Source: Bacteroidia bacterium
GTDB taxonomy: Bacteria; Bacteroidota; Bacteroidia; SpSt-205
Assembly (NCBI GenBank): GCA_025054525.1
Contig: JANWZJ010000002.1
Span: 393-64,392, forward strand
Length of the DNA stretch: 64,000 nucleotides
Reading direction: 5' to 3'
How positions within the stretch are numbered: position 1 is the first letter of the stretch; every line of letters starts with the position of its first letter. This document shows positions 1 through 64,000 of the stretch, in pieces. Both the position numbers and the translations under genes were made by a program. The notes under the pieces were generated by a model. It did no database searches and was not told where the DNA came from. It worked only from the letters and a program-made list of their open reading frames with translations.

Positions 1-2654
1 CTAACTCCGATAGCCTTCGCATTGGATTTTCAGGACTAGTGGGCGGACTTACCGCTACGTTCGCCGACTCCGTCTGGTTCAATACCGTAGAAGCCGAAGT
101 CTATGCCCCCAGTGCTTTCTTCACCGCCTTGGTAATCTGGCTCATGTGCCAGTGGGAAACCTCCGAAAGCCCCCGCCGCCGCAATCAGTACCTTATTCTG
201 ATCGCTTTTGCCTTCGGCCTTTCTATTGGCGTGCATCTGCTCAACCTCCTGACCTTACCTGGTCTTGCCCTCATGTATTACTTCAGAACCGCAGAAAAAC
301 CCACCCTCAAAGGCGCTATCTTGGCATTCATCATAGGAGGTCTCATTCTCGGCTTTCTGCAATACGGCGTGATTCAATACACAGTCTCACTCGCCTGGCC
401 CTTAGAGAAAATCCTCGTAGGCACTATAGACCCTGAGACTAAGGCAACTACTGGATTAGGTCTTCCTTTCGGTAGTGGGTTAGCCCTATTCATAGCCTTA
501 CTTTTCGTACTGCTGGGCACAATCGTCTGGTATGCAGAACGCCGAAATCATCCTATTCTTAGCACTGCAGCCCTGAGCCTACTTTTTGTGTATATCGGCT
601 ATACGTCTTATGCCGTGATTTTTCTCCGCTCCCAAGTCAATCCCCCCATAGACGAAAATGACCCCGGCACCGTCACGAACTTCCTTAGCTATCTCAAAAG
701 AGAGCAGTACGGCGAGGTACCTATTCTATGGGGGCCTCTGTACAGCGCGATGCCCATCGCTACTGAAGAAAAAGGCGATATCTACTTACGCTACCCGAAC
801 TCTTCTCGTTATACCTATGAAGGCCCGCGCTTGGGCTACGTATATGCAGCGAAAGACTACAGACTCTTCCCTCGTATGTGGAGCCCGACTCATTACACCG
901 ACCAAGGAGCTTTTAGCTATATCTACTTCGTAAAGAATAAAGGAGCAGATGCAAAAAGCCCCTTTGATGACAAGCCTACAGGCTTTGATAATCTACGATT
1001 TTTCCTATCGTATCAGCTCTATCACATGTATATCCGATATTTTCTCATGAATTTCGTGGGAAGAGAGTCGGAGACTCAGGACAGCCGTTGGGAGAGTGGA
1101 TTAGAGATAGGGCGTTTGCGTCGGCTGCCCACCCACCGAAAAAAAGACCCCTCCAAAGCGCACTATTATGGACTACCCTTGCTACTGGGACTACTGGGAC
1201 TTTTCTGGCAGTATCAGCGCAGTCGCAGCGACTTTAGCATCGTGGCAGCGCTCTTTTTCTTCACGGGTGTGGCTATCATCATCTACCTCAATCAGCCACC
1301 CAATCAGCCCAGAGAACGAGACTATTCTTATGTCGGCTCCTTTATTGTATTTGCTATATGGGTGGGTATGGGTACTGCTTCTTTGGCTGAATTCTTAGAG
1401 AAATACCTCGCTCAGAAGGCAGATTACTTAGCCGGCGTACTAAGCCTGGGCATACCCATCCTCATGGCAGCTCAAAACTGGCGCTCCCATTCCCGAGCCG
1501 GTAACTACGTCCCCCCAGACAGCGCCTATAACTTTCTCATGTCCTGCCCTCCCAACGCTATTCTCTTCACAAACGGAGACAATGACACGTTTCCCCTCTG
1601 GTATCTCCAAGAAGTAGAAGGCATTCGCAACGATGTTCGTATCATCAATCTCAGCCTGCTCAACACAGACTGGTACATCACCCAACTCAAATACCAAAAG
1701 TCTAACGAAGCCCCTCCTGTACCCATCTCCTTGCCGGATGAGTTTTTTATGGGAGAAAAGACCGCTTCTTATCCTTTCCCTCCCCAAGAAGTAGCAGTCC
1801 CCGTAGATAAAGCTGCCTTTCTCAAGAACTATCCCGAAGCCTTTAGATACACAGCTAACCAACTCGCCGATACCCTCAAATGGAATGTTCCTACCCGGGG
1901 CTCTAAGGATCAGACTTTCCTACTCAAACAGGATTATATGACGCTGGATATTATTTTCACAAATGCTCGTCAGGGGTGGAAACATCCTATCTGCTTTGCC
2001 AATACTCTCCCTACTATAAGCTATATGGGTCTCCAGGATTACCTATATATGCGTGGTCAAGTATATGAACTGCTCCCTTTGATACCCAAAGGAAAAGTAG
2101 GTAGTATCTTTGAAGTAACTATACAAGATACACTGACGCATCGCCTTCTCACCCAGGTATATCGCTACCGAAACTTAGATAATGATAAAATTTTCTATGA
2201 CAGCAATACTCTTCGCATGATAGCTAACTACCGTTCAGTTTTCTACCGCTTAGCGGAGCAATATCTGCGTCAGGCTAATGCACTCTCAGACACTTCCCAG
2301 AAGGAACACCTTCGGGCAAAAGCCCAAGAAATCATGCGCTTTCTACGCAAGAAAATCTCTTGGGAGAGTTGTCCGCCAGAACCTTACCAGATTGCCCAGG
2401 AGGCAAACATATGGCAGGAGTCAGGAGATACTGCAGAGGCTCGTCGGCTCTACCTGCACACTCTCCAAATGTTAGAGGAAGAGGTAGCCTATGCCCGTTA
2501 TGAGAGGGTCAAGCTGGATAATCTGATGGCTTATGCGATTGAAGCCACGACGCGTGGGTTACTCTTGACCAGAGATACCACACTCCAACAAAGAGTCTTT
2601 CGTCTCTATGAGGAAGCTCGTCCTCTGCTGGACGATAGGGATATGGAGCCGTAG
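1..2654 (+). CDS. Large polytopic membrane protein, DUF2723 / GT-C (PMT/ArnT-like) glycosyltransferase-like N-terminal region with a C-terminal TPR-like helical region. It is 5'-partial: no in-frame stop occurs upstream of the first GTG at 39, so the gene likely starts before the window.
   Basis: Frame is open from nt 3. There are multiple hydrophobic helices followed by a roughly 300-aa soluble helical tail with TPR-like periodicity. The architecture matches Bacteroidetes DUF2723 family proteins. Confidence 0.45.
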   Translation, partial: NSDSLRIGFSGLVGGLTATFADSVWFNTVEAEVYAPSAFFTALVIWLMCQWETSESPRRRNQYLILIAFAFGLSIGVHLLNLLTLPGLALMYYFRTAEKPTLKGAILAFIIGGLILGFLQYGVIQYTVSLAWPLEKILVGTIDPETKATTGLGLPFGSGLALFIALLFVLLGTIVWYAERRNHPILSTAALSLLFVYIGYTSYAVIFLRSQVNPPIDENDPGTVTNFLSYLKREQYGEVPILWGPLYSAMPIATEEKGDIYLRYPNSSRYTYEGPRLGYVYAAKDYRLFPRMWSPTHYTDQGAFSYIYFVKNKGADAKSPFDDKPTGFDNLRFFLSYQLYHMYIRYFLMNFVGRESETQDSRWESGLEIGRLRRLPTHRKKDPSKAHYYGLPLLLGLLGLFWQYQRSRSDFSIVAALFFFTGVAIIIYLNQPPNQPRERDYSYVGSFIVFAIWVGMGTASLAEFLEKYLAQKADYLAGVLSLGIPILMAAQNWRSHSRAGNYVPPDSAYNFLMSCPPNAILFTNGDNDTFPLWYLQEVEGIRNDVRIINLSLLNTDWYITQLKYQKSNEAPPVPISLPDEFFMGEKTASYPFPPQEVAVPVDKAAFLKNYPEAFRYTANQLADTLKWNVPTRGSKDQTFLLKQDYMTLDIIFTNARQGWKHPICFANTLPTISYMGLQDYLYMRGQVYELLPLIPKGKVGSIFEVTIQDTLTHRLLTQVYRYRNLDNDKIFYDSNTLRMIANYRSVFYRLAEQYLRQANALSDTSQKEHLRAKAQEIMRFLRKKISWESCPPEPYQIAQEANIWQESGDTAEARRLYLHTLQMLEEEVAYARYERVKLDNLMAYAIEATTRGLLLTRDTTLQQRVFRLYEEARPLLDDRDMEP

Positions 2655-3534
2655 TATAGCGCAAGAAGTCTGGCTACTTCGGGGTCCAGAGGTCAGTTAC
2701 CCTCCTCTTCAAGCTCGTGCCTACCGCACGACCGCTAAAGAATGGGTTATTTATCTACGGGCGGACTTAGAGAGGTGGATGCCTTATGTATTTGACTCGG
2801 TTTTTTCCGTGAAGATTACTCTACACTCAGACAAAGGCATAGAAGCAGAAGGAACTCTCACACTACCTGCTCAGAGACACTGGCAAGGTGTGTGGCGCAG
2901 TGAGCTGCCCCCCCGTCTCGCAGGCAAACCCTTCATCCTTCGTTTATCCTTTCCTGAAGCGGCTGAAGACTTCCTATTCACTTGGATTTATTTGCCCAAG
3001 GCCGTGACCGGTTCCTGGATAGCCTCCTCTGATAATGTGCTTAGCTCTTTCATATCCCTTCATGATACATTCGGTAGAGCTTACAAGATATCCCCTCAAG
3101 ACTCCCTATGGCAGATTTTCCTGCATCCTGCAGAGGTAGATACTTCGGCACCACTCCTCCCCTACATCCAGCGAAAAGCCGAGAAAAGCAAACCTGTTCC
3201 TCATCCGGGCGCGTGGTATCTGCGTAGGGATAGCAGCCAAGTTTTTTGGCATGGGTATCAACCTGCCCCTTACAGTCTTCTGCCTAAGGTAACCGATTCT
3301 CTCTTACAGAGGGCTTTTCAGCTATTCAGCGATACAAAGCCGGGGGAACGTTCAGACAGAGGGTTAGTGTATTTAGCATGGGGGCCACCCCCTGTGGAAA
3401 TCCTCTCCCCTTTCCATCGCATATGGGTATATCCAGAGAAAGGCTGGAGCTTTCACTTTCGGTGGAGAAAAGGCACTTGGCACTTAGATAGAAAGCTGGA
3501 GTACCAGGCAGCATGGCAGAACCGAGGGAAATAA
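2608..3534 (+). CDS. Hypothetical protein with no recognisable motifs. The true start may be an internal Met near 2776, because 2608 overlaps the upstream gene by 47 nt.
   Basis: Only the long ORF in the six-frame track supports it. It is Trp/Pro-rich and no family was recognised. Confidence 0.3.
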   Translation: MRKLVLCWTIGIWSRSIAQEVWLLRGPEVSYPPLQARAYRTTAKEWVIYLRADLERWMPYVFDSVFSVKITLHSDKGIEAEGTLTLPAQRHWQGVWRSELPPRLAGKPFILRLSFPEAAEDFLFTWIYLPKAVTGSWIASSDNVLSSFISLHDTFGRAYKISPQDSLWQIFLHPAEVDTSAPLLPYIQRKAEKSKPVPHPGAWYLRRDSSQVFWHGYQPAPYSLLPKVTDSLLQRAFQLFSDTKPGERSDRGLVYLAWGPPPVEILSPFHRIWVYPEKGWSFHFRWRKGTWHLDRKLEYQAAWQNRGK

Positions 3535-4283
3535 AGATTACCGATGAAAGGGCGCTGCGACGCGCAATAGAAAGCGGCCAAGCGGTAGAAAAGATTCTCT
3601 ATCGTCAGGGGACGCTATTACCCTTGCGTTTAGCTCGGCTTGTGAAGGCTTATCGTCTTCCAACTCAGCAGGTGCCTGCCACCGCTTTGCCCCCAGCCCA
3701 AAACTGGGTAGCTTATCTCAGTCCTATACCTCTTTATTCCATAGAGGGATGGTTAGCAGAGACACCGCAAGGCATAGCCTTAGCTCTCATAGGCATCTCC
3801 GACCCCCGAAACGTAGGGGCTATTTTGCGGTCAGCCGCAGCTTTTGGGGTGAAGTGGGTCCTTATCAAAGCTCAAGGAAGTCCTCTTCTTTCTTCAGAGG
3901 CGATATGGCGAGCCAGTGCAGGGGCACTTCCTCACCTTCACCTTGTGCGAGAGAAAAATACGCATGCTGCTCTTCAAAAGCTAGCCCACCGAGGTTGGCA
4001 CTTAGTCGCTACGCTACCGCCCCCACGGTGTGCTATTCCTTATTGGGAAGGACCTTGGGATAAACCTACCGTCCTTCTCTTAGGTAGCGAGGAAAAGGGA
4101 CTTCCCCCTGATTACATCAACCTGTGCTCCAGTTGCATCGCAATTCCGCACGCGTCCTACCTTGACTCTCTCAATGTAAGTACTGCAGCGGGGATTCTTT
4201 TAGCAGAGGCTTATCGGAGGAGGGTTACGGTGCCAGAGCGGCGGAAAACATATCCCGATAGGAACTCCGCTTCCAGTAGATAG
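3513..4283 (+). CDS. TrmH/SpoU-family RNA 2'-O-methyltransferase.
   Basis: SpoU methylase motifs GISDPRNVGAILRSAAAFGV and LLLGSEEKGL are present, and the length is typical of RlmB/TrmH-type enzymes. Confidence 0.7.
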   Translation: MAEPREIKITDERALRRAIESGQAVEKILYRQGTLLPLRLARLVKAYRLPTQQVPATALPPAQNWVAYLSPIPLYSIEGWLAETPQGIALALIGISDPRNVGAILRSAAAFGVKWVLIKAQGSPLLSSEAIWRASAGALPHLHLVREKNTHAALQKLAHRGWHLVATLPPPRCAIPYWEGPWDKPTVLLLGSEEKGLPPDYINLCSSCIAIPHASYLDSLNVSTAAGILLAEAYRRRVTVPERRKTYPDRNSASSR

Positions 4284-6076
4284 GTATATACTCCTTCGGG
4301 AGCGGGGTTACCTCGGCTATCCAGTCCATCCCACGCCAGCTGATTTTCCAAGTCTCGCACTAAAAGGCCCCATCGACTAAAGATGAGTATCTTGAGCCTG
4401 CGCAACGGGGGAGCAGTAATGTGCCAAGTATCATTTATGCCATCTCCATTGGGGGTAAAGACGTTAGGAATGTAGATAGTACGAAAGCGCACAGGAATAC
4501 GGCGCAAGAACGTATCTCGGCAGCCTTCTGCATTTTGGACGATTAGGAGTACTTCATAGACCCCTTGGTCGGGGAAGCTATATGAGAGCACGGGAGAGCC
4601 CGGAAAAGGAGTACCTCCTACGACCCAGCGAATGGGTGTGCCTCCTTGGCTACTATCTATGAAGATGACTGGCTGGCCAATCTCCAGCGTATCCGGCGGT
4701 TGGACGCCGAAATACGCCTGCGGTGAAGCATAATGCCTCAGCTCAAAGGGAGCACTGCGCGCTCGACCGCAGGCTTGTTGGGCTTCTACCGTATAAATGC
4801 CAGGTTGAGTGGCTACATAGATGGAGTCTGTGGCGCCAGGGATGGGATTTCCACCGAAGTACCACTGATAGCTAATAGAGGGAGGCGTAGCGATGAGTCG
4901 CACTGGCTGTTCGGGACATACTGTAAGCGGTGAAGCAGGTAGAATCGCTATCGCAGGAGCAGGCAGAGCGCCCACCCTCACCGAGTCAGCTACATACCGG
5001 CAGCCAAAGCCACTCTCTACTATTACCGTGTAAGTGCCTGGTCCATACACCCACGTACTTGGACCAGTTGTTCCCGTGCTCCATATGTAGGTCCAGTTAG
5101 GGTTGGGATTCTCTACACTGAGGCGAAGGGAGTCCCCTGGACATACAGGTGGGGGGGGATTAGGTATGATTCGCCCGAAAGGATTGCGCACGGCTAATGC
5201 AAAGGGAGTAGGCGCAAACTGAGTGACTTCCTGGCTTAGCACAGAGAAACCATCTGCTGTGCCTAAGCTACCTCCTATACTATCCCATCGGCTGCCACGC
5301 CAGTGCCCCGTCGCCTCAAAGCGTCCATCTTGTGCAGGGTCAAACGCTATCTCAAGTACGCCACCCCTGACACTGCTTACATGATGGAAGAAGAGAGGAT
5401 TAATCTGGCACAAGCGTGGATCGCGTTGATTGCGGTCATAGCCTTCGGTATTGGGGTCTATGTTCGCAAATCGTACTGCATAAGCCTCGTTGGCTCTCGC
5501 AGTGATATAAATAGGACGATAGCGTAGTACCGGCAACGAGTCTCCCACAGGGAAGATATAGCGATCGCCATTTTGACAGCGGCGGACCAAGGCTCCTCCT
5601 CGGGCCGAGCGAACAAATCCTGTATTCCGCACAATAGAGCCTGTAGCTATATTCAAATGATAGAGAGTTTCGGCATGAGTGTTAAGCATATAATCGGCAA
5701 GGTCTAAGTACTGCCGTACATAGGCTTCTTGGGCTAAGTTTTTGCTGGAGGTGCCTCGCAGTTCCAAGGTATCAAACTCAATCGGACTGCTTCCTACGAT
5801 CCACTGATAGTTTCCTCTAAGTTGAACTTTACCTGGGGATACGGGTGAATTATCGGGAAACCGAGCCAAGAACATGACGTTTCCTGCAGAGTTCTCTAAG
5901 GTATCTGTGATATAAAGGGTGCCAGAGTTATACCATCTGCCTCCCCTTAGGTTATGCACGTTTCCAATGACGCTAACGGTGGTACCAGGCAGCACGCGTA
6001 CGACTTCCCCCCAGTTACTTAAGGTTTGTACATATGCCAGCCCGAACAAGCCCAGCACTACCCTTAGATAATGCAT
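4211..6076 (-). CDS. Secreted T9SS cargo protein with a type-B (gliding-motility-associated) C-terminal domain.
   Basis: The C-terminus reads IPNVFTPNGDGINDTW...LLEAEF..., which is characteristic of the TIGR04131-type CTD. There is an N-terminal hydrophobic signal. Confidence 0.6.
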   Translation of the reverse strand: MHYLRVVLGLFGLAYVQTLSNWGEVVRVLPGTTVSVIGNVHNLRGGRWYNSGTLYITDTLENSAGNVMFLARFPDNSPVSPGKVQLRGNYQWIVGSSPIEFDTLELRGTSSKNLAQEAYVRQYLDLADYMLNTHAETLYHLNIATGSIVRNTGFVRSARGGALVRRCQNGDRYIFPVGDSLPVLRYRPIYITARANEAYAVRFANIDPNTEGYDRNQRDPRLCQINPLFFHHVSSVRGGVLEIAFDPAQDGRFEATGHWRGSRWDSIGGSLGTADGFSVLSQEVTQFAPTPFALAVRNPFGRIIPNPPPPVCPGDSLRLSVENPNPNWTYIWSTGTTGPSTWVYGPGTYTVIVESGFGCRYVADSVRVGALPAPAIAILPASPLTVCPEQPVRLIATPPSISYQWYFGGNPIPGATDSIYVATQPGIYTVEAQQACGRARSAPFELRHYASPQAYFGVQPPDTLEIGQPVIFIDSSQGGTPIRWVVGGTPFPGSPVLSYSFPDQGVYEVLLIVQNAEGCRDTFLRRIPVRFRTIYIPNVFTPNGDGINDTWHITAPPLRRLKILIFSRWGLLVRDLENQLAWDGLDSRGNPAPEGVYTYLLEAEFLSGYVFRRSGTVTLLR

Positions 6077-6093
6077 ATTTCTCTACGAAGATA

Positions 6094-6128
6094 AGCAAAA
6101 AGGGCTCACCTCACATGAGGTGAGCCCC
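6094..6128 (-). terminator. Rho-independent terminator downstream of the 6150..8774 gene.
   Basis: Perfect 10-12 bp GC-rich inverted repeat GGGCTCACCT(CA)...AGGTGAGCCC at 6102..6127, followed on the minus strand by a T5 run (plus-strand A run at 6097..6101). Confidence 0.55.
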
Positions 6129-6149
6129 AGAGGAAAAACGCCTTTTCTC

Positions 6150-8774
6150 CTACTCAGCGACGACCAGGCGGAAGGTGAGCACATCGGATGTACTCACGAT
6201 GCGCCCCATATACACTCCCGGCGCTAAGGAAAGTGGCACCCGAGCAGGTACTTCGTTGAGCTTGTATTGGGCGGCGAGCCTCCCCTGCAGGTCAAATAAG
6301 AGTACTTCCGCTTCCTGAACAGGCTTTTCAGTGGTAATGTATAGTGCATCTTGAGCGGGATTGGGATAAACAGACCACCCTGCTGCTTGGAGAGCGCTAT
6401 GAAGCGAGGTAGTTATCCGAACAGTGAGAGTGAGAATATCACTTACACAAAGAGCTTGATTTATTGCGCCTACTCGTACATTATAGGTACCTGGGGCGGC
6501 ATAGGTATGGATCACGGGATTGTCTATGCTCTCATTGCCGTCTCCGAATTCCCAGAATACTATGGCATCTGGACTTGCATTCACAGAAAAGCGCACTGTG
6601 GTGCCACTGAGAATCTGATAAGTGGGATTGGAGACGGTAGGGGCAGGCGACGCTGTGAAGCGCAAACTCATCGTATCCCTCTCATCGTTGGAGCAGCCCC
6701 GAGCCACAGCCATGAGCGTATGAGGACCAGCCGAATTAGGTACGGTGAATGTAAAGTTTTCCCTCGCTACTGGATACCCATAGCTCCAAGGATACACCTC
6801 GTACAAAGGAGTACTCTGAAGTACGCTATTTCCGTTTAGAAATATCTGGTAGGAATAGATATTATCGCCTTCTAGGTAACCATCTGCTTGTGAGCCGATA
6901 CAAGCCGACTCCACCCTTAACTCAGTGATACTGGGAAAGCTTCTGGACTCTGGTAAGGCTACTATGTCATATTCAGAGAGGCAACCGTTAGGCTGATATA
7001 TCCTTTCAGCAGTCAAGTAATGTACTCTGAGAGCGGGATAGCTGATGGAAACCGTATCTGTATGCGGGAATGGGCCAAGAATAGTGCCATTAGGTAAGAA
7101 ATATCGCACGGAGAAAGGAGGCTCTCCTGTTTGCCGAATAGGATGAATTCGTATGGTTCGCGCCTGACCTGCACACACAGGTTGAACAGCATAGGAGCCC
7201 TGCAGCGGGTAAACAAATCCTGGTAAGTGAAGGGTCCGGAAGAAAGAGTCAGCTTTACCACAAGCGTTTTGAATTCGCACGCCTACGGTATAAGAGCCTG
7301 GTGTTGTGGGTCCTGCTATCACCGTATCCAACCGGAAGATTCTTATGCGCTGCGGTGTGGTCCAAGAAGTAATAAGATGAATGATCGTATTGGAAGATAG
7401 ATTAAAGTTAGCATTTCTGTAGATGCGAATCGGTACGGGACTTCCTAAACAAAAGGCAACGGTATCTATATTGAAGTAAAATGTAGGCATGCTATCACTC
7501 AGAGAAGGGCTCCATTCTATGGTATCTATGCGAGAGATACAGGGAAGCCGCTGCCGAATGCGAATGCGAGGAGAAGAGGTGGGGAAAACCGCAAGAATGC
7601 TGTACTTATCTAGGGAATCCCACTGCCCATCATAGTTAACATCCCAGTCTATAGCACCATATCCAGAGGCATACATTCTTACAGGCGTACCTGGACATGA
7701 GCCTTCCCTGGGGTCTAAGGTACTTATGATAGCCTGCGGTAAGCCGATAGCACCTCCTACCACATATACCTTCGCTGTATCCCACCGAATGCTTCCATGG
7801 GGAAACCAGGGCGTGCATGGATACTTGACATGATAGACCACAAGGTAACTATCAATAATACTAGGCCTCCATGAAGCGGGGAGACGATTGAAGCCAGCTA
7901 CTTTAGCTCTGGTAGAGCCCCTGAGTATGCTAACGCTGTCAAGATAGAAAGTATCTCGGTCGTACGGGGCATATATCTGAAATGAGTCACCCAAACATAT
8001 CCTCTCGGGATATAAATTGGCTCGGGGCGGCACAGGAACATGGGGGTCAGGGGTTGTGGAGATCGTCGTATAAGTACGACTTATCCAACCACAGGCATAT
8101 CCGATAAACTCTATATTCCAGAGCGGCGCCGAAGGCACGGTCAAGGTAAAGCGCCTTTGATTGCGTATGGTATCTGCAGTGCCCGGGCCGTAGCCTACTT
8201 TGAAGCTGTCCAGATCGGAGGTATTTGTTATCCTGAACTCTATCCGCATCCCAGGACAAAATCGCACCAGCCCTGAAGGCAGGGGACGCATCTGATAAGA
8301 GACCATAGCCTGCCTATACCGGAAACCCCGCACGAAAGATACCGAGTCTCCATTCCGCAGATAGACTCGCAAGCCTACACTCCACAGGATAGAAAAGGAG
8401 GGCGTAAGTTCTAAACCTACCTTGATGGCACCAGGTGTATATGTGAAACTCTCCAAAGAAGGAAAAACCTGATTGAGGAATACAGTAGTAGAAGGATTAT
8501 ACCACGCCCATCGTTGGATGCCAGCGGCGCCCATGCCTGTGGTATCCACAATCAACCAGACTGTATCCTGGAAGGCTAAAGGATACTTAGGGCAGATAAC
8601 CGAGTCTGCCAGACGAATACTTCCACTTCCTGTAGAGTCGCGATAGATGCCCCACTGCGTCCATGGACCGGGACGACTTTGGGCATTGAGTTGAGCTGCC
8701 AAGATAAAGGATGAGGCAGCCAGTAGTCGCCACGCACTTCGCATATTTAGCATGGCAGACAAATTTCGTGCCAA
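6150..8774 (-). CDS. Secreted T9SS cargo protein with a PKD domain and a type-A Por C-terminal sorting domain.
   Basis: PKD-like segment FGDGNESIDNPVIHTYAAPGTYNVRV. The C-terminus VYPNPAQDALYI...GVYMGRIVS... matches the TIGR04183-type CTD. An N-terminal signal peptide is present. Confidence 0.65.
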   Translation of the reverse strand: MARNLSAMLNMRSAWRLLAASSFILAAQLNAQSRPGPWTQWGIYRDSTGSGSIRLADSVICPKYPLAFQDTVWLIVDTTGMGAAGIQRWAWYNPSTTVFLNQVFPSLESFTYTPGAIKVGLELTPSFSILWSVGLRVYLRNGDSVSFVRGFRYRQAMVSYQMRPLPSGLVRFCPGMRIEFRITNTSDLDSFKVGYGPGTADTIRNQRRFTLTVPSAPLWNIEFIGYACGWISRTYTTISTTPDPHVPVPPRANLYPERICLGDSFQIYAPYDRDTFYLDSVSILRGSTRAKVAGFNRLPASWRPSIIDSYLVVYHVKYPCTPWFPHGSIRWDTAKVYVVGGAIGLPQAIISTLDPREGSCPGTPVRMYASGYGAIDWDVNYDGQWDSLDKYSILAVFPTSSPRIRIRQRLPCISRIDTIEWSPSLSDSMPTFYFNIDTVAFCLGSPVPIRIYRNANFNLSSNTIIHLITSWTTPQRIRIFRLDTVIAGPTTPGSYTVGVRIQNACGKADSFFRTLHLPGFVYPLQGSYAVQPVCAGQARTIRIHPIRQTGEPPFSVRYFLPNGTILGPFPHTDTVSISYPALRVHYLTAERIYQPNGCLSEYDIVALPESRSFPSITELRVESACIGSQADGYLEGDNIYSYQIFLNGNSVLQSTPLYEVYPWSYGYPVARENFTFTVPNSAGPHTLMAVARGCSNDERDTMSLRFTASPAPTVSNPTYQILSGTTVRFSVNASPDAIVFWEFGDGNESIDNPVIHTYAAPGTYNVRVGAINQALCVSDILTLTVRITTSLHSALQAAGWSVYPNPAQDALYITTEKPVQEAEVLLFDLQGRLAAQYKLNEVPARVPLSLAPGVYMGRIVSTSDVLTFRLVVAE

Positions 8775-8808
8775 GAAGACGAGATGTATATTTTGTTATT
8801 CTGAGCGG

Positions 8809-9540
8809 ATGATTCGGCATGGATACCTACCTTTTCTCTGCTTGGGATTATGGGCGCAAGGCGTGCGACCCTGGCAGGTAGGATTTCAGCTTGGCTTCAA
8901 TATCCCTGCGTATCGCAGCTCTGAACGAGTAGCGAAAGCCGTAGTAACCCCAGGTGGAAGTGCTGGTCTGCAGATACGGTATGCTCTCACTTCCCGACTG
9001 GCTGTCCAGACAGGACTGTATTACAATCAACGCGTCTCCAGCTACCTCGTCGTAGAAAGCTATCGGGAAGACACCACTGTGGGCATGATCCGAGATGAGT
9101 ATGTAGTATATGTAGAAAATGACGGGAAGCTCACATTAGCGCATTTAGAGCTGCCCATACTGGCAGAATGGAATATCGTCAAGGGAGAAAACTATCGCTC
9201 CTACTTCCTCGGTGGGGTACATGCGGGCTACCGGCTATTTGCTCGTAATGTAGGTACGACACGGGTACTGCTGGAAGGCTTAGACTTTTTGCCGCTTTTT
9301 GGCTTCCCGCCTAAGACTCGAGTCGTGGTAGAAGAACAGCAGTTAGACCCTAAACGAGTAGTCTTCAAAAACGGCGACTTTGGGTTGTGGGCAGGCGGTG
9401 GGAATGCCTATCGCATGGGCAAAGGCGAAATGACCTTTGAGATACGCGCCTTCACCGGGCTTATCAATATATTCCGACAGCCCCGAAATCAGCAATTCTA
9501 CAATGGCTCTGTCATGTTCATGCTGGGGTATTTATTTTAG
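8809..9540 (+). CDS. Outer-membrane beta-barrel (PorT/OMP_b-brl_2-like) protein. The ORF is open from 8752, and the start at 8809 is chosen because the signal-like segment begins there.
   Basis: Signal-like N-terminus MIRHGYLPFLCLGLWAQG, alternating amphipathic beta-strand pattern, and a terminal aromatic residue (…MLGYLF). Confidence 0.45.
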   Translation: MIRHGYLPFLCLGLWAQGVRPWQVGFQLGFNIPAYRSSERVAKAVVTPGGSAGLQIRYALTSRLAVQTGLYYNQRVSSYLVVESYREDTTVGMIRDEYVVYVENDGKLTLAHLELPILAEWNIVKGENYRSYFLGGVHAGYRLFARNVGTTRVLLEGLDFLPLFGFPPKTRVVVEEQQLDPKRVVFKNGDFGLWAGGGNAYRMGKGEMTFEIRAFTGLINIFRQPRNQQFYNGSVMFMLGYLF

Positions 9541-9542
9541 GG

Positions 9543-10931
9543 GTGGTGACTAAACTAAGCCGAGAAGCGAGCTTTACGCTGGCAGGCGTATTTATAGGGC
9601 TCTTCTTAGCGGCTTTAGACCAGACTATCATAGCGATGGTGCTACCCAGCATGTTGGAAGAACTCCAAGGTGAAGCGTGGTATGGGTGGGTAGGAGTGGC
9701 TTATCTACTGGGTAGCACACTCACAGCCCCTATCATAGGTAGGCTGGTAGAAATAAGAGAACGAAAAAGCGTACTTATTGCAGCGTTAGGCATTTTCTGG
9801 ATAGGTTCAGCGCTATGTGGGTTATCCAATAGTATAGCCGCTCTCATGGCTTTCCGCCTGCTTCAAGGTGCAGGGGCTGGGGCACTGATTGCGCTGGCCT
9901 TTACGACGCTGGCATGGTTTTTTCCGCCTCGGGAACGCAGCCGATGGGCAGGAGTCGTCGGGGCTCTCTTTGGGGTGGCTTCCGCTATCGGTCCTATCGT
10001 AGGCGGCTATATCGCTGAACATATCTCTTGGCGCTGGGCCTTCTGGCTCAATCTCCCAGTGCTCCTCGTAGCTATGGGTTTCGTTGTGCGTTTTCTGCCA
10101 CCTTATGCCCCGCCTGATAAAGGCAAGTTAGACCTCCCTGGCGCCTTTCTGCTTGCAGGGTGGACGAGCTTACTGCTGTTGGGCTTCTCCTACTGGAACC
10201 TTACGGGAACGCTCGGCGCGCCCACCTTCGCCATGAGTGCAGGGGCCATGCTGCTCCTTCTCCTGTGGATAAGAACCGAACGCAAACAAGAAAGCCCCCT
10301 CTTCCAACTCCACCTACTCCAAACCCCCACCTTCCGCTATGCAGCCCTAACCGCTTTCTTCTTCGGTGGCATATTTTTAGGAGGAGTAGTCTTCTTTCCG
10401 CTATATTTAGAGAAAGTTTTAGGCTTTTCCCCCGTACAAGGAGGCCTTCTACTTCTCAGCTTCACGATAGGAGCGGTTTTGAGTACGGGGGCTGCAGGCG
10501 CATGGGTAAGCCGACATGGCCGATATAAACCTCTCCTGCTAATAGCAGGGACTCTATTAGCGGTGGCTTTCGGTGTAGCTGCTCTCTATTTACCCGCTGA
10601 GATTACAGCCAAGCGGCTAATCCCTCTAATGATAGCAGCAGGAATGCTACTAGGTCCTTTCCAGGCACTGCTTAGTGTAATCGCTCAAAATGATATACCC
10701 TTAGAGCGAGTAGGCTCAGCGACCAGCGCCTTACAATTCATGCGACAAGTAGGCGCTACGATACTCTTAGCCCTGCTCAATCACCTATATCTAATAGGGG
10801 CGCACCAAACCTCCCTGCTTATGGGGATTCGGTGGGTTTTTGGCGGAGCAGCGATACTCTCGCTACTCATGCTGGGAGTATTGGCCCTTCTACCAGATAA
10901 GCGTCTGCGTGCCCAACGAGAAGCAGGCTAA
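9543..10931 (+). CDS. MFS transporter with about 14 TM helices (DHA2-like).
   Basis: Twelve or more hydrophobic helices, plus MFS motifs (G-x-L-x-D-R-like GRLVEIRERK loop and GAGAGALIALA-type helices). Confidence 0.7.
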   Translation: MVTKLSREASFTLAGVFIGLFLAALDQTIIAMVLPSMLEELQGEAWYGWVGVAYLLGSTLTAPIIGRLVEIRERKSVLIAALGIFWIGSALCGLSNSIAALMAFRLLQGAGAGALIALAFTTLAWFFPPRERSRWAGVVGALFGVASAIGPIVGGYIAEHISWRWAFWLNLPVLLVAMGFVVRFLPPYAPPDKGKLDLPGAFLLAGWTSLLLLGFSYWNLTGTLGAPTFAMSAGAMLLLLLWIRTERKQESPLFQLHLLQTPTFRYAALTAFFFGGIFLGGVVFFPLYLEKVLGFSPVQGGLLLLSFTIGAVLSTGAAGAWVSRHGRYKPLLLIAGTLLAVAFGVAALYLPAEITAKRLIPLMIAAGMLLGPFQALLSVIAQNDIPLERVGSATSALQFMRQVGATILLALLNHLYLIGAHQTSLLMGIRWVFGGAAILSLLMLGVLALLPDKRLRAQREAG

Positions 10932-10933
10932 TT

Positions 10934-11668
10934 TTGCCCCTCGTGCTTGCCCTCTGGCGAAAAGAAGTCTTCGCCCTGCTATATTCACTAATTGCCTATA
11001 TCACTTGGGCTATTTTCCTCGTAGGGACTGGGCTTTTTCTGTGGGTATTCTCAGGTAGCGTAGTGCAGACCGGCATGGCCGAGATGGATAGCTTTTTCAG
11101 TATAGCGCCCTGGTTTTTGCTTTTTCTGGCGCCGGCACTGACTATGCGCAGCTTCTCAGAGGAATTCCGCACGGGTACCTATGAGCTTCTCGCCACCGCC
11201 CCCATACCCCGCGCAGGTATCGTACTGGCAAAATTCTTAGCCGTAACTACCGTGCTCTTTTTTGCCTTAGTGCCAACCTTTATCTTCTATGCCTCCCTTT
11301 CGTGGCTGGCTCAGCCTCGTGGCGCCTTAGACCACGGTGCTATCCAAGGCGCTTATGTGGGACTTTTCTCAGTAGGATTAGCGCTGAGTGCCTTGGGTAT
11401 ATGGGCTTCAACCCTCACCCCGCACACGATTATCGCTTTTCTAATAGGGCTATTCTTGGGCTTTCTATGGCTCATGGGATGGGAGTTCGCCTCAGAACTG
11501 CCAATAGGGCGCTTCTGGCAGACCTTCCTCGCCCAAATGAGCCTCATGGAACATTACCGCAGCCTAAGCCGAGGCGTTTTAGATAGCCGAGACATCCTTT
11601 ACTTCCTCACCCTTATCGGAATCGCTTTGGCCCTGGCCCACCTCCAACTCTCCCGCAGACATCTATGA
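10934..11668 (+). CDS. gldF: Gliding-motility-associated ABC transporter permease GldF (ABC-2 family).
   Basis: At about 244 aa it is a six-TM ABC-2 permease. Conserved blocks SFFSIAPWFLLFLAPALTMRSFSEEF and HYRSLSRGVLDSRDILYF are typical of GldF. It has a TTG start and an ATGA overlap with the next gene. Confidence 0.7.
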   Translation: MPLVLALWRKEVFALLYSLIAYITWAIFLVGTGLFLWVFSGSVVQTGMAEMDSFFSIAPWFLLFLAPALTMRSFSEEFRTGTYELLATAPIPRAGIVLAKFLAVTTVLFFALVPTFIFYASLSWLAQPRGALDHGAIQGAYVGLFSVGLALSALGIWASTLTPHTIIAFLIGLFLGFLWLMGWEFASELPIGRFWQTFLAQMSLMEHYRSLSRGVLDSRDILYFLTLIGIALALAHLQLSRRHL

Positions 11669-13356
11669 GGAGAACTCTGCGATTTCTCGTCGTGGCTTTG
11701 ACGCTTATCCTACTTTACCTTGTAGGACAGCGGTATTTCATTCGCATAGACCTAACCTCCGATAAAAAATATACCCTTTCTACTGGTACCAAAGACCTCC
11801 TGTATCGCTTGCCACAAGCAGTGTATATCACAGTTTATTTGGAGGGGGACTTCCCTTACCCAATCCAGCGTTTCAAGCGAGCCATAGAAACTACTTTGGC
11901 TGAGCTACGAGCCTTAGCTCCCAAGCCCTTTCACTATGAGTTCGTCAATCCCTCCCAATACCCCGAGCTGCTCAAAAAATTCAAACAGATGGGGGTCCAA
12001 CCCGTGCCTATCAACGTGCGCATCTCCCAAACGGAAACCCGTAAGCAGTATATGTATCCCCTTCTTTTGGCTCGCTGTGGAGGGGATGACATCTGGATAG
12101 ACCTGATTAAGGGACACATGCGCCCTTCTGGAGAAGTGGACCTTCTGGAAGCAGAACAGGAAGTAGAGTACAAAATCGCTTCGGCCCTGAGGCAGATTGC
12201 GGTTTTTGATGAGAAACCCTTGCTGGGCATCTTAGAAGGGCATGGCGAGTATTCGCTGAAGGAAATGCCCCAACTGGTCGCAGAGCTGAGCCGATTTTAC
12301 CGGCTATTGCCTGTGCGCGTGCGAGAAGGACAAGCGCTCGTTCCGGCCAAGGCTTACCTTCCTGACTCCCTGCGGAAAAAACTCAAAGGCGAGGGTTATG
12401 CTGCTATCTTGGTCATAGGTCCCGATAGTGCTTTCACCGAGAGAGAAAAATATGAGCTGGAGCAATATCTCTTCCGAGGAGGGCGAATACTATGGCTCGT
12501 GGACCAGCACCGCATCAATCTCAGCGAAGGCAGCGCCCTGACCCAACTGCGGGAGTTAGGTTTGGATGATCTCTTTTTCCGATGGGGATGGCGTCCTGGC
12601 TATGACCTCGTACAAGACCTTTCTTGCGGCTTCATTGAGGTGATTCAAAGCTACTATAACGGGCCCGTCTGGCAAGCTGAAAAATGGATATACTACCCCT
12701 TAGTTTATCTTTTCCCCTCTCACCCTGTCACGCGTACGATAGATGCGGTTTTGTACCGATACGCCGGAAGCGTGGATACTCTCCCCCGCAGTGGGGTAAA
12801 GCATACGATTTTGGCGGTGAGTTCGCCGCTCAGCCGATCCGTCAAAGGCACTCAAATTATAGATGTAAATCTGACTATACGCACTCCCCCTTCAGTTGAA
12901 AGCTTTCGGGGTAAGGGATTCCGTCCGATGGCGGTATTATCAGAAGGACGCTTTGAGTCGGTGTTTCAGGAACGGGAAGCTCCCACGGATAAATACGCTC
13001 CTACCCCCCCTACAGCCCGCTACCTTCCCGCCTCTGCTCTTCCTGGGAAGGTACTTTGGATAACGGATGGGGAGTTTGCCTTACCAGCCGAAGTGCGTGG
13101 CAGGGCAGCAGATTACGTCCCTCTGGATAACTTGACCTTCCTCCTCAACTGCATAGACTACCTGACAGGCGAAATCTCTCTAACCCAAGTACGCAGCCGC
13201 CGAGTACAACTGCGCAAACTTCGTCCGGACCTTCTGCGGAGCCATACCTTGGCTATTCAAGCCTTCAACTTAGGACTGCCGCTGGTAGTGATGATAGGAA
13301 CGGGAGTAGGTCTCTATCTTTGGCGCAGGAGAACCTATCGCCGTAAGCTATTATGA
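11665..13356 (+). CDS. gldG: Gliding-motility-associated ABC transporter substrate-binding/auxiliary protein GldG.
   Basis: 563 aa with N- and C-terminal TM anchors flanking a large periplasmic domain. It sits immediately after gldF with an ATGA overlap, which is the canonical gldF-gldG arrangement and size. Confidence 0.65.
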   Translation: MRRTLRFLVVALTLILLYLVGQRYFIRIDLTSDKKYTLSTGTKDLLYRLPQAVYITVYLEGDFPYPIQRFKRAIETTLAELRALAPKPFHYEFVNPSQYPELLKKFKQMGVQPVPINVRISQTETRKQYMYPLLLARCGGDDIWIDLIKGHMRPSGEVDLLEAEQEVEYKIASALRQIAVFDEKPLLGILEGHGEYSLKEMPQLVAELSRFYRLLPVRVREGQALVPAKAYLPDSLRKKLKGEGYAAILVIGPDSAFTEREKYELEQYLFRGGRILWLVDQHRINLSEGSALTQLRELGLDDLFFRWGWRPGYDLVQDLSCGFIEVIQSYYNGPVWQAEKWIYYPLVYLFPSHPVTRTIDAVLYRYAGSVDTLPRSGVKHTILAVSSPLSRSVKGTQIIDVNLTIRTPPSVESFRGKGFRPMAVLSEGRFESVFQEREAPTDKYAPTPPTARYLPASALPGKVLWITDGEFALPAEVRGRAADYVPLDNLTFLLNCIDYLTGEISLTQVRSRRVQLRKLRPDLLRSHTLAIQAFNLGLPLVVMIGTGVGLYLWRRRTYRRKLL

Positions 13357-14315
13357 CTAAGGGTACCCCTTGGGCTACGATAGGATTAGTGGTGGTGCTG
13401 CTTGCCGCCATAACGGCTGTGATATGGGGTAGCCGGATTGCCAATCAGCGAGCCGAAGCCGAAAGAAACTTTGCCTTCCCCGATACAGCCAATATCGTGG
13501 AGATACACTTAGTAGAGAAACATGCAGACACGATTCTGCGTCGCATAGATTTATATCGTCGCCCCAAGGGTTGGATTATTGCGGATACTTTGGAGGTTTT
13601 TGACCAGCCTCTGCAGACGCTTCTCTATACGCTGGCGAAACAAAAAGCCCGAGCTGCCGTTCCCAGCACTGCCCTCCGAAATGTGCTCAAGTTCCTCCAA
13701 GAACATCGGATAGAGGTAACTTTGGTCTTTCGGGATGGGCGTCACGAGGTTTTCTTTGTAGGCGGACCTACCCCTGACGAAAAAGCCTCCTATATGATAA
13801 AGCCTGGGCAGACCCAGCCTTATGAGGTTTATCTTCCTGGGCTGGAGGGTTATATCACCACGCGGTACTACGCGGATATAGGCGTATGGCAGCCTAATAA
13901 GATTTTTGAGGCTCGTATGGCGGACATCCGCTCCATCCAGATAGACTATGCCGGAGAGCCTGGAGAAAGTTGGCATTTAGAGCGTCCGCAGCCCGAGAGT
14001 GCATGGCAGCTCTCCTCAGGAGAACCGCTAGATTCCTTACGCGTCGCTGAATATCTCTCTGGGTTTACTGGCCCCTTCTACGCAGATGACTGGGTGCATC
14101 CTGACTCACTCATAGGCGCTGCCCCCTTGGCAGAAGTTGCATTAAAGCTATATTCGGGCAAAAACTATCGCTGGACAGTCTATAAGCACACTACGAGTCC
14201 TATCCATTACTACATTCGGTTATGGCACTCGCCCTACTTTACGTATACGATTAGCAGCTATCGTTTAGATGGCTTTCTGTATCGGCGCAGGCAGTTTATA
14301 AGGCAGCGGGCTTAG
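13353..14315 (+). CDS. DUF4340-like protein that commonly follows gldG. It has an N-terminal TM anchor.
   Basis: ATGA-coupled to gldG. The N-terminal membrane anchor and size fit the DUF4340 family usually encoded after gldG in Bacteroidetes. Confidence 0.45.
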   Translation: MTKGTPWATIGLVVVLLAAITAVIWGSRIANQRAEAERNFAFPDTANIVEIHLVEKHADTILRRIDLYRRPKGWIIADTLEVFDQPLQTLLYTLAKQKARAAVPSTALRNVLKFLQEHRIEVTLVFRDGRHEVFFVGGPTPDEKASYMIKPGQTQPYEVYLPGLEGYITTRYYADIGVWQPNKIFEARMADIRSIQIDYAGEPGESWHLERPQPESAWQLSSGEPLDSLRVAEYLSGFTGPFYADDWVHPDSLIGAAPLAEVALKLYSGKNYRWTVYKHTTSPIHYYIRLWHSPYFTYTISSYRLDGFLYRRRQFIRQRA

Positions 14316-15157
14316 AAGAACGCATATCCCAGCGCTAAGCCTATCCCCAAACCAGTAGCTCCTGCGATGGCAATCCACTTCCACGAGGAGACAGAGAGCG
14401 ACCCAGTGGGTATCCCTTCCACTTGAATAAGGATAAGTGTAGCATTATCATAGCCGCCCGCTTGTAGAGCAGCCTCTACGAGAGAACGGACTTTCTCTGA
14501 AGGAGTATTCTCTTTCTTTAGAAGATTTGCCAAATCTTCAAGGGAAAGCATATCCGAAATACCATCACTACACAGCAGAAGTATGTCTCCCCTTTGAAGG
14601 GGGAGGGGAAATGTAGGAGCTTCCACCATGAGAAACTCATCTCCTATGCCCAAGGCGAAAAGAATCTGATTACGGGCGGGGTGTGTCTCTGCCAGCTCGG
14701 GACGAAGAGCCCCCGATTCCACTAGCCAGGTAGTGAAGCGATGCCCCTGAGTCAGAGGATAGAGCGTATTTCCCCGTAGAAGATAAAGGGGCGAATCCCC
14801 CACACAAGCCCACCAAGCCTGTCCCGAAGGAGTAATCAGGAGAAGCGTAACGGTGGTACCAGAGACCGATTCGCCGTATTTTTTCTGAGAATAATCCTGT
14901 ATCTCCCTGTGGGCATAATGCAAAGCTCGGCGCAACCAGTAGCTAACTGGCTGAGAGGGATGACTCCGCTGCAGAAGGGCTTGAATCTTCTCGGTAGCCA
15001 ACGAAGCTGCGATTTCTCCGGCGGTACCTCCCCCCATTCCATCACATACGAGGAAGGCTTCTCCCAAGGGCGTGGTAAAAATGGCATATCGGTCCTCATT
15101 CTGAGGACGATGTAGTCCAATATGTGTCTCTGCAGCCCATGTATAAGGCTTCCTCAT
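14312..15157 (-). CDS. PP2C-family Ser/Thr protein phosphatase with a C-terminal membrane anchor.
   Basis: PP2C motifs DGMGGGTAGEIAS and LLCSDGISD, plus a terminal hydrophobic helix WKWIAIAGATGLGIGLALGYAFF. Confidence 0.7.
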   Translation of the reverse strand: MRKPYTWAAETHIGLHRPQNEDRYAIFTTPLGEAFLVCDGMGGGTAGEIAASLATEKIQALLQRSHPSQPVSYWLRRALHYAHREIQDYSQKKYGESVSGTTVTLLLITPSGQAWWACVGDSPLYLLRGNTLYPLTQGHRFTTWLVESGALRPELAETHPARNQILFALGIGDEFLMVEAPTFPLPLQRGDILLLCSDGISDMLSLEDLANLLKKENTPSEKVRSLVEAALQAGGYDNATLILIQVEGIPTGSLSVSSWKWIAIAGATGLGIGLALGYAFF

Positions 15158-15169
15158 AGTACGAAGTAA

Positions 15170-18100
15170 GTGAAGGACTACTTTTGCAGGGTGTGGGCTG
15201 ACCTCCTGCGTCTCAGCGTGCGTTCCACCCCTTTCGCTCTGACAGTGCTGGGAATAGTGGGAGGGATAGGGATTTACGGACTACTCCATCTCCAAGTAGA
15301 CGCTGTACCTGATATTACTAACAATCAAGTCCAAGTTTATGCGTATGCCCCAGGCTATTCTGCAGCAGAAGTAGAACTGCTTGTGACTCGTCCGTTGGAG
15401 GCGGCTTTGGCTACTTTGCCGGGACGCATAGAGTGGCGATCTATATCTCGCACGGGCCTTTCGCTGATTACGATAGTATTTCCCGACCAGACCAATATCC
15501 ATGAGGTTCGCGCCCAAATCGTTGAACGCTTACTTAGCGCATCTGACAAACTACCTCCTGGTATTCAGCCAGAATTGGGGCCTTTAGCTACGGGACTTAG
15601 TGAAGCATACCAATATGTACTGCGCCCTAGAGTACCCGTATCCTTGACGGAGCTGCGCGCTATTCAGGACTGGATAGTGCGCCGAGCTTTATTAGAGACT
15701 CCTGGGGTAGCCGATATTAGCAGCTTCGGCGGCTATGTGAGAAGGTGGGAAATTTTCATTCAGCCCGAGGCTTTACAGCGATACCACCTGACGCTCTCCG
15801 AAGTAGAGAATGCCCTTCAGACGCAGCACCAGCTCCAGGGAGCTGGGTACATAGAGCGCTCATCTCAGGTTTTACCCTTGCGAACCGAAGGGATTTGGCG
15901 CACCCCCCAAGAACTCCTCCAAAGTACGGTAGCCCAAAGGCATGGCTACCCCGTACGACTGGGCGATATTGGGCATGTAGCAGAAGGACACCTTCCCCGT
16001 TATGGCGCACTGATTCAAGACACCTTGGGTGAAGTCGTAGGGGGTATCGTGCTCGTGCGCCGCGGCGAAAATACCGCTCAGGTCATCGCCCGCCTCAAAG
16101 AACGCATTCAAACATTAGAACCGAGACTGCCCTACGGCATTCGGATAGAACCCTTCTTAGACAGAGAGGCTCTCATTCACAGGGTCATCCACACCGTGCG
16201 AGATAACCTCCTCAAAGCCGCCTTGATTGTAATCGGAGTACTTACGATTCTGCTGGGAAGCTGGCGAGCTGGGCTTGTTGTGAGTGCGGTGATTCCCCTT
16301 TCTATGCTCTTTGCTTTGGGACTCATGAGCCTAACCGGTATCTCGGCGAACCTCATGAGCTTAGGGGCAATTGACTTCGGGCTGCTGGTGGATGGGACTG
16401 TGATTTTAGTAGAGGCGGTATTAGTGCGCTTGCCCCACATGCCCAATCGGATACAGGCCACCGAAGAAGCAGCGATTACTATTCGGCAGGCGGCGCTCTT
16501 CGGCGAAATGGTAGTGATAGCGGTGTATGTACCTTTTCTGCTGCTGGCAGGGGTAGAAGGGCGAATGTTTCGTCCCATGGTGCTTACGATGGTCTTCGCG
16601 CTGATAGGCGCGCTTATTCTTTCCGTTACTTTCGTGCCGTGGGTAAGTGCTCGCTTCTTAGATACGGGAGAAAGTTCTTTTGCCTCTACGCTGCAGCGAG
16701 GAATGGGCAAGCTCGCTACTTGGCTCTTCCAAGGAGGAATAGTTCGTCCGTGGCTGCCCCTCTTTCTATGGCTGACGGTGCTGACAGGGGGATTAGCTTT
16801 GTTTCTCACGATGGACTCAGTTTTCCTCCCTGAACTGGATGAAGGCGCCTTCGCAGTAGAAACCCGCCTACCTGCCGGAACTCCCCTCTCCCGCACAATA
16901 GAATACTGCCACAAAATCCATCAGCTTCTGCTGCGAGAAATGAAAGAAGCCTTCTCCGGCGCCGTGGCAAAAATCGGTACTTCAGAGATACCGATGGACC
17001 CGATGTTTGTAGAGAGTGCAGACCTTATTCTCAATCGGCACAGTGGGTCGTCTTACAGCCGGGCAGCAGCGGCAGAAAGCCTCAAAGCCCTGGTGGAGCG
17101 GCATTACCCAGGTATCTTTATCGGGGTGCAGCAGCCTATTCAGATGCGCTTTAATGAACTCATGGCAGGCTCCAGAACGGATATCGTCGTGCGGCTCTTA
17201 GGACCCGACTTAGATAGTCTATATGGATGGGGCGAACGCATAGCCTCCTTTATAGAAGGCATAGACGGAGTAGATGATTTGGCGCGCCCGCTCTTCTTGG
17301 GTACATCCCAGATGGTGATTCGGTGGAAGCCCGAAGCCCTTCGCTTCTACGGGGTAGACCTGAGTGAAGCACAGCGATGGATTTTAGCCTATCGGGCGGG
17401 ATTGCCCTTGCGCCCCTTTTACTCTGGGGAGGGATGGCGCTTTGCGGTGGCGTTGCGGCTGGCTAGTCCGCCCGCCCTCCCATCCCAACTCCTCCTTCCT
17501 ACCCAGAGTGGTCAGTGGGTACGCTTAGAACAGATAGCTGATGTGGTATATGTGCCCTCTTACAACGAGATACCTCATGCAGAAGGCGAACGAGCTTATG
17601 CCATAGGTATCAATGTGCGCAGAAAAGGGGTTCTCTCGGTCGTAGAAGCCATTCAACGTAAGATAGCCGAACTGCCCCTTCCCCCTGGCTACCGCGTGAG
17701 CTTAGGGGGCCAGTGGGAAAACTACCGTGCCGCCCGAGAACGCCTCCTCTGGGTCATCCCTCTAATGGTTCTACTGATTGGAGGGCTCATGTATGCGACC
17801 CTGCACCGATTTTCGGCTATTTTTAGCATCATGTTAGTGTCGCTGAGTGCGCCAGCCGGCGGTGTGATCTTGCTGTGGATGCGGGATATGCCCTTCAGCA
17901 TATCAGCAGCGGTCGGGCTGATTAGTGTATTTGGATTAGCCACACTCAATGGCACTGTACTGCTCAATCGCTATTATGCGCTATCCACTCTCTCTGAAGC
18001 AAGTATGCGACACGCTCTGCAAGAACGAGCTCGTCCTATTCTGGCGACGATGCTGGTCGCAGTAGCAGGACTGCTTCCGATGGCATTTTCTACCCAAGCT

Positions 18101-18265
18101 GGCGCAGAAGTCCAACAGCCCCTCGCGACCACCGTCATCGGAGGGCTTATTACGGGTGCTCTATTCAACTTGTGGTTGCTGCCCCTACTCTATGCTGTAC
18201 CTGTACGGCGCTTTGTATCTTTGCGCTATGGCGGGACACAGCAAATGGGCGCAAATCAAGCGTAA
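15170..18265 (+). CDS. RND efflux permease of the CzcA/CusA heavy-metal-efflux family.
   Basis: 1031 aa with twelve TM helices and two large periplasmic loops. The N-terminal helix and conserved HME-RND blocks (…GAIDFGLLVDGTVILVEAV…) are present. GTG start. Confidence 0.8.
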   Translation: MKDYFCRVWADLLRLSVRSTPFALTVLGIVGGIGIYGLLHLQVDAVPDITNNQVQVYAYAPGYSAAEVELLVTRPLEAALATLPGRIEWRSISRTGLSLITIVFPDQTNIHEVRAQIVERLLSASDKLPPGIQPELGPLATGLSEAYQYVLRPRVPVSLTELRAIQDWIVRRALLETPGVADISSFGGYVRRWEIFIQPEALQRYHLTLSEVENALQTQHQLQGAGYIERSSQVLPLRTEGIWRTPQELLQSTVAQRHGYPVRLGDIGHVAEGHLPRYGALIQDTLGEVVGGIVLVRRGENTAQVIARLKERIQTLEPRLPYGIRIEPFLDREALIHRVIHTVRDNLLKAALIVIGVLTILLGSWRAGLVVSAVIPLSMLFALGLMSLTGISANLMSLGAIDFGLLVDGTVILVEAVLVRLPHMPNRIQATEEAAITIRQAALFGEMVVIAVYVPFLLLAGVEGRMFRPMVLTMVFALIGALILSVTFVPWVSARFLDTGESSFASTLQRGMGKLATWLFQGGIVRPWLPLFLWLTVLTGGLALFLTMDSVFLPELDEGAFAVETRLPAGTPLSRTIEYCHKIHQLLLREMKEAFSGAVAKIGTSEIPMDPMFVESADLILNRHSGSSYSRAAAAESLKALVERHYPGIFIGVQQPIQMRFNELMAGSRTDIVVRLLGPDLDSLYGWGERIASFIEGIDGVDDLARPLFLGTSQMVIRWKPEALRFYGVDLSEAQRWILAYRAGLPLRPFYSGEGWRFAVALRLASPPALPSQLLLPTQSGQWVRLEQIADVVYVPSYNEIPHAEGERAYAIGINVRRKGVLSVVEAIQRKIAELPLPPGYRVSLGGQWENYRAARERLLWVIPLMVLLIGGLMYATLHRFSAIFSIMLVSLSAPAGGVILLWMRDMPFSISAAVGLISVFGLATLNGTVLLNRYYALSTLSEASMRHALQERARPILATMLVAVAGLLPMAFSTQAGAEVQQPLATTVIGGLITGALFNLWLLPLLYAVPVRRFVSLRYGGTQQMGANQA

Positions 18266-18980
18266 AAAAGCCGTAGTAGATGCCAAACGCGGCGCTCTTT
18301 TTACAAAGCTGGTACGAGAAATCACCGTAGCTGCCCGCGCTGGCGGACCTAACCCCGACTTCAACCCCCGTCTCCGTCTCGCCATCCAGAACGCTCGCCG
18401 CGCTAACATGCCCAAAGACGTCATCGAACGCGCCATCTCCAAAGGTGAAAATGCAAGCGAAAGCCTATATGAAGTCTTGTATGAAGGGTATGCTCCCGGC
18501 GGCGTAGCAGTGCTTGTTGAAACTGTTTCTGATAACACTAATCGCACCGTCTCTCAAATCCGCACTCTCTTCTCGCGGGCAGGAGGTAGCTTAGCTACCT
18601 CGGGAGCAGTGTCCTATCTCTTCACACGCAAGGGGGTTTTCACTATCGCTGCCGAGCATATCCCCAACGAAGAAGCCTTCTTGGAACAAATGATAGAAGC
18701 TGGCGCCGAAGATGTAGAAACTGGAGAAGGCTCTACTATTGTAACCTGTTCTTTTGAAGACTTTGGGCGCATGCAGGAAGTGTTAGAGCGGCTCAAGATA
18801 GAGCCCGAAGAAGCATCCATTCAGTGGGTGCCCACCTCCTTCGTCCAATTAGACTGGGAAGAAGCCCAAAAAGCCCTCAAACTCATAGACCAACTGGAAG
18901 AAAATGAAGATGTTCAGAAGGTCTATCATAATCTCGCCATGACCGAGGAAATCGCTTCTCGCTACGCCGCCGCTCTATGA
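18228..18980 (+). CDS. yebC: YebC/PmpR-family DNA-binding regulator.
   Basis: The canonical N-terminus MAGHSKWAQIKRKKAVVDAKRG begins at the internal Met. The ORF track's 18156 start is an upstream extension. The gene overlaps the RND 3' end in another frame. Confidence 0.85.
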   Translation: MAGHSKWAQIKRKKAVVDAKRGALFTKLVREITVAARAGGPNPDFNPRLRLAIQNARRANMPKDVIERAISKGENASESLYEVLYEGYAPGGVAVLVETVSDNTNRTVSQIRTLFSRAGGSLATSGAVSYLFTRKGVFTIAAEHIPNEEAFLEQMIEAGAEDVETGEGSTIVTCSFEDFGRMQEVLERLKIEPEEASIQWVPTSFVQLDWEEAQKALKLIDQLEENEDVQKVYHNLAMTEEIASRYAAAL

Positions 18981-19921
18981 AGAACCTTCACCAGACTCAC
19001 TATCAGTTTCCCAAACAAACCGACTTTCGTCGGGGCAAAGTTCGTGATGTATATGAGATTGCATATGATTATTTGCTCATCATAGCTACGGACAGGCTTT
19101 CTGCTTACGATGTCATTCTCCCTGAGACTATCCCTTACAAGGGGCAGATTCTCACGGGCATCACGGAATTCATGTATCAGCTCTTCAGAAATGAGATACC
19201 TTCGGCATGGATAAGTACCCCTGATCCGAATGTACTGCTTATGCGAAAAGCGCGGGTGTATCCTGTGGAAGTGATTGTACGGCGATGCTTGGTAGGGTAT
19301 GCGTGGCGACTATACCGGCGGGGAGGCAGGCTTATCAGCGGGGTACGCCTGCCCGAGGGCTTGATTGAAAATGATTTGCTTCCTGAACCCATCATCACCC
19401 CCACTACGAAGTCTGTTATTGGACACGATGTAGAAGTAAGCGAGAAAGAGATCGTGGAGTCGGGGCTGGTACCTGCCGCCCACTGGGAAAAAATCCGCTC
19501 TTATGCGATGCACCTCTTCCAAAAGGGCATAGAAATCGCAGAGCGCGGGGGTATGCTGCTTTGCGATGCTAAGTATGAGTTTGGGGAGGTGGAGGGGGAG
19601 GTCGTTCTCATAGATGAAGTGCATACGCCCGATAGCGCTCGCTATCTCAAGTTAGAGGGCTATTATGAGCGTCAGGCGCGGCAGGACCCGCAGATTCACC
19701 TCACGAAAGAATACGTTCGGGAGTGGCTCATGCGCCAAGGCTTCCAAGGTCAGCCCAACGCCAGTCCCCCTCCCTTAGCTGTAGAAGTTATCCGAGAAGC
19801 CCGAGACCGATATGTAGAAGTGTATCAGCGCCTTTTGGGCAAGCCTTTCGTTCCTCGCGACTACCGAGTAATAGAAGAAGAAATCTATGCCCGATGTGTG
19901 GCGGCTATTGAGGCTATGTAA
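18977..19921 (+). CDS. purC: Phosphoribosylaminoimidazole-succinocarboxamide synthase (SAICAR synthetase, long form).
   Basis: Conserved SAICAR synthetase blocks (…IATDRLSAYDVILPE…, …CDAKYEFG…) and an ATGA overlap with yebC. Confidence 0.85.
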   Translation: MKNLHQTHYQFPKQTDFRRGKVRDVYEIAYDYLLIIATDRLSAYDVILPETIPYKGQILTGITEFMYQLFRNEIPSAWISTPDPNVLLMRKARVYPVEVIVRRCLVGYAWRLYRRGGRLISGVRLPEGLIENDLLPEPIITPTTKSVIGHDVEVSEKEIVESGLVPAAHWEKIRSYAMHLFQKGIEIAERGGMLLCDAKYEFGEVEGEVVLIDEVHTPDSARYLKLEGYYERQARQDPQIHLTKEYVREWLMRQGFQGQPNASPPPLAVEVIREARDRYVEVYQRLLGKPFVPRDYRVIEEEIYARCVAAIEAM

Positions 19922-20723
19922 GGTGATAGCTATAACTGCCGCCCAGAACCTAAGTATCACAATAGGAGTTCCGGGCAAAGACTCCCGTTTTACCTATCGC
20001 TATCTCTACGATAAGCCCTTAGATTCGCTTCGGAAAGCAGCTCTGGATGGGGACACCGAAGCTCAAATGACACTGGTGGAGTATTATCAGATTGTTCAGC
20101 CTAAGCCTGACAGTGCCAGGTTTTTTCTGCACATGGCAGCCAAAAAGGGAGTAGCCCCAGCACAATATCTTTTAGGTTTGGCTTATTTGCGAGGAGTAGA
20201 AGCGCTCAAAAAGCCAATAGAAGGAAAAAGACTTCTACAAGCTGCTGCTCAGCAGAATTACCTGCTGGCAATACGCGTTTTATATGAAGTGCTGGAGCCG
20301 CCCGACTCCGTGTCGACGCTGTATGTGGCTGTTTTACCGCATGATGCTCGGGAAGCCTTCCGCTATGCACTCCAAGGGGCTGAACTCCGAGACCCCCATG
20401 CGATGATGACCGTGGGTCGCCTCTACGGCAAAGGCAAAGGCACCTCTCAAAACGACTCTTTAGCCCAATACTGGCTGGAAGAAAGCGCAAAAACAGGCTA
20501 TCCGGCTGCTCAGGTTCTCTTAGCAGAATGGTATCAGCAAAAGTGGCAGAATCCCCAGCGCGCACTCTACTGGGCTAAGCAAGCAGCCGATAATCCTCGC
20601 AGTAGCTTAGACGAACAATATCGCGCCCGTATCACTGCCTATGACGCCGAAACAACCCTCCAAGTGCTTCAGTTCATGCAAGAGCTGATTACCATTCCCG
20701 CAGTGCATTCTTCCAGCAAATAG
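19887..20723 (+). CDS. Sel1-like/TPR repeat protein.
   Basis: Repeated Sel1-type motifs (AQYLLGLAYLRGVEA, AMMTVGRLYGKGKG, AAQVLLAEWYQQ). Confidence 0.55.
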   Translation: MPDVWRLLRLCKVIAITAAQNLSITIGVPGKDSRFTYRYLYDKPLDSLRKAALDGDTEAQMTLVEYYQIVQPKPDSARFFLHMAAKKGVAPAQYLLGLAYLRGVEALKKPIEGKRLLQAAAQQNYLLAIRVLYEVLEPPDSVSTLYVAVLPHDAREAFRYALQGAELRDPHAMMTVGRLYGKGKGTSQNDSLAQYWLEESAKTGYPAAQVLLAEWYQQKWQNPQRALYWAKQAADNPRSSLDEQYRARITAYDAETTLQVLQFMQELITIPAVHSSSK

Positions 20724-21215
20724 TTAGTCCATCTTCTCTACTGAGGCTCTGTCAGGCTATGAGCTGGCACAGGCTTACCGCATCACTACGAACGCCCCTC
20801 AATCGTACGGATGCGGATGCTTCAGCCGAAAAGCTCGGCGCGCGCGATTGAGTACTGCCTCTACCCCCCTCCCCTCGCTCCTGTTTCGTCTAGTTCTGAT
20901 AAAGGCTGAGCATAAACGCCCGAGTTACCTCCACCTATCTGCCAGAGCGTCGCAGTAACCCACCGCGCCCCTAAGGGTTAAGGAAAGCCTTTGCACCAGT
21001 GAAAGTGAAGATAGCAGAGCTTTAGAGAGATTTTGCCAAGCTCAGCCGCTTGGTGAAGCCGCCACGGGAATACAACCGCACTCATCCAGATTTAGCCGAG
21101 ACCCTCTGCCGCTACGAGCTGGACTGAGCCCACCGCCCCAACTATGCATAACTTCAGTAGCACTTGTATAGCATGTTTGCTTGCATTATGAGCATCCACC
21201 TATTGTTGAGCGAGG

Positions 21216-22856
21216 CTAACCCCTACTCTCTTCAGGCTGGGAAACTAACCCCCTCACTCTTACTCTCTGGGATAGATTGGGTACGGGTTCGCGTATTATT
21301 TCACCCATTGCAGTCAATATCTTCTCCAGTCTTACATAAAGTTCTGGCGAAAGAGGCACAGGCTCTGCGACACAAGGTCTATTATCTATGCTTTTCTTAT
21401 TGAGAAACTCCTCTAAAAACTGTCGCATAGGGAAGACAAGCGCCTCATAGTCATCCCAGAAGCTACAGTAATCAGGTTTTTCCCACCACGTCAAAGCCTC
21501 CAATAGTTGGCGATGATGGTAAGGTAACCAGATTCCAGCCAAGCTACGAAGTATGGGGAAAATAGGTTTCCACCAGTAGAGTGCAGAGAATTGGGTTCGC
21601 CATATTCGGTAGAGTTTGCGCCACCAGAAACGCATGAGCCGGCAATTGCCTACTTTATAGGCCTCATACCAACGAAGGAAGACCCAGCGCAAATACGGAT
21701 CATCTCGTCGATAATGCATTTCTATCCAGGGCTCTGCTCGCATGCGCCACTGAGAGGCTTCTTGGAGTCGACCAGTGAGCAGATAATAAGCATATAGCAT
21801 GCACGCTAATGCAGCCCGAGCCGCCATTCCCCGCCAAGGGGAAAAAATACATTCTTCTAATTCTGACCGATGCTCTTGAATAAATCGGTCCAGCTCATGC
21901 CACTGCTGAGCTCGCATCCAGTATCCTACTTGGAGAGAAAGGGCATTTTGATAGATTTCTTTGCCTATACCTTCTTTTTCCCAGAAGTGCTTGGCATAGC
22001 CTTTCTGAAAAAGTTCCCACCACTGGGTATATAGAGAGGTTGTGGACCTGCGTGCCAAAAGCTGAATACCTAAGTTCATAAAAGCTAAGAGGAGGTGGCC
22101 CTTGATGCGCCTTTCAGGGTAGCGGGGCGGTTGTAGGAGCTGCTCCAACTGAGAGACCACAATCGTTAGAGCTTCTTCAGTGCAAACATGGCATGCTACT
22201 CCAAAGAGTTGGGCGTAAGTACTGAGATACCTTCCCCAGCTGTCTTCTTGGGGTAGGGGTGGGAGGTGCAGTCCCCCTCGCTGACGAGAAATCACATGCT
22301 TTTCGGTAGCCTCTACTTTCTTTGTCATTGCTGTGTAGCGCTGAACGACTAACTCTACGAGCTGCCTTCCCCAGGCTGCTACCTCCGCTGATGGCGCAAA
22401 CGCCCAATAATCCCGCAGATATAACTCCAACACCGAAAATCCCCATAAGGCGATTTCTATGTAGCCGCGTTCAAGTGCCTCGTTCATCGCTTGCTGCCAG
22501 AGAATAGCCGCCGACTCACCGAGCCCTTTACTCCACAGCTTCTCACTGAGCCAAAGCCGATGCCAGATACGCATCTCCGCTTGATAAGCTTCGCTACTCA
22601 TGACCAACTCTTGTTCTAAGGCGCTCCATAATAGACGCTTGTAAGTACGAAGGGTATCCAAACTGGCACTTCTAAAAGCCTTACGATACGCAATAATGAG
22701 CCCCTTTTCATCGTAAGTTTCCATTCCTCTCAGGGTTTCCAGGAGCCATGCCACCCGCTTGCTTGTGATACTGGTCCTGACTACCCGATACTCTCGTTCC
22801 GAGAGCCGACGCACTACCTGCCAAAGCGCAGGGGCGGGCAGACGCATCTCCCGCAT
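21216..22856 (-). CDS. Hypothetical Trp-rich all-helical protein of 546 aa. Its function is unknown.
   Basis: A long ORF with ordinary codon usage, no signal peptide and no TM segment. It carries an extreme W/R/Y-rich C-terminal third (…FWWRKLYRIWRTQFSALYWWKPIFPIL…). No family was recognised. Confidence 0.4.
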   Translation of the reverse strand: MREMRLPAPALWQVVRRLSEREYRVVRTSITSKRVAWLLETLRGMETYDEKGLIIAYRKAFRSASLDTLRTYKRLLWSALEQELVMSSEAYQAEMRIWHRLWLSEKLWSKGLGESAAILWQQAMNEALERGYIEIALWGFSVLELYLRDYWAFAPSAEVAAWGRQLVELVVQRYTAMTKKVEATEKHVISRQRGGLHLPPLPQEDSWGRYLSTYAQLFGVACHVCTEEALTIVVSQLEQLLQPPRYPERRIKGHLLLAFMNLGIQLLARRSTTSLYTQWWELFQKGYAKHFWEKEGIGKEIYQNALSLQVGYWMRAQQWHELDRFIQEHRSELEECIFSPWRGMAARAALACMLYAYYLLTGRLQEASQWRMRAEPWIEMHYRRDDPYLRWVFLRWYEAYKVGNCRLMRFWWRKLYRIWRTQFSALYWWKPIFPILRSLAGIWLPYHHRQLLEALTWWEKPDYCSFWDDYEALVFPMRQFLEEFLNKKSIDNRPCVAEPVPLSPELYVRLEKILTAMGEIIREPVPNLSQRVRVRGLVSQPEESRG

Positions 22857-23046
22857 ACGTCAAAAATAAGAACATCCCAGCACCCTCTCCACCCTTAGGT
22901 AACCTCAAGCCTAACTTTTTTCGTTGTATATTAGCATGAGTATGAGAAAGATATGGAAAGCCTTTGATCCCCGCGCTTCCAGCGCTCAACACCTTCAGGG
23001 TTCGAGCCGCTTCAATCTCCTTTTCATGCGCCGCACCAACTTCGTC

Positions 23047-24519
23047 TCACTTACCCTTTTCGTCTTGGGAGTCTTGCTCAAGCTGCTCTGGGAGGTTTTC
23101 GCCCGCAATTAGAGCAGGTGCGACCTGCCGCATGTAAGCATACGCCGCCTCAAACTCGTTTGGTATCTTACCATCCAGGATGGCTTCTCGTATCGCTTCC
23201 TTAATCCTGCCGACCAAGGGGCCAGGTGGTAACCCATACTCCTTCATAATAAGCTCACCTCGGATGGGTGGTTGAAACTGAGCCAATCTATCGCGCGCCT
23301 GGATTTCTCGCACGCGCTCCAGCACTTTCTGGAAGTTCTGCTGGAAATGGCGACGGCGCTGGAGATTTTGAGTCGTTACATCGCTTTGGCAGAGAAGAAT
23401 AAGGTCTTCCAAGGCTTCCCCTGCTTCTACTGCTAATCGGCGCAGAGCGCTATCGGTTACGCCCTCCTGTGCGAGGTGAGAGGGGCGTCCATGTAAGCGA
23501 ACGAGCTTCTCTACATATCGCATGCGTTCGTCCATCGGCAGCCGCAACCGCCGAAAAATATCTTTCACCATCCGAGCCCCTTTCTCCTCATGCAGGTGAA
23601 ACGTCCACCCTTGCTTCTCGTCAAATGATTTCGTGAGGGGCTTGCCTATATCATGCAGCAGTGCAGCCCAACGCAACCACAACGAAGCATCCGGCCTCTT
23701 CTCTAAAAGCTGCGATAATACAATCAGCGTATGCTGAAAATTATCTTTATGCTTGTGCCCTTTTTGGGTATTTACACCCGCTAATGCCGACACTTCTGGT
23801 AGGAACTGATGTAATAATGTCGTATTCCATAAGAGCTCTAATCCTCGCACCGGATTAGAACTGAGCAGGATTTTGTGGAATTCGTCTGTGATTCGCTCAG
23901 GAGAAACGATGGATAAGCGATGAGCCTGCTCGCGCAGCGCACGATAAGTCTTTTCTTCTATCTCAAAGCCCAAGCGTACTGCGAACCGAATCGCTCGTAG
24001 CATGCGCAGCGGATCATCCGAGAAAGTGCGGACAGGGTCTGTAGGCGTGCGGATGATACCCTGCTTCAGGTCGTGGATGCCTCCCCATTTATCCCAGAGG
24101 GCCCCCCGCTGCTGGGCATGCAGCCCCACATATAGAGCATTAACGGTAAAGTCGCGCCGCTCCGCATCCTCTTCTAAAGTGGCAGGTTCTACTCGGGGAT
24201 TCCGAGAAGAAGGAGTATAACTCTCTTTGCGGGTCGCCACCACTTCTATTTGATATTCTTTCCAAACTACTACTGCTACATAGAAGCGGCGATATTCCGC
24301 TGCCACATGAGTGCCTAACTTCTCTGCGAGTTTCTCCGCAAAAAGCGTAGGATTACCCAGCGTAACTACATCTATGGATTTAGAAGCACTGCCCGTGAGA
24401 AACCAGTCTCGAACCCACCCCCCTACAATATATGCAGGCTGATTTAGCTCATCGGCTGTTTCAGAGAGCACTTTGAGAAGAGGTTCGGTCTCCCACAGAC
24501 TCTGCGGAAGCCTTGCCAT
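23047..24519 (-). CDS. CCA-adding tRNA nucleotidyltransferase / poly(A) polymerase-family enzyme with a C-terminal HD domain.
   Basis: Pol-beta NTase head (YIVGGWVRDWFL, DFTVNALY), RNA-binding body, and an HD motif (…LHDIGK…). Confidence 0.75.
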   Translation of the reverse strand: MARLPQSLWETEPLLKVLSETADELNQPAYIVGGWVRDWFLTGSASKSIDVVTLGNPTLFAEKLAEKLGTHVAAEYRRFYVAVVVWKEYQIEVVATRKESYTPSSRNPRVEPATLEEDAERRDFTVNALYVGLHAQQRGALWDKWGGIHDLKQGIIRTPTDPVRTFSDDPLRMLRAIRFAVRLGFEIEEKTYRALREQAHRLSIVSPERITDEFHKILLSSNPVRGLELLWNTTLLHQFLPEVSALAGVNTQKGHKHKDNFQHTLIVLSQLLEKRPDASLWLRWAALLHDIGKPLTKSFDEKQGWTFHLHEEKGARMVKDIFRRLRLPMDERMRYVEKLVRLHGRPSHLAQEGVTDSALRRLAVEAGEALEDLILLCQSDVTTQNLQRRRHFQQNFQKVLERVREIQARDRLAQFQPPIRGELIMKEYGLPPGPLVGRIKEAIREAILDGKIPNEFEAAYAYMRQVAPALIAGENLPEQLEQDSQDEKGK

Positions 24520-24529
24520 ACTTAGAAAA

Positions 24530-25909
24530 TCACGCCATCTTTTCTGGCTTCACATACTGATCAAACTCTTCTGCCTTGAGGAAACCTAACTCTACGGCCG
24601 CTTCTTTGAGAGTTTTGTCTTCTTTGTGGGCTTTCTGGGCGATTTTGGCGGCTTTTTCATAGCCTATCACGGGATTGAGGGCAGTCACCAGCATGAGGCT
24701 CCGATCTAAATGGCGCTGAATAGCCCCCAGATTCGGTTCTATGCCTACGATGCAATTATCGGTGAAAGAATGGCAAGCATCCGCGACTAAGCGAATGGAC
24801 TCTAAAATATTGTGAATAATCAGCGGCTTGAAGACGTTAAGCTCCAGGTGCCCTTGGAAAGCCCCGCAAGTGATAGCGGTATCGTTGCCAATCACCTGGC
24901 AGCAGACCATGGTCATGGCTTCACTTTGTGTGGGATTGACTTTGCCGGGCATGATGGAGGAGCCGGGTTCATTTTCAGGAAGGTTGAGTTCTGCGAGTCC
25001 AGCCCGAGGCCCTGAGCCTAAAAGCCGAACATCGTTAGCGATTTTCATGAGAGCCACGGCGGTACGCTTCAAACTTCCTGAGAGAGCCACCAAAGCATCA
25101 TGCGCCGCCAGCACAGCGAACTTATTCGGTGCTGAGACGAAGGGATACCCTGTCAGTTCGGCTATTTTCCTCGCTACCTTCTCGGCGAAACCCGCTGGCG
25201 CATTCAGACCCGTTCCCACAGCCGTTCCGCCAAGGGCAAGCTCTGCTACTTGAGGTAGTACTTTTTCTATATCTTGGATACTGTCGGAGACTTGCTGGGC
25301 ATACCCGCCAAACTCCTGCCCCAAACGCATCGGTACAGCATCCATAAGGTGCGTACGCCCTACTTTGATGATTCCATGGAAGGCTTGGGCTTTTTCCGCC
25401 AGGGCTGCATGGAGCTTGCGAAGCGCAGGAAGCAAACGCTCTTGAACCGCTATGTAAGCCGCAATATGCATCGCAGTGGGAAAGACATCATTCGAAGACT
25501 GGGAACGATTCACATCGTCGTTAGGGTGAATGGGTTTCTTCGCACCGAGGGGCTGTCCTAACTTCTGATTAGCCCGATTGGCTATGACTTCATTTACATT
25601 CATGTTAGACTGGGTGCCCGAACCTGTCTGCCACACTACTAAAGGAAAATGCTCATCCCACTGCCCCGATAGAATCTCATCGCAAACCTCAGCGATAATT
25701 TTTGCTTTATCCTCAGGGAGGGAGCCCAGCTCTGCATTTGTGAGGGCTGCGGCTTTCTTAGCGATAACTAATCCATATATTACCTCCTTGGGCATGCGAT
25801 GCCCACCGATGCGGAAGTTTTGGAGAGAACGCTGAGTCTGCGCGCCCCAGAGTTTATCGGCAGGGACTTGTACTTCACCTAAGGTATCGTACTCTGTGCG
25901 GTAAGCCAT
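24530..25909 (-). CDS. fumC: Fumarate hydratase class II.
   Basis: N-terminus [23 protein letters not shown], the fumarase/aspartase signature [16 protein letters not shown], and a length of about 460 aa. Confidence 0.9.
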
Positions 25910-25931
25910 ATGCCTGACGAAGATACAAGTT

Positions 25932-26681
25932 TCACTCTATCAGTCCTGAAGCCCGCAGAAAAGCTCGGAGATTAGGTGGAAGCGACTCAGGCTGTCCCAA
26001 CATAACCGCTTTAGAGCCGTGCCACTCCGCACGCCCATCATAGAGAAAAAGAATTTCCTCTCCCATATCTACCACGCTCTTGAGGTCATGGGTTACCACG
26101 ACAGTAGTAGTGTGAAACTCATAGGTGAGTTCTTGAATGAGCTCATCTATGCGCCGGGCTGTAAGCGGGTCTAAGCCTGAGTTGGGCTCATCACAGAAAA
26201 GGTATTGAGGATTGAGTGCAATCGCCCGCGCCAGTCCTACGCGCCGCTTCATACCACCCGAGATTTCTGCGGGATACTTATGCTGTATGCCTGCTAACCC
26301 TACTCGTTCCAAGCAATAGGCTACCCTGTCTTGTATCTCCTTTTCGGATTGCTCTGTGAAAACTCGTAGGGGAAAAGCCACATTTTCTCCTACATTCATG
26401 GAGTCAAAGAGGGCAGAAGACTGAAAAAGCATGCCTAAGTTTCGCAAAATACTGCGACGACTGGCAGGGTCCGTTCGTAAAAAATCTATTTTCCCAAACC
26501 ATACCTGCCCTTGCTCGGGCTGAATAAGCCCTACGATGCATTTGAGGAGTACGGTTTTGCCACAACCGCTGGGTCCTATGATCATATTTACCTTCCCAGG
26601 GTGAAAGAAAAACGATATATCATGGAGTACTCGCTGCTTCCCAAACCATTTAGAGATGTGCTCTATACGCAGCTCACTCAT
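25932..26681 (-). CDS. mlaF: ABC transporter ATP-binding protein, MlaF-like.
   Basis: Walker A GPSGCGKT, signature [14 protein letters not shown], Walker B LFCDEP. The start MSELRIEH is set at the internal Met that forms an ATGA overlap with the mlaE stop. The 344-aa ORF in the track is an artificial N-terminal extension. Confidence 0.75.
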
Positions 26682-27433
26682 AGTAGAAGCTGCGCCAGCA
26701 CATAATCGGCTACCAGTATCATGAGACAGCTTACTACGACTGCCCTTGTACTGGCAGCCCCTACTTCTAACGCTCCCCCCTTCACATAGTACCCCTGATA
26801 AGCTGAGACCGTAGAGATAATGAAGCCAAAAGTAACTGCTTTGATGAGCATGAAGACCAGCTGAAAAGGTTGAAAGAAGCCTCGCGCCCCAACTGCAAAC
26901 TGCGTAGGATTGACCGCACCCGTGAAAGCCCCCGCAATAATCCCCCCCGCATGGGCCACAAAGCAAGCATAGATAACTAAGATGGGAAAAGAAAAGAGAG
27001 CACCCAGTAACCTCGGCAAAACTAAGTAGGTTGCGGAGTTGATGCCCATCACCTCCAAGGCGTCTATCTGTTCGCTGACACGCATGGAGCCTATTTGGGA
27101 AGCGATATTAGAACCGATGCGTCCTGCCAGCACTAAGGAAGTTACGGTAGGGGCCAGTTCCAATATGGCTGAAGTAGAGACTATCGCACCAATAGTAGCC
27201 TTAGGAATAAAAGGTGATACAATCTGGTAAGCAGTTTGTACAGTAGTTACGGCTCCGACGAAGAAGGATATAATAGCCACTAAAAATATGCTATCGCGTC
27301 CCATCTGGATAGACTCTATCGTCCAAAGTTGCCAGTACAGTCGAAACCGCAGCAGGCCCGTGAAACTTCGGGCGAGCAACAAGAGATAGCGCCCTAAATC
27401 CTCAAATCCCTTCAAGAGTGGATTCAGATTCAT
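26678..27433 (-). CDS. mlaE: ABC transporter permease, MlaE-like (lipid-asymmetry maintenance).
   Basis: About 250 aa with five TM helices. The MlaE-typical topology and position immediately upstream of mlaF support the call. Confidence 0.7.
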   Translation of the reverse strand: MNLNPLLKGFEDLGRYLLLLARSFTGLLRFRLYWQLWTIESIQMGRDSIFLVAIISFFVGAVTTVQTAYQIVSPFIPKATIGAIVSTSAILELAPTVTSLVLAGRIGSNIASQIGSMRVSEQIDALEVMGINSATYLVLPRLLGALFSFPILVIYACFVAHAGGIIAGAFTGAVNPTQFAVGARGFFQPFQLVFMLIKAVTFGFIISTVSAYQGYYVKGGALEVGAASTRAVVVSCLMILVADYVLAQLLL

Positions 27434-29054
27434 ACCAGTTCTCTTGGCTGAGGAGTAAGGGTAAATGCACAGTAAAGTTTGTATAGCCGGGTCGGCTCTC
27501 TACAGAGAAGCGCCCTTTATGCTTTTCTACAATCCGCCGACAAATATCCAGCCCTAAGCCTGTTCCTTCTCCTTTGGGCTTGGTCGTGAAGAAAGGCTCA
27601 AAAATCCGAGGCAAAATCTCCTCCGGGATACCCGGCCCCGAATCAATAAAAGATACCTGTATCTCGTCTGCATGCTTGCGTACTTCTATGGTAAGCTCTC
27701 CTTTCCCTTGCATCGCTTGGATGGCATTTTGCAGAAGATTAGTCCAGACTTGGCTTATCTCATCTGAAAAGAGATATAAGATGGGGAGCTCGGCATCATA
27801 ATGCGTCCGAACCGCTATTCCCTGCTTGAGCTGATTGTGATATAACACGAGGATGGTCTCTACAGACTCCTCTAAGGAGGTAGGTACGGGTTTGCCTCGC
27901 TCGGAGGTGTGGGCATAGCTTTTGAGGGCGAAGACGGTTTTTCGGGTGCGATTGGCTGCAAGGAGTATATTATCCAGTTGTAGGCGAAGCTGCCCAATCA
28001 GATAGATAAGCTCCACTCCATCCTGTATTTGGAGCAGGGGTAAGAGCGGCGATAAATCTTCAACGAAAATCCCTGCCTCTACTAACCTTCTTGCTGTCGT
28101 TTCAGCTTGTTCTTCGGGTAGAGTGGTACTGAGCAAAGCGAAGTACTTTTTGCGCAGGGCTCTCTCCTCCCGAGAAGTCAGGGTAGGATGCTCAGGAATA
28201 CGAAGGTATTCTACGAGAAAAGAAAGGGCTTGCTGCATAGCCGGCCAGTCCGTTCCACCCAACGCCAACAAAAGCTGCCATAAGGTGGGAATAGTCTCAA
28301 TCAGGGTTTCTGCTGAACCTTTGATGGCACCAAGGGGACTGTTGATTTCATGGGCGACGCTGGCTACGAGCTGACCCAACGCCGCCATCTTCTCAGAAAG
28401 AATAAGCTGCTGCTGAGTGGATTGGAGTTCATTCAGGGCTTTCTCTAACTCCATCGTGCGCTGGCGCACGCGATCTTCCAAAGAAGCATTGAGTTGGCTA
28501 AGCTCTTTTTGCATGGCGCTGAGTCGCATGAGATTTTCCTCTAAGCGGCGATTTTGTTTGCGTTGGAACTCTAATAGCCTTCGGATGCGCTCCTGCTGCA
28601 GCACGCTACTGAGCAACATCCCGAAGAAAGTAGCATTTTCCTCAAGCCAGCGCTTTTCTGCTTCTTCCAGCTCTCTCCATAGCAGGGTTTCTAAGACCGC
28701 CCAGGTGCGCTCTTGATACACCCACGGATAAACCCAATATGCCACAGGATGCACCTCTGCCAGCCCTAAGCCTCCCTTTACTTCGGCGCGTATTGGATAA
28801 AGAAGGGCTCGTCGCTGCCGAGCTGCTTCTCCTACTATTCCCTCCCCGTGCCGAATGAAAGGAAAATCCTTAGCCACGACAGCATAAGTAGCGATTCGCT
28901 CGAATACCCTTTCTTCCGTCTCTCCATAAAGTACGGCTGCCCATAACGGCACATAGTCCCGCAGAAGGTAGAGAAAGCGTTTGCCCCAACTTTCTAAGGT
29001 GTCTTCGGGACGCCAGGCCAGTTCGCTGGTGAAGATATAGCCAGTATATTCCAC
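27402..29054 (-). CDS. Cytoplasmic sensor histidine kinase with an N-terminal GAF domain, coiled coil, HisKA and HATPase_c.
   Basis: GAF motif GIVGEAA, H-box HEINSPLGAIKGSAE, and G-boxes GTGLGLDICRRIV. There is no TM helix. Confidence 0.7.
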   Translation of the reverse strand: MEYTGYIFTSELAWRPEDTLESWGKRFLYLLRDYVPLWAAVLYGETEERVFERIATYAVVAKDFPFIRHGEGIVGEAARQRRALLYPIRAEVKGGLGLAEVHPVAYWVYPWVYQERTWAVLETLLWRELEEAEKRWLEENATFFGMLLSSVLQQERIRRLLEFQRKQNRRLEENLMRLSAMQKELSQLNASLEDRVRQRTMELEKALNELQSTQQQLILSEKMAALGQLVASVAHEINSPLGAIKGSAETLIETIPTLWQLLLALGGTDWPAMQQALSFLVEYLRIPEHPTLTSREERALRKKYFALLSTTLPEEQAETTARRLVEAGIFVEDLSPLLPLLQIQDGVELIYLIGQLRLQLDNILLAANRTRKTVFALKSYAHTSERGKPVPTSLEESVETILVLYHNQLKQGIAVRTHYDAELPILYLFSDEISQVWTNLLQNAIQAMQGKGELTIEVRKHADEIQVSFIDSGPGIPEEILPRIFEPFFTTKPKGEGTGLGLDICRRIVEKHKGRFSVESRPGYTNFTVHLPLLLSQENWYESESTLEGI

Positions 29055-29055
29055 C

Positions 29056-29451
29056 TTACCTTGCTAAGGCTCGTTGTATCTCACAGATAAGCTGCTGACG
29101 ATCCCAGGGCTTTCGGATAAACGCAGAGAGGTTCGCATAACGCTGAGCTCTCTCAATCGCAGAATCATCCGCATATGCGGAGAGCATGATTAGCTTGATG
29201 TCTGGATATTCCTGAGCGACGCGAATCAGAAAGGCATCGCCTTTCTCTTGGGGCATGAGCCAGTCTGAAATCAATAATACAATCCGACGCTGATGCTGCC
29301 GATACTCTTGAATCAGTTCCCAGGCTTCCTCGGCACTTTGAGCCGTTTCGTAATCATACTTCTCCCCGAAAGCCGCTCGGGATTGCACCACCAGTGTATC
29401 TAACACCATCTTCTCATCATCTACAAATAGAAGAAGGGGTTTTCCGTTCAT
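29056..29451 (-). CDS. Stand-alone CheY-like receiver-domain response regulator (paralog 2).
   Basis: DDE at the N-terminus, phospho-acceptor Asp in LLISDWLMP, IMLSA, and KPW. Confidence 0.75.
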   Translation of the reverse strand: MNGKPLLLFVDDEKMVLDTLVVQSRAAFGEKYDYETAQSAEEAWELIQEYRQHQRRIVLLISDWLMPQEKGDAFLIRVAQEYPDIKLIMLSAYADDSAIERAQRYANLSAFIRKPWDRQQLICEIQRALAR

Positions 29452-29840
29452 CCTTCCAGAGCTTTTTGTATAAGCTGCATAAGCTGCTCTTTATCCCAAG
29501 GTTTGGCAACGAAGGCGAGAATATTCGCATCTTTTTGGGCTCGTTCTACTGCCTCGGGGTTAGCTTGCCCAGAGAGCATAATCAGGGCTACCTCAGGAAA
29601 GCGACGATGCACACGCACTAAAAACTCATCTCCTTTGACTCGGGGCATAAGCCAGTCGCAAATAATCAAATCTACATTTTCCCCCTCTGCATATACTTCA
29701 TCAATAAACTCCTCTGCCTCCTCAGCGCTCGTGAAAGATTCATACAGATACTTATTCCCAAAGGTCTGATAGAGCTGCCCCATGAGTGTATTAAGAACGA
29801 CCTTTTCATCATCCACACAGAGGATGCGTTTCTTAGGCAT
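29448..29840 (-). CDS. Stand-alone CheY-like receiver-domain response regulator (paralog 1).
   Basis: Phospho-acceptor Asp in LIICDWLMP, IMLSG, and KPW. It is clearly paralogous to 29056..29451 at both protein and DNA level. Confidence 0.75.
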   Translation of the reverse strand: MPKKRILCVDDEKVVLNTLMGQLYQTFGNKYLYESFTSAEEAEEFIDEVYAEGENVDLIICDWLMPRVKGDEFLVRVHRRFPEVALIMLSGQANPEAVERAQKDANILAFVAKPWDKEQLMQLIQKALEG

Positions 29841-29864
29841 GAAGGCAGGGCAAAAGTACAGGTT

Positions 29865-30929
29865 TTATTGCAACGAGGAGAGCCGCTCGCCGTATTGCCG
29901 CTGGAAGTATTCTTGATAAGCACCGGAGCGTACCCGCTCTAACCAGCTCCCATTTGCCCGGTACCACTGTATAGTTTGGCGCAGCCCTTCTTCAAAGGAC
30001 ATATGCGGTTTCCATCCCAGCTGATGCAGCAAAGGTGAAGGACATATGGCATACCGAAAATCATGCCCAGGTCTGTCTTGAACAAAGGTGATGAGCCGAT
30101 CGGAGTCTTTTTCTCCTGTAATCTCGTCGTATAATGAGCAGAGAAGCTGCACTACTTCTATGTTGGGGCGGCAGTTCTGGGCGCCGATGAGGTAGGTACG
30201 CTGACGCGGTGCCTTTTCCATAAGCAGCACAATAGCCCGCACATGATCTTCCACATATATCCAATCACGCATGTTCTGCCCTTGACCGTAGACGGGGATG
30301 GATTTGCGCTCTATTAGACGAGAGATAGTCAGAGGAATCAGCTTCTCAGGAAACTGGAAAGGGCCGTAGTTATTACCACAATTGCTGATAAGATAAGGAA
30401 TGCCATAGGTATGCCCATACGCCCGCACAAAGTGATCCGCAGCCGCTTTAGAAGCAGAATAAGGACTACGGGGATCATAAGCACTTCCCTCCGTGAAGAA
30501 TCCCTCTTCGCCTAAGCTGCCATATACTTCATCGGTAGAGACTTGGTAGAAGAGGACATCGCTTCTTCCTTGCCAGTACTGCCTAGCGTGTTCCAAAAGG
30601 GTAATAGTGCCTAAGACATTCGTATGAACGAAATCCATCGGTGAAAGAATACTGCGATCTACATGGCTTTCCGCAGCTAAGTTGAGAATAATATCGGGTG
30701 GCGCTTCATGCCACAGCCGTTGAACAGCTGAAGCATTCGCTATATCTATCTTATGAAAGGTATGATTAGCAGCGGGGAGAACATCAGCAAGATTCTCTAA
30801 GTTTCCCGCATAAGTAAGGGCGTCCAGCGTATGGATGCGATAGCTGGGATATTCCCGCACTAAATACCGCACTAAATGGCTTCCTATGAAACCAGCACCC
30901 CCTGTAACCCAGACCGTACGCATGCGCAA
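29865..30929 (-). CDS. rfbB: dTDP-glucose 4,6-dehydratase.
   Basis: Rossmann motif VTGGAGFIGSH, catalytic YxxxK (YSASKAA), and a length of about 350 aa. The start may be the third Met at 30923. Confidence 0.85.
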   Translation of the reverse strand: MRMRTVWVTGGAGFIGSHLVRYLVREYPSYRIHTLDALTYAGNLENLADVLPAANHTFHKIDIANASAVQRLWHEAPPDIILNLAAESHVDRSILSPMDFVHTNVLGTITLLEHARQYWQGRSDVLFYQVSTDEVYGSLGEEGFFTEGSAYDPRSPYSASKAAADHFVRAYGHTYGIPYLISNCGNNYGPFQFPEKLIPLTISRLIERKSIPVYGQGQNMRDWIYVEDHVRAIVLLMEKAPRQRTYLIGAQNCRPNIEVVQLLCSLYDEITGEKDSDRLITFVQDRPGHDFRYAICPSPLLHQLGWKPHMSFEEGLRQTIQWYRANGSWLERVRSGAYQEYFQRQYGERLSSLQ

Positions 30930-30955
30930 AGGTAGTGTATCTATCTTTGTCCTAC

Positions 30956-32023
30956 ATGTGGGAACGGTTAGCTCAAGTCGTGGAACGATTTCACTGGGTG
31001 GAGCAGGCTCTGGGCGAAGCCACTAACGACCCCAAGCGCCTGCAAGAACTCGGAAAAGAGCATAAGTATTTAGAGCCGATTGTTTCTTTATATCAGCGTT
31101 GGCAGCGGCTGCAAGCTGCCTATCATAGCGCCAAGAGAGAGTTAGAAACTGCTCGAGACCCAGAGTGGCGCAGCATGGTAACAGAAGAAATAGCGCGATT
31201 AGAAAAAGAACTTGCCCACACCGAGCAGCAGCTCAAAATAGCACTCCTTCCGCCAGACCCCGATGATGATAAGGATGTGATTTTAGAGATTCGGGCAGGG
31301 ACAGGAGGGGATGAAGCGGCGCTTTTCGCGGGGGACTTAGCCCGAATGTACCAGCGCTACGCAGAAAAAAGAGGCTGGAAGTGGGAAATCTCTGACTTCA
31401 CGGAGGGGAATGTAGGCGGCTACAAGGAACTCATCGTAAATGTGCGAGGCGAAGGCGTATATGGCTGGCTCAAGTATGAAGGAGGGGTACATCGCGTCCA
31501 GCGCATTCCCCAAACCGAAAGTCAAGGGCGCATCCATACTTCAGCCGCTTCTGTCGCTGTGTTACCCGAACCCGAAGAAATAGACATAGAAATCAAGGAA
31601 AGTGATATTCGCAAGGACACTTATTGCTCGTCAGGACATGGAGGGCAGTCTGTAAATACTACTTATTCTGCTGTGCGATTAGTGCATATTCCCACGGGCA
31701 TCATGGTAGCCATTCAAAATGAACGCTCTCAAATCAAAAACTACGAGACTGCACTCAAAATCTTACGGGCTCGGTTATATGAAATGGAGCTGCAAAAGCG
31801 CCGCATGCAGGAGGATGCACTGCGACGCTCTTTTATTTCCACGGGCGACCGCAGTGTCAAGATTCGCACCTATAACTTCCCCCAGAACCGCCTCACCGAC
31901 CACCGGATTGGTCTGACCCTGTATAACTTAGACCAAATTCTTCAGGGGGAGTTGGACCCCGTTTTGGAAGCGCTGCGTCTGGCTGACCAGACACAGCGCT
32001 TAGCTGATATGCATTCTTCTTAG
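30956..32023 (+). CDS. prfA: Peptide chain release factor 1.
   Basis: GGQ motif SGHGGQSVNTT and the RF1-type PxT tripeptide (RIPQTESQGR), which rules out the RF2 SPF motif. The start is set at MWERL…. The track ORF begins at 30935, only 5 nt from the divergent rfbB start. Confidence 0.85.
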   Translation: MWERLAQVVERFHWVEQALGEATNDPKRLQELGKEHKYLEPIVSLYQRWQRLQAAYHSAKRELETARDPEWRSMVTEEIARLEKELAHTEQQLKIALLPPDPDDDKDVILEIRAGTGGDEAALFAGDLARMYQRYAEKRGWKWEISDFTEGNVGGYKELIVNVRGEGVYGWLKYEGGVHRVQRIPQTESQGRIHTSAASVAVLPEPEEIDIEIKESDIRKDTYCSSGHGGQSVNTTYSAVRLVHIPTGIMVAIQNERSQIKNYETALKILRARLYEMELQKRRMQEDALRRSFISTGDRSVKIRTYNFPQNRLTDHRIGLTLYNLDQILQGELDPVLEALRLADQTQRLADMHSS

Positions 32024-32991
32024 GCAGGCTGGGGCTGTTGGGACGCTATGGGTTCGCCCGAAAGATCAGCCACCGCATTGAGGAGTATCATCGTATCATT
32101 CAAATCCAGAAAGAATCGCTCTAAACTTTCGACATCTACCAAAGATTGCCATACATTCGGCTCAAAGAAATACTGTTCTGCCGTGATACCTAAATAGATA
32201 TTATGCCCATGGCTGGCATAATAAATGTGTCTATTAGGATACTTCGTACGAAAATCAGCAAAGGCCCGAATGAGACTTGAGTTAAGATAGCGGCGCACCG
32301 CACTGGCAGTGGAGGCATAAACAACAAACTGGCTGTCAAACTCAGGAGAATCCGATGTGTATGTATGTAGGCGTCCCGTATGATAGAGATCAGCCTCACT
32401 CATGCCAGATGGCAGAATATACATCTCACCCACTCGAGCCTCAGGAACGTGGAGATGAGCAAAAATCCCATCAAAAAGAGGGATTACTTTCTTCGTACCT
32501 TCTTCCTTTACAATTCCTTTCAGATGAGCCTCCGAAAACTCTAAGAAAACCCCATTCTCAAGTCGCATGAAACAATAATCATCTCCCTCATAACTATGGG
32601 CAGGCTTATTGAAGAGATGACTGCGCAGGAGAACGGAGCTCGGGATATACCGATGAGGAATGTAGTGAAGCCGTTCATCCACATACCTTATGATGCCTTC
32701 TACCACCCTCCCCTTGAAGAGGTTATAGAAGTTGCGGTTGCGCAGGGTTTCTCGCACCATCATGAAGCCCAGAAACGAGAATACAAGGGCTACGAGAATC
32801 CCCGCTCCAATCAGATGAACGGCACCGAGAATCTTAACTACACCCCATAAAGCGAGGACCGCCAAAACCGCTATGATACCTCCTACAAGGAAGGCTCTCA
32901 TGATAGTACTCTTGCGCGCAGCCTCAGCAGCAGAGAGTTCTACTGAGAGCTGTTCATTGAAAAACTTACGGAAGTCTTCCAGGGTCTTCAT
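32020..32991 (-). CDS. Hypothetical membrane-anchored protein with two N-terminal TM helices and a soluble domain, possibly DUF3137-like.
   Basis: The hydrophobic hairpin MRAFLVGGIIAVLAVLALW…ILVALVFSFLGFMMV is followed by a roughly 230-aa domain. No catalytic motif was recognised. Confidence 0.35.
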   Translation of the reverse strand: MKTLEDFRKFFNEQLSVELSAAEAARKSTIMRAFLVGGIIAVLAVLALWGVVKILGAVHLIGAGILVALVFSFLGFMMVRETLRNRNFYNLFKGRVVEGIIRYVDERLHYIPHRYIPSSVLLRSHLFNKPAHSYEGDDYCFMRLENGVFLEFSEAHLKGIVKEEGTKKVIPLFDGIFAHLHVPEARVGEMYILPSGMSEADLYHTGRLHTYTSDSPEFDSQFVVYASTASAVRRYLNSSLIRAFADFRTKYPNRHIYYASHGHNIYLGITAEQYFFEPNVWQSLVDVESLERFFLDLNDTMILLNAVADLSGEPIASQQPQPA

Positions 32992-33113
32992 AGGACTGCG
33001 ATATTTGGATTATTATATAGATTTCGTATGAGGGCAAAAATCATGCCTAAGCGAATAGAGCTACTCTCACCCGATGTACCCATACCTGGGCTTCAAAGGT
33101 AAAAACTTTTTTC

Positions 33114-34235
33114 CTACTCTTTATCCACCTGCCACAGCTGGGAGGCTAAAAAAGCAGCCCCTTGCTTGACATACACTAATCCCTTAGTTAGAGCTACTCC
33201 CTCTAAGATAGCCAGGGTATCCACACTTTGTACTCTGACGGTTAGGGGGTAGTATGTACCGTCGGTTCTCTTCAGGAAAAGGTAGTTCTGTCCGCTGTGG
33301 TAAGCTATGGCAGAGCGAGGCACGGCATAGAGCCGCCCCAAGTAGCGCTTAACTACCCCTTCCACAGGAAAAGCAGAAAAAATGGGAATATTCATAGGCG
33401 GTACTCTAACATGAGCCACTAAATAGGCCCCTGTAGTATCTTCTACCTGAGTGATGTACTCTATGTAAGTGATGACCTCTTTCGCTGCGGCGAGCGCTGG
33501 AAAGCGTAAGATAACAGGCATCCCTGGACGCATCCATTCCAATTCTCGCTCGGCTATGAAAAGGTCTGCATGCACATCAGAAGTGTTCAGAATGGAAGCC
33601 AGGGCTTGTTCAGGGCGAACATATTCGCCGAGGGCTACGGATACTTGCGTTATATAGCCGCGCAGAGGTGCTCTGACCGAAAGCAAGCGAAGCTGACCAG
33701 TAGTGTCTGGATGCATACCTAATAAACGAAGCTGTGCCTCTAAAGCCCGAAGCTGGGCATCTTGCTGCTGAAGCTCGCTCCGCAGCTGAATCACCTCCGA
33801 AGGGAAACTCAACTGACGCACTCGCAGACTTTCCTGTATGGTCAAGCGCTGGCTCAAACTCCTCCAACGCTGATACGACTCAGCATAGTTCTTTTGAAGT
33901 TCCAACAAAGATGCGCTGTATAAGCGAAAGAGTTCTTGCCCTTCTTCTACGAACTGCCCTTCTCGGACTAGGATAGCTTCTACGGTACCTTCTATCCTAC
34001 TGTGAACCTTTCCTCGAGAATGGGCAAGGACGACAGTGCGTCCCACGAGCCGAACCTCCTGCCATACTGAGTCTTCTCGCAGGGTATCTATGACGATACC
34101 CGCTCCTTCTTCTTGCACAGGCGTAAGCTGTAATGCGGATTTATCGTAGGTGGTTGGCTGGGGTACGGGGGAAACGGATTGACATCCTATCGCACCCCAT
34201 ACGCTAAAACTGAAAATAAATAAACGGTTGTACAT
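33114..34235 (-). CDS. Efflux-pump periplasmic adaptor (membrane fusion protein, HlyD/RND-MFP family), lipoprotein-type signal.
   Basis: N-terminal signal with Cys (…WGAIGCQS), a coiled-coil hairpin (LRSELQQQDAQLRALEAQLRLLG), then beta-barrel/MP-proximal segments typical of MFPs. Confidence 0.55.
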   Translation of the reverse strand: MYNRLFIFSFSVWGAIGCQSVSPVPQPTTYDKSALQLTPVQEEGAGIVIDTLREDSVWQEVRLVGRTVVLAHSRGKVHSRIEGTVEAILVREGQFVEEGQELFRLYSASLLELQKNYAESYQRWRSLSQRLTIQESLRVRQLSFPSEVIQLRSELQQQDAQLRALEAQLRLLGMHPDTTGQLRLLSVRAPLRGYITQVSVALGEYVRPEQALASILNTSDVHADLFIAERELEWMRPGMPVILRFPALAAAKEVITYIEYITQVEDTTGAYLVAHVRVPPMNIPIFSAFPVEGVVKRYLGRLYAVPRSAIAYHSGQNYLFLKRTDGTYYPLTVRVQSVDTLAILEGVALTKGLVYVKQGAAFLASQLWQVDKE

Positions 34236-35661
34236 AGGATTGACGCATTTCTAAAATAAGTTGTACCACCCCCAGAAAGACTATAAGCTGGAGGAACCAG
34301 GGACTTCGGGCAAAGAGGTATTCTATTTTTTCTACCCAGGCCATCGGCACTGCGTGTAAAAGATAGCCTGCTATTAGCAGCCCTACCAAAAGGGGGCGAG
34401 CTCTCAGGAAAGGGAAGAGATAGGAGAAATCTACATGTAAGCAGGCTCTTTGAAGGACTTCCCATGCGCTGGCAAAAGTAGATGCGCGAAAAAATACCCA
34501 GAGAGCCAGCACGAGGTGGAATGTAATAGCCCAACCTACCAAGCCCCGCCAGAAGTTTGTAGGAAGTCTCCCTTGAAAAAAGAATCTATGTACGGCTAAT
34601 GCCAGTCCATGCACCCCGCCCCATACCACAAACCGCCAGGAAGCCCCATGCCACAAACCTCCTAACAGCATAGTCAGAAAAAGGTTCAGGTAGGTGCGCA
34701 GTTTGCCTTTCCGATTGCCTCCCAGAGGAATATAAAGATAATCTCGCAACCAGCTAGACAGGCTCATGTGCCACCGCCGCCAGAATTCGGTTATCGTGGA
34801 AGCCAAGTAGGGTTTGTTGAAATTCACACCTAAGTCAAAGCCCATCATTCGTCCTATTCCAATCGCTACATCGCTATAACCTGAGAAGTCGTAGAAGATT
34901 TGCAAACCATACCCATAGATAGCGACCAGGTTCTCAAATCCTGAATAGCCTGAAGGGCGGGCGAAAATAAGGTCATTATATTGGGCTACATAGTCAGCGA
35001 AGACCACTTTTTTTATCAGCCCTTGTAGTACGAGCCAGAATCCCCGACCTATGCTATCTTTATCCCAGACCCCTTGTTTGAGCTGGGGCAGAAAGTGCCC
35101 AGCGCGTACGATAGGTCCCGCTACAAGTTGGGGAAAGTAAGCAATATACAGGGCATAATCCTGAAAGCTGCCGCGATCTATATCCCCTCTATACACATCC
35201 ACAGCATAACTAATCATTTGGAAGGTGTAGAAGGAAATACCAGCGGGAAGAAATATATCTAATGCATCCCAGCGTTCCCCTATCAAAAGCGATAGATTCT
35301 GTAGGAAGAAGTTGGCATATTTGAAATAACCTAAGAAGACCAAGGGAAGTATTACAGCCAGTGCTAAGAAGAGACGACGGCGCTGGGGATACTTCTGCAT
35401 GGCTGCCACCAGTAGGTATTCGCCGAGGAGGGTAGCTATGAAAAGCAGAACAAAGCTACCTACTGACTTATAGTAGAAGAAGAGAGAAAAAGCGAGAAGC
35501 CAAAGTAATCCCCAACTTCGGCGCTTCAGGTGGAGCATTCCTCCATAGATACCCAATACTATGATGAACCATACCCAAAAGGACATGGTGGGAAAGAGCA
35601 TGGGGGATTGGGGCTGGTAGAGGAATAGTGCTTGGAGAATGGAAAACCAGTCAAGGTGCAT
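34204..35661 (-). CDS. MBOAT-family membrane-bound O-acyltransferase (AlgI/DltB/PatA-like).
   Basis: Ten or more TM helices and the conserved MBOAT His region LWHGASWRFVVWGGVHG. Confidence 0.75.
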   Translation of the reverse strand: MHLDWFSILQALFLYQPQSPMLFPTMSFWVWFIIVLGIYGGMLHLKRRSWGLLWLLAFSLFFYYKSVGSFVLLFIATLLGEYLLVAAMQKYPQRRRLFLALAVILPLVFLGYFKYANFFLQNLSLLIGERWDALDIFLPAGISFYTFQMISYAVDVYRGDIDRGSFQDYALYIAYFPQLVAGPIVRAGHFLPQLKQGVWDKDSIGRGFWLVLQGLIKKVVFADYVAQYNDLIFARPSGYSGFENLVAIYGYGLQIFYDFSGYSDVAIGIGRMMGFDLGVNFNKPYLASTITEFWRRWHMSLSSWLRDYLYIPLGGNRKGKLRTYLNLFLTMLLGGLWHGASWRFVVWGGVHGLALAVHRFFFQGRLPTNFWRGLVGWAITFHLVLALWVFFRASTFASAWEVLQRACLHVDFSYLFPFLRARPLLVGLLIAGYLLHAVPMAWVEKIEYLFARSPWFLQLIVFLGVVQLILEMRQSYVQPFIYFQF

Positions 35662-36292
35662 GGGGTTTTAGAAGGATTTCCTCGTCAGGGCGAGCTAACT
35701 TGCCAGGTGGTGGAGCGGTGGCTGTCAGCGGTAAGGGGTATAGAGCAGAGTCCCGTAGAAAGAGCGCTACGCTATCTGCCCAGCGATAAGCCGCCGAAGG
35801 CGTAGGATGGGCACCATCTTCTAACCGTTCTAAGACCAGCCGATGCGAGGGATAAAATCGCCCTTCACCTAAGAGATGCAGAAGCATTTTATTGATGCCT
35901 TTATCTTCGGTCCAGTTAGGCGGACCGATCCACACGACAGGCACTTCTCCGGCCTGGCTCAGAATCCGTTCTGCGTAGGGGCGTCGTTTCTCTATGTGGG
36001 GAACTAATAGCTCATTAGAGCCCAATCCTATGAGCACATAGTCAGGGCGCCATTTGCGAATAAATGCGGCAAGTGTATCGGTTTTGCCCCACCAGATGAG
36101 GTTTGAGCTGGGCCAGATGACCACATACAGCTTGAGTCGTGCTGCTTTACACCAGCGGGCTATGCGGAAGCGAAACCATTCTATCATGGAGTCGCCAATC
36201 AGCAGGACTGTACCCCGGGTGGATGAGGAGCTCTGGGTATCCCTTATAAAGTGAGAGGGCAAAACCTGAGGGGGAGGCACATACACTGTCAT
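35651..36292 (-). CDS. SGNH/GDSL-type hydrolase-fold protein, the probable partner of the MBOAT acyltransferase.
   Basis: The block-I motif VLLIGDSM lies near the N-terminus. The gene overlaps the MBOAT gene start (co-directional, 11-nt overlap). Confidence 0.5.
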   Translation of the reverse strand: MTVYVPPPQVLPSHFIRDTQSSSSTRGTVLLIGDSMIEWFRFRIARWCKAARLKLYVVIWPSSNLIWWGKTDTLAAFIRKWRPDYVLIGLGSNELLVPHIEKRRPYAERILSQAGEVPVVWIGPPNWTEDKGINKMLLHLLGEGRFYPSHRLVLERLEDGAHPTPSAAYRWADSVALFLRDSALYPLPLTATAPPPGKLARPDEEILLKPHAP

Positions 36293-36458
36293 CGGCTGAG
36301 GGGGCTCAGCCGTCGGCAGAGTGTCCTTTATGCGTGGAAGTTCTATTCTCTCCCACGCAGAAGGGAGGATTTGGGGGGCTACGATTAGATAGTAAGGGAG
36401 GGCAACTACAACAATCAGCCAGTAGCGCCAGAATACACCCCGAGGATACCCTCCGCCC

Positions 36459-36701
36459 TCAGTTTTCAGATGGAGGCAGCTTCAGCAAAATACGCTGCAA
36501 CCGTAGCAAATCCACATAGGCTAAGTGACGGACACCTTTCCGCTCTAATTCTCTGAGCACGTCCAAGGCATGGGTGATTTCCTGCTCAGAAAGGGCCGCT
36601 TTTCCGCTGACTTTGTAACGATTCAACTCTAAGGTGAGAATACGACGCGCCCGATGCAGCTGGGCCTCCAGTTGGATGGGTTCCACCTTGGTACTTACCA
36701 T
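36459..36701 (-). CDS. Small 80-aa helical hypothetical protein downstream of actF.
   Basis: The ORF starts 27 nt after the actF stop. It is predicted soluble and coiled-coil-like, with no recognised motif. Confidence 0.25.
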   Translation of the reverse strand: MVSTKVEPIQLEAQLHRARRILTLELNRYKVSGKAALSEQEITHALDVLRELERKGVRHLAYVDLLRLQRILLKLPPSEN

Positions 36702-36728
36702 ATTCAGAAGGGCAAATATACAGACTTT

Positions 36729-38000
36729 TTACATTGGTTCATAGCTGTGGTGAACACTCTCCTCTAAATAGGGATGATGCTGGGGTAGCAGAGCGGGCGC
36801 TTTCTCAAGCTGTTTAGCCGCTAACCATAGAAAGCCTCCAATCCCCAGGAGAAAGAAGCCTACCTCCATAAGGCCCAGGCCACCTGCTTTTCCTGCTACG
36901 GAGGGCATAACCACCATAAACGTGTCCAGCCAGTGCGTAAAGAGCAAAACTCCTGATACAATCCCCAGCCATGTGAAGTTTCGCTTGATGCTGGCGCTCA
37001 TAAGCCCAAGCAGCGGGAAGATGAAATTCATGACCAACGTGATAAAGAAGATAGGAACATACTGAGGATTCACATGCGCACGGATACGCTGATAAAACCA
37101 GAAAGTCTCCTCGGGGATGTTTGAGTACCAAATGAGCATAAACTGCCCATAAAAGATATACGTCCAAAAGATACTAAATGCAAAGACGAATTTACCCAAG
37201 TCGTGGATATGGCTCTCGCTAACCCCACTGAGATAACCATTTTTCTTCAGGATAATCGCAGTGAATGTAATGAGACAGAGCGTGGTTATCCAAAGATTAG
37301 CGAAATTATAGACGGCGAACATCGTACTAAACCAGTGGGGTGAGGCACTCATGAGCCAATCCCAGCTTGCTACAGACCAGCTTAGCGCAAAGAACACGAT
37401 AAATCCGCCGGCAAGCCGGCGCAGATTGTGGAAGTTGCGCACATCCCCGGTGGCATCTAATGTTTCCCAGTTGCGCACGAATCCCCGCCAGAAAAGAAGC
37501 CACCCCCCTAAAATAATCACCATACGAACGATGAAGAAGGGAAGGTTGAGGTAGCCACTTTTGTGCTGAAGGACCTCGTCTTTAGAGACCACATCGCTGT
37601 GCGTCCATTCATATAAAACCCCTGAGAATGCTATAGCCACCACCGCCAAAAGACCCGCAGTAATAGGTAAGAGCCGAGCGAAAGTCTGTGGTATTCTTTG
37701 TAGCATCACGTACCAGCTTGCATTAGCGGCATATCCTACCGCCAGGAAGAACAGAGAAAGAATAGGGATGCCTAAGAGATACATAGAAGAGATGAGAAGG
37801 TTTGCCGAGAGGCGGCTGAGCCAAGGGGCTGCATGATGACCTTCTGCATGTTCGTGAGTACCCATCATCTGGCTGATAAGCCCAGCTATGACTAGAAGTC
37901 CTCCCACCCCCACCATCAAGGTTACCCACCTACGCAAATGAGGGGGGAAAGTAAAGCGTTCTTTCCAGTTTACTGTATGAGAGGTATGCCCGTGTGCCAT
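36729..38000 (-). CDS. actF: Alternative complex III subunit ActF (NrfD/PsrC-like membrane subunit).
   Basis: Polytopic membrane protein paralogous to ActC, in the terminal position of the act cluster. Confidence 0.7.
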   Translation of the reverse strand: MAHGHTSHTVNWKERFTFPPHLRRWVTLMVGVGGLLVIAGLISQMMGTHEHAEGHHAAPWLSRLSANLLISSMYLLGIPILSLFFLAVGYAANASWYVMLQRIPQTFARLLPITAGLLAVVAIAFSGVLYEWTHSDVVSKDEVLQHKSGYLNLPFFIVRMVIILGGWLLFWRGFVRNWETLDATGDVRNFHNLRRLAGGFIVFFALSWSVASWDWLMSASPHWFSTMFAVYNFANLWITTLCLITFTAIILKKNGYLSGVSESHIHDLGKFVFAFSIFWTYIFYGQFMLIWYSNIPEETFWFYQRIRAHVNPQYVPIFFITLVMNFIFPLLGLMSASIKRNFTWLGIVSGVLLFTHWLDTFMVVMPSVAGKAGGLGLMEVGFFLLGIGGFLWLAAKQLEKAPALLPQHHPYLEESVHHSYEPM

Positions 38001-38003
38001 AGG

Positions 38004-38609
38004 TTATTGAGATTGTTTAGTGGAGTTGGCTTCTTCCTGAAGGCCTTGAGCTCGTAGCTGCTGCACATATAGAATAACCTTCCAACGCTCTTCAGGGGTA
38101 AGCTGAGAAGCATGAGAACCCATGAGGTTTTTACCATAGGTGATACTATGAAACATCTTCCCTTCGGGTAAATCTTTGAGCTGAGGCCCATAGTAAGAAG
38201 GTACTTGGGGATATTTCCCTTTCTCTACGATAGTTCCCCTACCGTTTCCTTTTTCGCCGTGGCAGTGAATACAATAATACTCATAGAGTTTCTTCCCTTC
38301 ACTTATGTTCTCAGGCGTGGGAGGGAGGGGGTTTTTGAGCTTTTTGCCTGCTTCCTCATATCCTTCATTCGTATTGGGGAATGGATAGACGAAATCTGCC
38401 TTACCCTTAGGTACGGTACCTGCCACGGGCTCTCTAACATGTTTGCCATCTGAGGAGTAGGTATAGTAGTCGGTCTGAGAATAAGGGTCCAAAGGAATAG
38501 AGTGATACATCTGAGGAGCGTATTCTATGCCTGTATCTCTGGGGTCAGAGGCAGCACAGCCCCAAAGGATGAATGCAGTAAGCGCTAATAACCAGGAGTA
38601 CCCTATCAT
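38004..38609 (-). CDS. actE: Alternative complex III subunit ActE (monohaem cytochrome c, lipoprotein-like).
   Basis: Single CIHCHG haem-binding motif, an N-terminal signal with Cys, and correct operon position. Confidence 0.7.
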   Translation of the reverse strand: MIGYSWLLALTAFILWGCAASDPRDTGIEYAPQMYHSIPLDPYSQTDYYTYSSDGKHVREPVAGTVPKGKADFVYPFPNTNEGYEEAGKKLKNPLPPTPENISEGKKLYEYYCIHCHGEKGNGRGTIVEKGKYPQVPSYYGPQLKDLPEGKMFHSITYGKNLMGSHASQLTPEERWKVILYVQQLRAQGLQEEANSTKQSQ

Positions 38610-39112
38610 ATCTCTATGATCTTGATGTCAGTAGCACCAGTTTTACGAAAAACCTCCTGAGCCCGATCCCATGCGCTTTCTTCGGCAATCGCCACGACCA
38701 TCGCGTCATCTGTCTGACGCACATCATATACTTTAGCTTTTCTACCAGGATAAAGGCGATTGACGAATAGATAGGAGAAAAACATAAGCACTCCTGCAAA
38801 AAGCACGGTAAGCTCAAAGGTTACGGGAATAAAGCTCGGAAAAGGCAAGAAGGATTTCCCCCCTATATTGACACGCCAATCTATGTTATACATGTAGGTC
38901 TGCATGCTGAGAGCCGTGAGCGTACCCATCGCTCCATACACGAAGGCTGCGTCGGGCAAGCGAGATTTGCGCAGATGAAGAGCAGAGTCCAGACCATGTA
39001 CAGGAAAGGGCGTGCATACTTCATGGATAGGCACTTTCTCTCGCTGGAGAGCTTCCACACCTACAAGTAACTTCTCCTCATCTTCATATAGCCCGATAAG
39101 GTACTTCGCCAT
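38606..39112 (-). CDS. actD: Alternative complex III subunit ActD.
   Basis: At about 168 aa it is a membrane-associated protein between actC and actE, consistent with ActD. Confidence 0.6.
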   Translation of the reverse strand: MAKYLIGLYEDEEKLLVGVEALQREKVPIHEVCTPFPVHGLDSALHLRKSRLPDAAFVYGAMGTLTALSMQTYMYNIDWRVNIGGKSFLPFPSFIPVTFELTVLFAGVLMFFSYLFVNRLYPGRKAKVYDVRQTDDAMVVAIAEESAWDRAQEVFRKTGATDIKIIEI

Positions 39113-39118
39113 AGACTA

Positions 39119-40573
39119 TCAAGTTGTAGAGGATTCAGGGTTCATGGCAGGTTGAAGCACGGGAGCGAAAGCACCCTCCCGCTTTTTAGCTTGATAGGTT
39201 TCCCAGGAGAGTCCTGCATATTGATCGCCCGAAGTCTTGAGAATGCTCTTTGTTTCAGCGGCTGCGATTACAGGCAGGAATCGCGCAAACAAGAGATACA
39301 GCGTGAGGAATAGCCCAAAGCTGCCTACCAATATCGTAACCTCCACCCAAGTAGGCGTGTACATGCGCCAAGAAGAAGCCAAAAAATCGCGATGTAGCGA
39401 GGTTACGATAATCACAAAGCGCTCAAACCACATGCCGATATTCACGAAGATAGAGATGACAAAAACGAACCATGGACTGCGACGCAGCTTTTTGAACCAG
39501 AAGACCTGGGGGATAAAGAGATTACAAGTTACCATAGCCCAGTAGGACCACCAGTAAGGACCGAAGGCTCGGTTTAGGAAGATGTAGCGCTCCCAGTAAG
39601 AGCCAGAATACCACGCAATAAAAAACTCCGTAGCATAGGCAAAGCCCACCATCATACCGGTAGCCAAGGTTACTTTTGCCATGGCGTCTATGTGCTCCAG
39701 AGTGATGTAATCCTTGAGGTCAAGCACTTCTCGGGTAATGATCATGAGTGTGAGCACCATTCCGAAGCCGGAGAAAATAGCGCCTGCCACGAAGTAAGGA
39801 GGAAAAATGGTAGTGTGCCACCCAGGTAGGATAGAGGTGGCAAAGTCAAAACTCACGATAGAGTGCACGGAAAGCACCAGCGGCGTAGAGAGCCCTGCCA
39901 GTACCAGAGATACCGCTTCAAATCGTTGCCATTGTTTGGCACTGCCGGTCCAGCCGAAAGAAAGGATACTATAAGCTATGTGGGCAAAGCTACCAGGGCG
40001 AGCCCTATCGCGCACCATCGCCAAATCAGGAATAAGGCCCGTATACCAAAAGAGCAAGGAGATGGTGAAGTAGGTGCTGATTGCGAAAACATCCCATAGC
40101 AGAGGAGAGTTGAAGTTGACCCAGAGGGAGCCGTGAGTGTTGGGCAGGGGCAAAAACCAGAACGCTAGCCATGGACGCCCCATGTGAATGATGGGAAAGA
40201 GCCCTGCACAAATAACTGCGAAAATCGTCATTGCTTCGGCAGCCCGATTAATCGCCATGCGCCAGCGCTGCCGGAAAAGCAAAAGAATTGCCGAGATAAG
40301 CGTACCCGCATGCCCGATACCTATCCAGAAAACGAAGTTCGTAATGTCAAAAGCCCAGCCTACGGTTTTGTTGAGGCCCCAAGTACCGATGCCTACCCAT
40401 ATGGTATAAGCTATCGCCGAAAACCCAGCAAACATGACGAGGGCCGTGAAACCCGTAGTGAGGTACCATTTCCAGCTGGCAGGTCCCAAGATGGGAGAGA
40501 CTAAGTCATCCGTGATTTTGCGGTAGGTTTTCCGCCCTGTGATAAGCGGTTCTCGTATAGGGCTCTCAAACAT
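39119..40573 (-). CDS. actC: Alternative complex III subunit ActC (NrfD-family quinol-interacting membrane subunit).
   Basis: About ten TM helices, polysulfide-reductase NrfD-like, following actB. Confidence 0.8.
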
Positions 40574-40575
40574 AG

Positions 40576-43500
40576 TTATGCGGGTTTAGGTTGTGAGATT
40601 TCTTCGTTGCGGACTTTGACCATATACCGGATGGAGGGGCGAACGTTGAGCTCAGCAAGTGCATAGTAGCCACGCGGTTCTTGGGAGAGGCGACTGACAA
40701 GGCTTTCGGGATCGTTGAGATCACCGAAGACAATAGCGCCAGTTGGGCATGCCTGCTGGCAAGCAGTTTTGACATCTCCCTCTTTCAGGGGACGCTGCTG
40801 CTTCTTTGCTTCCAGCTTAGCGGCTTGGATACGCTGCGTACAAAAGCTGCACTTCTCCATTACGCCCCGAGCCCGCACGGTTACGTCAGGATTAAGAACC
40901 ATGCGGCCCAACTCATCCACAGGATTGAAGACCCAGCTCTCCGAGTTAGTATAATCAAACCAGTTGAAGCGTCGTACCTTGTAAGGGCAGTTGTTAGCAC
41001 AATAGCGGGTACCTACGCAGCGGTTATAGACTTGTTGATTGATGCCTTCGGAGCTATGGGCTATAGCCAAAACAGGACAAACCGTCTCACAGGGGGCATG
41101 ATCACAGTGCTGACATAGCATAGGTTGGAAAAATGCCCGCGGAAAGTCTTCTGGGGATGCTGCGGGAAACTCTTCTGGTTTGCCTGTGTGCCCTACCGTG
41201 GAGGTAAAGTAGCGGTCAATCCGAATCCAGTGCATGTCCCGACCACGACGCATTTCGTCCCGACCTACGACAGGGATATTATTTTCGGCGACACAGGCCA
41301 CTACGCAAGCCCCACAACCTATGCACAGATTGAGGTCAATCGCCATGCCCCAACGGTGTCCAGGTTGTGGGTGCTCTATCCACCACAGATTGATAAGTTC
41401 AGGCTCTTCGTGATTGCCGGCACGAGGATTTTGCTTATAGGCGCTGAGCGTCGTCTCCCGAATATACTCCCGTCCTACATAGGTCTCCCACTGCTGGATT
41501 CGAGCCAGCTCATAGGTACCACCTGTTTTTTGAAGTTGTATAGCAGGTAGGAAACTTATGCGATTACCAGATTCAGTTATTTGGAGGAAAGGGTAAATGT
41601 TTTGTCCAACCCCCACGGCTGCTCGTCCACCTGTTGTGCGGCCGTACCCCATCGCCACCCCTATGGTGCGGGGCGCCGTTCCCGGCAAAACATACACGGG
41701 TAGCTCTACCGACTTATCTCCTGCCGTAATCCGAATGACATCATTCGTCTTGAGTCCCTGCTCGCGTGCCAAAAGCGGAGAGATGACGGCATAGTTATCC
41801 CAAGCCACACGAGATACAGGGTCTGGCATCTCTTGAAGCCAGGGATTACCCGCATTCGTGCCGTCGCCTATGGCCACTTTCTCATAGACGTACAAGGTTA
41901 GAGGCACTTCATCCTCCATAGAAGGAAGCTGAGCAGCCCACTGAACAGGGTTCCAGTTTGCTTTGGGAGCAGCCGAGACGGAGGTCATATCCACTACACC
42001 TCTCTCCAGAGCATGCAGCCAGAATGTCTCAGCGTTATCAGTAGGCAGAGGAGGCTCAGTGGATACCCAGAAAGCCTGCTGCTTGCCTTTCTCCTTGTCT
42101 CGGAGGTAGGCCTGGTAGGCAGGGTACACAGACTTTTCCCAGAAAGCCTTCAGATAATCCAGTGTGCTCTCACCGCGCCCAAGCCATGCCAAGAGTATCT
42201 CTGCAAAAGAACGAGTGGAAAATATGCGGGCAATTGTAGGCTGCTGCAGCGTAAATAAGCCTTCATAAGGTTGCGCATCTCCCCAGCTCTCTAAATAATG
42301 ATCCTCGGCTAAAATGTATTTGCAGCGCTTGGCTGTCTCATGAGCATGAGTAGAGATTGCGACAGTAATGGGGGATTTTTCTATCGCTTGTGCCACCCTA
42401 TCGCTCTGGGGATGATCATAGAGGGGATTAACCTGATGGAAAATAACAGCACCCACCTTACCTTCCTGCGCATCCTTAAGAAAGGTTTCAAAATCCGCAT
42501 CTTTTCCTGCACGCAAGTAGCAGCCTGGGTCTACATATAAGGTATTTCCGTAACTCTCTAAGAGCAAGTTGATACCTACGACTACAGCTTGAAGCACAGG
42601 GATTTGGGCATGGGCAACTACGAGTGCTTTGCCTCGGCTTTCCCAGAGCTTCTTGGCTACATGTGATATATCACCATTGGCCGTGTCCCATTTATCGCTG
42701 TTGAGTGAGGGCTGTCCAGCCAACTCAGCTATGCGATTATAGAGGTTGATGATGGCACGGCGCACCTCTTGGGGATTGAGCGCTATACGGCGGTCCGCAC
42801 TGAGTCCCGTAATCATGGGTACAGACTCAAACTGCACATGATAAGATATATCATTGCGCCCACCGTACAACTTGCGGTTCTCAGACCACTGACGCGCGAA
42901 AGTGGTGGGGTCTATCCATGTACCTAAAAAGTCAGCATTGAGCCCCACTACCACCTGCGCTTTATCAAAGCGGTAAGTAGGGAGTACCCTACGACCAAAA
43001 ACCGCCTCATGGGCACTCAAAATAGCATCATATGAAATGGCTGAGTACTCCACATGACGAGCATTTTTGAGGGAGCCCTGCCATGCTTGAATAAGACTGC
43101 GCAAACTGGGACTTACCACAGGAGGGGTTATGAGATAAATCAGCTTCCCTTGGGTATCCTGCGCCTTTAGCTGCTCCATTAGGGCACTTCCAAGTGCAGA
43201 CCAATCTGACTCTTTGCCTTCTATGAGTGGCTTTTGAAGCCGAGTGTGGTCATACAAGGAAAGAACAGAAGCCTGTCCCCGTGGATGAGTACCACCTCCT
43301 TGGGGCGAATAAGATGGGTTGCCTTCTATCTTAATAGGACGACCCTCCCGTACCTTGACAAGGACTGATTGAAAAATTTGACCATCAAAGTAGGAGGAGG
43401 CATAATACGTGGGTATCGTGGGAAGGTGTTCAGCTGGTTTTTTGACGTAAGGCAGCGCATACTTGACAGGGGTTTTTTCACATGCTGCTAATACCGCTGC

Positions 43501-43602
43501 ACTGAGCGTAATCCCACACCAGCGCAGGAAATCCCTGCGATCTCCTCGCAGGGATTCGGAGAGTAGCTCTTCTACAGGAATATCGCGAGAAAGCTCTTGC
43601 AT
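40576..43602 (-). CDS. actB: Alternative complex III subunit ActB (fused molybdopterin-oxidoreductase-like and 4Fe-4S ferredoxin-like domains), Tat-exported.
   Basis: Tat motif RRDFLRW, a large MopB-like domain, and C-terminal Cys clusters ([25 protein letters not shown], CxxCxxRIQ). 1008 aa. Confidence 0.85.
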
Positions 43603-43603
43603 C

Positions 43604-44782
43604 TTAGTAATGACATTTGGAACATTCTAGTCCGCCCAACTTTTCCACAGTTACCTCTTTCTCCTTGTAGTAAGCATGAAGCCGTGCATAGTAGGGATTA
43701 GCTGTTAAGTCCACTTTTGTTTGGCGATGGCAGTTGATACACCAACCCATGCTTAGGTCGTTATATTGATACACCTCTTCCATTTCTTCTACAGGTCCGT
43801 GGCAAGTCTGACAAGCTATACCTCCTACCTTCACATGCTGGGCATGACTGAAATACACATAATCAGGCAGGTTGTGAATCCGAACCCATTCTATGGGCTT
43901 GTTTTCTTGATAAGAAGCTAAGATTTTGCCTATTTCCTTATTCCCATAGCGGGAACCCTCTTGAATGTAAGTGTGGCAGTTCATGCATATGTTGGTGGAG
44001 GGGAAAGTAGCCGACTTCCCCTTCTCTACTCCGATATGGCAGTATTGGCAAGCGATTTTGTATTCGCCAGCGTGAGTCTTATGAGAGAAGGCAATGGGCT
44101 GTACGGGCTGATAGCCCTTATGAAGTCCTACGGAACGAGCCTTTTTGATAGTAGCACTACAGAACCAGAGAAAAGCCACAATCCCAGCTATTCCCCAGAA
44201 GCGAGGCGAAGCCATAAAGTTTCCGACCTGCTGGAATATACCTCGTTCCGAGGACTCTTCTTTTTCAGGGCGCAACACCCGAGAAAGCGATAGCGTAGTG
44301 ATAAATAAAGCGATAGCGATAGCCCCCAGTGCTATAGTTAGCACCCATAATAGAGGGCTTGTATCGGAGGGGGCACTTCCGCCTGCTGAACCCGCACCGC
44401 CACCACCCGCAGCACCTGAAGCAGTGTTGGCAGTTTCTGCGGCTGCACTCTCTGCCTTGATGTAGTCCAAGATAGACTTAATCTCATTGGGGGAGAGCGC
44501 CGTGAATGCAGTCATCACGGCTTTATTGTACTCCTCGTATAGCTTCTTAGCATAGGCCGAATTTTTGAAGTTGCCGTTGATATAGGCTTGGGAATTCTGG
44601 ACAAACTTGATGATCTCTGCTTCATCCCCCCAGCGTTCATGGACGCCTTTGAGAGCGGGACCGACTACTCGTCTATTGACAGCGTGACAGGAAGCGCAAT
44701 TGGCCTGAAATAAGGCTTTTCCATCTTGTGCCCACAGGAGTAGCCCTAAACCGATGAGCGCCCTACGCATAGGCATTTTCAT
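43604..44782 (-). CDS. actA: Alternative complex III subunit ActA (pentahaem cytochrome c) with an additional N-terminal monohaem class-I cytochrome c domain.
   Basis: Six CxxCH motifs: CASCH in the N-terminal domain, then CQYCH, CMNCH, CQTCH, CINCH and CSKCH. A signal peptide, a Gly/Ala-rich linker and one TM helix separate the two parts. Confidence 0.8.
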   Translation of the reverse strand: MKMPMRRALIGLGLLLWAQDGKALFQANCASCHAVNRRVVGPALKGVHERWGDEAEIIKFVQNSQAYINGNFKNSAYAKKLYEEYNKAVMTAFTALSPNEIKSILDYIKAESAAAETANTASGAAGGGGAGSAGGSAPSDTSPLLWVLTIALGAIAIALFITTLSLSRVLRPEKEESSERGIFQQVGNFMASPRFWGIAGIVAFLWFCSATIKKARSVGLHKGYQPVQPIAFSHKTHAGEYKIACQYCHIGVEKGKSATFPSTNICMNCHTYIQEGSRYGNKEIGKILASYQENKPIEWVRIHNLPDYVYFSHAQHVKVGGIACQTCHGPVEEMEEVYQYNDLSMGWCINCHRQTKVDLTANPYYARLHAYYKEKEVTVEKLGGLECSKCHY

Positions 44783-44801
44783 TTAGCTATGAAAACTAAT
44801 A

Positions 44802-44809
44802 CAAAGGTA
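44802..44809 (-). promoter_or_regulatory. Candidate Bacteroidetes sigma-A -7 element (TAnnTTTG) for the act operon.
   Basis: The minus-strand sequence TACCTTTG lies about 20 nt upstream of the actA start codon, with a TTG about 22 nt further upstream. The motif is short and occurs by chance elsewhere, so only its position supports the call. Confidence 0.3.
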
Positions 44810-44817
44810 ATGGAGTT

Positions 44818-45468
44818 TCATTTACGCGGAACAAGTGCCCTTAGAGAGTCTATCTGTTTCTGAAGGCTAATGACATAGAGAGTAAGCTCCTCTACCTTCT
44901 GCAAGAGAGCAGCTTGCGTGGTAAGAAGGGGTACTCCCGATTTGTTTATCTCTTCCCCAGAAGGCATCCCAGGCAAATGGCGATGACGCTGAATATACTG
45001 CTCTACCTCATAAAGAGAGCGCAACTCATATCCCGGAGCGAATACATAATCTGGCCAGCGTAGATTTTTGTCCTTAGCGTAAATCTCGGTGACAGTAATG
45101 GGAGCCTGAAACTCAAAGGGTGCGGAGACTATACCTCTACCATCTCCATAGATAATAAACCTATCGTAATAAGCATCATCCACTTTTTGGACGACGGCGA
45201 TGGCTTTGGTGGTCTGGGCTTTTTCACCTCCTATGGTAGCCTGCAAAGCATAACTCCATTCCTGATTAGGCTCATAGCTCACAAATAAGCCTCCCCTGCC
45301 AGTTCCCAAGCCGACTTGTAGAGGTTCTCTGAGGATATAGGATTTCTGTTCGGGGTCATACTCTAAGTTACTCGAGCAGCATGCGTTGATTGCTACAGAG
45401 GACAGTACAAATACGGCGCTACGCATCACTGCTTTGTGCATGCCGCAAATATACGAGCTTCGCAGCAT
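44818..45468 (-). CDS. Small signal-peptide/lipoprotein-like protein with a C-terminal Peptidase_S74 (chaperone-of-endosialidase / tail-fibre) domain. The start is probably the internal Met at 45426.
   Basis: The C-terminal block WPDYVFAPGYELRSLYEVEQYIQRHRHLPGMPSGEEINKSGVPLLTTQAALLQKVEELTLYVISLQKQIDSL matches the conserved intramolecular-chaperone domain of the Bacteroidetes tail-fibre-domain proteins. The N-terminus MRSAVFVLSSVAINAC is signal/lipobox-like. Confidence 0.55.
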   Translation of the reverse strand: MLRSSYICGMHKAVMRSAVFVLSSVAINACCSSNLEYDPEQKSYILREPLQVGLGTGRGGLFVSYEPNQEWSYALQATIGGEKAQTTKAIAVVQKVDDAYYDRFIIYGDGRGIVSAPFEFQAPITVTEIYAKDKNLRWPDYVFAPGYELRSLYEVEQYIQRHRHLPGMPSGEEINKSGVPLLTTQAALLQKVEELTLYVISLQKQIDSLRALVPRK

Positions 45469-47950
45469 GGGAAAGGCACTTATCCTCTGGCTGCAGTTCG
45501 GGTCTTTTCCCTTTGCCTACAGAGAAGATGTGCAAGAGATACGACTTTTCCCTGACTACGGGGAAGGTGTGTGGATAGGGTGTCGCACCTTGAGACAGAC
45601 ACGCAGCGGGGTCTTTATCTACTATGTAGATGCAGTGGGCAACTGGCTCTTTGGAAAAGCTGGTATTTGCCTGTCTTGTCGCGACTCCGCCTCGGTCATA
45701 CGATGGGACGCCGTAGCAGGAGAAAAAAACTTACTGTACGCAGTGAGGCAGACCCGTCATACTATTCGGCTAAGCGCTATAGAAAGGACAGGCAAGCTCC
45801 ACTGGGAACACACCTTACCTGCAGAAGAAGGAGAGTTTCGGCTTTTAGCACATCCAAGCGGGGGCATTTTACTGCTTCAAGCCTCTGAGAAACAACTTAG
45901 CCTCAAAAGCTGGGACAAACAAGGCGCCCTTCGGTATAACGTGGATGGGATAGTCTCCGAACGGATGAAGAGACATCCGCTTCTGCTATCTGTAAACTTA
46001 GAAGGGTTCTTTCTCCTATGGGAAGAGTTTGACGGGACGAAATGGCAGGCCGTTTTGCAGAAATGGTCATGGGAGGGCAAAGCCTTAGCAGCCCCTACCC
46101 CCCTTTCCGGCTTTGCCCACAGTGTAGAAAGAGCCCAGTTTATCAGCGATGGCTTCGGAGGGGTGCTCGGGGTATATGAAGCCACTTCCTTATACGGCGC
46201 TGGAAAGGATTTACACTTCGTCCGATATAGCCGAAGCGGACAACGAATCGTGGAAACGCCAATCTGTACAGAAGCGGGAGACCAGCAAAACCCTCGCCTA
46301 TATAAACGAGGCACAGAGCTTCTGGTCACCTGGGAAGACAATCGGCAACAAGATTGGGATATTTATTTCCAACGGTTAGATATTCGTACAGGGCAAGCCC
46401 TCCTCCCTAATCAGGGCACGCCACTGGTACGCCTGCCAGGCGTACAGGAGTCGCCTGAACTGCTCTTGGACTATTTCCAAAACGAAAGTATAGTAGCTTG
46501 GGTAGATTATAGGCATCTGCAAGGTGATTTATACATGCAGAGGGTTTCTGCGGAGGGGAAGCCACTTTGGGAGTTTGCGGGGCGCCCCTTAGTAGCGAAC
46601 CCTTACCAGCAAAAGAAGCTACAAAGTGCCCCTCATGATTTGAGACACTTCTGGATAGCCTACGCTGAAGAGCATCCTTATGAAGGAACGCATGCCTGGG
46701 TAATACTACTTTCGGTAGAAGGGAAAGAGCTCTTTCGGCGAAGGCTTGGCGGCAATACCCAGACCAGCACCCCAACTATTGGCGAAATAACCTGCCAGCC
46801 TTGGAAAGAAGGGAAATTAGTGGTATGGACGGAAGACCGAGACTCGGCGGGTCTATTCCAGTTATATGCCCAGTATTTGAAAGCCAAAGGAGAGCCTCAG
46901 TGGTTACCAATGGGATTGCCCTTGGCTCCCCAGCCCCAACTCCACCAAAAAGAGCCTCTCTTAGCGACTCGGGGGGATACCGCTTGGATTCTATGGAAAG
47001 GAGAAGAGTCAGAAGTGGAAAGCGACCTCTTTGCCCAAGCGATTACGGTGGAGGGTAATCGCTTATTCCTGCCTAATCCTCTCCCCGTATGCATAGCTGA
47101 TAGGGTACAACATGAAGCGCGCTGGCTCTCCAGTTCTTCCGCCCTATATGCCTATTGGAGCGATAGCCGCAGCATGGAGGAAACGGGCTTTGACCTGTAT
47201 CTGCGCAAAATCGTACCGTTAGCGCCTGAGCAAGGCTGGCAAACTCGTCTCGGCTTTCAGAACACCTCTTATCTCCTGTCTGCAAAAGCAGAGTATTATC
47301 ATCATTTCTGGCAAGAGGAGGAGGGAAGGCGCTATCGCATTTTCTACGGGAGAGGTCGGGTGGGAGAACCCTATCCTGTTCAGGCGCTCATTCCTAATGG
47401 AGGGGCACAGCGCTTCCTGCATGCAGAAGTACATCCTCAAGGGTATGCTTATGCTGCTTTCTGCGAAGAGTCGCCAGGTCCGTATCAGCAAGCCGTACAC
47501 TGCTGGGTCATAGACCCAGAAGGTAGAGTAGCTGCCCATTTTCGCTCGCCGCTGGGACATACGCATCACCTCTATCCCCGGGTATTCTTGCTTTCTGATC
47601 AGGAAGTCGCCTTCACCGCCATAGCACAAAGCAAAACTGGCAGCTGGGAACTCCTTTATCTAACTGTCTCCCCCTCAGGAGAACTCCGGGAAAAAGGCAT
47701 CCTCCTCTCCCCCATTCCTGAAAAATGCCAGTGGCACCTCCTCAAAGACGCTTCGGGCTACTGGCTCTTCCTACAAGCAGGAGATACCCTCTGGGTTTAT
47801 ACGGGAGAGAGGCTTTCTGCCCTGCATAGCCAGACCCGCCCCTTCATTACTCCCAAAGCATACCCAATCCTCTACGAGGGCCGCGCCCACCTCTTTTTGT
47901 GGGATAAATCCCAGCATCACTGGCAGCTTCTACCCCTTAGTAGGCAATAA
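45386..47950 (+). CDS. Large beta-propeller protein with divergent PD40/TolB-like repeats, of unknown function. The true start is possibly at 45440 or 45470 (MGKALILWLQFGSFPFA looks like a signal peptide).
   Basis: Recurring modules of the form W-[DE]-D/x-R…D-[IL]-Y-x-Q-R…G-x-PL, for example WEDNRQQDWDIYFQRL, WVDYRHLQGDLYMQRV, WTEDRDSAGLFQLYAQY, WSDSRSMEETGFDLYLRK. Confidence 0.45.
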   Translation: MIATEDSTNTALRITALCMPQIYELRSMGKALILWLQFGSFPFAYREDVQEIRLFPDYGEGVWIGCRTLRQTRSGVFIYYVDAVGNWLFGKAGICLSCRDSASVIRWDAVAGEKNLLYAVRQTRHTIRLSAIERTGKLHWEHTLPAEEGEFRLLAHPSGGILLLQASEKQLSLKSWDKQGALRYNVDGIVSERMKRHPLLLSVNLEGFFLLWEEFDGTKWQAVLQKWSWEGKALAAPTPLSGFAHSVERAQFISDGFGGVLGVYEATSLYGAGKDLHFVRYSRSGQRIVETPICTEAGDQQNPRLYKRGTELLVTWEDNRQQDWDIYFQRLDIRTGQALLPNQGTPLVRLPGVQESPELLLDYFQNESIVAWVDYRHLQGDLYMQRVSAEGKPLWEFAGRPLVANPYQQKKLQSAPHDLRHFWIAYAEEHPYEGTHAWVILLSVEGKELFRRRLGGNTQTSTPTIGEITCQPWKEGKLVVWTEDRDSAGLFQLYAQYLKAKGEPQWLPMGLPLAPQPQLHQKEPLLATRGDTAWILWKGEESEVESDLFAQAITVEGNRLFLPNPLPVCIADRVQHEARWLSSSSALYAYWSDSRSMEETGFDLYLRKIVPLAPEQGWQTRLGFQNTSYLLSAKAEYYHHFWQEEEGRRYRIFYGRGRVGEPYPVQALIPNGGAQRFLHAEVHPQGYAYAAFCEESPGPYQQAVHCWVIDPEGRVAAHFRSPLGHTHHLYPRVFLLSDQEVAFTAIAQSKTGSWELLYLTVSPSGELREKGILLSPIPEKCQWHLLKDASGYWLFLQAGDTLWVYTGERLSALHSQTRPFITPKAYPILYEGRAHLFLWDKSQHHWQLLPLSRQ

Positions 47951-47954
47951 GAAA

Positions 47955-47988
47955 GGGGAAGAGCCCTTTAGCTCTTCCCCCTTTTTCT
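47955..47988 (+). terminator. Bidirectional Rho-independent terminator between convergent genes.
   Basis: Perfect 10-bp stem GGGGAAGAGC / GCTCTTCCCC with a 6-nt loop, followed by TTTTT on the plus strand and a T-rich tract on the minus strand. Confidence 0.6.
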
Positions 47989-48009
47989 GGAAAGAATATC
48001 TATGTGGAG

Positions 48010-48972
48010 CTATTCCGCTATGACGAGGCGCTGCATGAGCGCACCTTGCCTATCCTCTATAAATACCATGTAGAAGCCTGCGGGCAGGCGGAGCGCGTGG
48101 GTGTGCTCACCTACAGGGAACTCATTCGTGTAGACATATACTTCTTGCCCAGCTGCATTCACGACACGCAGTGTGAGCTTTCCAGGCATAGTTACCGAGA
48201 AGAAGGCTTGCGTTTCTCCTATAGCAGGATTAGGAGCAAGGGTGAAGTGGCGAATGCTCTCTGGGGCACGGGCTAAAGAAGCGGAAAACTCCCGCATAGC
48301 ACACAGACCTGGGTCGGGAGGGTTCACCCCTACAAAAATGATATAGTTGAAGAAAGTATCAAGGTAGCTGCGTGTACCTGCAAAAATTGGAGCTAAATTG
48401 GTAGTGTCCTTGTTAGGTGCATCGCCCGCAAGTGGATTAGGCACAAAGGCTCGTACCTTGACCCTAAGTGTATCCTGCCCTGAAGTGGCTCCTGTCTTGA
48501 CACAAATCTGAGCGCATCCTATGGGTGGTGTAGCTCCCGGTGCACCCCCTGGATTCTGATAAACTACGAAGTTTGCTTGATCGGCAGCGTTACTGGAGTA
48601 CTGCTTACGCCGATGCATCTGGTGGAAGCGTATCCCGCCCTGCGCCGGATTAGAGGAGTTATAGGCGAATGGAGAGCCGTCGCGGTTAGTGAATAACCCT
48701 AGGACAAGCCGCAGCGAGTCCACCCATACTGCGTAGTTAGGATATATCAGGGTGCCTCCCGACCTACTAGAGTCTGGGAAGCTAAAATAGACGACAAAGC
48801 TTGTGTCTTTATTCGTAGGAAGGCACACGACCTGCGGGTTGAACCCAAAGGGGCGAGGGCTTCGGTCTGCGCGGGGCGTACATTCATTACATTGTGCCCT
48901 AACCAGAGAAGGCACAAGGAGTACGGATAGGATAATCCATGCGTATCTCATATCAGTACAAATATACAGCAA
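48010..48972 (-). CDS. Secreted T9SS cargo protein (type-A CTD) of unknown function.
   Basis: N-terminal signal MRYAWIILSVLLVPSLVRAQ. The C-terminal roughly 75 aa (…LAPNPAIGETQAFFSV…GFYMVFIEDRQGALMQRLVIAE) matches the Por sorting domain. Confidence 0.55.
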   Translation of the reverse strand: MLYICTDMRYAWIILSVLLVPSLVRAQCNECTPRADRSPRPFGFNPQVVCLPTNKDTSFVVYFSFPDSSRSGGTLIYPNYAVWVDSLRLVLGLFTNRDGSPFAYNSSNPAQGGIRFHQMHRRKQYSSNAADQANFVVYQNPGGAPGATPPIGCAQICVKTGATSGQDTLRVKVRAFVPNPLAGDAPNKDTTNLAPIFAGTRSYLDTFFNYIIFVGVNPPDPGLCAMREFSASLARAPESIRHFTLAPNPAIGETQAFFSVTMPGKLTLRVVNAAGQEVYVYTNEFPVGEHTHALRLPAGFYMVFIEDRQGALMQRLVIAE

Positions 48973-49000
48973 AACGCATAAATAATTCTACCTTTGGGTC

Positions 49001-50842
49001 ATGGGGCGATACCGACGCCCACTTGTAGAGCTGAGCGAACTCCTCCAAACTCCTTGGCAGCGAGTGATTTACAAACTGGCGGGCCCCTGGGTAGAGAAGG
49101 TAGTAGGCATAGAGAAGCTAAACCATTTTTATGAATTGTGCGAGGAAGAAGGCATGCAGCCTGGGGATTTTGCTCGCAGGGTCTTGGAAGTGATCGGCGT
49201 CCAGTATGTGCTCCCCCCTCCGCAGACCTTAGATAGCCTGCGCAAGCACACAGGTCCCTTCGTAGTAGTTTGCAATCATCCTTTTGGAGGGATAGAGGCA
49301 ATCTTCTTGGTACTCTTTCTGAGTGAGATTCGGGCGGACTTCCGCATCATAGCGAATCTCTTCTTAGAGCGAGTGGCAGAAGTACGAGATGCGCTTTTAC
49401 TGGTAGACCCTTTTGGTCGGGAAGGCTCGCGCCAGTTTAATCTACAGCCTATCCGTCAAGCCTTACAATATCTCAAAGACGGGGGGCTCTTGGGGATTTT
49501 CCCCTCTGGTGAAGTGGCCAGCCTGAACCTGCGCACGGGCAAAGTGCGCGAGCCAGACTGGAATCCCCTGGTGGGTCGGCTAATTTTGCAAAGCGGTGCC
49601 TCCGCCTTGCCGCTGTATTTTCATGGAACGAACAGTCTGCTTTTTCATTTGGCGGGGCTTATCAATCCCAGACTACGCACAGGGCTACTCATTCGGGAGT
49701 TTGTAGAGCCTGCTGCTCGCAAAGTACATTATCGCATAGGTAAAGTCATTCCTTTTGAGAAGCTCCAGGCGTTGGAGACTGCCGAAAAAATCACGGAGCA
49801 TTTGCGCAGTCGTACCTATCTACTGGGGGAAGTGCTGGAGAGTCGGCGTCGGCGCTTACGGCTGCGGCGATGGCGCCTTCCTATGCTTGCTACAAACTCA
49901 GAGCCTGACTCTGTTATTGAGCCTTTATCGGCTGAGATGATAGAAGCACAGATTCGCGGGTTGCCTCCCTCCCAGCGCTTAGTCTCGCAAGGGGAATGGG
50001 AAGTCGTGGTATTTCGGGGCAGTCAGCAGCCTCTACTTCTGCAAGAGATTGGCCGGCTTCGGGAAATCACCTTCCGCGCCGTAGGAGAAGGAACAGGCAA
50101 AGCCTGCGACACCGATGAATATGACCAGTGGTACGATCACCTTGTACTTTATCACACCCGAGATAAAGCCATCGCTGGGGCCTATCGTATCGGCCGCTGC
50201 GATGAAATCCTCCAAACTCGCGGACTGCGCGGGCTCTATATCTATTCACTTTTTCACCTACCCAGAAGGATGTTCAAAGAGATAGCTCCTGCTTTGGAGC
50301 TGGGACGAGCATTCATCTTGGAAAAGTATCAGCGTTCCTATGCACCGCTCTATCTGCTCTGGCGCGGTATCGGTGAATACATCCTGCAACAGCCCCGGTA
50401 TCGCTTCTTGATTGGTCCTGTGAGCCTGAGTCCCCGGCTCTCTGAGCTTACGAAGGCTTTTATTGCATTCTACCTCCAAGAAAACTATAGTAGTGCTGAA
50501 TTAGCCCAAGAGGTCAAAGGCCGCACCCCCTATACCCCTTCCCCTACTTTACGCCAATACTACTACACCGTATCCGTCCAATCCCTCCAAGATGTCCAAG
50601 ACCTCATAGAAGAACTAGAAGGCAGTCATATTCGCATTCCCATCCTTATTAAGCATTATCTCAAGATGGGAGCACGAATTTTAGCGTTCAACATTGACCG
50701 ATCCTTTAGTAATGCAGTGGATATACTAATGGTTACAGACCTTGTCAAGGCAGAATCCGAGCTTATGCGCAAATACATGGGGACAGCAGGATACGAGCGT
50801 TACCTCCGCTATCATGAGCAGCCACTTCCTACCTCAGGATAA
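49001..50842 (+). CDS. Bifunctional acyltransferase with an N-terminal PlsC-like O-acyltransferase domain and a C-terminal OlsB-like GNAT N-acyltransferase domain. It is an OlsF-like aminolipid (ornithine/lysine/glycine-serine lipid) synthase.
   Basis: The N-domain has lysophospholipid-acyltransferase motifs (VVCNHPFGGIEAI and GIFPSGEV). The C-domain resembles OlsB-type N-acyltransferases (…EIGRLREITFRAVGEGTGKACDTDEYDQWYDHLVLY…). At about 610 aa it matches OlsF size. Confidence 0.5.
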   Translation: MGRYRRPLVELSELLQTPWQRVIYKLAGPWVEKVVGIEKLNHFYELCEEEGMQPGDFARRVLEVIGVQYVLPPPQTLDSLRKHTGPFVVVCNHPFGGIEAIFLVLFLSEIRADFRIIANLFLERVAEVRDALLLVDPFGREGSRQFNLQPIRQALQYLKDGGLLGIFPSGEVASLNLRTGKVREPDWNPLVGRLILQSGASALPLYFHGTNSLLFHLAGLINPRLRTGLLIREFVEPAARKVHYRIGKVIPFEKLQALETAEKITEHLRSRTYLLGEVLESRRRRLRLRRWRLPMLATNSEPDSVIEPLSAEMIEAQIRGLPPSQRLVSQGEWEVVVFRGSQQPLLLQEIGRLREITFRAVGEGTGKACDTDEYDQWYDHLVLYHTRDKAIAGAYRIGRCDEILQTRGLRGLYIYSLFHLPRRMFKEIAPALELGRAFILEKYQRSYAPLYLLWRGIGEYILQQPRYRFLIGPVSLSPRLSELTKAFIAFYLQENYSSAELAQEVKGRTPYTPSPTLRQYYYTVSVQSLQDVQDLIEELEGSHIRIPILIKHYLKMGARILAFNIDRSFSNAVDILMVTDLVKAESELMRKYMGTAGYERYLRYHEQPLPTSG

Positions 50843-50856
50843 GATACCTTTGTAGC

Positions 50857-51633
50857 ATGTACGAAACTATCCTGTATGAAGTCAAAGAAAGCATAGGTTA
50901 CCTCACTCTGAATCGTCCCGATCGCTATAATGCGTTCAACGAGAAGATGAGCGCGGAGCTTCTCCAAGCCCTGCGAGAAGTACGCCGGGACAAAGCCGTG
51001 CGTTGTGTAGTACTGAAAGGGGCAGGCAAAGCCTTCTGCTCAGGGCAAGACCTCAAGGACATCGTAGGCGTGAAGCGTTCTTTGGGCGAATCGGTAGAGA
51101 AGCGGTACAATCCGATGGTACAAGCCCTTCATGAGCTGGAGAAACCCGTAATAGCCTGCGTGAATGGAGTAGCTGCGGGGGCGGGAGCTGGCTTAGCCTT
51201 GGCGTGTGATTATGTGATAGCGGCACGCTCGGCTTCTTTCGTGATAGCGTTTGTCAACGTAGGACTTTCCTTAGACACAGCGACTTCCTTTCACTTAGTG
51301 CGCACGATTGGACTCAAAAGAGCATTTGCTTTAGCGACTTTAGGGGAGCGTATCAATGCAGAGCAGGCACTGGCTTGGGGCATGATTAATGAAGTCGTAG
51401 AAGATGATAAGTTAGCGGAGGCAACCCATGCATTAGCCTTGCGCTATGCGGCTCAGGCGCCTCGGGCTTTGGCGCTGATTAAGAAACTCTTGCTGCGTAG
51501 CTTTGAACGCGGATACGAAGAAGCGCTTCGCTATGAGTACTTCTATCAAGAGGTAGCGGGGCGCACTCAGGATTATCAGGAGGGGGTACAAGCCTTCGTA
51601 GAAAAGAGGAAACCGGTTTTCAAGGGCGTATAA
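50857..51633 (+). CDS. Enoyl-CoA hydratase/isomerase (crotonase) family protein.
   Basis: Crotonase-fold motifs (…LNRPDRYNAF…, oxyanion-hole region GAGKAFCSGQDL, ACVNGVAAGAGAGLALACD). Confidence 0.8.
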   Translation: MYETILYEVKESIGYLTLNRPDRYNAFNEKMSAELLQALREVRRDKAVRCVVLKGAGKAFCSGQDLKDIVGVKRSLGESVEKRYNPMVQALHELEKPVIACVNGVAAGAGAGLALACDYVIAARSASFVIAFVNVGLSLDTATSFHLVRTIGLKRAFALATLGERINAEQALAWGMINEVVEDDKLAEATHALALRYAAQAPRALALIKKLLLRSFERGYEEALRYEYFYQEVAGRTQDYQEGVQAFVEKRKPVFKGV

Positions 51634-51634
51634 G

Positions 51635-52345
51635 TTAGCGGGCGGCCCAGCGCCGAAGCTGCCTCAGTGCTACCTCAAAATGCTCTGGGAAAGTCGCTTC
51701 CACTCGTAGCGTTGCCCTTTGCTCAGGATGCTCAAAGGCTAAGTAGCCCGCATGCAGGAAAATCACATGCTCGGAATGCAGGGGACGCTCTGGCTTGCGG
51801 TGTGAGGGTTTATAGCGGGGAGGAAAAGAAGAAAGATATAAAGGTTTGCCGCCGTAGAGCACATCCCCCACAATCGGGAACCCATAGTAGGAGAGATGCA
51901 AACGCACCTGATGGGTGCGCCCTGTAGCAGGTACGCAGGTGATCAGACTATACCCACGAAACTTTTCTATCGTGTGAGCGATAGTGAGTGAAGGCTTGCC
52001 GTGGCGAGGGTCAACGCGCGGCGGGTCTAACGCAATAGGCGCTTGCAGCTCAGCCGCCCCAAAATCGGGTTCGCCATGAACAAGCGCCCAGTATTTTTTT
52101 TCTACGGTGTGCTCCGCAAACTGTCGGTAGAGAAACCGAAAAGCCGCCTCCTCCCAAGTCAGCAGTAAAAGACCCGAAGTGGGTTTGTCCAGACGATGAA
52201 CAAGCCGAGCTTGGGGATGTAAGTGCTTTTTCGCCCAAGCCAGGACATCAATACCCGAAGGGCCTGTGCGTTCAGGAAGGGACGGGATCCCCGCCGGCTT
52301 CACTATCACCGCCAGCAGCCAATCCCGAAAGACGATTTCCATCAC
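51635..52345 (-). CDS. RluA-family pseudouridine synthase.
   Basis: Catalytic motif HRLDKPTSGLLLL and an N-terminal VVKPAGIPS segment. Confidence 0.75.
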   Translation of the reverse strand: MMEIVFRDWLLAVIVKPAGIPSLPERTGPSGIDVLAWAKKHLHPQARLVHRLDKPTSGLLLLTWEEAAFRFLYRQFAEHTVEKKYWALVHGEPDFGAAELQAPIALDPPRVDPRHGKPSLTIAHTIEKFRGYSLITCVPATGRTHQVRLHLSYYGFPIVGDVLYGGKPLYLSSFPPRYKPSHRKPERPLHSEHVIFLHAGYLAFEHPEQRATLRVEATFPEHFEVALRQLRRWAAR

Positions 52346-52880
52346 GCTTCAAAATACGCGACCAGCTCTGGATGATGCGCTGGATACGCTCTTTATCTTG
52401 GGTTGCTAAAACGGGCAAAGCCACCTCTACCGCTGCCATCAAAATCCCCACTATCTCCTCCATCTGCCTAATCACATGATAGGTGTGCGCATCCTTTTGT
52501 ACATCTTCTCGCTTGATAAGCGTTTGTAGAAGTTCCTTCACGGGCACAATCTCTCGCTCAAAGCGTTTCTGGATGATACGCGCCGCAATCAGCCAAATAT
52601 CCTTAGTCGCCGTGTAGAGAGAGCGACGCGTGTTAGGCAGGTCTATTTTCTGGATCAATCCCCATTCCAACAGTTTGCGCAGGTTAATGCTGGCACTGCC
52701 GCGACTAATGCCTAACTGTTCTATGAGGGTGTCCGCATCTAAAGGTTCGGGATACACATACAGCAGCGCAAATATCTGAGCCATCGCAGGCCCTATGCCC
52801 CACGCATAAGCTAACCGCCCCCATACTTCTATAAGTCGTTGCTGGGCAGGCGTGAGAACTATACGCTTTTCCTGGTACAT
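52272..52880 (-). CDS. Winged-helix transcriptional regulator (GbsR/MarR-like). The start is set at the internal Met MYQEK…, because the track ORF to 53075 is an upstream extension.
   Basis: The HTH region DADTLIEQLGISRGSASINLRKLLEWGLIQK is typical of GbsR/MarR-type repressors. Its 3' end overlaps the RluA gene. Confidence 0.45.
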   Translation of the reverse strand: MYQEKRIVLTPAQQRLIEVWGRLAYAWGIGPAMAQIFALLYVYPEPLDADTLIEQLGISRGSASINLRKLLEWGLIQKIDLPNTRRSLYTATKDIWLIAARIIQKRFEREIVPVKELLQTLIKREDVQKDAHTYHVIRQMEEIVGILMAAVEVALPVLATQDKERIQRIIQSWSRILKRDGNRLSGLAAGGDSEAGGDPVPS

Positions 52881-53907
52881 TTGGGATGTGCTTAGGCAAA
52901 GATATGTAGTTGGTATAGTATGGGGGTTGATGGTGGGGGGATGTTCTACCGAGGTGGATTTAGTAGCGCCCGAAGCCCGAGAACGCTTGGTAGTGTATGG
53001 TATTCTGCGCACGGACTCTGACTCGCAGTACATCCGTATCGGGAAACTTTTCGTTACCCGAGGGAATGCTGCCAACTACGCCAGCCAGAATGACCTCAGC
53101 GTAAAGGCACGAGTACGATTGAGAGATGAATCGGGACGGGAATGGCTGGGTATTCCTGAAACCGTGGGGAAAATCCCATCCCAGCCCTTTTATCCTATAC
53201 ATACCGTGTATCGGCTCCATATGCGCCCCATCCCTCGGCAGCGCTACTTTCTACACATAGAGGTGCCTGAAAATCCCAGCTTGAATGTAGAAGCGACTAC
53301 GATTGTGCCTTCACCTCCGTACTTAGCGCGCCCCGAGAGCATAGTCTATTTAGGACCAACTCCCTCTTACCCCTCTATAGACCTGACGAAAAAAATAATC
53401 TTTACTTTCTTCCCCCAGTATGAGTCTCACCTACCTGTTTTAGCAGCGGCATACGAGCTTAGCTTCTTTTTTCATTATAGGAAGGTGGTAGCCCCTGGCG
53501 ATACCCAACAGCGCAGATTTGGGCTGGGTCCAATCAGAGTGCCTCACCAGCCCACGACACGCGCTCAAGCATACACTTTTGCCGAAAAAGCCCTCCTTCG
53601 CCAAGCCTATGCTTCCATTCAGCCAGAAACTGGTATGTCTTTATATGATGCCAGTCCCCTGAGCCAAGCCTGGGGTTTAGACCTTACCGCCATAGATACA
53701 GCCTTATATCAGTACCTACGAGCTAATGACCCAGCGACTACCGACTTTACCACCGTCAAGCCAGAATATACCAATATACGCAACGGCTTAGGGGTTTTTG
53801 GTTCGGCGGCACCAGCTCGCCGCTATTTTCGGATAGACCCCTGCTCGGAATACCTACTTCGCCTCAATAATGCCCCGCGCCCTTATACTACTTGTAACTT
53901 AGAATGA
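52852..53907 (+). CDS. Hypothetical lipoprotein (possibly DUF4249-like), translationally coupled to the downstream histidine kinase.
   Basis: Signal plus lipobox-like segment …GIVWGLMVGGCSTE, and an ATGA overlap with the HK start at 53904. Confidence 0.35.
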   Translation: MRTIRFSWYIWDVLRQRYVVGIVWGLMVGGCSTEVDLVAPEARERLVVYGILRTDSDSQYIRIGKLFVTRGNAANYASQNDLSVKARVRLRDESGREWLGIPETVGKIPSQPFYPIHTVYRLHMRPIPRQRYFLHIEVPENPSLNVEATTIVPSPPYLARPESIVYLGPTPSYPSIDLTKKIIFTFFPQYESHLPVLAAAYELSFFFHYRKVVAPGDTQQRRFGLGPIRVPHQPTTRAQAYTFAEKALLRQAYASIQPETGMSLYDASPLSQAWGLDLTAIDTALYQYLRANDPATTDFTTVKPEYTNIRNGLGVFGSAAPARRYFRIDPCSEYLLRLNNAPRPYTTCNLE

Positions 53908-55169
53908 TGCGGCTACGCTGGATAGTACTCTGGCTCGTCGCACCGCTTGGAGTTATCATTTTTACCACTTACTACACACGGCAGCTCACTCGCCAGCTCC
54001 TGAATCAGCAAACCTTCATGCTACGCTTCTATGCCCACATGTTGGATTATGCTGCGCATGCTCCCGAACCTTGCCTCAATAACTACTTATTAGAGTTCCT
54101 TTACCCCTCCGATAATCAGAAGTTCCGCGCCTTCTTAGTGCCGCTTGTTATCACCGATGCAGGGGGCACCATCCTCCGGCATAATCTCAATGAAGTACTA
54201 AACGAGCTATCCCAGCCCGCCTCCTTTACTTTGGACCAGGCTTTATTATACTTGGACATAGATACCACGGAGTTTCCCCCGATTTCCGTACAGATAGCAC
54301 CGGGAAAAATACATAAAATATACTACGGAGAGCCTCTTATACTGGAGCAAGTTCAGCGGTTACCCTTATTCAGTGGGCTTGCGGTTGTGGGTATTGCGAT
54401 TATGGGCATTTCTTTTCTCGCTGCGGCGAGCAAGAGCCGCCAACAGCGTTTATGGTTAGGCTTGGCGAAAGAGACTGCCCATCAGTTAGGCACGCCACTG
54501 TCGGGATTGGTCGGCAGTGTAGAAGTACTCAAGGGGTCCCCAGAAACCCTGCCGCGCCTTTTACCCCGCATGGAAATAGACATTCAGCGTCTGCAGGAAG
54601 TAGCGGACCGCTTCTCTCGTATCGGCATGCGTCCCCAGCTCAAAAGTCATAGGCTGTTTGAGGTGCTGGAAGAAGTAGTGCGTTATATGAAACATCGGCT
54701 TCCCAGCTCTATAACCTTGGAACTCAAACTGCCCGCAGAACCTTCTCCTGTGCTTCCCTTGGATGCCACACTCCTGCGCTGGACTATAGAAAACCTCATC
54801 CGCAATAGCGTAGATGCCCTTCCCCCAGAAGGAGGCACCATCTTCGTGCGAGCCTTGACCCGCCGAAAAGGAGTCATCGTAGAAATAGAGGATAATGGAC
54901 GGGGTATTCCTACTGCACGATGGGAAGATATTTTTCGGCCGGGCTATTCTACCAAGAAACATGGCTGGGGTATGGGGCTTGCGCTGGCACGCAGAGTGAT
55001 AGAAGAATACCACGGCGGCGAAATCTTCGTCCGACAGAGCAAACCCCTTCAGGGTACTGTGTTTCGGATATGGCTGCCGCGGGAACGCCCGTTTATACCC
55101 CTGCGCCGATGGCTGCGTCCCCTCCGCTACCGACTCAATCTCCTCCTCTCCCTCTTGCGCAAACAATAG
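53904..55169 (+). CDS. Membrane sensor histidine kinase with two TM helices, HisKA and HATPase_c.
   Basis: H-box HQLGTPLSGLVGSVEVL, and the N/G boxes NLIRNSVDAL and DNGRGIP…GWGMGLALARRVIEEYHGGEI. Confidence 0.7.
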   Translation: MMRLRWIVLWLVAPLGVIIFTTYYTRQLTRQLLNQQTFMLRFYAHMLDYAAHAPEPCLNNYLLEFLYPSDNQKFRAFLVPLVITDAGGTILRHNLNEVLNELSQPASFTLDQALLYLDIDTTEFPPISVQIAPGKIHKIYYGEPLILEQVQRLPLFSGLAVVGIAIMGISFLAAASKSRQQRLWLGLAKETAHQLGTPLSGLVGSVEVLKGSPETLPRLLPRMEIDIQRLQEVADRFSRIGMRPQLKSHRLFEVLEEVVRYMKHRLPSSITLELKLPAEPSPVLPLDATLLRWTIENLIRNSVDALPPEGGTIFVRALTRRKGVIVEIEDNGRGIPTARWEDIFRPGYSTKKHGWGMGLALARRVIEEYHGGEIFVRQSKPLQGTVFRIWLPRERPFIPLRRWLRPLRYRLNLLLSLLRKQ

Positions 55170-55239
55170 ACCTTGCTTCCGCTCCCCCTCAGCTATGTCT
55201 CCCGCCCAATAAATGAAGGGAAAGCCTCCCGTTCTTCAC

Positions 55240-58200
55240 CTACCCAATCTTTACTCCCACTACCAGCACATCATCCACCTGAGGTAGCCGCCGAGGGATT
55301 CGCCATGCATCCAAAGTAGCCTTGAGCCTTTCGGGCTGCGCCGAAGCAGGCATACCCGTCAGTTCTTGGAGTAGTACCCGAAACCGCTTAATCCCGAACC
55401 TCTGTCCCATTTCACCGCCTAACTGGTCTGTATAGCCGTCTGAACTGAAGTATAGCCAATCGCCCTTTTCTAAGGTCAAAGTATGCGTAGTGAATTTAGA
55501 GCCGCGCAGAGCAGGTATTTCACTCAGTCCTACGGGGATAGGGTCTTTGGGAAACTCCTCCACTTTATCGCCTCGCACGCGCCAGAAGGAGCGCCGAGCC
55601 GCTGCATATTCTAAGTACCACCCCTGACTGGATCGCCTAAAGCGACACAGCACCCCCTCAAATCCATCTTTGATTTCCTCGCCCTGGTCTGGGTTGAGCA
55701 TGCGAATGATTTGAGCAGAGAGGGTATCCAACATCGTACCGGGCGAAGCATGGGGTATCTCTTTGACCACTCTTTCTATTAGGGAGAGCGTAAGCAGACT
55801 CATAAAGGCGCCGGGCACCCCATGTCCCGTACAATCAGCCACCAGCATAAGCAGCTCTTCATCGCCTTTCACACTGGGCGGAGAAAAAAACCAGTAGGTA
55901 TCCCCACTAACTAAATCCCGAGGCAAAAAGAAGACAAAACTTTCTGGAAAGAACCGTTGCAGAATGGCAGCGGAAGGAAGGAGCGCACGCTGGATGCGCT
56001 GCGCATAAGCGATACTATCTATAAGGTCTTGTTTTTGGGCTTCGGCGAGTTTGCGCTGAAACTCCAACTCCTGATTAGCCGCAAGGAGGGCTTGATTTTG
56101 GGCTTGGATGGTGGCAGTGGCTTTGCGCACTTCTTCTTGGAGATAGGCGGCTTGACGGCGCAACGCTCGCACCCTGTACCGCACAAACAAAAGCACTGCC
56201 CCTATCCCTAAAATACCATATAAGATATAAGCCGCAGTCGTGCGCCATAAGGGCGGGGCCACACGGAAACTCCACCGTGCCGGAGAGCTCCACTGCCCCC
56301 CTAACCTGCGCGCACGCACTTCCAAAGTGTATTCCCCCTCAGGCAGGTGGTAAAAGTAAGCTCTGGGATCGCGACTGGGACGACTCCAAGTCGCATTCCC
56401 ATATCCTACCAAACGATACCGATACTCTATGTCAGGCAAGTCCCTAAGCCGCCCCGCAGGAGAGAAAGTAAAGGTCAAGTCATATGAAAAGTAGCTTGTT
56501 TCAAAAGAAGCCCATGAGGGTGCAGGCCATTTGCCTCGGGTCTCTAAAGTAGGTAGGGGTACGGCAAGCTCAAGAGGTACTGCATTAGAGTTTTCTTCCA
56601 ATAGCCCTGAAGAGGGACCCAGCTCAATCTCCTTTTGAAGCCAAGAAGCCCACCGGTGAAGCACCGGAGCAATCGTGCGTATTCGCAATCGCAGACGAGG
56701 AGCAGGGATAGCATGCGCCTGAGAGTCTTGCTGATAGAAATAGACTTTGCCTCCCGTGAGTAAGAAGACCCCCCTTTTATCCCTCCAAAGACCCTGGGCT
56801 ACCTTTTGAACCTCCGTGGCAAAGCTCATATAGACATATGCAGGATTAGTAGCGCTAATAAGAGAGAGTCCTGCTTTAGATACCAAGCTGTATTGATACC
56901 TGCGGTAGCTCACAGAACCAGCGACGAGACCCGAGAGACGATTTTTTTCGCTCTGCCACCAGAGCGTATCCGTTCCGCCTATGAACCTGGAAGTACCTTG
57001 GAGGCCCTCTGCGAAACCCAGCTCAAACCGATGCACAGTCTCATTTCGGGGATTCAGTTCGTAGCAGATTGCACTCTGTCCTTTTCGGCTGGAGCGTTCG
57101 CACCAGAGGCGCTCTTGGCTATCTATGGTCAGCCCTTCATATCTACCCCTATCCGCAAGCCATAAGGTATCTCTCCATATCACATATACGCCTGAATCGC
57201 GCACTACCCACAGAGCTTGCTCCCCCGCCCTTCCTATGAATCGCACATCTCTCCAAGGCAAAGGAATATTATTGGCATAAAGTACGCCCTTGCGCAGAAT
57301 CCAGAGTTTATCGCCGAGGACGCTTACCCTCTCTACGCTATCTATGGGAAAAATTTCCCATACACTTGACCGAAAACGCATCAGGGGAGCACTACCTACT
57401 ATCCACAGGTCTGAGTGAATCGGGTCCGGTAAAAGTCTGCACCCCCCCAGGGAAGGAGAACCCCCGACATATTCCCAACTTCGCCCTGTTCCCCTCCATA
57501 AGCCGCCTGAATCACTGAGCAGCCATAGCTTATCCTGTAACGCGCACAAGTCTTGAATGGTGTTTTGAAAAGGGAGCTGTACCTCCTCTACTAAATCATC
57601 CTGAACTACCGCTATAAAATTCTCGGTTTCTCCAAAGCTGCGGGCTAACCACAGCTCACCTTCATATCCTACAAACGCTAAGTTGAGCTGAACAAAATCG
57701 GTATTATTTGTAATCCACTCCCCTTCATGGCTGCTTACGAAAAGATATGTACCTTGCGTACCCATTAGAATACCTTTCTTACTCACTGCCAAGTGATGAG
57801 GCAGTAAAGGAGGCATTTCTGCCACACGATGCAACTTGCCTGAGGCATAGACGAAAGTACCTGCATCCGAGGCGAATACAATCTTATTCCTTCCTTCTCC
57901 TCGTGCCATAGACGCGGGAGATCTCCACAGAGAAACCGTAGCATAGCCTATTTTGACAGAGTTCTCCCTCCAAAAAAGCAGCCCTTGCCTATCTGATTGA
58001 CTGAACGCAGCTACAAGCGTATCTTCTATCCATCCAATCGGGAAAATGCGGATTTCTCCGAAGCTGATTTCCCATAGCGAGTCGCGGGATAGGCGATAGA
58101 GTTTATGTTCCCACGGCTGGGCTAAGATGACTCCTTCCTGCGGGTGGGGCAAGATGATAGAGTAGGAAAATGACAAGCTCTTGTGATACCAGTGGAGTCC

Positions 58201-58851
58201 GTCATAGAAAAGCAGGTCCTTACCACTTACTGCCCAAACTCCGTAGCTATCCTCACAAACGATGGGGCTTTGAGAGAGAGTTATACTTTCTGGTATGGGG
58301 AAGGCTTCTATGCGCTGACCATCCCATCGCATAAGGTATCTCGGCGAACTCGCCCAGATATCCCCAAACTTTCCCATCGTCATATAATCAAAGCGCTTCC
58401 CTTGCCACATCCATATCTTAGAGAACTGCTCAGCCAATACCCCCCCAGATGACATATAACTCACTGCGTAAGTCTCTGTTATTCCTGGTTTTTCCTTACG
58501 CTCAAATGAGTGATAGAAGCGCCTCTGAAGTAAAAATCTGCCTTCCTGCAGGGATAAAGAGATTTCAGGGGCGATTTTGGCTGAGAAGGGGTCTGGTACA
58601 GTAGCCGAACGCATGCTTACTTGTGTAGGGCTAAGGCTTGAACCCGAGAGATAGGGAGATAAAAGCTGATAAGGTCGCAGGCTTAGCTCCTCAGAAGCCG
58701 GGGCTTCATAGGACTCTATGCTTTGCTCATAGACGAAGTGGGAGAGAGCCGAAAACAGAATCAGTACTACGCCGAGCGTGGACAGGACAAAGACTGCGAT
58801 CCCAGCAAGTATCCACCACCGCAAGCGCCCAAAGAACTGGCGCATAGGCAA
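55240..58851 (-). CDS. Transmembrane sensor protein with a large extracytoplasmic beta-propeller/Y_Y_Y-type ligand-binding region, a TM helix, coiled coil and a C-terminal SpoIIE/PP2C (RsbU-like) phosphatase domain.
   Basis: N-terminal TM helix, a roughly 800-aa region rich in W/Y beta-propeller-like repeats, a second TM helix (YILYGILGIGAVLLFV), a coiled coil, then SpoIIE motifs FFSPPSVKGDEELLMLVADCTGHGVPGAFMS and LYFSSDGYTDQ. Confidence 0.7.
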   Translation of the reverse strand: MPMRQFFGRLRWWILAGIAVFVLSTLGVVLILFSALSHFVYEQSIESYEAPASEELSLRPYQLLSPYLSGSSLSPTQVSMRSATVPDPFSAKIAPEISLSLQEGRFLLQRRFYHSFERKEKPGITETYAVSYMSSGGVLAEQFSKIWMWQGKRFDYMTMGKFGDIWASSPRYLMRWDGQRIEAFPIPESITLSQSPIVCEDSYGVWAVSGKDLLFYDGLHWYHKSLSFSYSIILPHPQEGVILAQPWEHKLYRLSRDSLWEISFGEIRIFPIGWIEDTLVAAFSQSDRQGLLFWRENSVKIGYATVSLWRSPASMARGEGRNKIVFASDAGTFVYASGKLHRVAEMPPLLPHHLAVSKKGILMGTQGTYLFVSSHEGEWITNNTDFVQLNLAFVGYEGELWLARSFGETENFIAVVQDDLVEEVQLPFQNTIQDLCALQDKLWLLSDSGGLWRGTGRSWEYVGGSPSLGGCRLLPDPIHSDLWIVGSAPLMRFRSSVWEIFPIDSVERVSVLGDKLWILRKGVLYANNIPLPWRDVRFIGRAGEQALWVVRDSGVYVIWRDTLWLADRGRYEGLTIDSQERLWCERSSRKGQSAICYELNPRNETVHRFELGFAEGLQGTSRFIGGTDTLWWQSEKNRLSGLVAGSVSYRRYQYSLVSKAGLSLISATNPAYVYMSFATEVQKVAQGLWRDKRGVFLLTGGKVYFYQQDSQAHAIPAPRLRLRIRTIAPVLHRWASWLQKEIELGPSSGLLEENSNAVPLELAVPLPTLETRGKWPAPSWASFETSYFSYDLTFTFSPAGRLRDLPDIEYRYRLVGYGNATWSRPSRDPRAYFYHLPEGEYTLEVRARRLGGQWSSPARWSFRVAPPLWRTTAAYILYGILGIGAVLLFVRYRVRALRRQAAYLQEEVRKATATIQAQNQALLAANQELEFQRKLAEAQKQDLIDSIAYAQRIQRALLPSAAILQRFFPESFVFFLPRDLVSGDTYWFFSPPSVKGDEELLMLVADCTGHGVPGAFMSLLTLSLIERVVKEIPHASPGTMLDTLSAQIIRMLNPDQGEEIKDGFEGVLCRFRRSSQGWYLEYAAARRSFWRVRGDKVEEFPKDPIPVGLSEIPALRGSKFTTHTLTLEKGDWLYFSSDGYTDQLGGEMGQRFGIKRFRVLLQELTGMPASAQPERLKATLDAWRIPRRLPQVDDVLVVGVKIG

Positions 58852-58873
58852 AGATAATGCTCCAAGCCATGAC

Positions 58874-59680
58874 TTAGTTTATCTTGGCAGTGAGGGGATA
58901 TTTGAGATTCTCGTAATGCTTTAGCGTAGCGGATATACTGCCCACGATAATCGGAGATGTAATCTTGACAGGAATCAGGTTCTCATCGTCCGTAACCCAC
59001 ATTAGCATTTCTTCTCGTCCTCGGAAGACCCGCTCGGCTACCACCAGCGGCGTAATCTTAATGCAACGAAAAGTCCCTAACTCAGTGCGAATGACCTCCC
59101 TACCCAGAACCTTCATGCCTAAATCATAGATTTTATCATCTAAGAAGACAAGAATGCTGACTACGGTATCTCGGGGAAACTGCCGCACATTCAATCGCCG
59201 GGCATAGTAAAAAGCGCCGAGCATATCCATTACCCAGGTGTGTATGGGAAAGACACCTTTGCGTCCTTTGATGAACCTATGTTGATAGTCAAAATAGACC
59301 GTGTCCGTAAAATGGAAGTTTCCTTCATTTACCCAGCGATAGTATAGAAGTGGCAGGAGCGTCGTGGTATCCAGGTAAGTGTCCATGTAATCTCGCACTC
59401 GGTAGAACCACTCAAAGGCAGAGGCGGTTTTTCCGCTGCCCCTGAGCACATAGACGGGGGTATGACCAATCGTATAGATTTTTGGATACACCTCAAAGAC
59501 TGCTTCCCCTGCAGTGAGCCATCCGTAATGCACCCGAAAAACGAGCTTCTCGCCGGGCTGGAAGGGCGTAGGCTTGGAGAATACACGCAGGGGAAAGAAG
59601 GGATTTTTGCGGGAAGTATCGCTTTCTTCTTGGGCGCAGAGCGAGAGCAGCGGCAAAACAAAGAGATAAGAGCGCACCAT
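58874..59680 (-). CDS. Hypothetical secreted protein (DUF3108-like).
   Basis: A signal peptide MVRSYLFVLPLLSLCAQ followed by a roughly 240-aa mostly-beta domain. Confidence 0.35.
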   Translation of the reverse strand: MVRSYLFVLPLLSLCAQEESDTSRKNPFFPLRVFSKPTPFQPGEKLVFRVHYGWLTAGEAVFEVYPKIYTIGHTPVYVLRGSGKTASAFEWFYRVRDYMDTYLDTTTLLPLLYYRWVNEGNFHFTDTVYFDYQHRFIKGRKGVFPIHTWVMDMLGAFYYARRLNVRQFPRDTVVSILVFLDDKIYDLGMKVLGREVIRTELGTFRCIKITPLVVAERVFRGREEMLMWVTDDENLIPVKITSPIIVGSISATLKHYENLKYPLTAKIN

Positions 59681-59685
59681 ACCGC

Positions 59686-60459
59686 TTAGAAGGGTAGCCC
59701 TTCTAAGGGGGAACTGGGGCGCGCATAAGATACTCGGGGGATTCGTCCAGCTCGGAAGGCTTTGCGACCAGCTTCCACGGCGAGACGCATCGCTTCTGCC
59801 ATCAGGGCAGGGTGTTGGGCTTCTGCAATAGCGGTATTGACAAGCACAGCATCATAGCCTAATTCCATCGCCAAGGCTGCATCCGCAGGACTGCCGATTC
59901 CTGCATCTACCACAAGGGGTAAGTTGGGAATCTTATGGCGAATCAGCAGGAGTCGCTCAGGGTCTTTGATACCTTGTCCGCTTCCGATGGGGGCAGCCAA
60001 GGGCATCACAGCAGCACAGCCAATATCAGCTAACCGCATGCACACAATTGGGTCATCTGGCGCATAGGCTAACACGATAAAGTCGCGCCGCAGCAGTTCT
60101 CGGGCAGCCTTGAGCAGCTCTTCGGGGTCAGGCCAGAGTGTATGCTCATCGCCTATCACTTCCAGCTTAATCCAGTTCGTCTGGAGAGCCTCTCTCGCCA
60201 GTTCTGCCATGAAGAGAGCCTCTTCAGCAGTGTAGCAGCCGGCTGTGTTGGGAAGGAGAAAGAAACGCCCTATCAGTAAGTCCAAGAAAGTCTCCTGTGG
60301 GGCGCTGAGATTGAGTCGGCGAATAGAAACCGTTACTAAGCCTGCGTGGGCTTTTTCTATGGCTTCCAGCATAATTTGAGGAGAAGGATAACGCGCCGTA
60401 CCCACCCAGAGCCGACTGCCGATTCGCTGCCCTGCTATAATCAGCTCATCGCTTACCAT
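59686..60459 (-). CDS. thiG: Thiazole synthase.
   Basis: Strong ThiG blocks: LLPNTAGCYTAEEA, KLEVIGD, IVLAY, VMPLAAPIGSGQGI, VVDAGIGSPADAALAMELGYDAVLVNTAIA, and C-terminal PLEGLP. Confidence 0.9.
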   Translation of the reverse strand: MVSDELIIAGQRIGSRLWVGTARYPSPQIMLEAIEKAHAGLVTVSIRRLNLSAPQETFLDLLIGRFFLLPNTAGCYTAEEALFMAELAREALQTNWIKLEVIGDEHTLWPDPEELLKAARELLRRDFIVLAYAPDDPIVCMRLADIGCAAVMPLAAPIGSGQGIKDPERLLLIRHKIPNLPLVVDAGIGSPADAALAMELGYDAVLVNTAIAEAQHPALMAEAMRLAVEAGRKAFRAGRIPRVSYARPSSPLEGLPF

Positions 60460-61868
60460 AAAAGCGTCTTAGGCTCAGTGTATTCCCAGTAGGCATATTT
60501 CACACCTTCTCTGCCCAGACCCGACCCTTTCACACCGCCGTAGGGCATCGCGTCTAATCGCAAGGTAGGTGGTGCATTATGGATGACGCCTCCCACTTCT
60601 AACTCGCGATATGCCTGTTTGAGCACTGCTTCCGATGTAGTGTAGATGCCCGCCTGTAGCCCATAAGGGGAAGCATTTACCCCTGCTATTGCTTCTTCCA
60701 GGGTGTCGTATGAACGGATTTCTGCGTAAGGGGCAAATGCCTCTTCTTGGGCTAAGGCGGAAGCGGTTGGCACTTCTGCCATAAGGACAGGGGAAATAAT
60801 GCGGCGCTGAGAGTCAACTTGAGGTGGGATTAGTTCCTGAGCTCCTCCCATGCGTGCTTCCATAAGCCACTGCTGCACTCGGTTGTAGCTGCGCTCATCT
60901 ATGAGACTGCTAAGATGTACTTCCTCTGAAAGGGGATCGCCTACTTTGAGAGAAACGGTAGCTTTTCGGTAAATATCAATAAATTCTGCATAAAGTCTGC
61001 GCTGAACAAAGATGCGCTGGACAGAAATACAGACTTGACCGGCGTAGAGATAGGCGGCTTCGGCGATGGCGGCAGCAGCCCGCTCCAAGTCAAGCCCATC
61101 ATGCACGATAACAGCTGCACTACCGCCTAACTCCAGCAGGACTTTTTTCCGCAGGGCTATGGATTGTAGGTGCCATCCCACCCCTGCACTCCCTGTGAAG
61201 GAAAATAGCCGATATGCATTACTGCGGACGAGTTGTTCGGCAAGAGGTGGGTCTGCCATGACCACGGAAAGGGCGATGGGCGGCCACCCAGCTTCCAGTA
61301 GGGCTTCGGCTAACGCATAGGCGGTAAGGGGCGCTTGGGGTGCAGGCTTGAGCGTAATCGCACACCCTGCTACGATAGCAGGAACTACCTTATGTAGAAC
61401 GAGATTGAGCGGGAAGTTGAAGGGTGTAATAGCTAAGAGAGCGCCGGTGGGTACTCGGCGCACGAGCACCCATCGCCCTTCAGTAGCTGGTGAAATATCC
61501 CCGGATAGGATTTCGCCTTCGCTCTGGCGCACCAGGTCGCGACCTGCGCTGAGGGTTTGCCAGCCTCGCTGGACCTCCAGTCGCGCATATCGTAGGGGCT
61601 TAGCAGCTTCCTGAGCGATGCCCCGAGCGAGTTTCTCTCCCTCCCGCTCTATCCAACCCACCAAGGCATTCAAAATCGCATATCGTTTATAGGTAGGTAG
61701 AGCAGCAGCCGCCTTTTGCCCCTCGGCTACTTTTTCTAAAACTTCTTGGATATGCGAAGGCTCAGCGTAGGCCACCTCAGCTAAAACCTCCCCACTATAC
61801 GGGGCATACAGGGGGCGAATATCTCGGCTTAGCTTTGGCTCTCCAGCGATGATTAAGGGGCGGAGCAT
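60453..61868 (-). CDS. NAD(P)-dependent aldehyde dehydrogenase family protein.
   Basis: ALDH motifs: FTGSAGVG, the catalytic Glu block LELGGSAAVIV, and the Cys block AGQVCISVQRIFV. About 471 aa. Confidence 0.8.
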   Translation of the reverse strand: MLRPLIIAGEPKLSRDIRPLYAPYSGEVLAEVAYAEPSHIQEVLEKVAEGQKAAAALPTYKRYAILNALVGWIEREGEKLARGIAQEAAKPLRYARLEVQRGWQTLSAGRDLVRQSEGEILSGDISPATEGRWVLVRRVPTGALLAITPFNFPLNLVLHKVVPAIVAGCAITLKPAPQAPLTAYALAEALLEAGWPPIALSVVMADPPLAEQLVRSNAYRLFSFTGSAGVGWHLQSIALRKKVLLELGGSAAVIVHDGLDLERAAAAIAEAAYLYAGQVCISVQRIFVQRRLYAEFIDIYRKATVSLKVGDPLSEEVHLSSLIDERSYNRVQQWLMEARMGGAQELIPPQVDSQRRIISPVLMAEVPTASALAQEEAFAPYAEIRSYDTLEEAIAGVNASPYGLQAGIYTTSEAVLKQAYRELEVGGVIHNAPPTLRLDAMPYGGVKGSGLGREGVKYAYWEYTEPKTLLW

Positions 61869-61871
61869 GGG

Positions 61872-62240
61872 TTATAGCTCATACCGGCTCCAGTCAAACA
61901 CACCCGTCCTCAAAAGATAAATATACCCCGCCGCTAAGATAGCGGTGAAAGAGAGAAATAGCCCAAGGGCCCAAGTAGAATTTTCCCGAAAGAAGGTAAT
62001 CCAAGGATACATAAGCGCCAGTTCCACATCAAAGACGGTGAAAAGCATGGCTACCTTATAGTAATGGACGGAGAATCGCTCTCGGGTCGTGCCCACGGGA
62101 TCCATGCCGCTCTCGTATGGAATGAGCTTCGTGAGTACGACGCGACGGGGGGCTAAGAGTGTAGGAGCAAAAATAAGAGCGGTTCCTATGAGGGCACCTA
62201 GTCCCAGGAAAATAATCGGTCCTAAGTAGGCTTCCAGCAC
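61872..62240 (-). CDS. nuoA: NADH-quinone oxidoreductase subunit A (ND3 homolog).
   Basis: Three TM helices and conserved NuoA blocks (PYESGMDPVG, YYKVAMLFTVFDVELALMYPW). Confidence 0.8.
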   Translation of the reverse strand: MLEAYLGPIIFLGLGALIGTALIFAPTLLAPRRVVLTKLIPYESGMDPVGTTRERFSVHYYKVAMLFTVFDVELALMYPWITFFRENSTWALGLFLSFTAILAAGYIYLLRTGVFDWSRYEL

Positions 62241-62253
62241 AGGACAAAGATAT

Positions 62254-63588
62254 CTACTTTTCTAAGGCATGTTCCCATTCAGCGAGAGCCTCTTGACAAC
62301 GAGCACTCCGAATCTCCACTGGCACATTCTTACGGGCTTTCTGAAGCCATTTCTCTATCGTTTCTTGCTTCTTGATTTCTGAGACGGCCTCGGCGAAGCG
62401 GTCATAGTCCAGCTCTAAAGAAGCACGATGGGGCGGGTAGCGCCTTTGCAGCCAGATCATACGCACACCCCGCCGTCCGTCCCGGCTGAGGAAGGGTTCA
62501 GGCTCACTGATTTGCCCGGGTTCCAGGCGGTCCACGATGAAGTAAAGCTCAGCATCTAACTTGTCCAGGGGAATGCGATAAGACCCAGAACTTTCATCCA
62601 CGACTCGTCCGCCCAATTGGCGAGTTATGAGGTCTTCGGAAAACTCTATGGCAGCCCGAGTGAAGCTAATAGAATCCCGTAGGATTTGGCCTCGTAGGAC
62701 GAGCATTCGCTGGCGGGCATCTTCTGCATCGGCTTCGGTAATGTTCGGACGAAGGAGAATATGCTTAGCCCAGGCCCGATTCCCCACCCGCTTCTCTACT
62801 AAAAGCAAATGATACCCAAAGGGCGTGCGAAAAACTGGGGAGATTTCACCAATCGGTAATGAGAAGGCCATTCGGTCAAACTCTGGCACCATTTGTCCTT
62901 TGAGGAAATCGCCGAGGTTGCCTCCCTGTCGGGCAGAGACCGGGTCCTGCGAAAATGCCCGAGCCGCCGAAGCAAACTCCATCTTACCCGCTACTATTTC
63001 CCGCCGAATAGCCTCCAGCTTCATTCGCACGGCTTCGTCTTCTTGCGGAGAAGGACGAGCCCAAAACACTATCACGCTCATCTCCACCTCCGCCGGTATA
63101 AGCGGCAGGCTATCATAGGGAATATTCTTGAAGAAATCACGCACTTCTTTGGGCGTAACCTTCACATTCGTAGTAATCTTCTGGCGCATCTCCTCGGCTA
63201 AAATCTGATTGCGAATCTCCTGGCGTAGGTCTTGTTTGAGGAGCGCAAGGGGCTTGCCATAAATCTCTATGATAGCCTCCTGAGAGCCCAGACGCGTGAT
63301 GAGCATCTGGATGCGCCGCTCCAACTCTCGCTCTACCTGTTCGTCTGTAACCTTGATACTGTCTAAGCGCGCCCGTACCAGCAGGAGCTTCTGAATGATC
63401 ATCCGTTCCAGCGTCTCACAATAGAGCCCCCCTTCGTCGGGTGTGCCTATTTGTTTGAGGTAGCTGTACTGCTGGGCGACTTCCGACTCTAGAATAATCT
63501 CATCCCCTACCACCGCCGCTATACTCTCTAAGCGAACCTGCCCTTGACTAATAGAGCACCACATCAGGCTGAGCCACAGCACGCGCAT
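62254..63588 (-). CDS. SurA/PpiD-like periplasmic peptidyl-prolyl isomerase (parvulin domain). The start is set at the signal-peptide Met MRVLWLSLMW…. The track ORF extends to 63720.
   Basis: Parvulin motif FRTPFGYHLLLVEKR and the N-terminal SurA-like chaperone region. The signal peptide begins at the internal Met. Confidence 0.6.
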   Translation of the reverse strand: MRVLWLSLMWCSISQGQVRLESIAAVVGDEIILESEVAQQYSYLKQIGTPDEGGLYCETLERMIIQKLLLVRARLDSIKVTDEQVERELERRIQMLITRLGSQEAIIEIYGKPLALLKQDLRQEIRNQILAEEMRQKITTNVKVTPKEVRDFFKNIPYDSLPLIPAEVEMSVIVFWARPSPQEDEAVRMKLEAIRREIVAGKMEFASAARAFSQDPVSARQGGNLGDFLKGQMVPEFDRMAFSLPIGEISPVFRTPFGYHLLLVEKRVGNRAWAKHILLRPNITEADAEDARQRMLVLRGQILRDSISFTRAAIEFSEDLITRQLGGRVVDESSGSYRIPLDKLDAELYFIVDRLEPGQISEPEPFLSRDGRRGVRMIWLQRRYPPHRASLELDYDRFAEAVSEIKKQETIEKWLQKARKNVPVEIRSARCQEALAEWEHALEK

Positions 63589-64000
63589 AAATCGTATCTT
63601 CAAAAGCCGACAGCCAAGCATGGACCCTCTGATGCAAAAGTACATTACGCACTTGTTCTCGCACCAGTTCAAAGGGCAGTACTTGTCCAGGGAGAATAAG
63701 TCCTGTGAGCTGGAAGACAAGGAGATGAGCCCCCCCTTTTTCTATGCGATAAGTTTGGGTATGCCCTCGGAGAGGCAGCGCCGCTAAGGATGTAGCGAAA
63801 AAAGTCTGCAAGCTATCCATAGCACTGCGAGGTACCCACTCCGAGACCACCGCTCCTTCGTACTTGCGCTGCTGGAGCCAGTTTTGCCACGCCGTATCCG
63901 AAGCAAAGAGATATTGTCTCAGTTCTCGGTGAGTCATCCAAGTATCTGGCAGCTTCACCCACCGGAAGTGATAATAAGGCTGGCTTGCCCGAAAGGCTTC
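63548..64000 (-). CDS. 3' portion of a gene that continues beyond the window end. Function unknown, possibly another chaperone/PPIase-type periplasmic protein.
   Basis: The reading frame stays open to nt 64000 (the apparent start at 63958 is an internal GTG). No motif was recognised. Confidence 0.3.
   Translation of the reverse strand, partial: EAFRASQPYYHFRWVKLPDTWMTHRELRQYLFASDTAWQNWLQQRKYEGAVVSEWVPRSAMDSLQTFFATSLAALPLRGHTQTYRIEKGGAHLLVFQLTGLILPGQVLPFELVREQVRNVLLHQRVHAWLSAFEDTIYARAVAQPDVVLY

Follow-up and report, generated by a model that had tools for sequence, protein, structure and literature searches.

The stretch of DNA analyzed here (64,000 nt of a Bacteroidia bacterium contig, GCA_025054525.1 JANWZJ010000002.1:393-64392, hereafter the window) carries five adjacent co-directional genes encoding two stand-alone receivers (RR1 and RR2), a soluble sensor histidine kinase (HK) and the permease and ATPase of an Mla-type ABC transporter, MlaE and MlaF (Table 1). 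RR1 and RR2 meet in an ATGA junction (-4), RR2 and HK are separated by 1 nt (TAAgGTG), the 3' end of HK overlaps the start of mlaE by 32 nt, and mlaE and mlaF share a further ATGA overlap. An earlier note on this sequence had described a co-directional array running into mlaE and mlaF, with a 32-nt HK/mlaE overlap, and an ATGA-style packing of HK. The run into mlaE and mlaF is confirmed and no other feature of the locus proved as conserved; the packing of HK holds for the tightness and not for the literal ATGA. In the GenBank annotation of the same contig mlaE starts 18 nt later, so that the overlap would be 14 nt; the longer form fits the MlaE of several relatives, which aligns from residue 1. 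Downstream of mlaF, fumC and the gene for a CCA-adding/poly(A) polymerase follow after gaps of 22 and 10 nt with no promoter box or terminator between; they are probably read through from the cassette in this genome and are not conserved with the five-gene core. Gene packing is tight genome-wide, with gaps of only 10-24 nt at rfbB, fumC and the gene for the CCA-adding enzyme as well, which counts against our best reading of the locus (below).

Table 1. Features of the RR1-RR2-HK-mlaE-mlaF locus and its neighbors (window coordinates).
Feature	Position	Strand	Description
rfbB promoter box	30934..30927	-	box scan
rfbB (dTDP-glucose 4,6-dehydratase)	29865..30923	-	TIGR01181 433 bits; neighbor upstream
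Promoter box TACTTTTG	29851..29858	-	matches Bacteroidota sigma-A -7 box TAnnTTTG
RR1	29840..29448	-	stand-alone receiver, 130 aa; phospho-acceptor D62 codon 29657..29655
RR2	29451..29056	-	stand-alone receiver, 131 aa; phospho-acceptor D63 codon 29265..29263
HK	29054..27402	-	soluble sensor histidine kinase, 550 aa, GTG start
HK residues 1-125	28680..29054	-	putative divergent GAF-type sensor domain
HK residues 131-268	28251..28664	-	long signaling helix leading into DHp helix 1; phospho-acceptor H235 codon 28352..28350
HK residues 270-341	28032..28247	-	helical insert in DHp hairpin
HK residues 346-381	27912..28019	-	DHp helix 2
HK residues 390-541	27432..27887	-	catalytic ATP-binding domain
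mlaE	27433..26678	-	Mla-type ABC permease, 251 aa
mlaF	26681..25932	-	ABC ATPase, 249 aa
fumC and CCA-adding/poly(A) polymerase gene	23047..25909	-	downstream of mlaF

Promoters were sought with the Bacteroidota box consensus TAnnTTTG, located at -12 to -5 (PMC9723704). In the window, 15 of 41 such boxes lay at same-strand ORF starts as compared with about 1.4 expected, and the box TACTTTTG ended 10 nt upstream of the RR1 ATG, giving a predicted 5' leader of about 6 nt. Of the 17 cassette loci, counting the window contig, 14 had an exact box that began 12-18 nt ahead of the RR1 start, and none had a box preceding mlaE; of 14 bare mlaEF loci, by contrast, 11 had a box at most 105 nt upstream of mlaE. 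No terminator-like sites were detected on the coding strand between the genes, a sigma-70 promoter and terminator scan of the window gave nothing above chance, and an Rfam search of the window gave no RNA family. The RR1 box, the overlapping or abutting junctions and the lack of a mlaE box together indicate that the five genes are on one transcript and translationally coupled here, so that RR1-RR2-HK-mlaE-mlaF is, as predicted from these features, a single operon in this genome. In relatives, RR1-RR2 and HK-mlaEF can apparently be separate transcription units, since 9 of 17 loci have a further box ahead of HK.

Response_reg was the sole Pfam match in each receiver (64.2 bits for RR1 and 52.9 bits for RR2, against a cut-off of 30.2). 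Alignment to E. coli CheY (acid pocket D12/D13, phospho-Asp D57, Ser/Thr position T87 and Lys K109) placed the key residues at D10/D11, D62, S90, F110, K113 and P114 in RR1 and at D11/D12, D63, S91, F111, K114 and P115 in RR2, in agreement with the earlier description of two receiver-only proteins of about 130 aa retaining the Asp, the Ser/Thr position and the KPW. The acid pocket, phospho-Asp, Ser, aromatic switch and Lys were invariant in 12 RR1 and 12 RR2 orthologues, and the residue following the conserved Ser was Gly in RR1 and Ala in RR2. A pseudo-receiver, which loss of the Asp or Lys would have indicated, was ruled out as every catalytic residue is present in both proteins; RR1 and RR2 thus keep all the residues required for phosphorylation and, on this basis, look functional. 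Helix 1, a kinase-reading surface, was near-identical in RR1 and RR2, with a conserved DDEKxVLxxL motif. Median identity across 16 loci was 86% for RR1, about the same as for fumarase C, and 75% for the faster-evolving RR2.

Some sources label the orthologues as "CheY-like chemotaxis protein", and the window contains gldF/gldG-like genes and type IX secretion cargo, the organism probably being a glider, so that the receivers could be CheY-type switches of motility (e.g. gliding) fed by HK. We regard this as highly improbable: the receivers closest by sequence were those of HD-GYP (RpfG-type) and HupR regulators rather than CheY, the NCBIfam CheY model (CheY_Halo) scored only 29 bits where 200 are required, genes for CheA, CheW or chemoreceptors were absent from every examined locus, and HK is of the HisKA type and not a CheA.

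At the protein level RR1 and RR2 shared 52% identity over 126 residues without gaps (E = 4e-45). The DNA match reported earlier, GACTGGCT[T/C]ATGCCCC encoding DWLMP, is present; identity was nevertheless 54.5% overall and 33% at third codon positions, with a longest exact run of 10 nt, which shows the DNA similarity to be imposed by protein conservation. In a neighbor-joining tree (without bootstrap), built as the earlier note had proposed for dating the duplication, RR1-type and RR2-type receivers formed separate clades, each including copies from other Bacteroidota, so that the duplication predates the cassette clade. The genes are therefore tandem paralogues as first described, but of an old duplication; a recent tandem duplication or gene conversion was ruled out by the third-codon identity, the short exact run and the separate clades.

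The kinase assignment rests on a HATPase_c match (Pfam, 102 bits) with N, G1, F and G2 boxes at residues 439, 471, 485 and 497, all invariant in homologues. The HisKA match was partial and marginally below threshold (26.3 bits versus 26.9; residues 226-254, profile positions 2-30 of 66), the DHp hairpin being interrupted by an insert. The H box (H235 in AHEINSPL) aligned with that of ZraS, H235, E236, N238 and P240 were invariant in 44 sequences, and the receiver-reading surface E221-G242 was invariant or nearly so in the same set; ZraS and ThkA were the closest solved chains to the catalytic domain. Four residues past the phospho-His HK has a Ser; other HisKA kinases have a Thr/Asn at this position, associated with phosphatase activity. 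The proposal of a cytoplasmic GAF kinase devoid of transmembrane segments was upheld as regards the membrane (top 19-residue hydropathy 1.24, versus 2.36 in MlaE) and needed qualifying as regards the putative GAF domain, which is divergent and sub-threshold here (GAF_2, 19.6 bits versus 28.6, E = 1e-3), although GAF_2 did match 32 of the 44 members of the family (best E = 6e-13). In the AlphaFold model of HK (pLDDT 85), residues 1-125 formed a confident compact alpha/beta domain, mostly at pLDDT >90. The Pfam survey of the three proteins suggested earlier thus returned two Response_reg proteins and a HATPase_c kinase with partial HisKA and sub-threshold GAF_2 matches.

The insert in the DHp hairpin is a conserved helical segment of about 75 residues with the motif LTSxEERALRKxY and an invariant R298. 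Together with the GAF domain it was conserved through the whole kinase subfamily, most members of which do not adjoin mlaEF. Fold searches with a model of the DHp plus insert gave no specific match among solved structures and those with the whole HK returned standard kinases only; a phmmer search with the 90-residue insert against 1.8 billion representatives gave only 4 matches, an insensitive count that does not measure family size, and a literature search for the DHp insert found nothing relevant. HK is a member of a large, unstudied subfamily, having a conserved DHp insert absent from solved kinase structures and paired with unusually well-conserved stand-alone receivers. Distant relatives of HK adjoin receivers, large multi-PAS/GAF proteins and SpoIIE/PP2C phosphatase genes rather than mlaEF, and other Bacteroidota have RR1-like receivers (60-70% identity) that are either orphans or neighbors of different kinases, at a distance from mlaEF; MlaFE is therefore not a requirement of the module. 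One cyanobacterial relative has its receiver flanked by a REC-controlled kinase on one side and a hybrid kinase on the other. Cyanobacterial locus L018 was discarded as a two-receiver parallel because it has one stand-alone receiver only and the other forms the N-terminal part of a hybrid kinase of 928 aa, and the cyanobacterial dpx operon (PMC13492139), which looked alike, has a different architecture in the order kinase, receiver, hybrid kinase.

These properties of HK bear on a reading in which MlaFE would be the input, the soluble kinase docking on the transporter to read its activity, much as Bce-type kinases rely on their ABC transporter for sensing, and the receivers passing the signal on. 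HK has no membrane or periplasmic sensor of its own, no other gene is as closely coupled to mlaE (by overlap and shared promoter) and its helical insert could serve as a docking surface; as the insert and GAF domain are subfamily-wide and mostly found away from mlaEF, they are not MlaFE-specific, and the putative GAF domain would already provide a sensor. We consider this arrangement very unlikely.

The RR1-RR2-HK-mlaE-mlaF order was present in all 16 full-length related loci and in 3 partial ones, with HK identities of 47-62%, all belonging to one clade of hot-spring Bacteroidia. The HK/mlaE overlap measured 26-32 nt at each of the 12 junctions that could be placed in the 16 loci, and the mlaE/mlaF junction was -4 or 0 in 15 of 16 relatives. 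A kinase gene lay upstream of mlaE in 8 of 8 loci with MlaE of at least 80% identity and in none of about 29 with a full-length MlaE match of 55% or less; other Bacteroidota outside the clade had bare mlaEF with its own promoter box. The flanks differed in L005, L006 and L011, the cassette remaining intact where both were rearranged. Contrary to the rfbB-RR-RR-HK-mlaEF synteny put forward for comparison, rfbB proved to lie outside the conserved unit, having its own promoter box and being absent upstream in four loci (L005, L006, L044 and L046). In none of the 16 related loci did a DNA-binding regulator lie beside the array, and no output-domain regulator was found in the array, among the scanned window ORFs of at least 90 aa or in the source-contig annotation. 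The claim that an output-domain regulator is missing therefore stands, including for an adjacent DNA-binding regulator in the 16 related loci.

As the cassette is confined to one clade, its conservation could reflect inherited gene order, and a possible though doubtful account is that a genuine kinase and its two receivers have merely hitch-hiked in the operon with mlaEF, the receivers having their targets outside it: they would shuttle phosphate between other kinases or connect them allosterically (a hub or sink in the manner of MrrA/LovR or DivK), or would act on PP2C partner-switching phosphatases; the module would then be an ordinary orphan-output two-component system. The RR1-like receivers that are orphan or with other kinases in other Bacteroidota, the multi-PAS/GAF and SpoIIE/PP2C neighborhoods of the distant kinases, the cyanobacterial receiver placed between two kinases, the window's own genes for a stand-alone PP2C and for a Y_Y_Y-SpoIIE protein of 1203 aa, and the dense packing of the genome are all consistent with such an account. 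It is opposed by the retention of the HK/mlaE overlap at every placeable junction, by the lack of a separate promoter box for mlaE in cassette loci and by the unbroken state of the cassette despite rearrangement of both flanks.

The transporter itself was identified by Pfam MlaE (PF02405, 224 bits), with TIGR00056 at 171.8 bits, below its cut-off of 212. MlaF matched ABC_tran with 110 bits and NCBIfam MlaF (NF008809) with 168.9 bits against an equivalog cut-off of 441; by score it is a generic ABC ATPase and the name rests on its position after mlaE. Alignment showed that MlaF of the cassette clade ends approximately 6-18 residues earlier than MlaF of bare mlaEF loci. MlaD is needed for a working Mla transporter. 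No MlaD/MCE domain was matched among the scanned window ORFs or the genes annotated on the source contig, and none was found within 8-10 kb in L003, L005 and L006 or adjoining bare mlaEF in other Bacteroidota; a tblastn search with an approximate E. coli MlaD sequence also gave no matches, a weak result given the evolutionary distance, and MlaD may be encoded elsewhere in the genome. A literature search for a two-component system in a mla operon found nothing relevant. Post-translational regulation of Mla-type transporters is an open question, phosphoregulation of E. coli MlaB having been hypothesized only (PMC7367683), and Mla in Bacteroidota is almost unstudied. A clade in which mlaEF is stripped of its own promoter and translationally coupled to a soluble kinase offers a natural test of signaling to or from the transporter.

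Our best reading, which we consider to have about an even chance of being right, is that of a working, non-transcriptional and branched two-component module in the same operon as MlaE/MlaF, with a signal likely tied to lipid transport. The receiver-only pair and soluble kinase, with no transcriptional output domain, bear out the earlier view that this is not a classical transcriptional two-component system; the parts are ordinary and the wiring is undescribed in the literature searched. In the proposed mechanism, the GAF domain of HK would sense a cytoplasmic ligand and HK would phosphorylate both RR1 and RR2, RR1 acting as an effector or connector through protein binding and RR2 as a second branch, either a sink or modulator in competition for phosphate or a receiver with a separate partner. 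The signal would most likely be tied to MlaFE-dependent envelope lipid transport, as output or input, given that HK, mlaE and mlaF are retained together as one indivisible block. A specific and unlikely form of this reading is a phosphorylation switch in which the binding of RR1~P and/or RR2~P, or of HK by way of the DHp insert, to MlaF/MlaE would gate assembly or ATPase activity, a role that in E. coli falls to MlaB, a STAS protein, and to the C-terminal "handshake" of MlaF. The earlier-ending MlaF of the cassette clade and the precedent of EpsW (described below) fit such a switch, which, if true, would be the first known case of a two-component system controlling phospholipid transport between membranes at the level of the protein instead of transcription.

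Among known systems in which one kinase serves two stand-alone receivers, Sinorhizobium CheY1/CheY2 reportedly form a phosphate sink. Synechocystis PixL is paired with the antagonistic regulators PixG and PixH (PMC11181946), and in Caulobacter MrrA is a phosphate hub and LovR a sink in LovK/LovR (PMC5964349). The present module resembles such branched systems (Sinorhizobium, PixL, LovK/LovR) in having one kinase and two intact receivers, neither with a DNA-binding domain, an arrangement in which output must pass through protein contacts or competition for phosphate. It differs in its soluble HisKA-type kinase with a putative GAF domain and a DHp insert in place of CheA, in the absence of chemoreceptor, CheW and HPt genes, in its location in a transporter operon and in its receivers, which belong to the KPW (RpfG/HupR-like) group. 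Receivers of HD-GYP (RpfG-type) proteins (PDB 2rjn and 3hv2) gave the best matches to RR1/RR2 in PDB (E = 9e-14) and share the xKPW, and the NosR-family model NF053512 (NCBIfam) scored 92 bits for RR1 and 80 bits for RR2; unlike HD-GYP proteins, however, RR1 and RR2 end after helix 5 and have no HD-GYP domain.

In Bce-type modules, a two-component system lies beside an ABC transporter that acts as the sensor of the kinase. The cassette is similar in that the genes for kinase and regulators directly precede those for an ABC transporter and in that the kinase lacks an extracellular sensor, but Bce kinases are membrane-bound and work with an OmpR-type DNA-binding regulator and the FtsX-type transporter BceAB; with its soluble kinase, regulators lacking an output domain and MlaE permease, the cassette falls outside the Bce type. 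E. coli MlaFEDB (PMC7367683) shares the MlaE/MlaF transporter and has its ATPase controlled by a small cytoplasmic STAS subunit, MlaB, encoded in the same operon; MlaB, MlaD and MlaC are absent from the window, the receiver fold is not a STAS fold, and the E. coli mla operon, unlike the cassette, has no kinase. In Myxococcus xanthus, the phosphorylated stand-alone receiver EpsW activates a membrane enzyme by promoting its dimerization (PMC12802240). As would RR1 or RR2 in the proposed switch, EpsW acts post-translationally by binding a membrane protein of envelope biogenesis; its phosphate, however, comes from a chemosensory kinase and its target is a phosphoglycosyl transferase.

The receivers RR1 and RR2, which stand alone, and the soluble GAF/HisKA-type kinase HK encoded after them (Table) were confirmed by domain matches, residues and coordinates, as was the earlier note's observation that the array runs on into mlaE (permease) and mlaF (ABC ATPase). 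The intergenic gaps from rfbB through the CCA-adding enzyme gene are 24, −4, 1, −32 (HK/mlaE), −4, 22 and 10 nt. The window corresponds to contig JAVQWH010000002.1 of a metagenome-assembled Bacteroidia bacterium (GCA_033579115.1), and the closest relatives bear the isolate names of hot-spring metagenome-assembled genomes.

Table. Features of the array and of the remainder of the window.
Feature	Position	Strand	Description
rfbB	30923..29865	minus	Upstream neighbour of array
RR1	29840..29448	minus	130 aa
RR2	29451..29056	minus	131 aa
HK	29054..27402	minus	550 aa, GTG start
mlaE	27433..26678	minus	251 aa
mlaF	26681..25932	minus	249 aa
fumC	25909..24530	minus	Downstream of array
CCA-adding/poly(A) polymerase gene	24519..23047	minus	Downstream of array
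TAnnTTTG box	48989-48996	plus	
TAnnTTTG box	50845-50852	plus	
TAnnTTTG box	62245-62252	minus	
TAnnTTTG box	22861-22868	minus	
TAnnTTTG box	58849-58856	minus	
TAnnTTTG box	29851-29858	minus	
Type IX secretion C-terminal-domain proteins	4211-8774	minus	
gldF/gldG-like genes	10934-14315	plus	ABC-2 permease and auxiliary genes (ABC_transp_aux, DUF4340)
PP2C/SpoIIE phosphatase	14312-15157	minus	Stand-alone
Co-directional gene run	36729-44782	minus	Multihaem cytochrome at 43604-44782
HisKA kinase	53904-55169	plus	Orphan
Y_Y_Y-SpoIIE protein	55240-58851	minus	1203 aa

Response_reg was the sole Pfam match in both receivers. Alignment to E. coli CheY showed that both have the acid pocket, phospho-Asp, Ser, aromatic switch and Lys-Pro, and these residues were invariant in 12 RR1 and 12 RR2 orthologues, in agreement with the earlier reading that the phospho-acceptor Asp, the Ser/Thr position and the Lys are kept. 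The closest sequences were not CheY but the receivers of HD-GYP (RpfG-type) and HupR regulators. RR1 and RR2 share 52% identity in a gap-free protein alignment, which upholds their paralogy; the duplication, whose dating had been left to a phylogeny, is old, as DNA identity is only 54.5% overall and falls to 33% for third codon positions. A neighbour-joining tree without bootstrap placed the RR1-type proteins of L033 and L037, two loci of other Bacteroidota, with the RR1 clade and their RR2-type proteins with the RR2 clade. The two receivers show fixed differences at nine positions, one of them directly after the conserved Ser, where RR1 has Gly and RR2 has Ala. Across 16 loci, the median identity to the window was 86% for RR1, 75% for RR2, 59% for HK, 84% for MlaE and 79% for MlaF; RR1 is thus constrained like a housekeeping enzyme (88% for fumC, 6 loci), a level that would fit a protein with several binding partners.

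HK contains no hydrophobic segment, as expected of the cytoplasmic GAF kinase described earlier; the GAF match fell below threshold in the window protein, and GAF was hit in 32 of 44 relatives. No change was seen across 44 homologues in the phospho-accepting H235 (AHEINSPL) or in the N, G1, F and G2 boxes, all of them intact in HK. The HisKA profile covers only helix 1 of the DHp hairpin, which holds an insertion of about 75 residues (270-341). In the AlphaFold models, with a pLDDT of 85 over the full protein and of 90 over residues 205-400, residues 1-125 form a GAF-like alpha/beta domain and residues 131-268 one uninterrupted helix; then come the insertion, folded as a small bundle of helices, DHp helix 2 (346-381) and the ATP-binding domain. 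An LTSxEERALRKxY motif and an invariant R298 mark the insert, which was kept in all aligned homologues, down to 37% identity; structure searches found no counterpart to it among solved structures. The receiver-reading stretch immediately after the phospho-His is almost invariant across the kinase family and helix 1 is conserved in RR1, RR2 and their relatives, which would be consistent with a single conserved kinase-receiver pairing. By sequence, a competent kinase and two competent stand-alone receivers are firmly supported.

The RR1-RR2-HK-mlaE-mlaF cassette was found in all 16 independent full-length relatives, and HK-mlaE-mlaF on three further, shorter contigs. The synteny put up for checking did not extend as far as rfbB: rfbB upstream, and fumC and the CCA-adding enzyme gene downstream, are common to closer relatives only, both flanks differ in loci L005/L044 and L006, and in locus L011 fumC and the gene for the CCA-adding enzyme are found upstream, in inverted orientation. 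RR1 and RR2 overlap by 4 nt in all 14 loci with a placeable junction, HK and mlaE by 26-32 nt in all 12 loci with a placeable mlaE start, and the mlaE/mlaF junction is −4 or 0 in 15/16. The RR2-HK spacer is about 100 nt in most relatives (L005, L008, L009, L010, L015, L016, L044); in the window it has collapsed to 1 nt and HK starts with GTG.

In a metagenome scan with MlaE, all eight loci at 80-86% identity had the kinase upstream, along with the receivers wherever the contig extended far enough, while the approximately 29 loci with a full-length MlaE match of ≤55% were all bare mlaE-mlaF pairs, with unrelated neighbours (e.g. short-chain dehydrogenase, PorZ, CHAT) and no MCE gene beside them. 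The kinase-mlaEF fusion is therefore derived and confined to one clade, and among the relatives sampled mlaEF is normally a two-gene unit with no mlaD. In an alignment of the window MlaF with L005, L006, L047, L052, L054, L058, L060 and L065, the cassette-clade protein ended some 6-18 residues earlier than that of bare loci and carried a 2-5 residue insertion (P-ESLPP) ahead of the last conserved stretch. The C-terminal extension of E. coli MlaF forms a dimer "handshake" and contacts MlaB (PMC7367683).

TAnnTTTG, the −7 box of sigma-A promoters in Bacteroidota, spans −12 to −5 (PMC9723704). It occurred 41 times in the window (29 ± 5 expected), with 15 of these at same-strand ORF starts (about 1.4 expected). 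One box ends 10 nt upstream of the RR1 ATG and others precede rfbB and prfA; the window scan found no coding-strand box directly before RR2, HK, mlaE, mlaF, fumC or the CCA-adding enzyme gene, the remaining minus-strand boxes of the array being within the RR1 and mlaE coding regions only, and no terminator-like sites between the array genes. Among 17 cassette loci, 14 had an exact box upstream of RR1 and nine carried a second one 14-17 nt ahead of the HK start codon (eight within the RR2-HK spacer), and none had a box directly before mlaE, as compared with a box ≤105 nt upstream of mlaE in 11 of 14 bare mlaEF loci. In this clade, mlaEF therefore relies for its expression on the promoters of the kinase or the receivers, and obligatory co-expression of the kinase-receiver module with mlaEF is firmly supported.

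Across the window, the box very often ends just 3-10 nt before the start codon (examples in the Table); given its −12 to −5 position, many mRNAs of this lineage should therefore be leaderless or nearly so. The figure reported for Flavobacterium psychrophilum is 5.5% (PMC9723704). Among the other genes in the Table, the gldF/gldG-like and type IX secretion genes point to a putatively gliding Bacteroidota organism, and the co-directional run with the multihaem cytochrome resembles an alternative complex III cluster; the source-contig annotation places ActD and c-type cytochrome domains in it.

The kinase and receivers also occur away from mlaEF. Homologues of the kinase at about 40% identity have one or two receiver proteins after them and, in many cases, large GAF/PAS proteins before them; SpoIIE/PP2C genes sometimes come after as well. 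RR1-like receivers (60-70% identity) were seen in three settings: an orphan RR1-RR2 pair, a lone orphan, and next to a TPR kinase. In a Coleofasciculaceae cyanobacterium (L018, 483-8567), a kinase that shares the DHp-insert core, but has a receiver instead of GAF, is flanked on one side by a dCache hybrid kinase and on the other by an RR1-like stand-alone receiver followed by a REC-PAS hybrid kinase. The module is thus not bound to mlaEF and is often found in multi-kinase settings. Proteins of 175-177 aa without a Pfam match lie directly beside the kinase in L033 (5388-5921) and L036 (7759-8286) and could be an unrecognised accessory protein. In these same distant relatives SpoIIE genes immediately follow the receiver genes, which hints at a partner-switching phosphatase link.

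The main alternative is that the tie to mlaEF is inherited operon structure only, with the receivers acting on other kinases or PP2C phosphatases. Under the reading proposed here, the kinase-receiver module would be functionally tied to MlaFE. The earlier interpretation is upheld in part: the absence of transcriptional output nearby is firmly supported, and the branched phosphotransfer is something we infer, with RR1 in the role of effector or connector, while RR2 would form a second branch or a sink.

Within an incomplete coverage of the literature, no paper was found that describes a two-component system encoded within an mla operon, or this DHp insert. The L018 locus resembles the cyanobacterial dpx operon (PMC13492139) in its layout. 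Receivers acting by protein contact (PMC12802240) or as hubs or sinks (PMC5964349) have been published, as has a small regulatory subunit acting on MlaF (PMC7367683). The parts of the cassette are standard, and both their arrangement and the DHp insert of this kinase subfamily are new variations on known types.

Follow-up and report, generated by a model that had tools for sequence, protein, structure and literature searches.

A small predicted lipoprotein encoded beside the alternative complex III operon of a Bacteroidia bacterium carries an abundant fibre end-module that appears distinct from Peptidase_S74

A short minus-strand gene lies between the alternative complex III operon and a large divergent gene in a 64,000-nucleotide stretch of a Bacteroidia genome (contig JANWZJ010000002.1; the whole stretch is called the window below). 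Its product had been predicted to end in a Peptidase_S74, or tail-fibre intramolecular-chaperone, domain. The question raised by this locus is whether the C-terminus is such a domain and, if it is not, what kind of protein the gene encodes. The features of the locus are:

44818..45441, minus strand: coding sequence of the small predicted lipoprotein, 207 aa from the ATG at 45441 or 202 aa from the ATG at 45426
45376..45441, minus strand: signal peptide with lipobox I-N-A-C and an invariant second Cys, a pattern conserved in all orthologues
45058..45375, minus strand: short beta-rich body, one shaft-like unit and a neck strand (residues 32-137), conserved in orthologues
44821..45057, minus strand: conserved C-terminal module (residues 138-216), from the family profile match and the AF2 model
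44833..44928, minus strand: long amphipathic helix (residues 181-212), AF2 helix 167-198 in 202-aa numbering, with the heptad read from the sequence
45446..45453, minus strand: putative Bacteroidetes-type -7 promoter box TATATTTG (TAnnTTTG), 4 nt upstream of the ATG at 45441
44802..44809, minus strand: second putative -7 box, TACCTTTG, in the 35-nt gap between the small gene and actA
43604..44782, minus strand: actA, first gene of the alternative complex III operon (Pfam)
36729-44782, minus strand: actABCDEF operon (Pfam: multihaem cytochrome c, Fe-S, NrfD, ActD, cytochrome c)
45467..47950, plus strand: divergent 827-aa protein with repeats W-x-D-x-R...D-x-Y-x-Q-R, the constant partner of the small gene

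The small open reading frame is a real, conserved gene. As predicted, the minus-strand frame at 44818..45468 is present; it encodes 216 aa, ends in the stop codon TGA at 44818-44820, and contains the strings WPDYVF, EVEQYI, HLPGMPS and LLQKVEELTLYVISLQKQI at residues 138-206. Gene calling elsewhere has yielded a 202-aa product that is 100% identical, and a further 15 orthologues (43-70% identity) were recovered from metagenome and MAG proteins. All of them can be aligned from end to end, and their length is 196-209 aa, except that three with a duplicated unit (P0007-P0009) reach 246-248 aa. The mechanical frame extends to 45468. The orthologue alignments begin at the position of M10 or M15 of the 216-aa frame, and the start codon is probably the ATG at 45441 or that at 45426. 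We judge the first ATG, at 45468, to be probably unused because the promoter-like box TATATTTG lies downstream of it. The box and its spacing also precede the orthologous genes in loci L001, L003 and L005.

The N-terminus bears out the claim of a small exported protein with a lipoprotein-like signal. In all orthologues the pattern [LIVWT]-x-[AGS]-C-C comes after a hydrophobic stretch, and the window sequence reads VAINAC and then C, which places Cys30 and Cys31 (216-aa numbering) at 45376-45381. As read from its sequence and the orthologue pattern, the protein thus has the mark of bacterial lipoproteins, a hydrophobic leader with a lipobox at its end and Cys at +1, and Cys30 is predicted to be lipidated. 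Across the ten orthologous loci the same plan recurs: lipobox, invariant Cys-Cys, one short beta-rich unit and an approximately 80-aa C-terminal module of the form WPDYVF...HLPGxPS...KVEELTLYVI. The lipobox with the second Cys is confined to this orthologue group; elsewhere in the family the leaders are ordinary Sec signals of the signal-peptidase-I type.

The body segment between the cysteines and the module contains VGLGTGRGGLFV, EWSYAL, TKAIAV, IYGDGRG and PITVTEIYA. This is the unit that is duplicated in P0007-P0009, and it is homologous to the stretch directly preceding the module in longer members of the family (P0018, P0027, P0083 and P0247). In the AF2 monomer model the N-terminal half is of moderate confidence (pLDDT 51-83 for residues 1-70), and strands are modeled at residues 74-100 (202-aa numbering) with pLDDT above 90.

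The C-terminal module is the best conserved part of the protein. Against a profile of 63 diverse homologues, the last ~80 aa score 117.8 bits (E 5e-38), with the module at the C-terminus behind a neck strand as elsewhere in the family. It is 45-63% identical to members from many orders, and about 50% identity is kept across phyla. Only six residues are invariant across the 63 members: D140, F143, K191, E193, E194 and L195. The layout is a WPDYVF strand, a helix (L..EVEQYIQRH), the HLPGMPS loop, a short helix and a long helix; AF2 models it with pLDDT 90-97 and places helices at 138-148, 157-163 and 167-198 (202-aa numbering). The long helix has an unbroken heptad register, with V192, V199 and I206 at a and L188, L195, L202 and L209 at d, and is the sole part of the module with any similarity to S74 or coiled-coil families.

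Searches of reference collections returned little for this module, which has no match in Pfam, NCBIfam, PHROG or PDB sequences. With hmmscan no Pfam family was found for the small protein at E<=10, NCBIfam and PHROGs gave nothing meaningful, and PDB sequences, queried with both the protein and the module profile, yielded only chance or coiled-coil matches. No solved structure matched significantly in fold searches. One uncharacterised Megaviridae protein was the exception among matches otherwise below significance, nearly all of which are trimeric fibres (HylP, T5 pb1, lambda and T4 fibres, and phage proteins named S74/ICA).

According to the original prediction, the C-terminal 75 residues are the chaperone-of-endosialidase domain, which would trimerise the protein and then cleave itself off through a Ser/Lys dyad. 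This reading has points in its favor. S74 proteins share the general architecture, in which a conserved helical end-domain that finishes in a coiled coil follows a fibre body; true S74 mini-proteins exist in Bacteroidota; and the weak fold matches include several S74/ICA-named phage proteins in BFVD (E 0.03-0.5) as well as T5 pb1 with its chaperone (E 0.44). An hhalign comparison of 120 module sequences with 103 S74 sequences, the S74 profile being built from Bacteroidota-type S74 proteins, also gave a probability of 83.7%. However, that alignment covers only 37 columns of the terminal coiled coil, and once the coiled-coil tails were trimmed on both sides the probability fell to 0.1% (E 0.61). 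A shallower S74 profile had aligned over 8 columns, also of the coiled-coil tail, at a probability of 14.8%.

The family model and the catalytic residues also argue against the S74 reading. PF13884 does not match the small protein (E>10); 119 homologues (E<=0.1) and another four module proteins were likewise all negative, whereas a positive control encoded beside module-bearing genes in Spirosoma soli (L035:2582-4231, minus strand) is recognized at E 6.9e-10. In precomputed Pfam annotation, nearly all of 120 proteins retrieved with the S74 profile are flagged PF13884 and none of the module proteins is. In the set of true S74 proteins, the N-terminal border of the domain has invariant S, D, R and K residues, those of the SDxRxK dyad motif; the aligned region of the module reads W-P/A/S-D-Y-V-F, with no conserved Ser or Lys upstream. 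From these comparisons of sequences and profiles we conclude that the module is distinct from Peptidase_S74, and we regard the S74 reading as extremely improbable. A chaperone of the Peptidase_G2 type was also considered and rejected; it gave a single weak BFVD match (E 0.19) and no Pfam match.

The broader part of the claim, that this C-terminus ends many non-phage Bacteroidetes proteins as well as phage ones, stands for the module itself, with phage proteins being rare among them; only the S74 identity falls away. In locus L035 the YadA-like body of the true S74 protein is homologous to the bodies of module-ended proteins (E down to 1e-31), so that fibres of one kind end either in S74 or in the module. 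It seems that the earlier reading merged two distinct C-terminal domains, which occur in the same genomes at the end of homologous fibre bodies. The distinction corrects a plausible mis-annotation, in that proteins with the module should not be named S74 or self-cleaving tail-fibre domains.

The module family is large and has neither a Pfam, NCBIfam or PHROG model nor a solved relative. A phmmer search of 1.84 billion cluster representatives (50%-identity clusters), a count based on one query sequence, returned 33,407 matches at E<=1e-3 and 22,735 at E<=1e-10, and a scan of one genome per species found at least 584 coding stretches with the module. The matches listed span all Bacteroidota orders as well as Ignavibacteria/Kapaibacteria, Rhodothermales, Chlorobiota and Fibrobacterota. 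In the literature we found nothing relevant on the module motif, nor on S74 or tail-fibre proteins in Bacteroidota. The locus thus exposes a domain family of more than 22,000 clusters that ends fibre-like proteins across Bacteroidota and their relatives.

Proteins of all 85 loci have the module at the terminus and range from 80 to over 1000 aa. Tandem arrays are frequent (eight genes in Pedobacter frigoris, six in one genome of Cyclobacteriaceae), and some proteins contain the [neck + module] unit two or three times, at a spacing of about 160-175 aa. A profile scan of the 64-kb window detected no further copy or paralogue. The bodies are hypervariable and fibre-like: some have YadA_head repeats (E 1.9e-12), there are matches to trimeric autotransporter adhesins and, weakly, to T4 gp34/gp36, and collagen-like repeats were absent from 385 family proteins. 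A tblastn search of 50,697 deposited phage genomes gave no match, and 15 of 2.9 million IMG/VR contigs carry a gene for it. Three of these contigs, from uncultivated phages, were examined and have it among phage structural genes: behind a baseplate wedge gene (L090), behind a gene for a large tail protein, and, in L095, flanked by the genes for the major head and tail sheath proteins. This tail-fibre position shows that the module can end virion fibres.

Given these analyses, we consider it moderately probable that the small protein is a minimal lipid-anchored member of an FCB-wide family of fibre proteins, in which the module is a retained neck and coiled-coil assembly unit, S74-like in role and probably trimeric. 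Processing by signal peptidase II would yield a mature protein of about 185 aa, lipid-anchored at Cys30 and consisting of one short beta-rich shaft unit and a neck strand followed by the ~80-aa module. The WPDYVF strand is predicted to pack on two short helices and to lead into the 32-residue heptad helix. The module would thereby form a beta-to-alpha neck and coiled coil that joins the chains, most likely as a trimer, and may nucleate assembly of the fibre body upstream of it. Because the Ser/Lys protease dyad is absent, it is presumably retained and not cut off. The result would be a stub-like oligomer, short and held by lipid on or in the cell envelope.

The trimeric state is suggested by the YadA-head bodies and the fibre-like fold matches. 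The heptad itself, with Val/Ile at a and Leu at d, has the classic dimer-leaning zipper pattern and would equally fit a dimer, and several members weakly match dimeric zipper families. The internal [neck + module] repeats of some proteins argue for the module being a structural element and not a sorting tag at the terminus.

Comparison with known systems helps to place this protein. Like S74/ICA domains (endosialidases, T5 pb1 and the 'tail fiber domain-containing proteins' of Bacteroidota), the module is conserved, stands at the C-terminus of variable fibre-like bodies and finishes in a coiled coil. It likewise occurs on both cellular Bacteroidota proteins and phage fibres, and the bodies are homologous, even within the same locus. 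Unlike them, it has no sequence or profile similarity beyond the coiled-coil tail, no SDxRxK dyad and no significant structural match, and it may occur internally two to three times per chain; the absence of the dyad and the internal copies mean that self-cleavage of the module is not expected. Trimeric autotransporter adhesins of the YadA type offer a second parallel: YadA_head repeats occur in some family members, the module makes a beta-to-alpha transition and then a coiled coil as neck and stalk do, and repeated [body + module] units resemble head-neck-stalk arrays. In the family studied here, however, the helical module is itself the terminus, the small protein would be anchored by an N-terminal lipid, and the neck motif families of these adhesins are not matched.

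Two further systems share single aspects. The Braun lipoprotein (Lpp) of Enterobacteria is likewise a small lipid-anchored envelope protein with a parallel coiled coil as its main structured element, but the sequences are unrelated, and Lpp lacks the beta-rich unit and the globular helical module of the small protein. The T4 fibritin foldon and other C-terminal trimerisation nucleators are small C-terminal units that register fibre chains, a role that the module may share; the foldon is a beta-hairpin propeller, unlike the module, and has no sequence relation to it.

Three known types of protein were considered and rejected, each on a defining feature. The type IX secretion sorting domain (Por_Secre_tail / CHU_C) is absent from the small protein and from the family members scanned, where only neighbours carry one, so the protein is not type IX cargo. 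The C-terminal YadA beta-barrel anchor of a trimeric autotransporter had no match in the small protein or in 119 homologues, a few of which match YadA_head only. For an Lpp-like tether, the peptidoglycan-linking C-terminal Lys is not conserved: the small protein ends in PRK and its orthologues in R, E, CR, RR, CK, H, Q and others. The assembly-unit reading does not account for the surface route of those members that have neither a lipid anchor nor a type IX tag.

Conservation of the module exceeds the needs of a plain oligomerisation helix, which hints at a conserved partner or ligand. Alternatively, then, the module may be a docking or anchoring domain for a conserved FCB envelope component (a glycan, peptidoglycan or an outer-membrane protein) and the small protein an envelope tether; cellular fibres would stay on the cell by the module, and the few phages that have it would bind their hosts by it. 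The exceptional conservation (invariant D, F, K, E, E and L, about 50% identity across phyla) beside hypervariable bodies fits such a role. So do the FCB-restricted distribution among the matches listed, the distal location of the module, at the C-terminus, in phage proteins of the fibre position, and the presence in most members of a Sec signal only, with no known surface-anchoring device. Against it, the model is a small helical unit with a long helix and has no recognisable binding fold, the module is repeated internally within single chains, no single partner gene is conserved across loci, and the orthologues lack a conserved C-terminal Lys of the Braun type. We therefore consider docking unlikely. 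Whether its role is assembly, anchoring or partner docking, the function of the module would clarify how surface fibres are built without the anchors known from Proteobacteria.

The genomic setting is unusually fixed. The predicted position beside the act operon and a divergent large gene is confirmed: the small gene lies 35 nt upstream of actA, and the window and nine orthologous loci share the order of a divergent ~825-840-aa gene, the small lipoprotein gene and then actA-actB-actC, with the act gene order behind the small gene in 9/9 orthologous loci that are long enough. Orthologues of the 827-aa protein, at 40-47% identity, occupy the same divergent position in the six loci checked by blastp, and three more loci have a divergent gene of matching size (826-830 aa) with no Pfam match; the 827-aa protein itself has neither a Pfam nor a PDB-sequence match. 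Beyond the large gene the flanks vary by locus (MutL, carbamoyl-phosphate synthase, M16 peptidase, PdxA and others). Why the small gene is so strictly tied to the 827-aa gene and to the act operon does not follow from the assembly-unit reading.

Such constancy could mean that, in this clade, alternative complex III takes up the small lipoprotein as an accessory subunit or relies on it as an assembly factor. Alternative complex III is a periplasm-facing complex with lipid-anchored subunits, and the small gene keeps its place directly upstream of actA while the outer flanks differ; no terminator-like hairpin was found in the 35-nt gap. However, the small gene and the act operon each have a putative promoter box of their own. 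Matches to TAnnTTTG in 44700-45600, on both strands, number only two, the TATATTTG and TACCTTTG boxes, and the gap sequence including TACCTTTG is conserved in every orthologous locus examined. We take these boxes to be promoters from the Bacteroides -7 consensus; a scan for sigma-70 promoters and terminators found nothing, the sigma-70 model being inapplicable to Bacteroidetes promoters. The TACCTTTG box is likely the act operon promoter, with its upstream part inside the 3' end of the small gene, and the small gene would be transcribed from its own box at the start codon. The adjacency may be held simply because of this overlap.

Rates of evolution and the wider family also speak against a subunit. 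Within the clade, identity is 89-94% for ActC and 70-76% for ActA/B but 43-54% for the small protein (40-47% for the large one), and the family numbers more than 22,000 clusters, with act genes near the module gene in 0/74 non-orthologous loci examined. The small protein has no act-family Pfam match, and we know of no such subunit in published structures of alternative complex III. We consider a role as a subunit or assembly factor of the complex improbable.

The constant pairing with the ~827-aa gene, in the window and all nine orthologous loci, suggests another role, namely that module proteins are adaptors that hold or present an adjacent large protein at the envelope. The partner would be the 827-aa protein here and, elsewhere, TcB/TcC-like Rhs proteins or type IX cargo with a C13 peptidase. 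Among the 74 non-orthologous loci, 20 have the module gene directly upstream, on the same strand, of giants with SpvB, FG-GAP, TcdB_midN and RHS domains, and 19 have it directly upstream of a protein with Peptidase_C13 and a type IX C-terminal domain; the family is thus found repeatedly beside Rhs/Tc-like toxins and type IX cargo. The neighbours come from unrelated families, however, many loci have none or only tandem module genes, and the link is one of adjacency alone. An adaptor role strikes us as a long shot.

More broadly, we speculate that the module is an undescribed, FCB-specific class of fibre end-domain, either a non-proteolytic replacement for the S74 chaperone or a device for docking to the cell's own surface, used by tens of thousands of secreted proteins, by operons linked to Rhs/Tc toxins and by some phages. 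One Bacteroidia clade would have recruited a minimal, lipid-anchored copy into a fixed trio with the 827-aa protein and the alternative complex III operon, possibly to organise or tether envelope complexes. We offer this picture tentatively and consider it possible but doubtful. The small lipoprotein is ordinary-looking; what sets it apart is its abundant, undescribed fibre end-module and its unusually fixed genomic setting. Its position by the alternative complex III operon is a concrete link to the envelope, and with about 185 mature residues it is the smallest natural construct for study of the module.

The absence of phage genes nearby, as originally predicted, agrees with our scan, in which nothing phage-like was found among 20 neighbouring products searched against Pfam. 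A prophage remnant was rejected as an explanation of the locus, given the housekeeping neighbourhood, the synteny kept in 10 lineages and the lack of a tblastn match among the deposited phage genomes. The neighbours in the window are chromosomal housekeeping genes, encoding, besides actABCDEF, a release factor, enoyl-CoA hydratase, pseudouridine synthase and GDP-mannose dehydratase, among others.

True Peptidase_S74-ended and WPDYVF-module-ended fibres occur side by side in Spirosoma soli, where two such genes adjoin (locus L035):
2582-4231, minus strand, fibre gene ending in a true Peptidase_S74 domain
4456-6279, plus strand, fibre gene ending in the WPDYVF module
The YadA-like repeat bodies of the two proteins are homologous, and the pair is a natural case of end-domain swapping.

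Module-ended genes also form tandem arrays, as in the following loci:
L076, 2607-10333, array of eight module-ended genes, Pedobacter frigoris
L044, 5617-11602, array of six module-ended genes
The array genes encode about 240-390 aa each, with bodies that vary and an end-module that is near-identical. The module is not strictly terminal, as the homologous proteins P0241-P0246 contain 2 or 3 internal units of neck plus module per chain, ~160-175 aa apart (in P0242, the modules lie at residues about 415-485, 575-645 and 740-810).

Directly downstream of the module fibre gene, and on the same strand, 20 of the 74 non-orthologous loci carry a gene combining SpvB, FG-GAP, TcdB_toxin_midN and RHS (L009, L021, L031, L067, L081 and 15 more; for example, L081:6340-12237 and L067:4002-9896). 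Proteins with this combination are 1000-2000 aa long and TcB/TcC-like. A gene for a 485-aa OMP-beta-barrel-like protein is found upstream of the fibre gene as well in 5 of these loci. The arrangement looks like a recurrent operon that joins module-ended fibres to Rhs/Tc-type toxins. In 19 loci, mainly from Bacteroidales, the immediate downstream neighbour of the module gene codes for a legumain-like protein (Peptidase_C13) that carries a C-terminal sorting domain of the T9SS type (L079:10544-12295 and 18 further loci).

Uncultivated phages use the module rarely, at expected tail-fibre positions, as seen in three IMG/VR contigs:
L090:5613-8249, module gene adjoining a baseplate wedge gene
L095:4998-6836, module gene with the major head gene on one side and the tail sheath gene on the other
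L086:7788-8453, module gene downstream of a gene encoding a large tail protein
The sole fold match below E 0.001 was to BFVD A0A5J6VKV2 (3.8e-4, probability 1.00, 21% identity over 125 columns), an uncharacterised giant-virus protein of 719 aa from a Megaviridae environmental sample.

Within the window, the small lipoprotein gene is accompanied by the following features:
45467..47950, plus strand, gene for an 827-aa protein, divergent partner of the small gene
45446..45453, minus strand, conserved TAnnTTTG box, putative promoter of the small gene
44802..44809, minus strand, conserved TAnnTTTG box inside the 35-nt intergenic gap, putative actA promoter
43604..44782, minus strand, gene for ActA (392 aa), which has a monohaem cytochrome c domain added at its N-terminus

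The divergent pairing is found in all orthologous loci, with 40-47% identity for the 827-aa protein. Its N-terminus is weakly signal-like, and Pfam and PDB-sequence searches with it returned no match. The W-x-D-x-R...D-x-Y-x-Q-R motifs repeated in it are possibly propeller blades. The start codons of the two genes are only ~25-40 nt apart, and therefore their promoter regions must overlap coding sequences. The small-gene box lies 4 nt upstream of ATG 45441, with matching spacing in the orthologous loci L003 and L005, which suggests that the mRNA is leaderless or nearly so. The sequence of the 35-nt gap before actA is likewise kept across the clade. In ActA, the additional cytochrome c domain occupies residues 18-109, a Gly/Ala/Ser-rich linker precedes the multihaem part, and the domain list is identical in the orthologous loci.

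Follow-up and report, generated by a model that had tools for sequence, protein, structure and literature searches.

A diverged OlsF-like two-domain acyltransferase in an uncultured Bacteroidia bacterium is a probable acyloxyacyl-aminolipid synthase

The window analysed here, a stretch of 64,000 nucleotides from an uncultured Bacteroidia bacterium, contains a gene (49001..50842, + strand) whose predicted product raises the question of whether a single enzyme could carry out both acylation steps of aminolipid synthesis in this organism and, if so, which amino acid would provide the head group. The coding sequence begins with ATG and encodes a protein of 613 aa, a length matched by an independent gene call. 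Since the N-termini of homologues with 65-75 % identity are conserved (MGRY/MGSY/MARY/MSRY...RRPL) and the independent call also gives 613 aa, the ATG at 49001 is supported as the start codon. The protein corresponds to the database entries MCS6789500.1 / MDW8235225.1 (NCBI), where it is called 'lysophospholipid acyltransferase family protein'; a further database name found for it is 'putative hemolysin', and both are generic family labels. An earlier note on this DNA had instead described it as an OlsF-like bifunctional acyltransferase, and the motifs quoted there are all found in the translation: NHPFGG at residues 92-97, FPSGE at 167-171, RLREITFRAVGEGTG at 352-366 and DTDEYDQWYDHLVLY at 370-384.

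Domain searches located two distinct acyltransferase domains on this one polypeptide, in the arrangement expected of OlsF. PF19576 (Acyltransf_2), the N-terminal domain common to all OlsF and GlsA proteins, is matched at residues 21-280 (49061..49840, + strand) with 33.4 bits against the Pfam cut-off of 27. PF13444 (Acetyltransf_5) is matched at residues 353-454 with 72 bits against the Pfam cut-off of 22.4, within a C-terminal GNAT N-acyltransferase domain that spans residues ~305-600 (49913..50800, + strand), where the earlier note had placed an OlsB-like domain. The description of the N-terminal domain as PlsC-type is correct at the level of the fold but not of the sequence, where the matching family is PF19576 and PF01553 (PlsC/OlsA type) is below threshold in this domain (16.9 bits versus the Pfam cut-off of 23). 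Because a PDB sequence search with the protein gave no match even at E = 1, we compared folds using an AF2 model, which is confident (pLDDT 88, pTM 0.81). In this comparison, the N-terminal domain resembles GPAT/PlsC, having the alpha/beta acyltransferase fold of that superfamily and a core that carries the catalytic His block at its N-terminal end, and the C-terminal domain resembles LasI and the N-acyl amino-acid synthase FeeM. The two halves consequently have different folds, GPAT/PlsC and LasI/FeeM-type GNAT, and do not belong to one haemolysin-like family.

The motifs that characterise the O-acyltransferase part of OlsF, NHxxGxxD/E and FPxGE, are both present. NHPFGGIE (N92, H93 ... E99; 49274..49297, + strand) is the family version of the acyltransferase H-x-D/E catalytic block, in which N92 and G96 are invariant and H93 and E99 at least 90 % conserved across 114 sequences, all four being invariant in a 16-sequence alignment. 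FPSGE (residues 167-171; 49499..49513, + strand), the equivalent of acyltransferase block III, contains F167 and P168, which are invariant in the 114 sequences, and the nearly invariant G170. The conserved residues of the C-terminal N-acyl amino-acid synthase domain are also intact. No transmembrane helix was detected in the protein, the maximal 19-residue hydropathy (1.76) falling in a stretch within the catalytic core. The inter-domain helix has a polybasic end (ESRRRRLRLRRWRLPML, residues 280-296; 49838..49888, + strand), which may serve as both an interfacial membrane-binding segment and a linker.

To place the protein within known families, we compared it with the NCBIfam models for aminolipid synthases. 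The OlsF model NF052615 is matched end to end in a single segment, in which residues 22-593 cover profile positions 21-569 of 570 (E 1.3e-106), and this full-length alignment, along with scores above the Pfam thresholds for both domains, bears out the earlier proposal of an OlsF-like two-domain acyltransferase. The score of 357.5 bits nevertheless falls short of the equivalog cut-off of 620 bits, and no other homologue tested scores as low. Calibration of the model revealed that the Enterobacter homologue alone passes (793 bits), whereas the Vibrio chromosome-2 type (424), the Flavobacterium type (414), the Desulfovibrio types (399-419) and the homologues from all other phyla (372-444) fail. 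Since Vibrio-, Flavobacterium- and Desulfovibrio-type homologues also fall below it, the cut-off marks the limits of the Enterobacterales subclade, not those of the function, and we rejected it as a boundary of functional membership. Each half of the protein scores higher with the OlsF model than with the models for the separate enzymes (N half, 128 bits versus 69 for GlsA; C half, 230 bits versus 118 for GlsB and 50 for OlsB), and the protein falls outside both the OlsB/OlsA and GlsB/GlsA families, with 48 and 42 bits on the OlsB models (cut-offs 350 and 320), 115 bits on GlsB NF053696 (cut-off 300) and 66 bits on GlsA NF053697 (cut-off 260). The fused OlsF-like family is very large, comprising ~1,500 clusters at 50 % identity, and the gene product is a diverged but ordinary member of this well-known family.

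The extent of this divergence is apparent from its identity to other members, which is ~29 % for the Enterobacterales type, 32-34 % for the Vibrio and Flavobacterium types and 38-39 % for Desulfovibrio-type homologues, and reaches at most ~47 % outside its own clade. The genome scan with alignment returned 80 loci, mostly from MAGs; the characterised genes of Serratia, V. cholerae and F. johnsoniae were not among them. Comparators obtained by tblastn of plasmid and chromid records (a Vibrio chromosome-2 homologue, Enterobacter and Flavobacterium plasmid copies and a Bacteroidales glsA-glsB pair) are relatives of the characterised enzymes, not those enzymes themselves. NJ trees, in which the lineage of the window protein is resolved but the deep branching is not, group it with proteins of uncultured Bacteroidota at 100 % bootstrap and give no supported link to any validated OlsF. 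By these sequence comparisons, its lineage, one of uncultured Bacteroidota, is distinct from that of the Flavobacterium OlsF proteins. In the same trees, GlsB/GlsA fall together with Enterobacter and Aeromonas proteins, which may be a consequence of long-branch attraction.

A Bacteroidota-type -7 box, TACCTTTG, is present at 48989..48996 (+ strand), 4 nt upstream of the ATG of the olsF-like gene, at the position where a -7-like element had been reported. This box is conserved in five relatives and, because it sits only 4-5 nt before the ATG (also in L002, L003, L004 and L006), the transcript would be leaderless or nearly so; the olsF-like gene would be transcribed from this box, independently of its neighbours. 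A sigma-70 promoter scan of the locus was uninformative in this Bacteroidota genome. The flanking genes, considered here as context only, are those named previously: upstream and divergent, a gene for a T9SS-sorting-domain protein of 313 aa (48010..48951, - strand; C-terminal sorting domain TIGR04183, 34.5 bits), and downstream, a gene for a crotonase-family enzyme (50857..51633, + strand; PF00378, 221 bits). The spacer of 28 nt given for the divergent pair is probably too short, since it takes an upstream TTG at 48972 as the start of the T9SS gene. An independent gene call agrees with the ATG at 48951, the signal peptide MRYAWIILSVLLVPSLVRAQ begins there, homologues align from there, and the gene's own conserved -7 box, TATATTTG (48966..48959, - strand), falls within the TTG extension, and for these reasons a spacer of about 49 nt is more likely.

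Considering this evidence as a whole, we think it probable that the product of the gene is a bifunctional OlsF-type acyloxyacyl-aminolipid synthase, with ornithine as the most likely head group and possibly lysine as well. By analogy with the OlsF literature, from which the reaction order and the roles of the domains are taken, the C-terminal GNAT domain (~305-600) would transfer a 3-hydroxy fatty acyl group, supplied by an activated donor, onto the alpha-amino group in the free amino acid, most likely ornithine and possibly lysine too, yielding a lyso-aminolipid. The donor would be acyl-ACP or acyl-CoA, a choice that is also not established for characterised OlsF. The N-terminal Acyltransf_2 domain (~21-280), with H93 and E99 as its putative catalytic residues, would then form an ester between the 3-hydroxyl and a second fatty acid. 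The predicted end product is a phosphorus-free membrane lipid made by a single peripheral membrane protein, which may associate with the membrane through the polybasic helix. No OlsC/D/E/G-like gene for modification of ornithine lipid was detected in the window among the 46 ORFs scanned against Pfam, which include 43 of the 51 that reach 150 aa or more; the few ORFs outside the scan include 29865..30929 and 30935..32023, the others being mostly overlapping or shadow ORFs.

The identity of the head group is the least secure part of this assignment, and the earlier note had held that it could not be predicted from sequence. It is not wholly unpredictable, since residue patterns and model scores tend to favour the ornithine/lysine type over the glycine (GlsB) type. 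Every fused OlsF characterised to date makes ornithine lipid, the F. johnsoniae enzyme also making lysine lipid, and this product is maintained even at 30-33 % mutual identity, as seen for the Serratia enzyme, the two V. cholerae paralogues, the F. johnsoniae enzyme and that of D. alaskensis, where a Dde_3661 mutant lacks ornithine lipid; no fused OlsF has been shown to date to make anything beyond ornithine or lysine lipid. The same two-step chemistry could nonetheless be directed to another amino acid (glycine, serine, glutamine...), either by a fused counterpart of GlsA/GlsB or by an enzyme with a new head-group specificity. This is in keeping with the 118-bit match of the C half to the GlsB model, the order of the Bacteroidales glsA-glsB genes, which equals that of the fused domains, the separation of the lineage from every validated OlsF and the faster evolution of the C-terminal domain among close relatives, at ~2x the rate of the N-terminal domain (distances 0.35-0.46 versus 0.20-0.28); the Bacteroidota also have the most diverse aminolipid head groups among phyla. 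Scores on the GlsB and GlsA models are, however, far under their cut-offs (the genuine B. finegoldii proteins reach 543 and 443 bits, respectively), and GlsB groups elsewhere in the tree, at the largest distance from the window protein (2.0). Moreover, 16 positions show a conservation of 90 % or more across 87 fused OlsF-like proteins and differ in both GlsB sequences, and at 15 of them (the sole exception being S484T) the window protein matches the OlsF state, although these positions rest on just two GlsB sequences and could reflect fused versus split architecture and not substrate. They include the acidic residues E363, E540, D566, D574 and D580, which GlsB lacks. Genuine GlsA and GlsB reach 170 and 206 bits on the OlsF model, about as much as the halves of the window protein (128 and 230), so that HMM scores do not decide which head group is used. 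On this evidence, we regard an amino acid other than ornithine or lysine as unlikely. It is also unlikely that the fast-evolving N-acyltransferase domain of this separate lineage of fused synthases, in uncultured and apparently geothermal Bacteroidota, has acquired a head-group or acyl-donor specificity undescribed for fused OlsF, which could take the form of a glycine or serine preference, lysine lipid as the sole product or the use of unusual acyl chains of thermophiles.

Two further explanations bear on the chemistry and on the neighbouring genes. The database names and the GPAT/PlsC-like fold of the N-terminal domain would be consistent with a lysophospholipid acyltransferase or a 'haemolysin'-type protein acyltransferase that acts on glycerophospholipids or proteins and makes no aminolipid, but the names are generic, PF01553 is sub-threshold, the C half is OlsB/GlsB/FeeM-like with its conserved residues intact and experimentally validated OlsF aligns collinearly with the protein over its entire length, so that we consider this activity highly improbable. 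We give equally little credence to an operon with the crotonase, in which hydration of enoyl-CoA would supply the 3-hydroxyacyl donor, or to functional coupling with the divergent T9SS gene. The crotonase gene follows after 14 nt with no terminator found between the two, and 3-hydroxyacyl-CoA is the product of enoyl-CoA hydratases. Against this, the crotonase adjoins an olsF-like gene in none of the 80 related loci (the downstream genes of relatives being Nramp/SOD or ThiC/SDR), is preceded by a TACCTTTG box of its own (50845..50852), lying 4 nt ahead of the ATG, and finds its best model in a PaaG-type isomerase, with a score below the cut-off. We rejected it as a partner in donor supply on grounds of synteny and of its own promoter box; it is a chance neighbour of the olsF-like gene. 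The T9SS gene is divergent in three relatives, with the promoter boxes back-to-back, but this pairing is restricted to the three closest genomes (L002, L003 and L006; 69-75 % identity), and is lost in L004 and L005, a pattern that recent common descent would be expected to give, and a functional partnership is unlikely.

If the preferred assignment as an OlsF-type synthase is correct, this uncultured Bacteroidia bacterium would make phosphorus-free acyloxyacyl aminolipids with one enzyme, and the likely producers of ornithine lipids would extend to another Bacteroidota lineage. Phosphorus-free aminolipids have been linked in other bacteria to tolerance of phosphate limitation, heat and acid stress. 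There is also a lesson for annotation, as the NCBIfam OlsF cut-off catches the Enterobacterales subclade only, with the result that the validated Vibrio, Flavobacterium and Desulfovibrio types, as well as the window protein, are labelled 'lysophospholipid acyltransferase'. The gene does not challenge current understanding of these lipids.

Amongst known systems, the FeeM/LasI acyl-ACP-dependent GNATs and the PlsC/GPAT structures have just 13-16 % identity to the window protein and are single-domain proteins with other acceptors. OlsB/OlsA of Sinorhizobium and Pseudomonas share the reaction scheme, and OlsB is distantly homologous to the C-terminal domain (42-48 bits), but their genes are unfused and OlsA is of the PF01553 PlsC type whereas the N-terminal domain here is PF19576. 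In the Bacteroidales glycine lipid/flavolipin pathway, GlsB is a homologue of the C-terminal half and GlsA of the N-terminal half; the two are encoded by adjacent genes in the order of the fused domains and share the logic of N- then O-acylation. They are, however, two proteins and not a fusion, and GlsB carries small insertions (e.g. after residues 377 and 449) that the window protein lacks. The fusion found here, in the order PF19576 then PF13444, is that of OlsF (Spro_2569; Fjoh_0833; VC0489 and VCA0646; Dde_3661). Although the window protein is diverged from these enzymes, scores below the NF052615 cut-off, falls in a lineage of its own among uncultured Bacteroidota and has a predicted product, it is collinear with them over ~570 residues, contains the same conserved blocks and resembles them in length (~570-620 aa) and in having no transmembrane anchor.

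The olsF-like gene (49001..50842, + strand) has exactly the position given in an earlier note on this DNA. It encodes a 613-residue protein from an ATG start, and the four peptide strings quoted in the note are all present in the translation: NHPFGG (residues 92-97), FPSGE (167-171), RLREITFRAVGEGTG (352-366) and DTDEYDQWYDHLVLY (370-384). An independent gene call on a public contig yields an identical 613-aa product, which is listed at NCBI as MCS6789500.1 and MDW8235225.1 under the name 'lysophospholipid acyltransferase family protein [Bacteroidia bacterium]'. Because homologues of 65-75% identity share its N-terminus, the start codon can be relied on. Searches against Pfam revealed that the C-terminal half matches PF13444 (Acetyltransf_5, the OlsB-type GNAT family; residues 353-454, 72 bits against a cut-off of 22.4), the model that the earlier note had proposed for this domain. 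The N-terminal half, described there as PlsC-type, is indeed an acyltransferase domain, but it belongs to PF19576 (Acyltransf_2; residues 21-280, 33.4 bits, cut-off 27) rather than to PF01553, the PlsC/OlsA family, for which it scores 16.9 bits against a cut-off of 23. PF19576, not PF01553, is the family found in GlsA and in the N-terminus of OlsF (PMC11631085). The NCBIfam model for OlsF, NF052615, aligns as a single stretch from residues 22-593 to profile positions 21-569 of 570 (E 1.3e-106, 357.5 bits), with weaker NCBIfam matches to GlsB (115 bits) and OlsB (42-48 bits) in the C-terminal half and to GlsA (66 bits) in the N-terminal half. When the halves are scored alone, the OlsF model also gives the highest values, with 128 bits versus 69 for GlsA in the N-terminal half, and 230 bits versus 118 for GlsB and 50 for OlsB in the C-terminal half. 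The end-to-end alignment, together with both Pfam domains scoring above their cut-offs, supports the original interpretation, and the protein is very probably an OlsF-type acyloxyacyl-aminolipid synthase.

Since the score of 357.5 bits falls far under the 620-bit equivalog cut-off of NF052615, we calibrated this model on other homologues. Among those tested, only the Enterobacterales-type protein, from Enterobacter hormaechei (Serratia-like type), passed the cut-off (793 bits). A Vibrio chromosome-2 homologue of the V. cholerae VCA0646 class scored 424 bits, one from Flavobacterium 414 and those of two cultured species of the Desulfovibrio type 399 and 419; another six, from other phyla, fell within 372-444, and the protein studied here had the lowest score of all. 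Yet the enzymes that have been characterised in the classes failing the cut-off do work: VC0489 and VCA0646 of V. cholerae, with no more than 33% and 30% identity to Serratia OlsF, give rise to ornithine lipid in E. coli (PMC12186959), F. johnsoniae OlsF produces ornithine and lysine lipids (PMC12971839) and a D. alaskensis Dde_3661 (olsF) mutant is without ornithine lipid (PMC5193443). The 620-bit cut-off therefore marks an Enterobacterales subclade and not function, and the Vibrio, Flavobacterium and Desulfovibrio types (399-424 bits), being under it, receive generic PGAP names.

A sequence search of the PDB gave no match to the protein. AlphaFold2, given 114 homologues, produced a confident model (mean pLDDT 88.3, pTM 0.81), in which a long helix (residues 261-296) and a short low-confidence linker connect two alpha/beta domains. 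The folds of the two halves differ, which argues against the alternative that both derive from one haemolysin-like acyltransferase family. No transmembrane helix was found in the protein, and the end of the inter-domain helix carries a polybasic stretch, ESRRRRLRLRRWRL (residues 280-293, window 49838..49879), which may help to bind the membrane interface as a possible anchor; close relatives retain it (SRRRRLRLRRMR), distant ones less so. Across the 114 full-length homologues, N92, G96, F167 and P168 are invariant, and conservation reaches 90% or more at H93, E99 and G170. On the basis of this conservation N-H-x-F-G-x-x-E is the predicted catalytic block, the OlsF family's form of the acyltransferase His/acid dyad. 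Invariant residues in the C-terminal domain are G351, R352, R354, E355, E363, G364, D370, D375, Y378, Y395, R396, E433, R436 and Q444. Following the OlsF literature, the C-terminal domain would attach a 3-hydroxy fatty acid to the amino group of an amino acid, yielding a lyso-lipid, the 3-hydroxyl of which would then be O-acylated by the N-terminal domain.

The earlier note held that the head group is not predictable from sequence. This stands as far as HMM scores are concerned, because the OlsF model gives even true Bacteroides GlsA and GlsB scores of 170 and 206 bits, but residue-level comparison provides a weak lean. From an alignment of 87 fused proteins and two GlsB sequences we selected positions at which conservation among the fused proteins is 90% or higher and both GlsB differ. 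Of the 16 positions obtained (L321, E363, H380, G398, G411, Y413, Y467, L470, S475, S484, E540, N564, D566, D574, L576 and D580), 15 have the fused-OlsF state in our protein, the exception being S484T. Five of the 16 are acidic in the fused proteins and are lacking or replaced in the two GlsB sequences, a pattern that would fit binding of the cationic side chain of ornithine or lysine. The 16 differences, drawn from a comparison with only two GlsB sequences, could instead mirror fused versus split architecture. Ornithine, possibly accompanied by lysine, is the likelier head group, and some other amino acid is rather unlikely.

The -7 box proposed for this gene, TACCTTTG (48989..48996, +), fits the Bacteroidota consensus TAnnTTTG and is kept 4-5 nt before the ATG in four relatives. 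The divergent upstream gene (48010..48951, -) does carry a T9SS sorting domain (TIGR04183, 34.5 bits). It most likely starts at the ATG at 48951, giving 313 aa with the signal peptide MRYAWIILSVLLVPSLVRAQ, so the spacer is likelier to be 49 nt (48951..49001) than the 28 nt first reported. A conserved -7 box of its own, TATATTTG (48966..48959, -), precedes the ATG of this gene by 7 nt. Within the spacer the two boxes stand back to back, 22 nt apart, an arrangement kept in two relatives, so the promoters must overlap physically and may compete for RNA polymerase. The T9SS gene is kept upstream in the three closest genomes only, and recent shared ancestry therefore fits better than functional coupling. 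Across the window, 12 of 41 TAnnTTTG boxes have, within the next 15 nt, the ATG of an ORF of 100 aa or more (1.5 expected), at least one of these ATGs being an internal Met, at 16811 within the AcrB gene. Many genes have such a box 3-7 nt before their ATG; besides the boxes of the olsF-like gene and its two neighbours, examples are those at 18216..18223 (+), 22868..22861 (-), 30942..30949 (+), 30934..30927 (-), 45453..45446 (-) and 58856..58849 (-). Judged from this excess, leaderless or near-leaderless transcripts appear common in this genome, perhaps even the norm, and probably include that of the olsF-like gene.

The crotonase-family gene noted downstream is present, starting 14 nt past the olsF-like stop codon, with no terminator found between them. 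We regard the two as neighbours with no functional connection: a separate TACCTTTG box (50845..50852, +) precedes the crotonase ATG by 4 nt, and in none of 80 related loci is a crotonase beside the olsF-like gene, the relatives having Nramp/SOD or ThiC/SDR downstream instead. No ornithine-lipid-modifying genes were found elsewhere in the window among 46 ORFs compared with Pfam, which take in 43 of the 51 ORFs of 150 aa or more. Two genes upstream of the olsF-like gene, just past the T9SS-tail gene, an 854-aa ORF (45386..47950, +), the 3' end of which also occurs on a Logan contig (L001), has no Pfam match at E <= 0.001, and a 546-aa ORF (21216..22856, -) has none at E <= 0.0001. At least three T9SS cargo genes are present (4211..6076, 6150..8774 and 48010..48951, all -), with CHU_C or Por_Secre_tail sorting domains and, in two of the three, PKD domains. 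An alternative complex III operon (36729..44782, -) encodes a multihaem cytochrome c, a 1008-aa Fe-S/molybdopterin-like subunit, an NrfD-like membrane subunit, ActD and a cytochrome c, as well as a protein of 423 aa that matches nothing in Pfam. An unusual trio at 33114..36292 (-) combines a 485-aa membrane O-acyltransferase of the MBOAT family with a 373-aa membrane-fusion protein of the HlyD type and a third protein, of 213 aa, that likewise has no Pfam match; it might serve to acylate a polymer or lipid that is exported. A DUF4249 protein (52852..53907) adjoins a MarR-like regulator.

The OlsF-like protein has all its closest relatives (65-75% identity) in MAGs of uncultured 'Bacteroidia bacterium' (KatS3mg025, SKW103, SKYG57 and RSWP8), whose names and the papers citing them suggest an origin in geothermal springs. 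The next nearest (40-47%) are likewise uncultured Bacteroidota, and the remaining homologues (36-42%) come from Desulfovibrionales, Verrucomicrobiota, Planctomycetota, Balneolales, Nitrospirota, Gammaproteobacteria and others. In neighbour-joining trees, one per domain, the protein and the four close MAGs form a 100%-supported clade, which the N-domain tree extends, with equal support, to eight uncultured Bacteroidota. The C-terminal domain, which selects the amino acid, is about twice as diverged between close relatives as the N-terminal one (distances 0.35-0.46 versus 0.20-0.28). This clade is apart from the Flavobacteriales/Cytophagales OlsF lineage, and Bacteroidota contain at least two separate fused OlsF-like lineages. 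GlsA and GlsB lie at the greatest distance from the clade (2.0-2.5); the trees resolve the clade itself but not the deep branches, and long-branch attraction may explain why GlsA/GlsB group with Enterobacter and Aeromonas. The family comprises 1,493 clusters at 50% identity (E <= 1e-30), nearly all matched full-length, and OlsF homologues were already known from five Bacteroidota orders and many phyla (2026 review). The protein is a diverged new member of a known, very common enzyme family and not a new kind of system. In the glycine lipid pathway the genes are split, with glsA followed by glsB in Bacteroides finegoldii (locus L085, 1480..3341) and Parabacteroides distasonis (locus L090, 358..2169); since this gene order is the domain order of fused OlsF, it fits a relationship by fission or fusion between the two systems.
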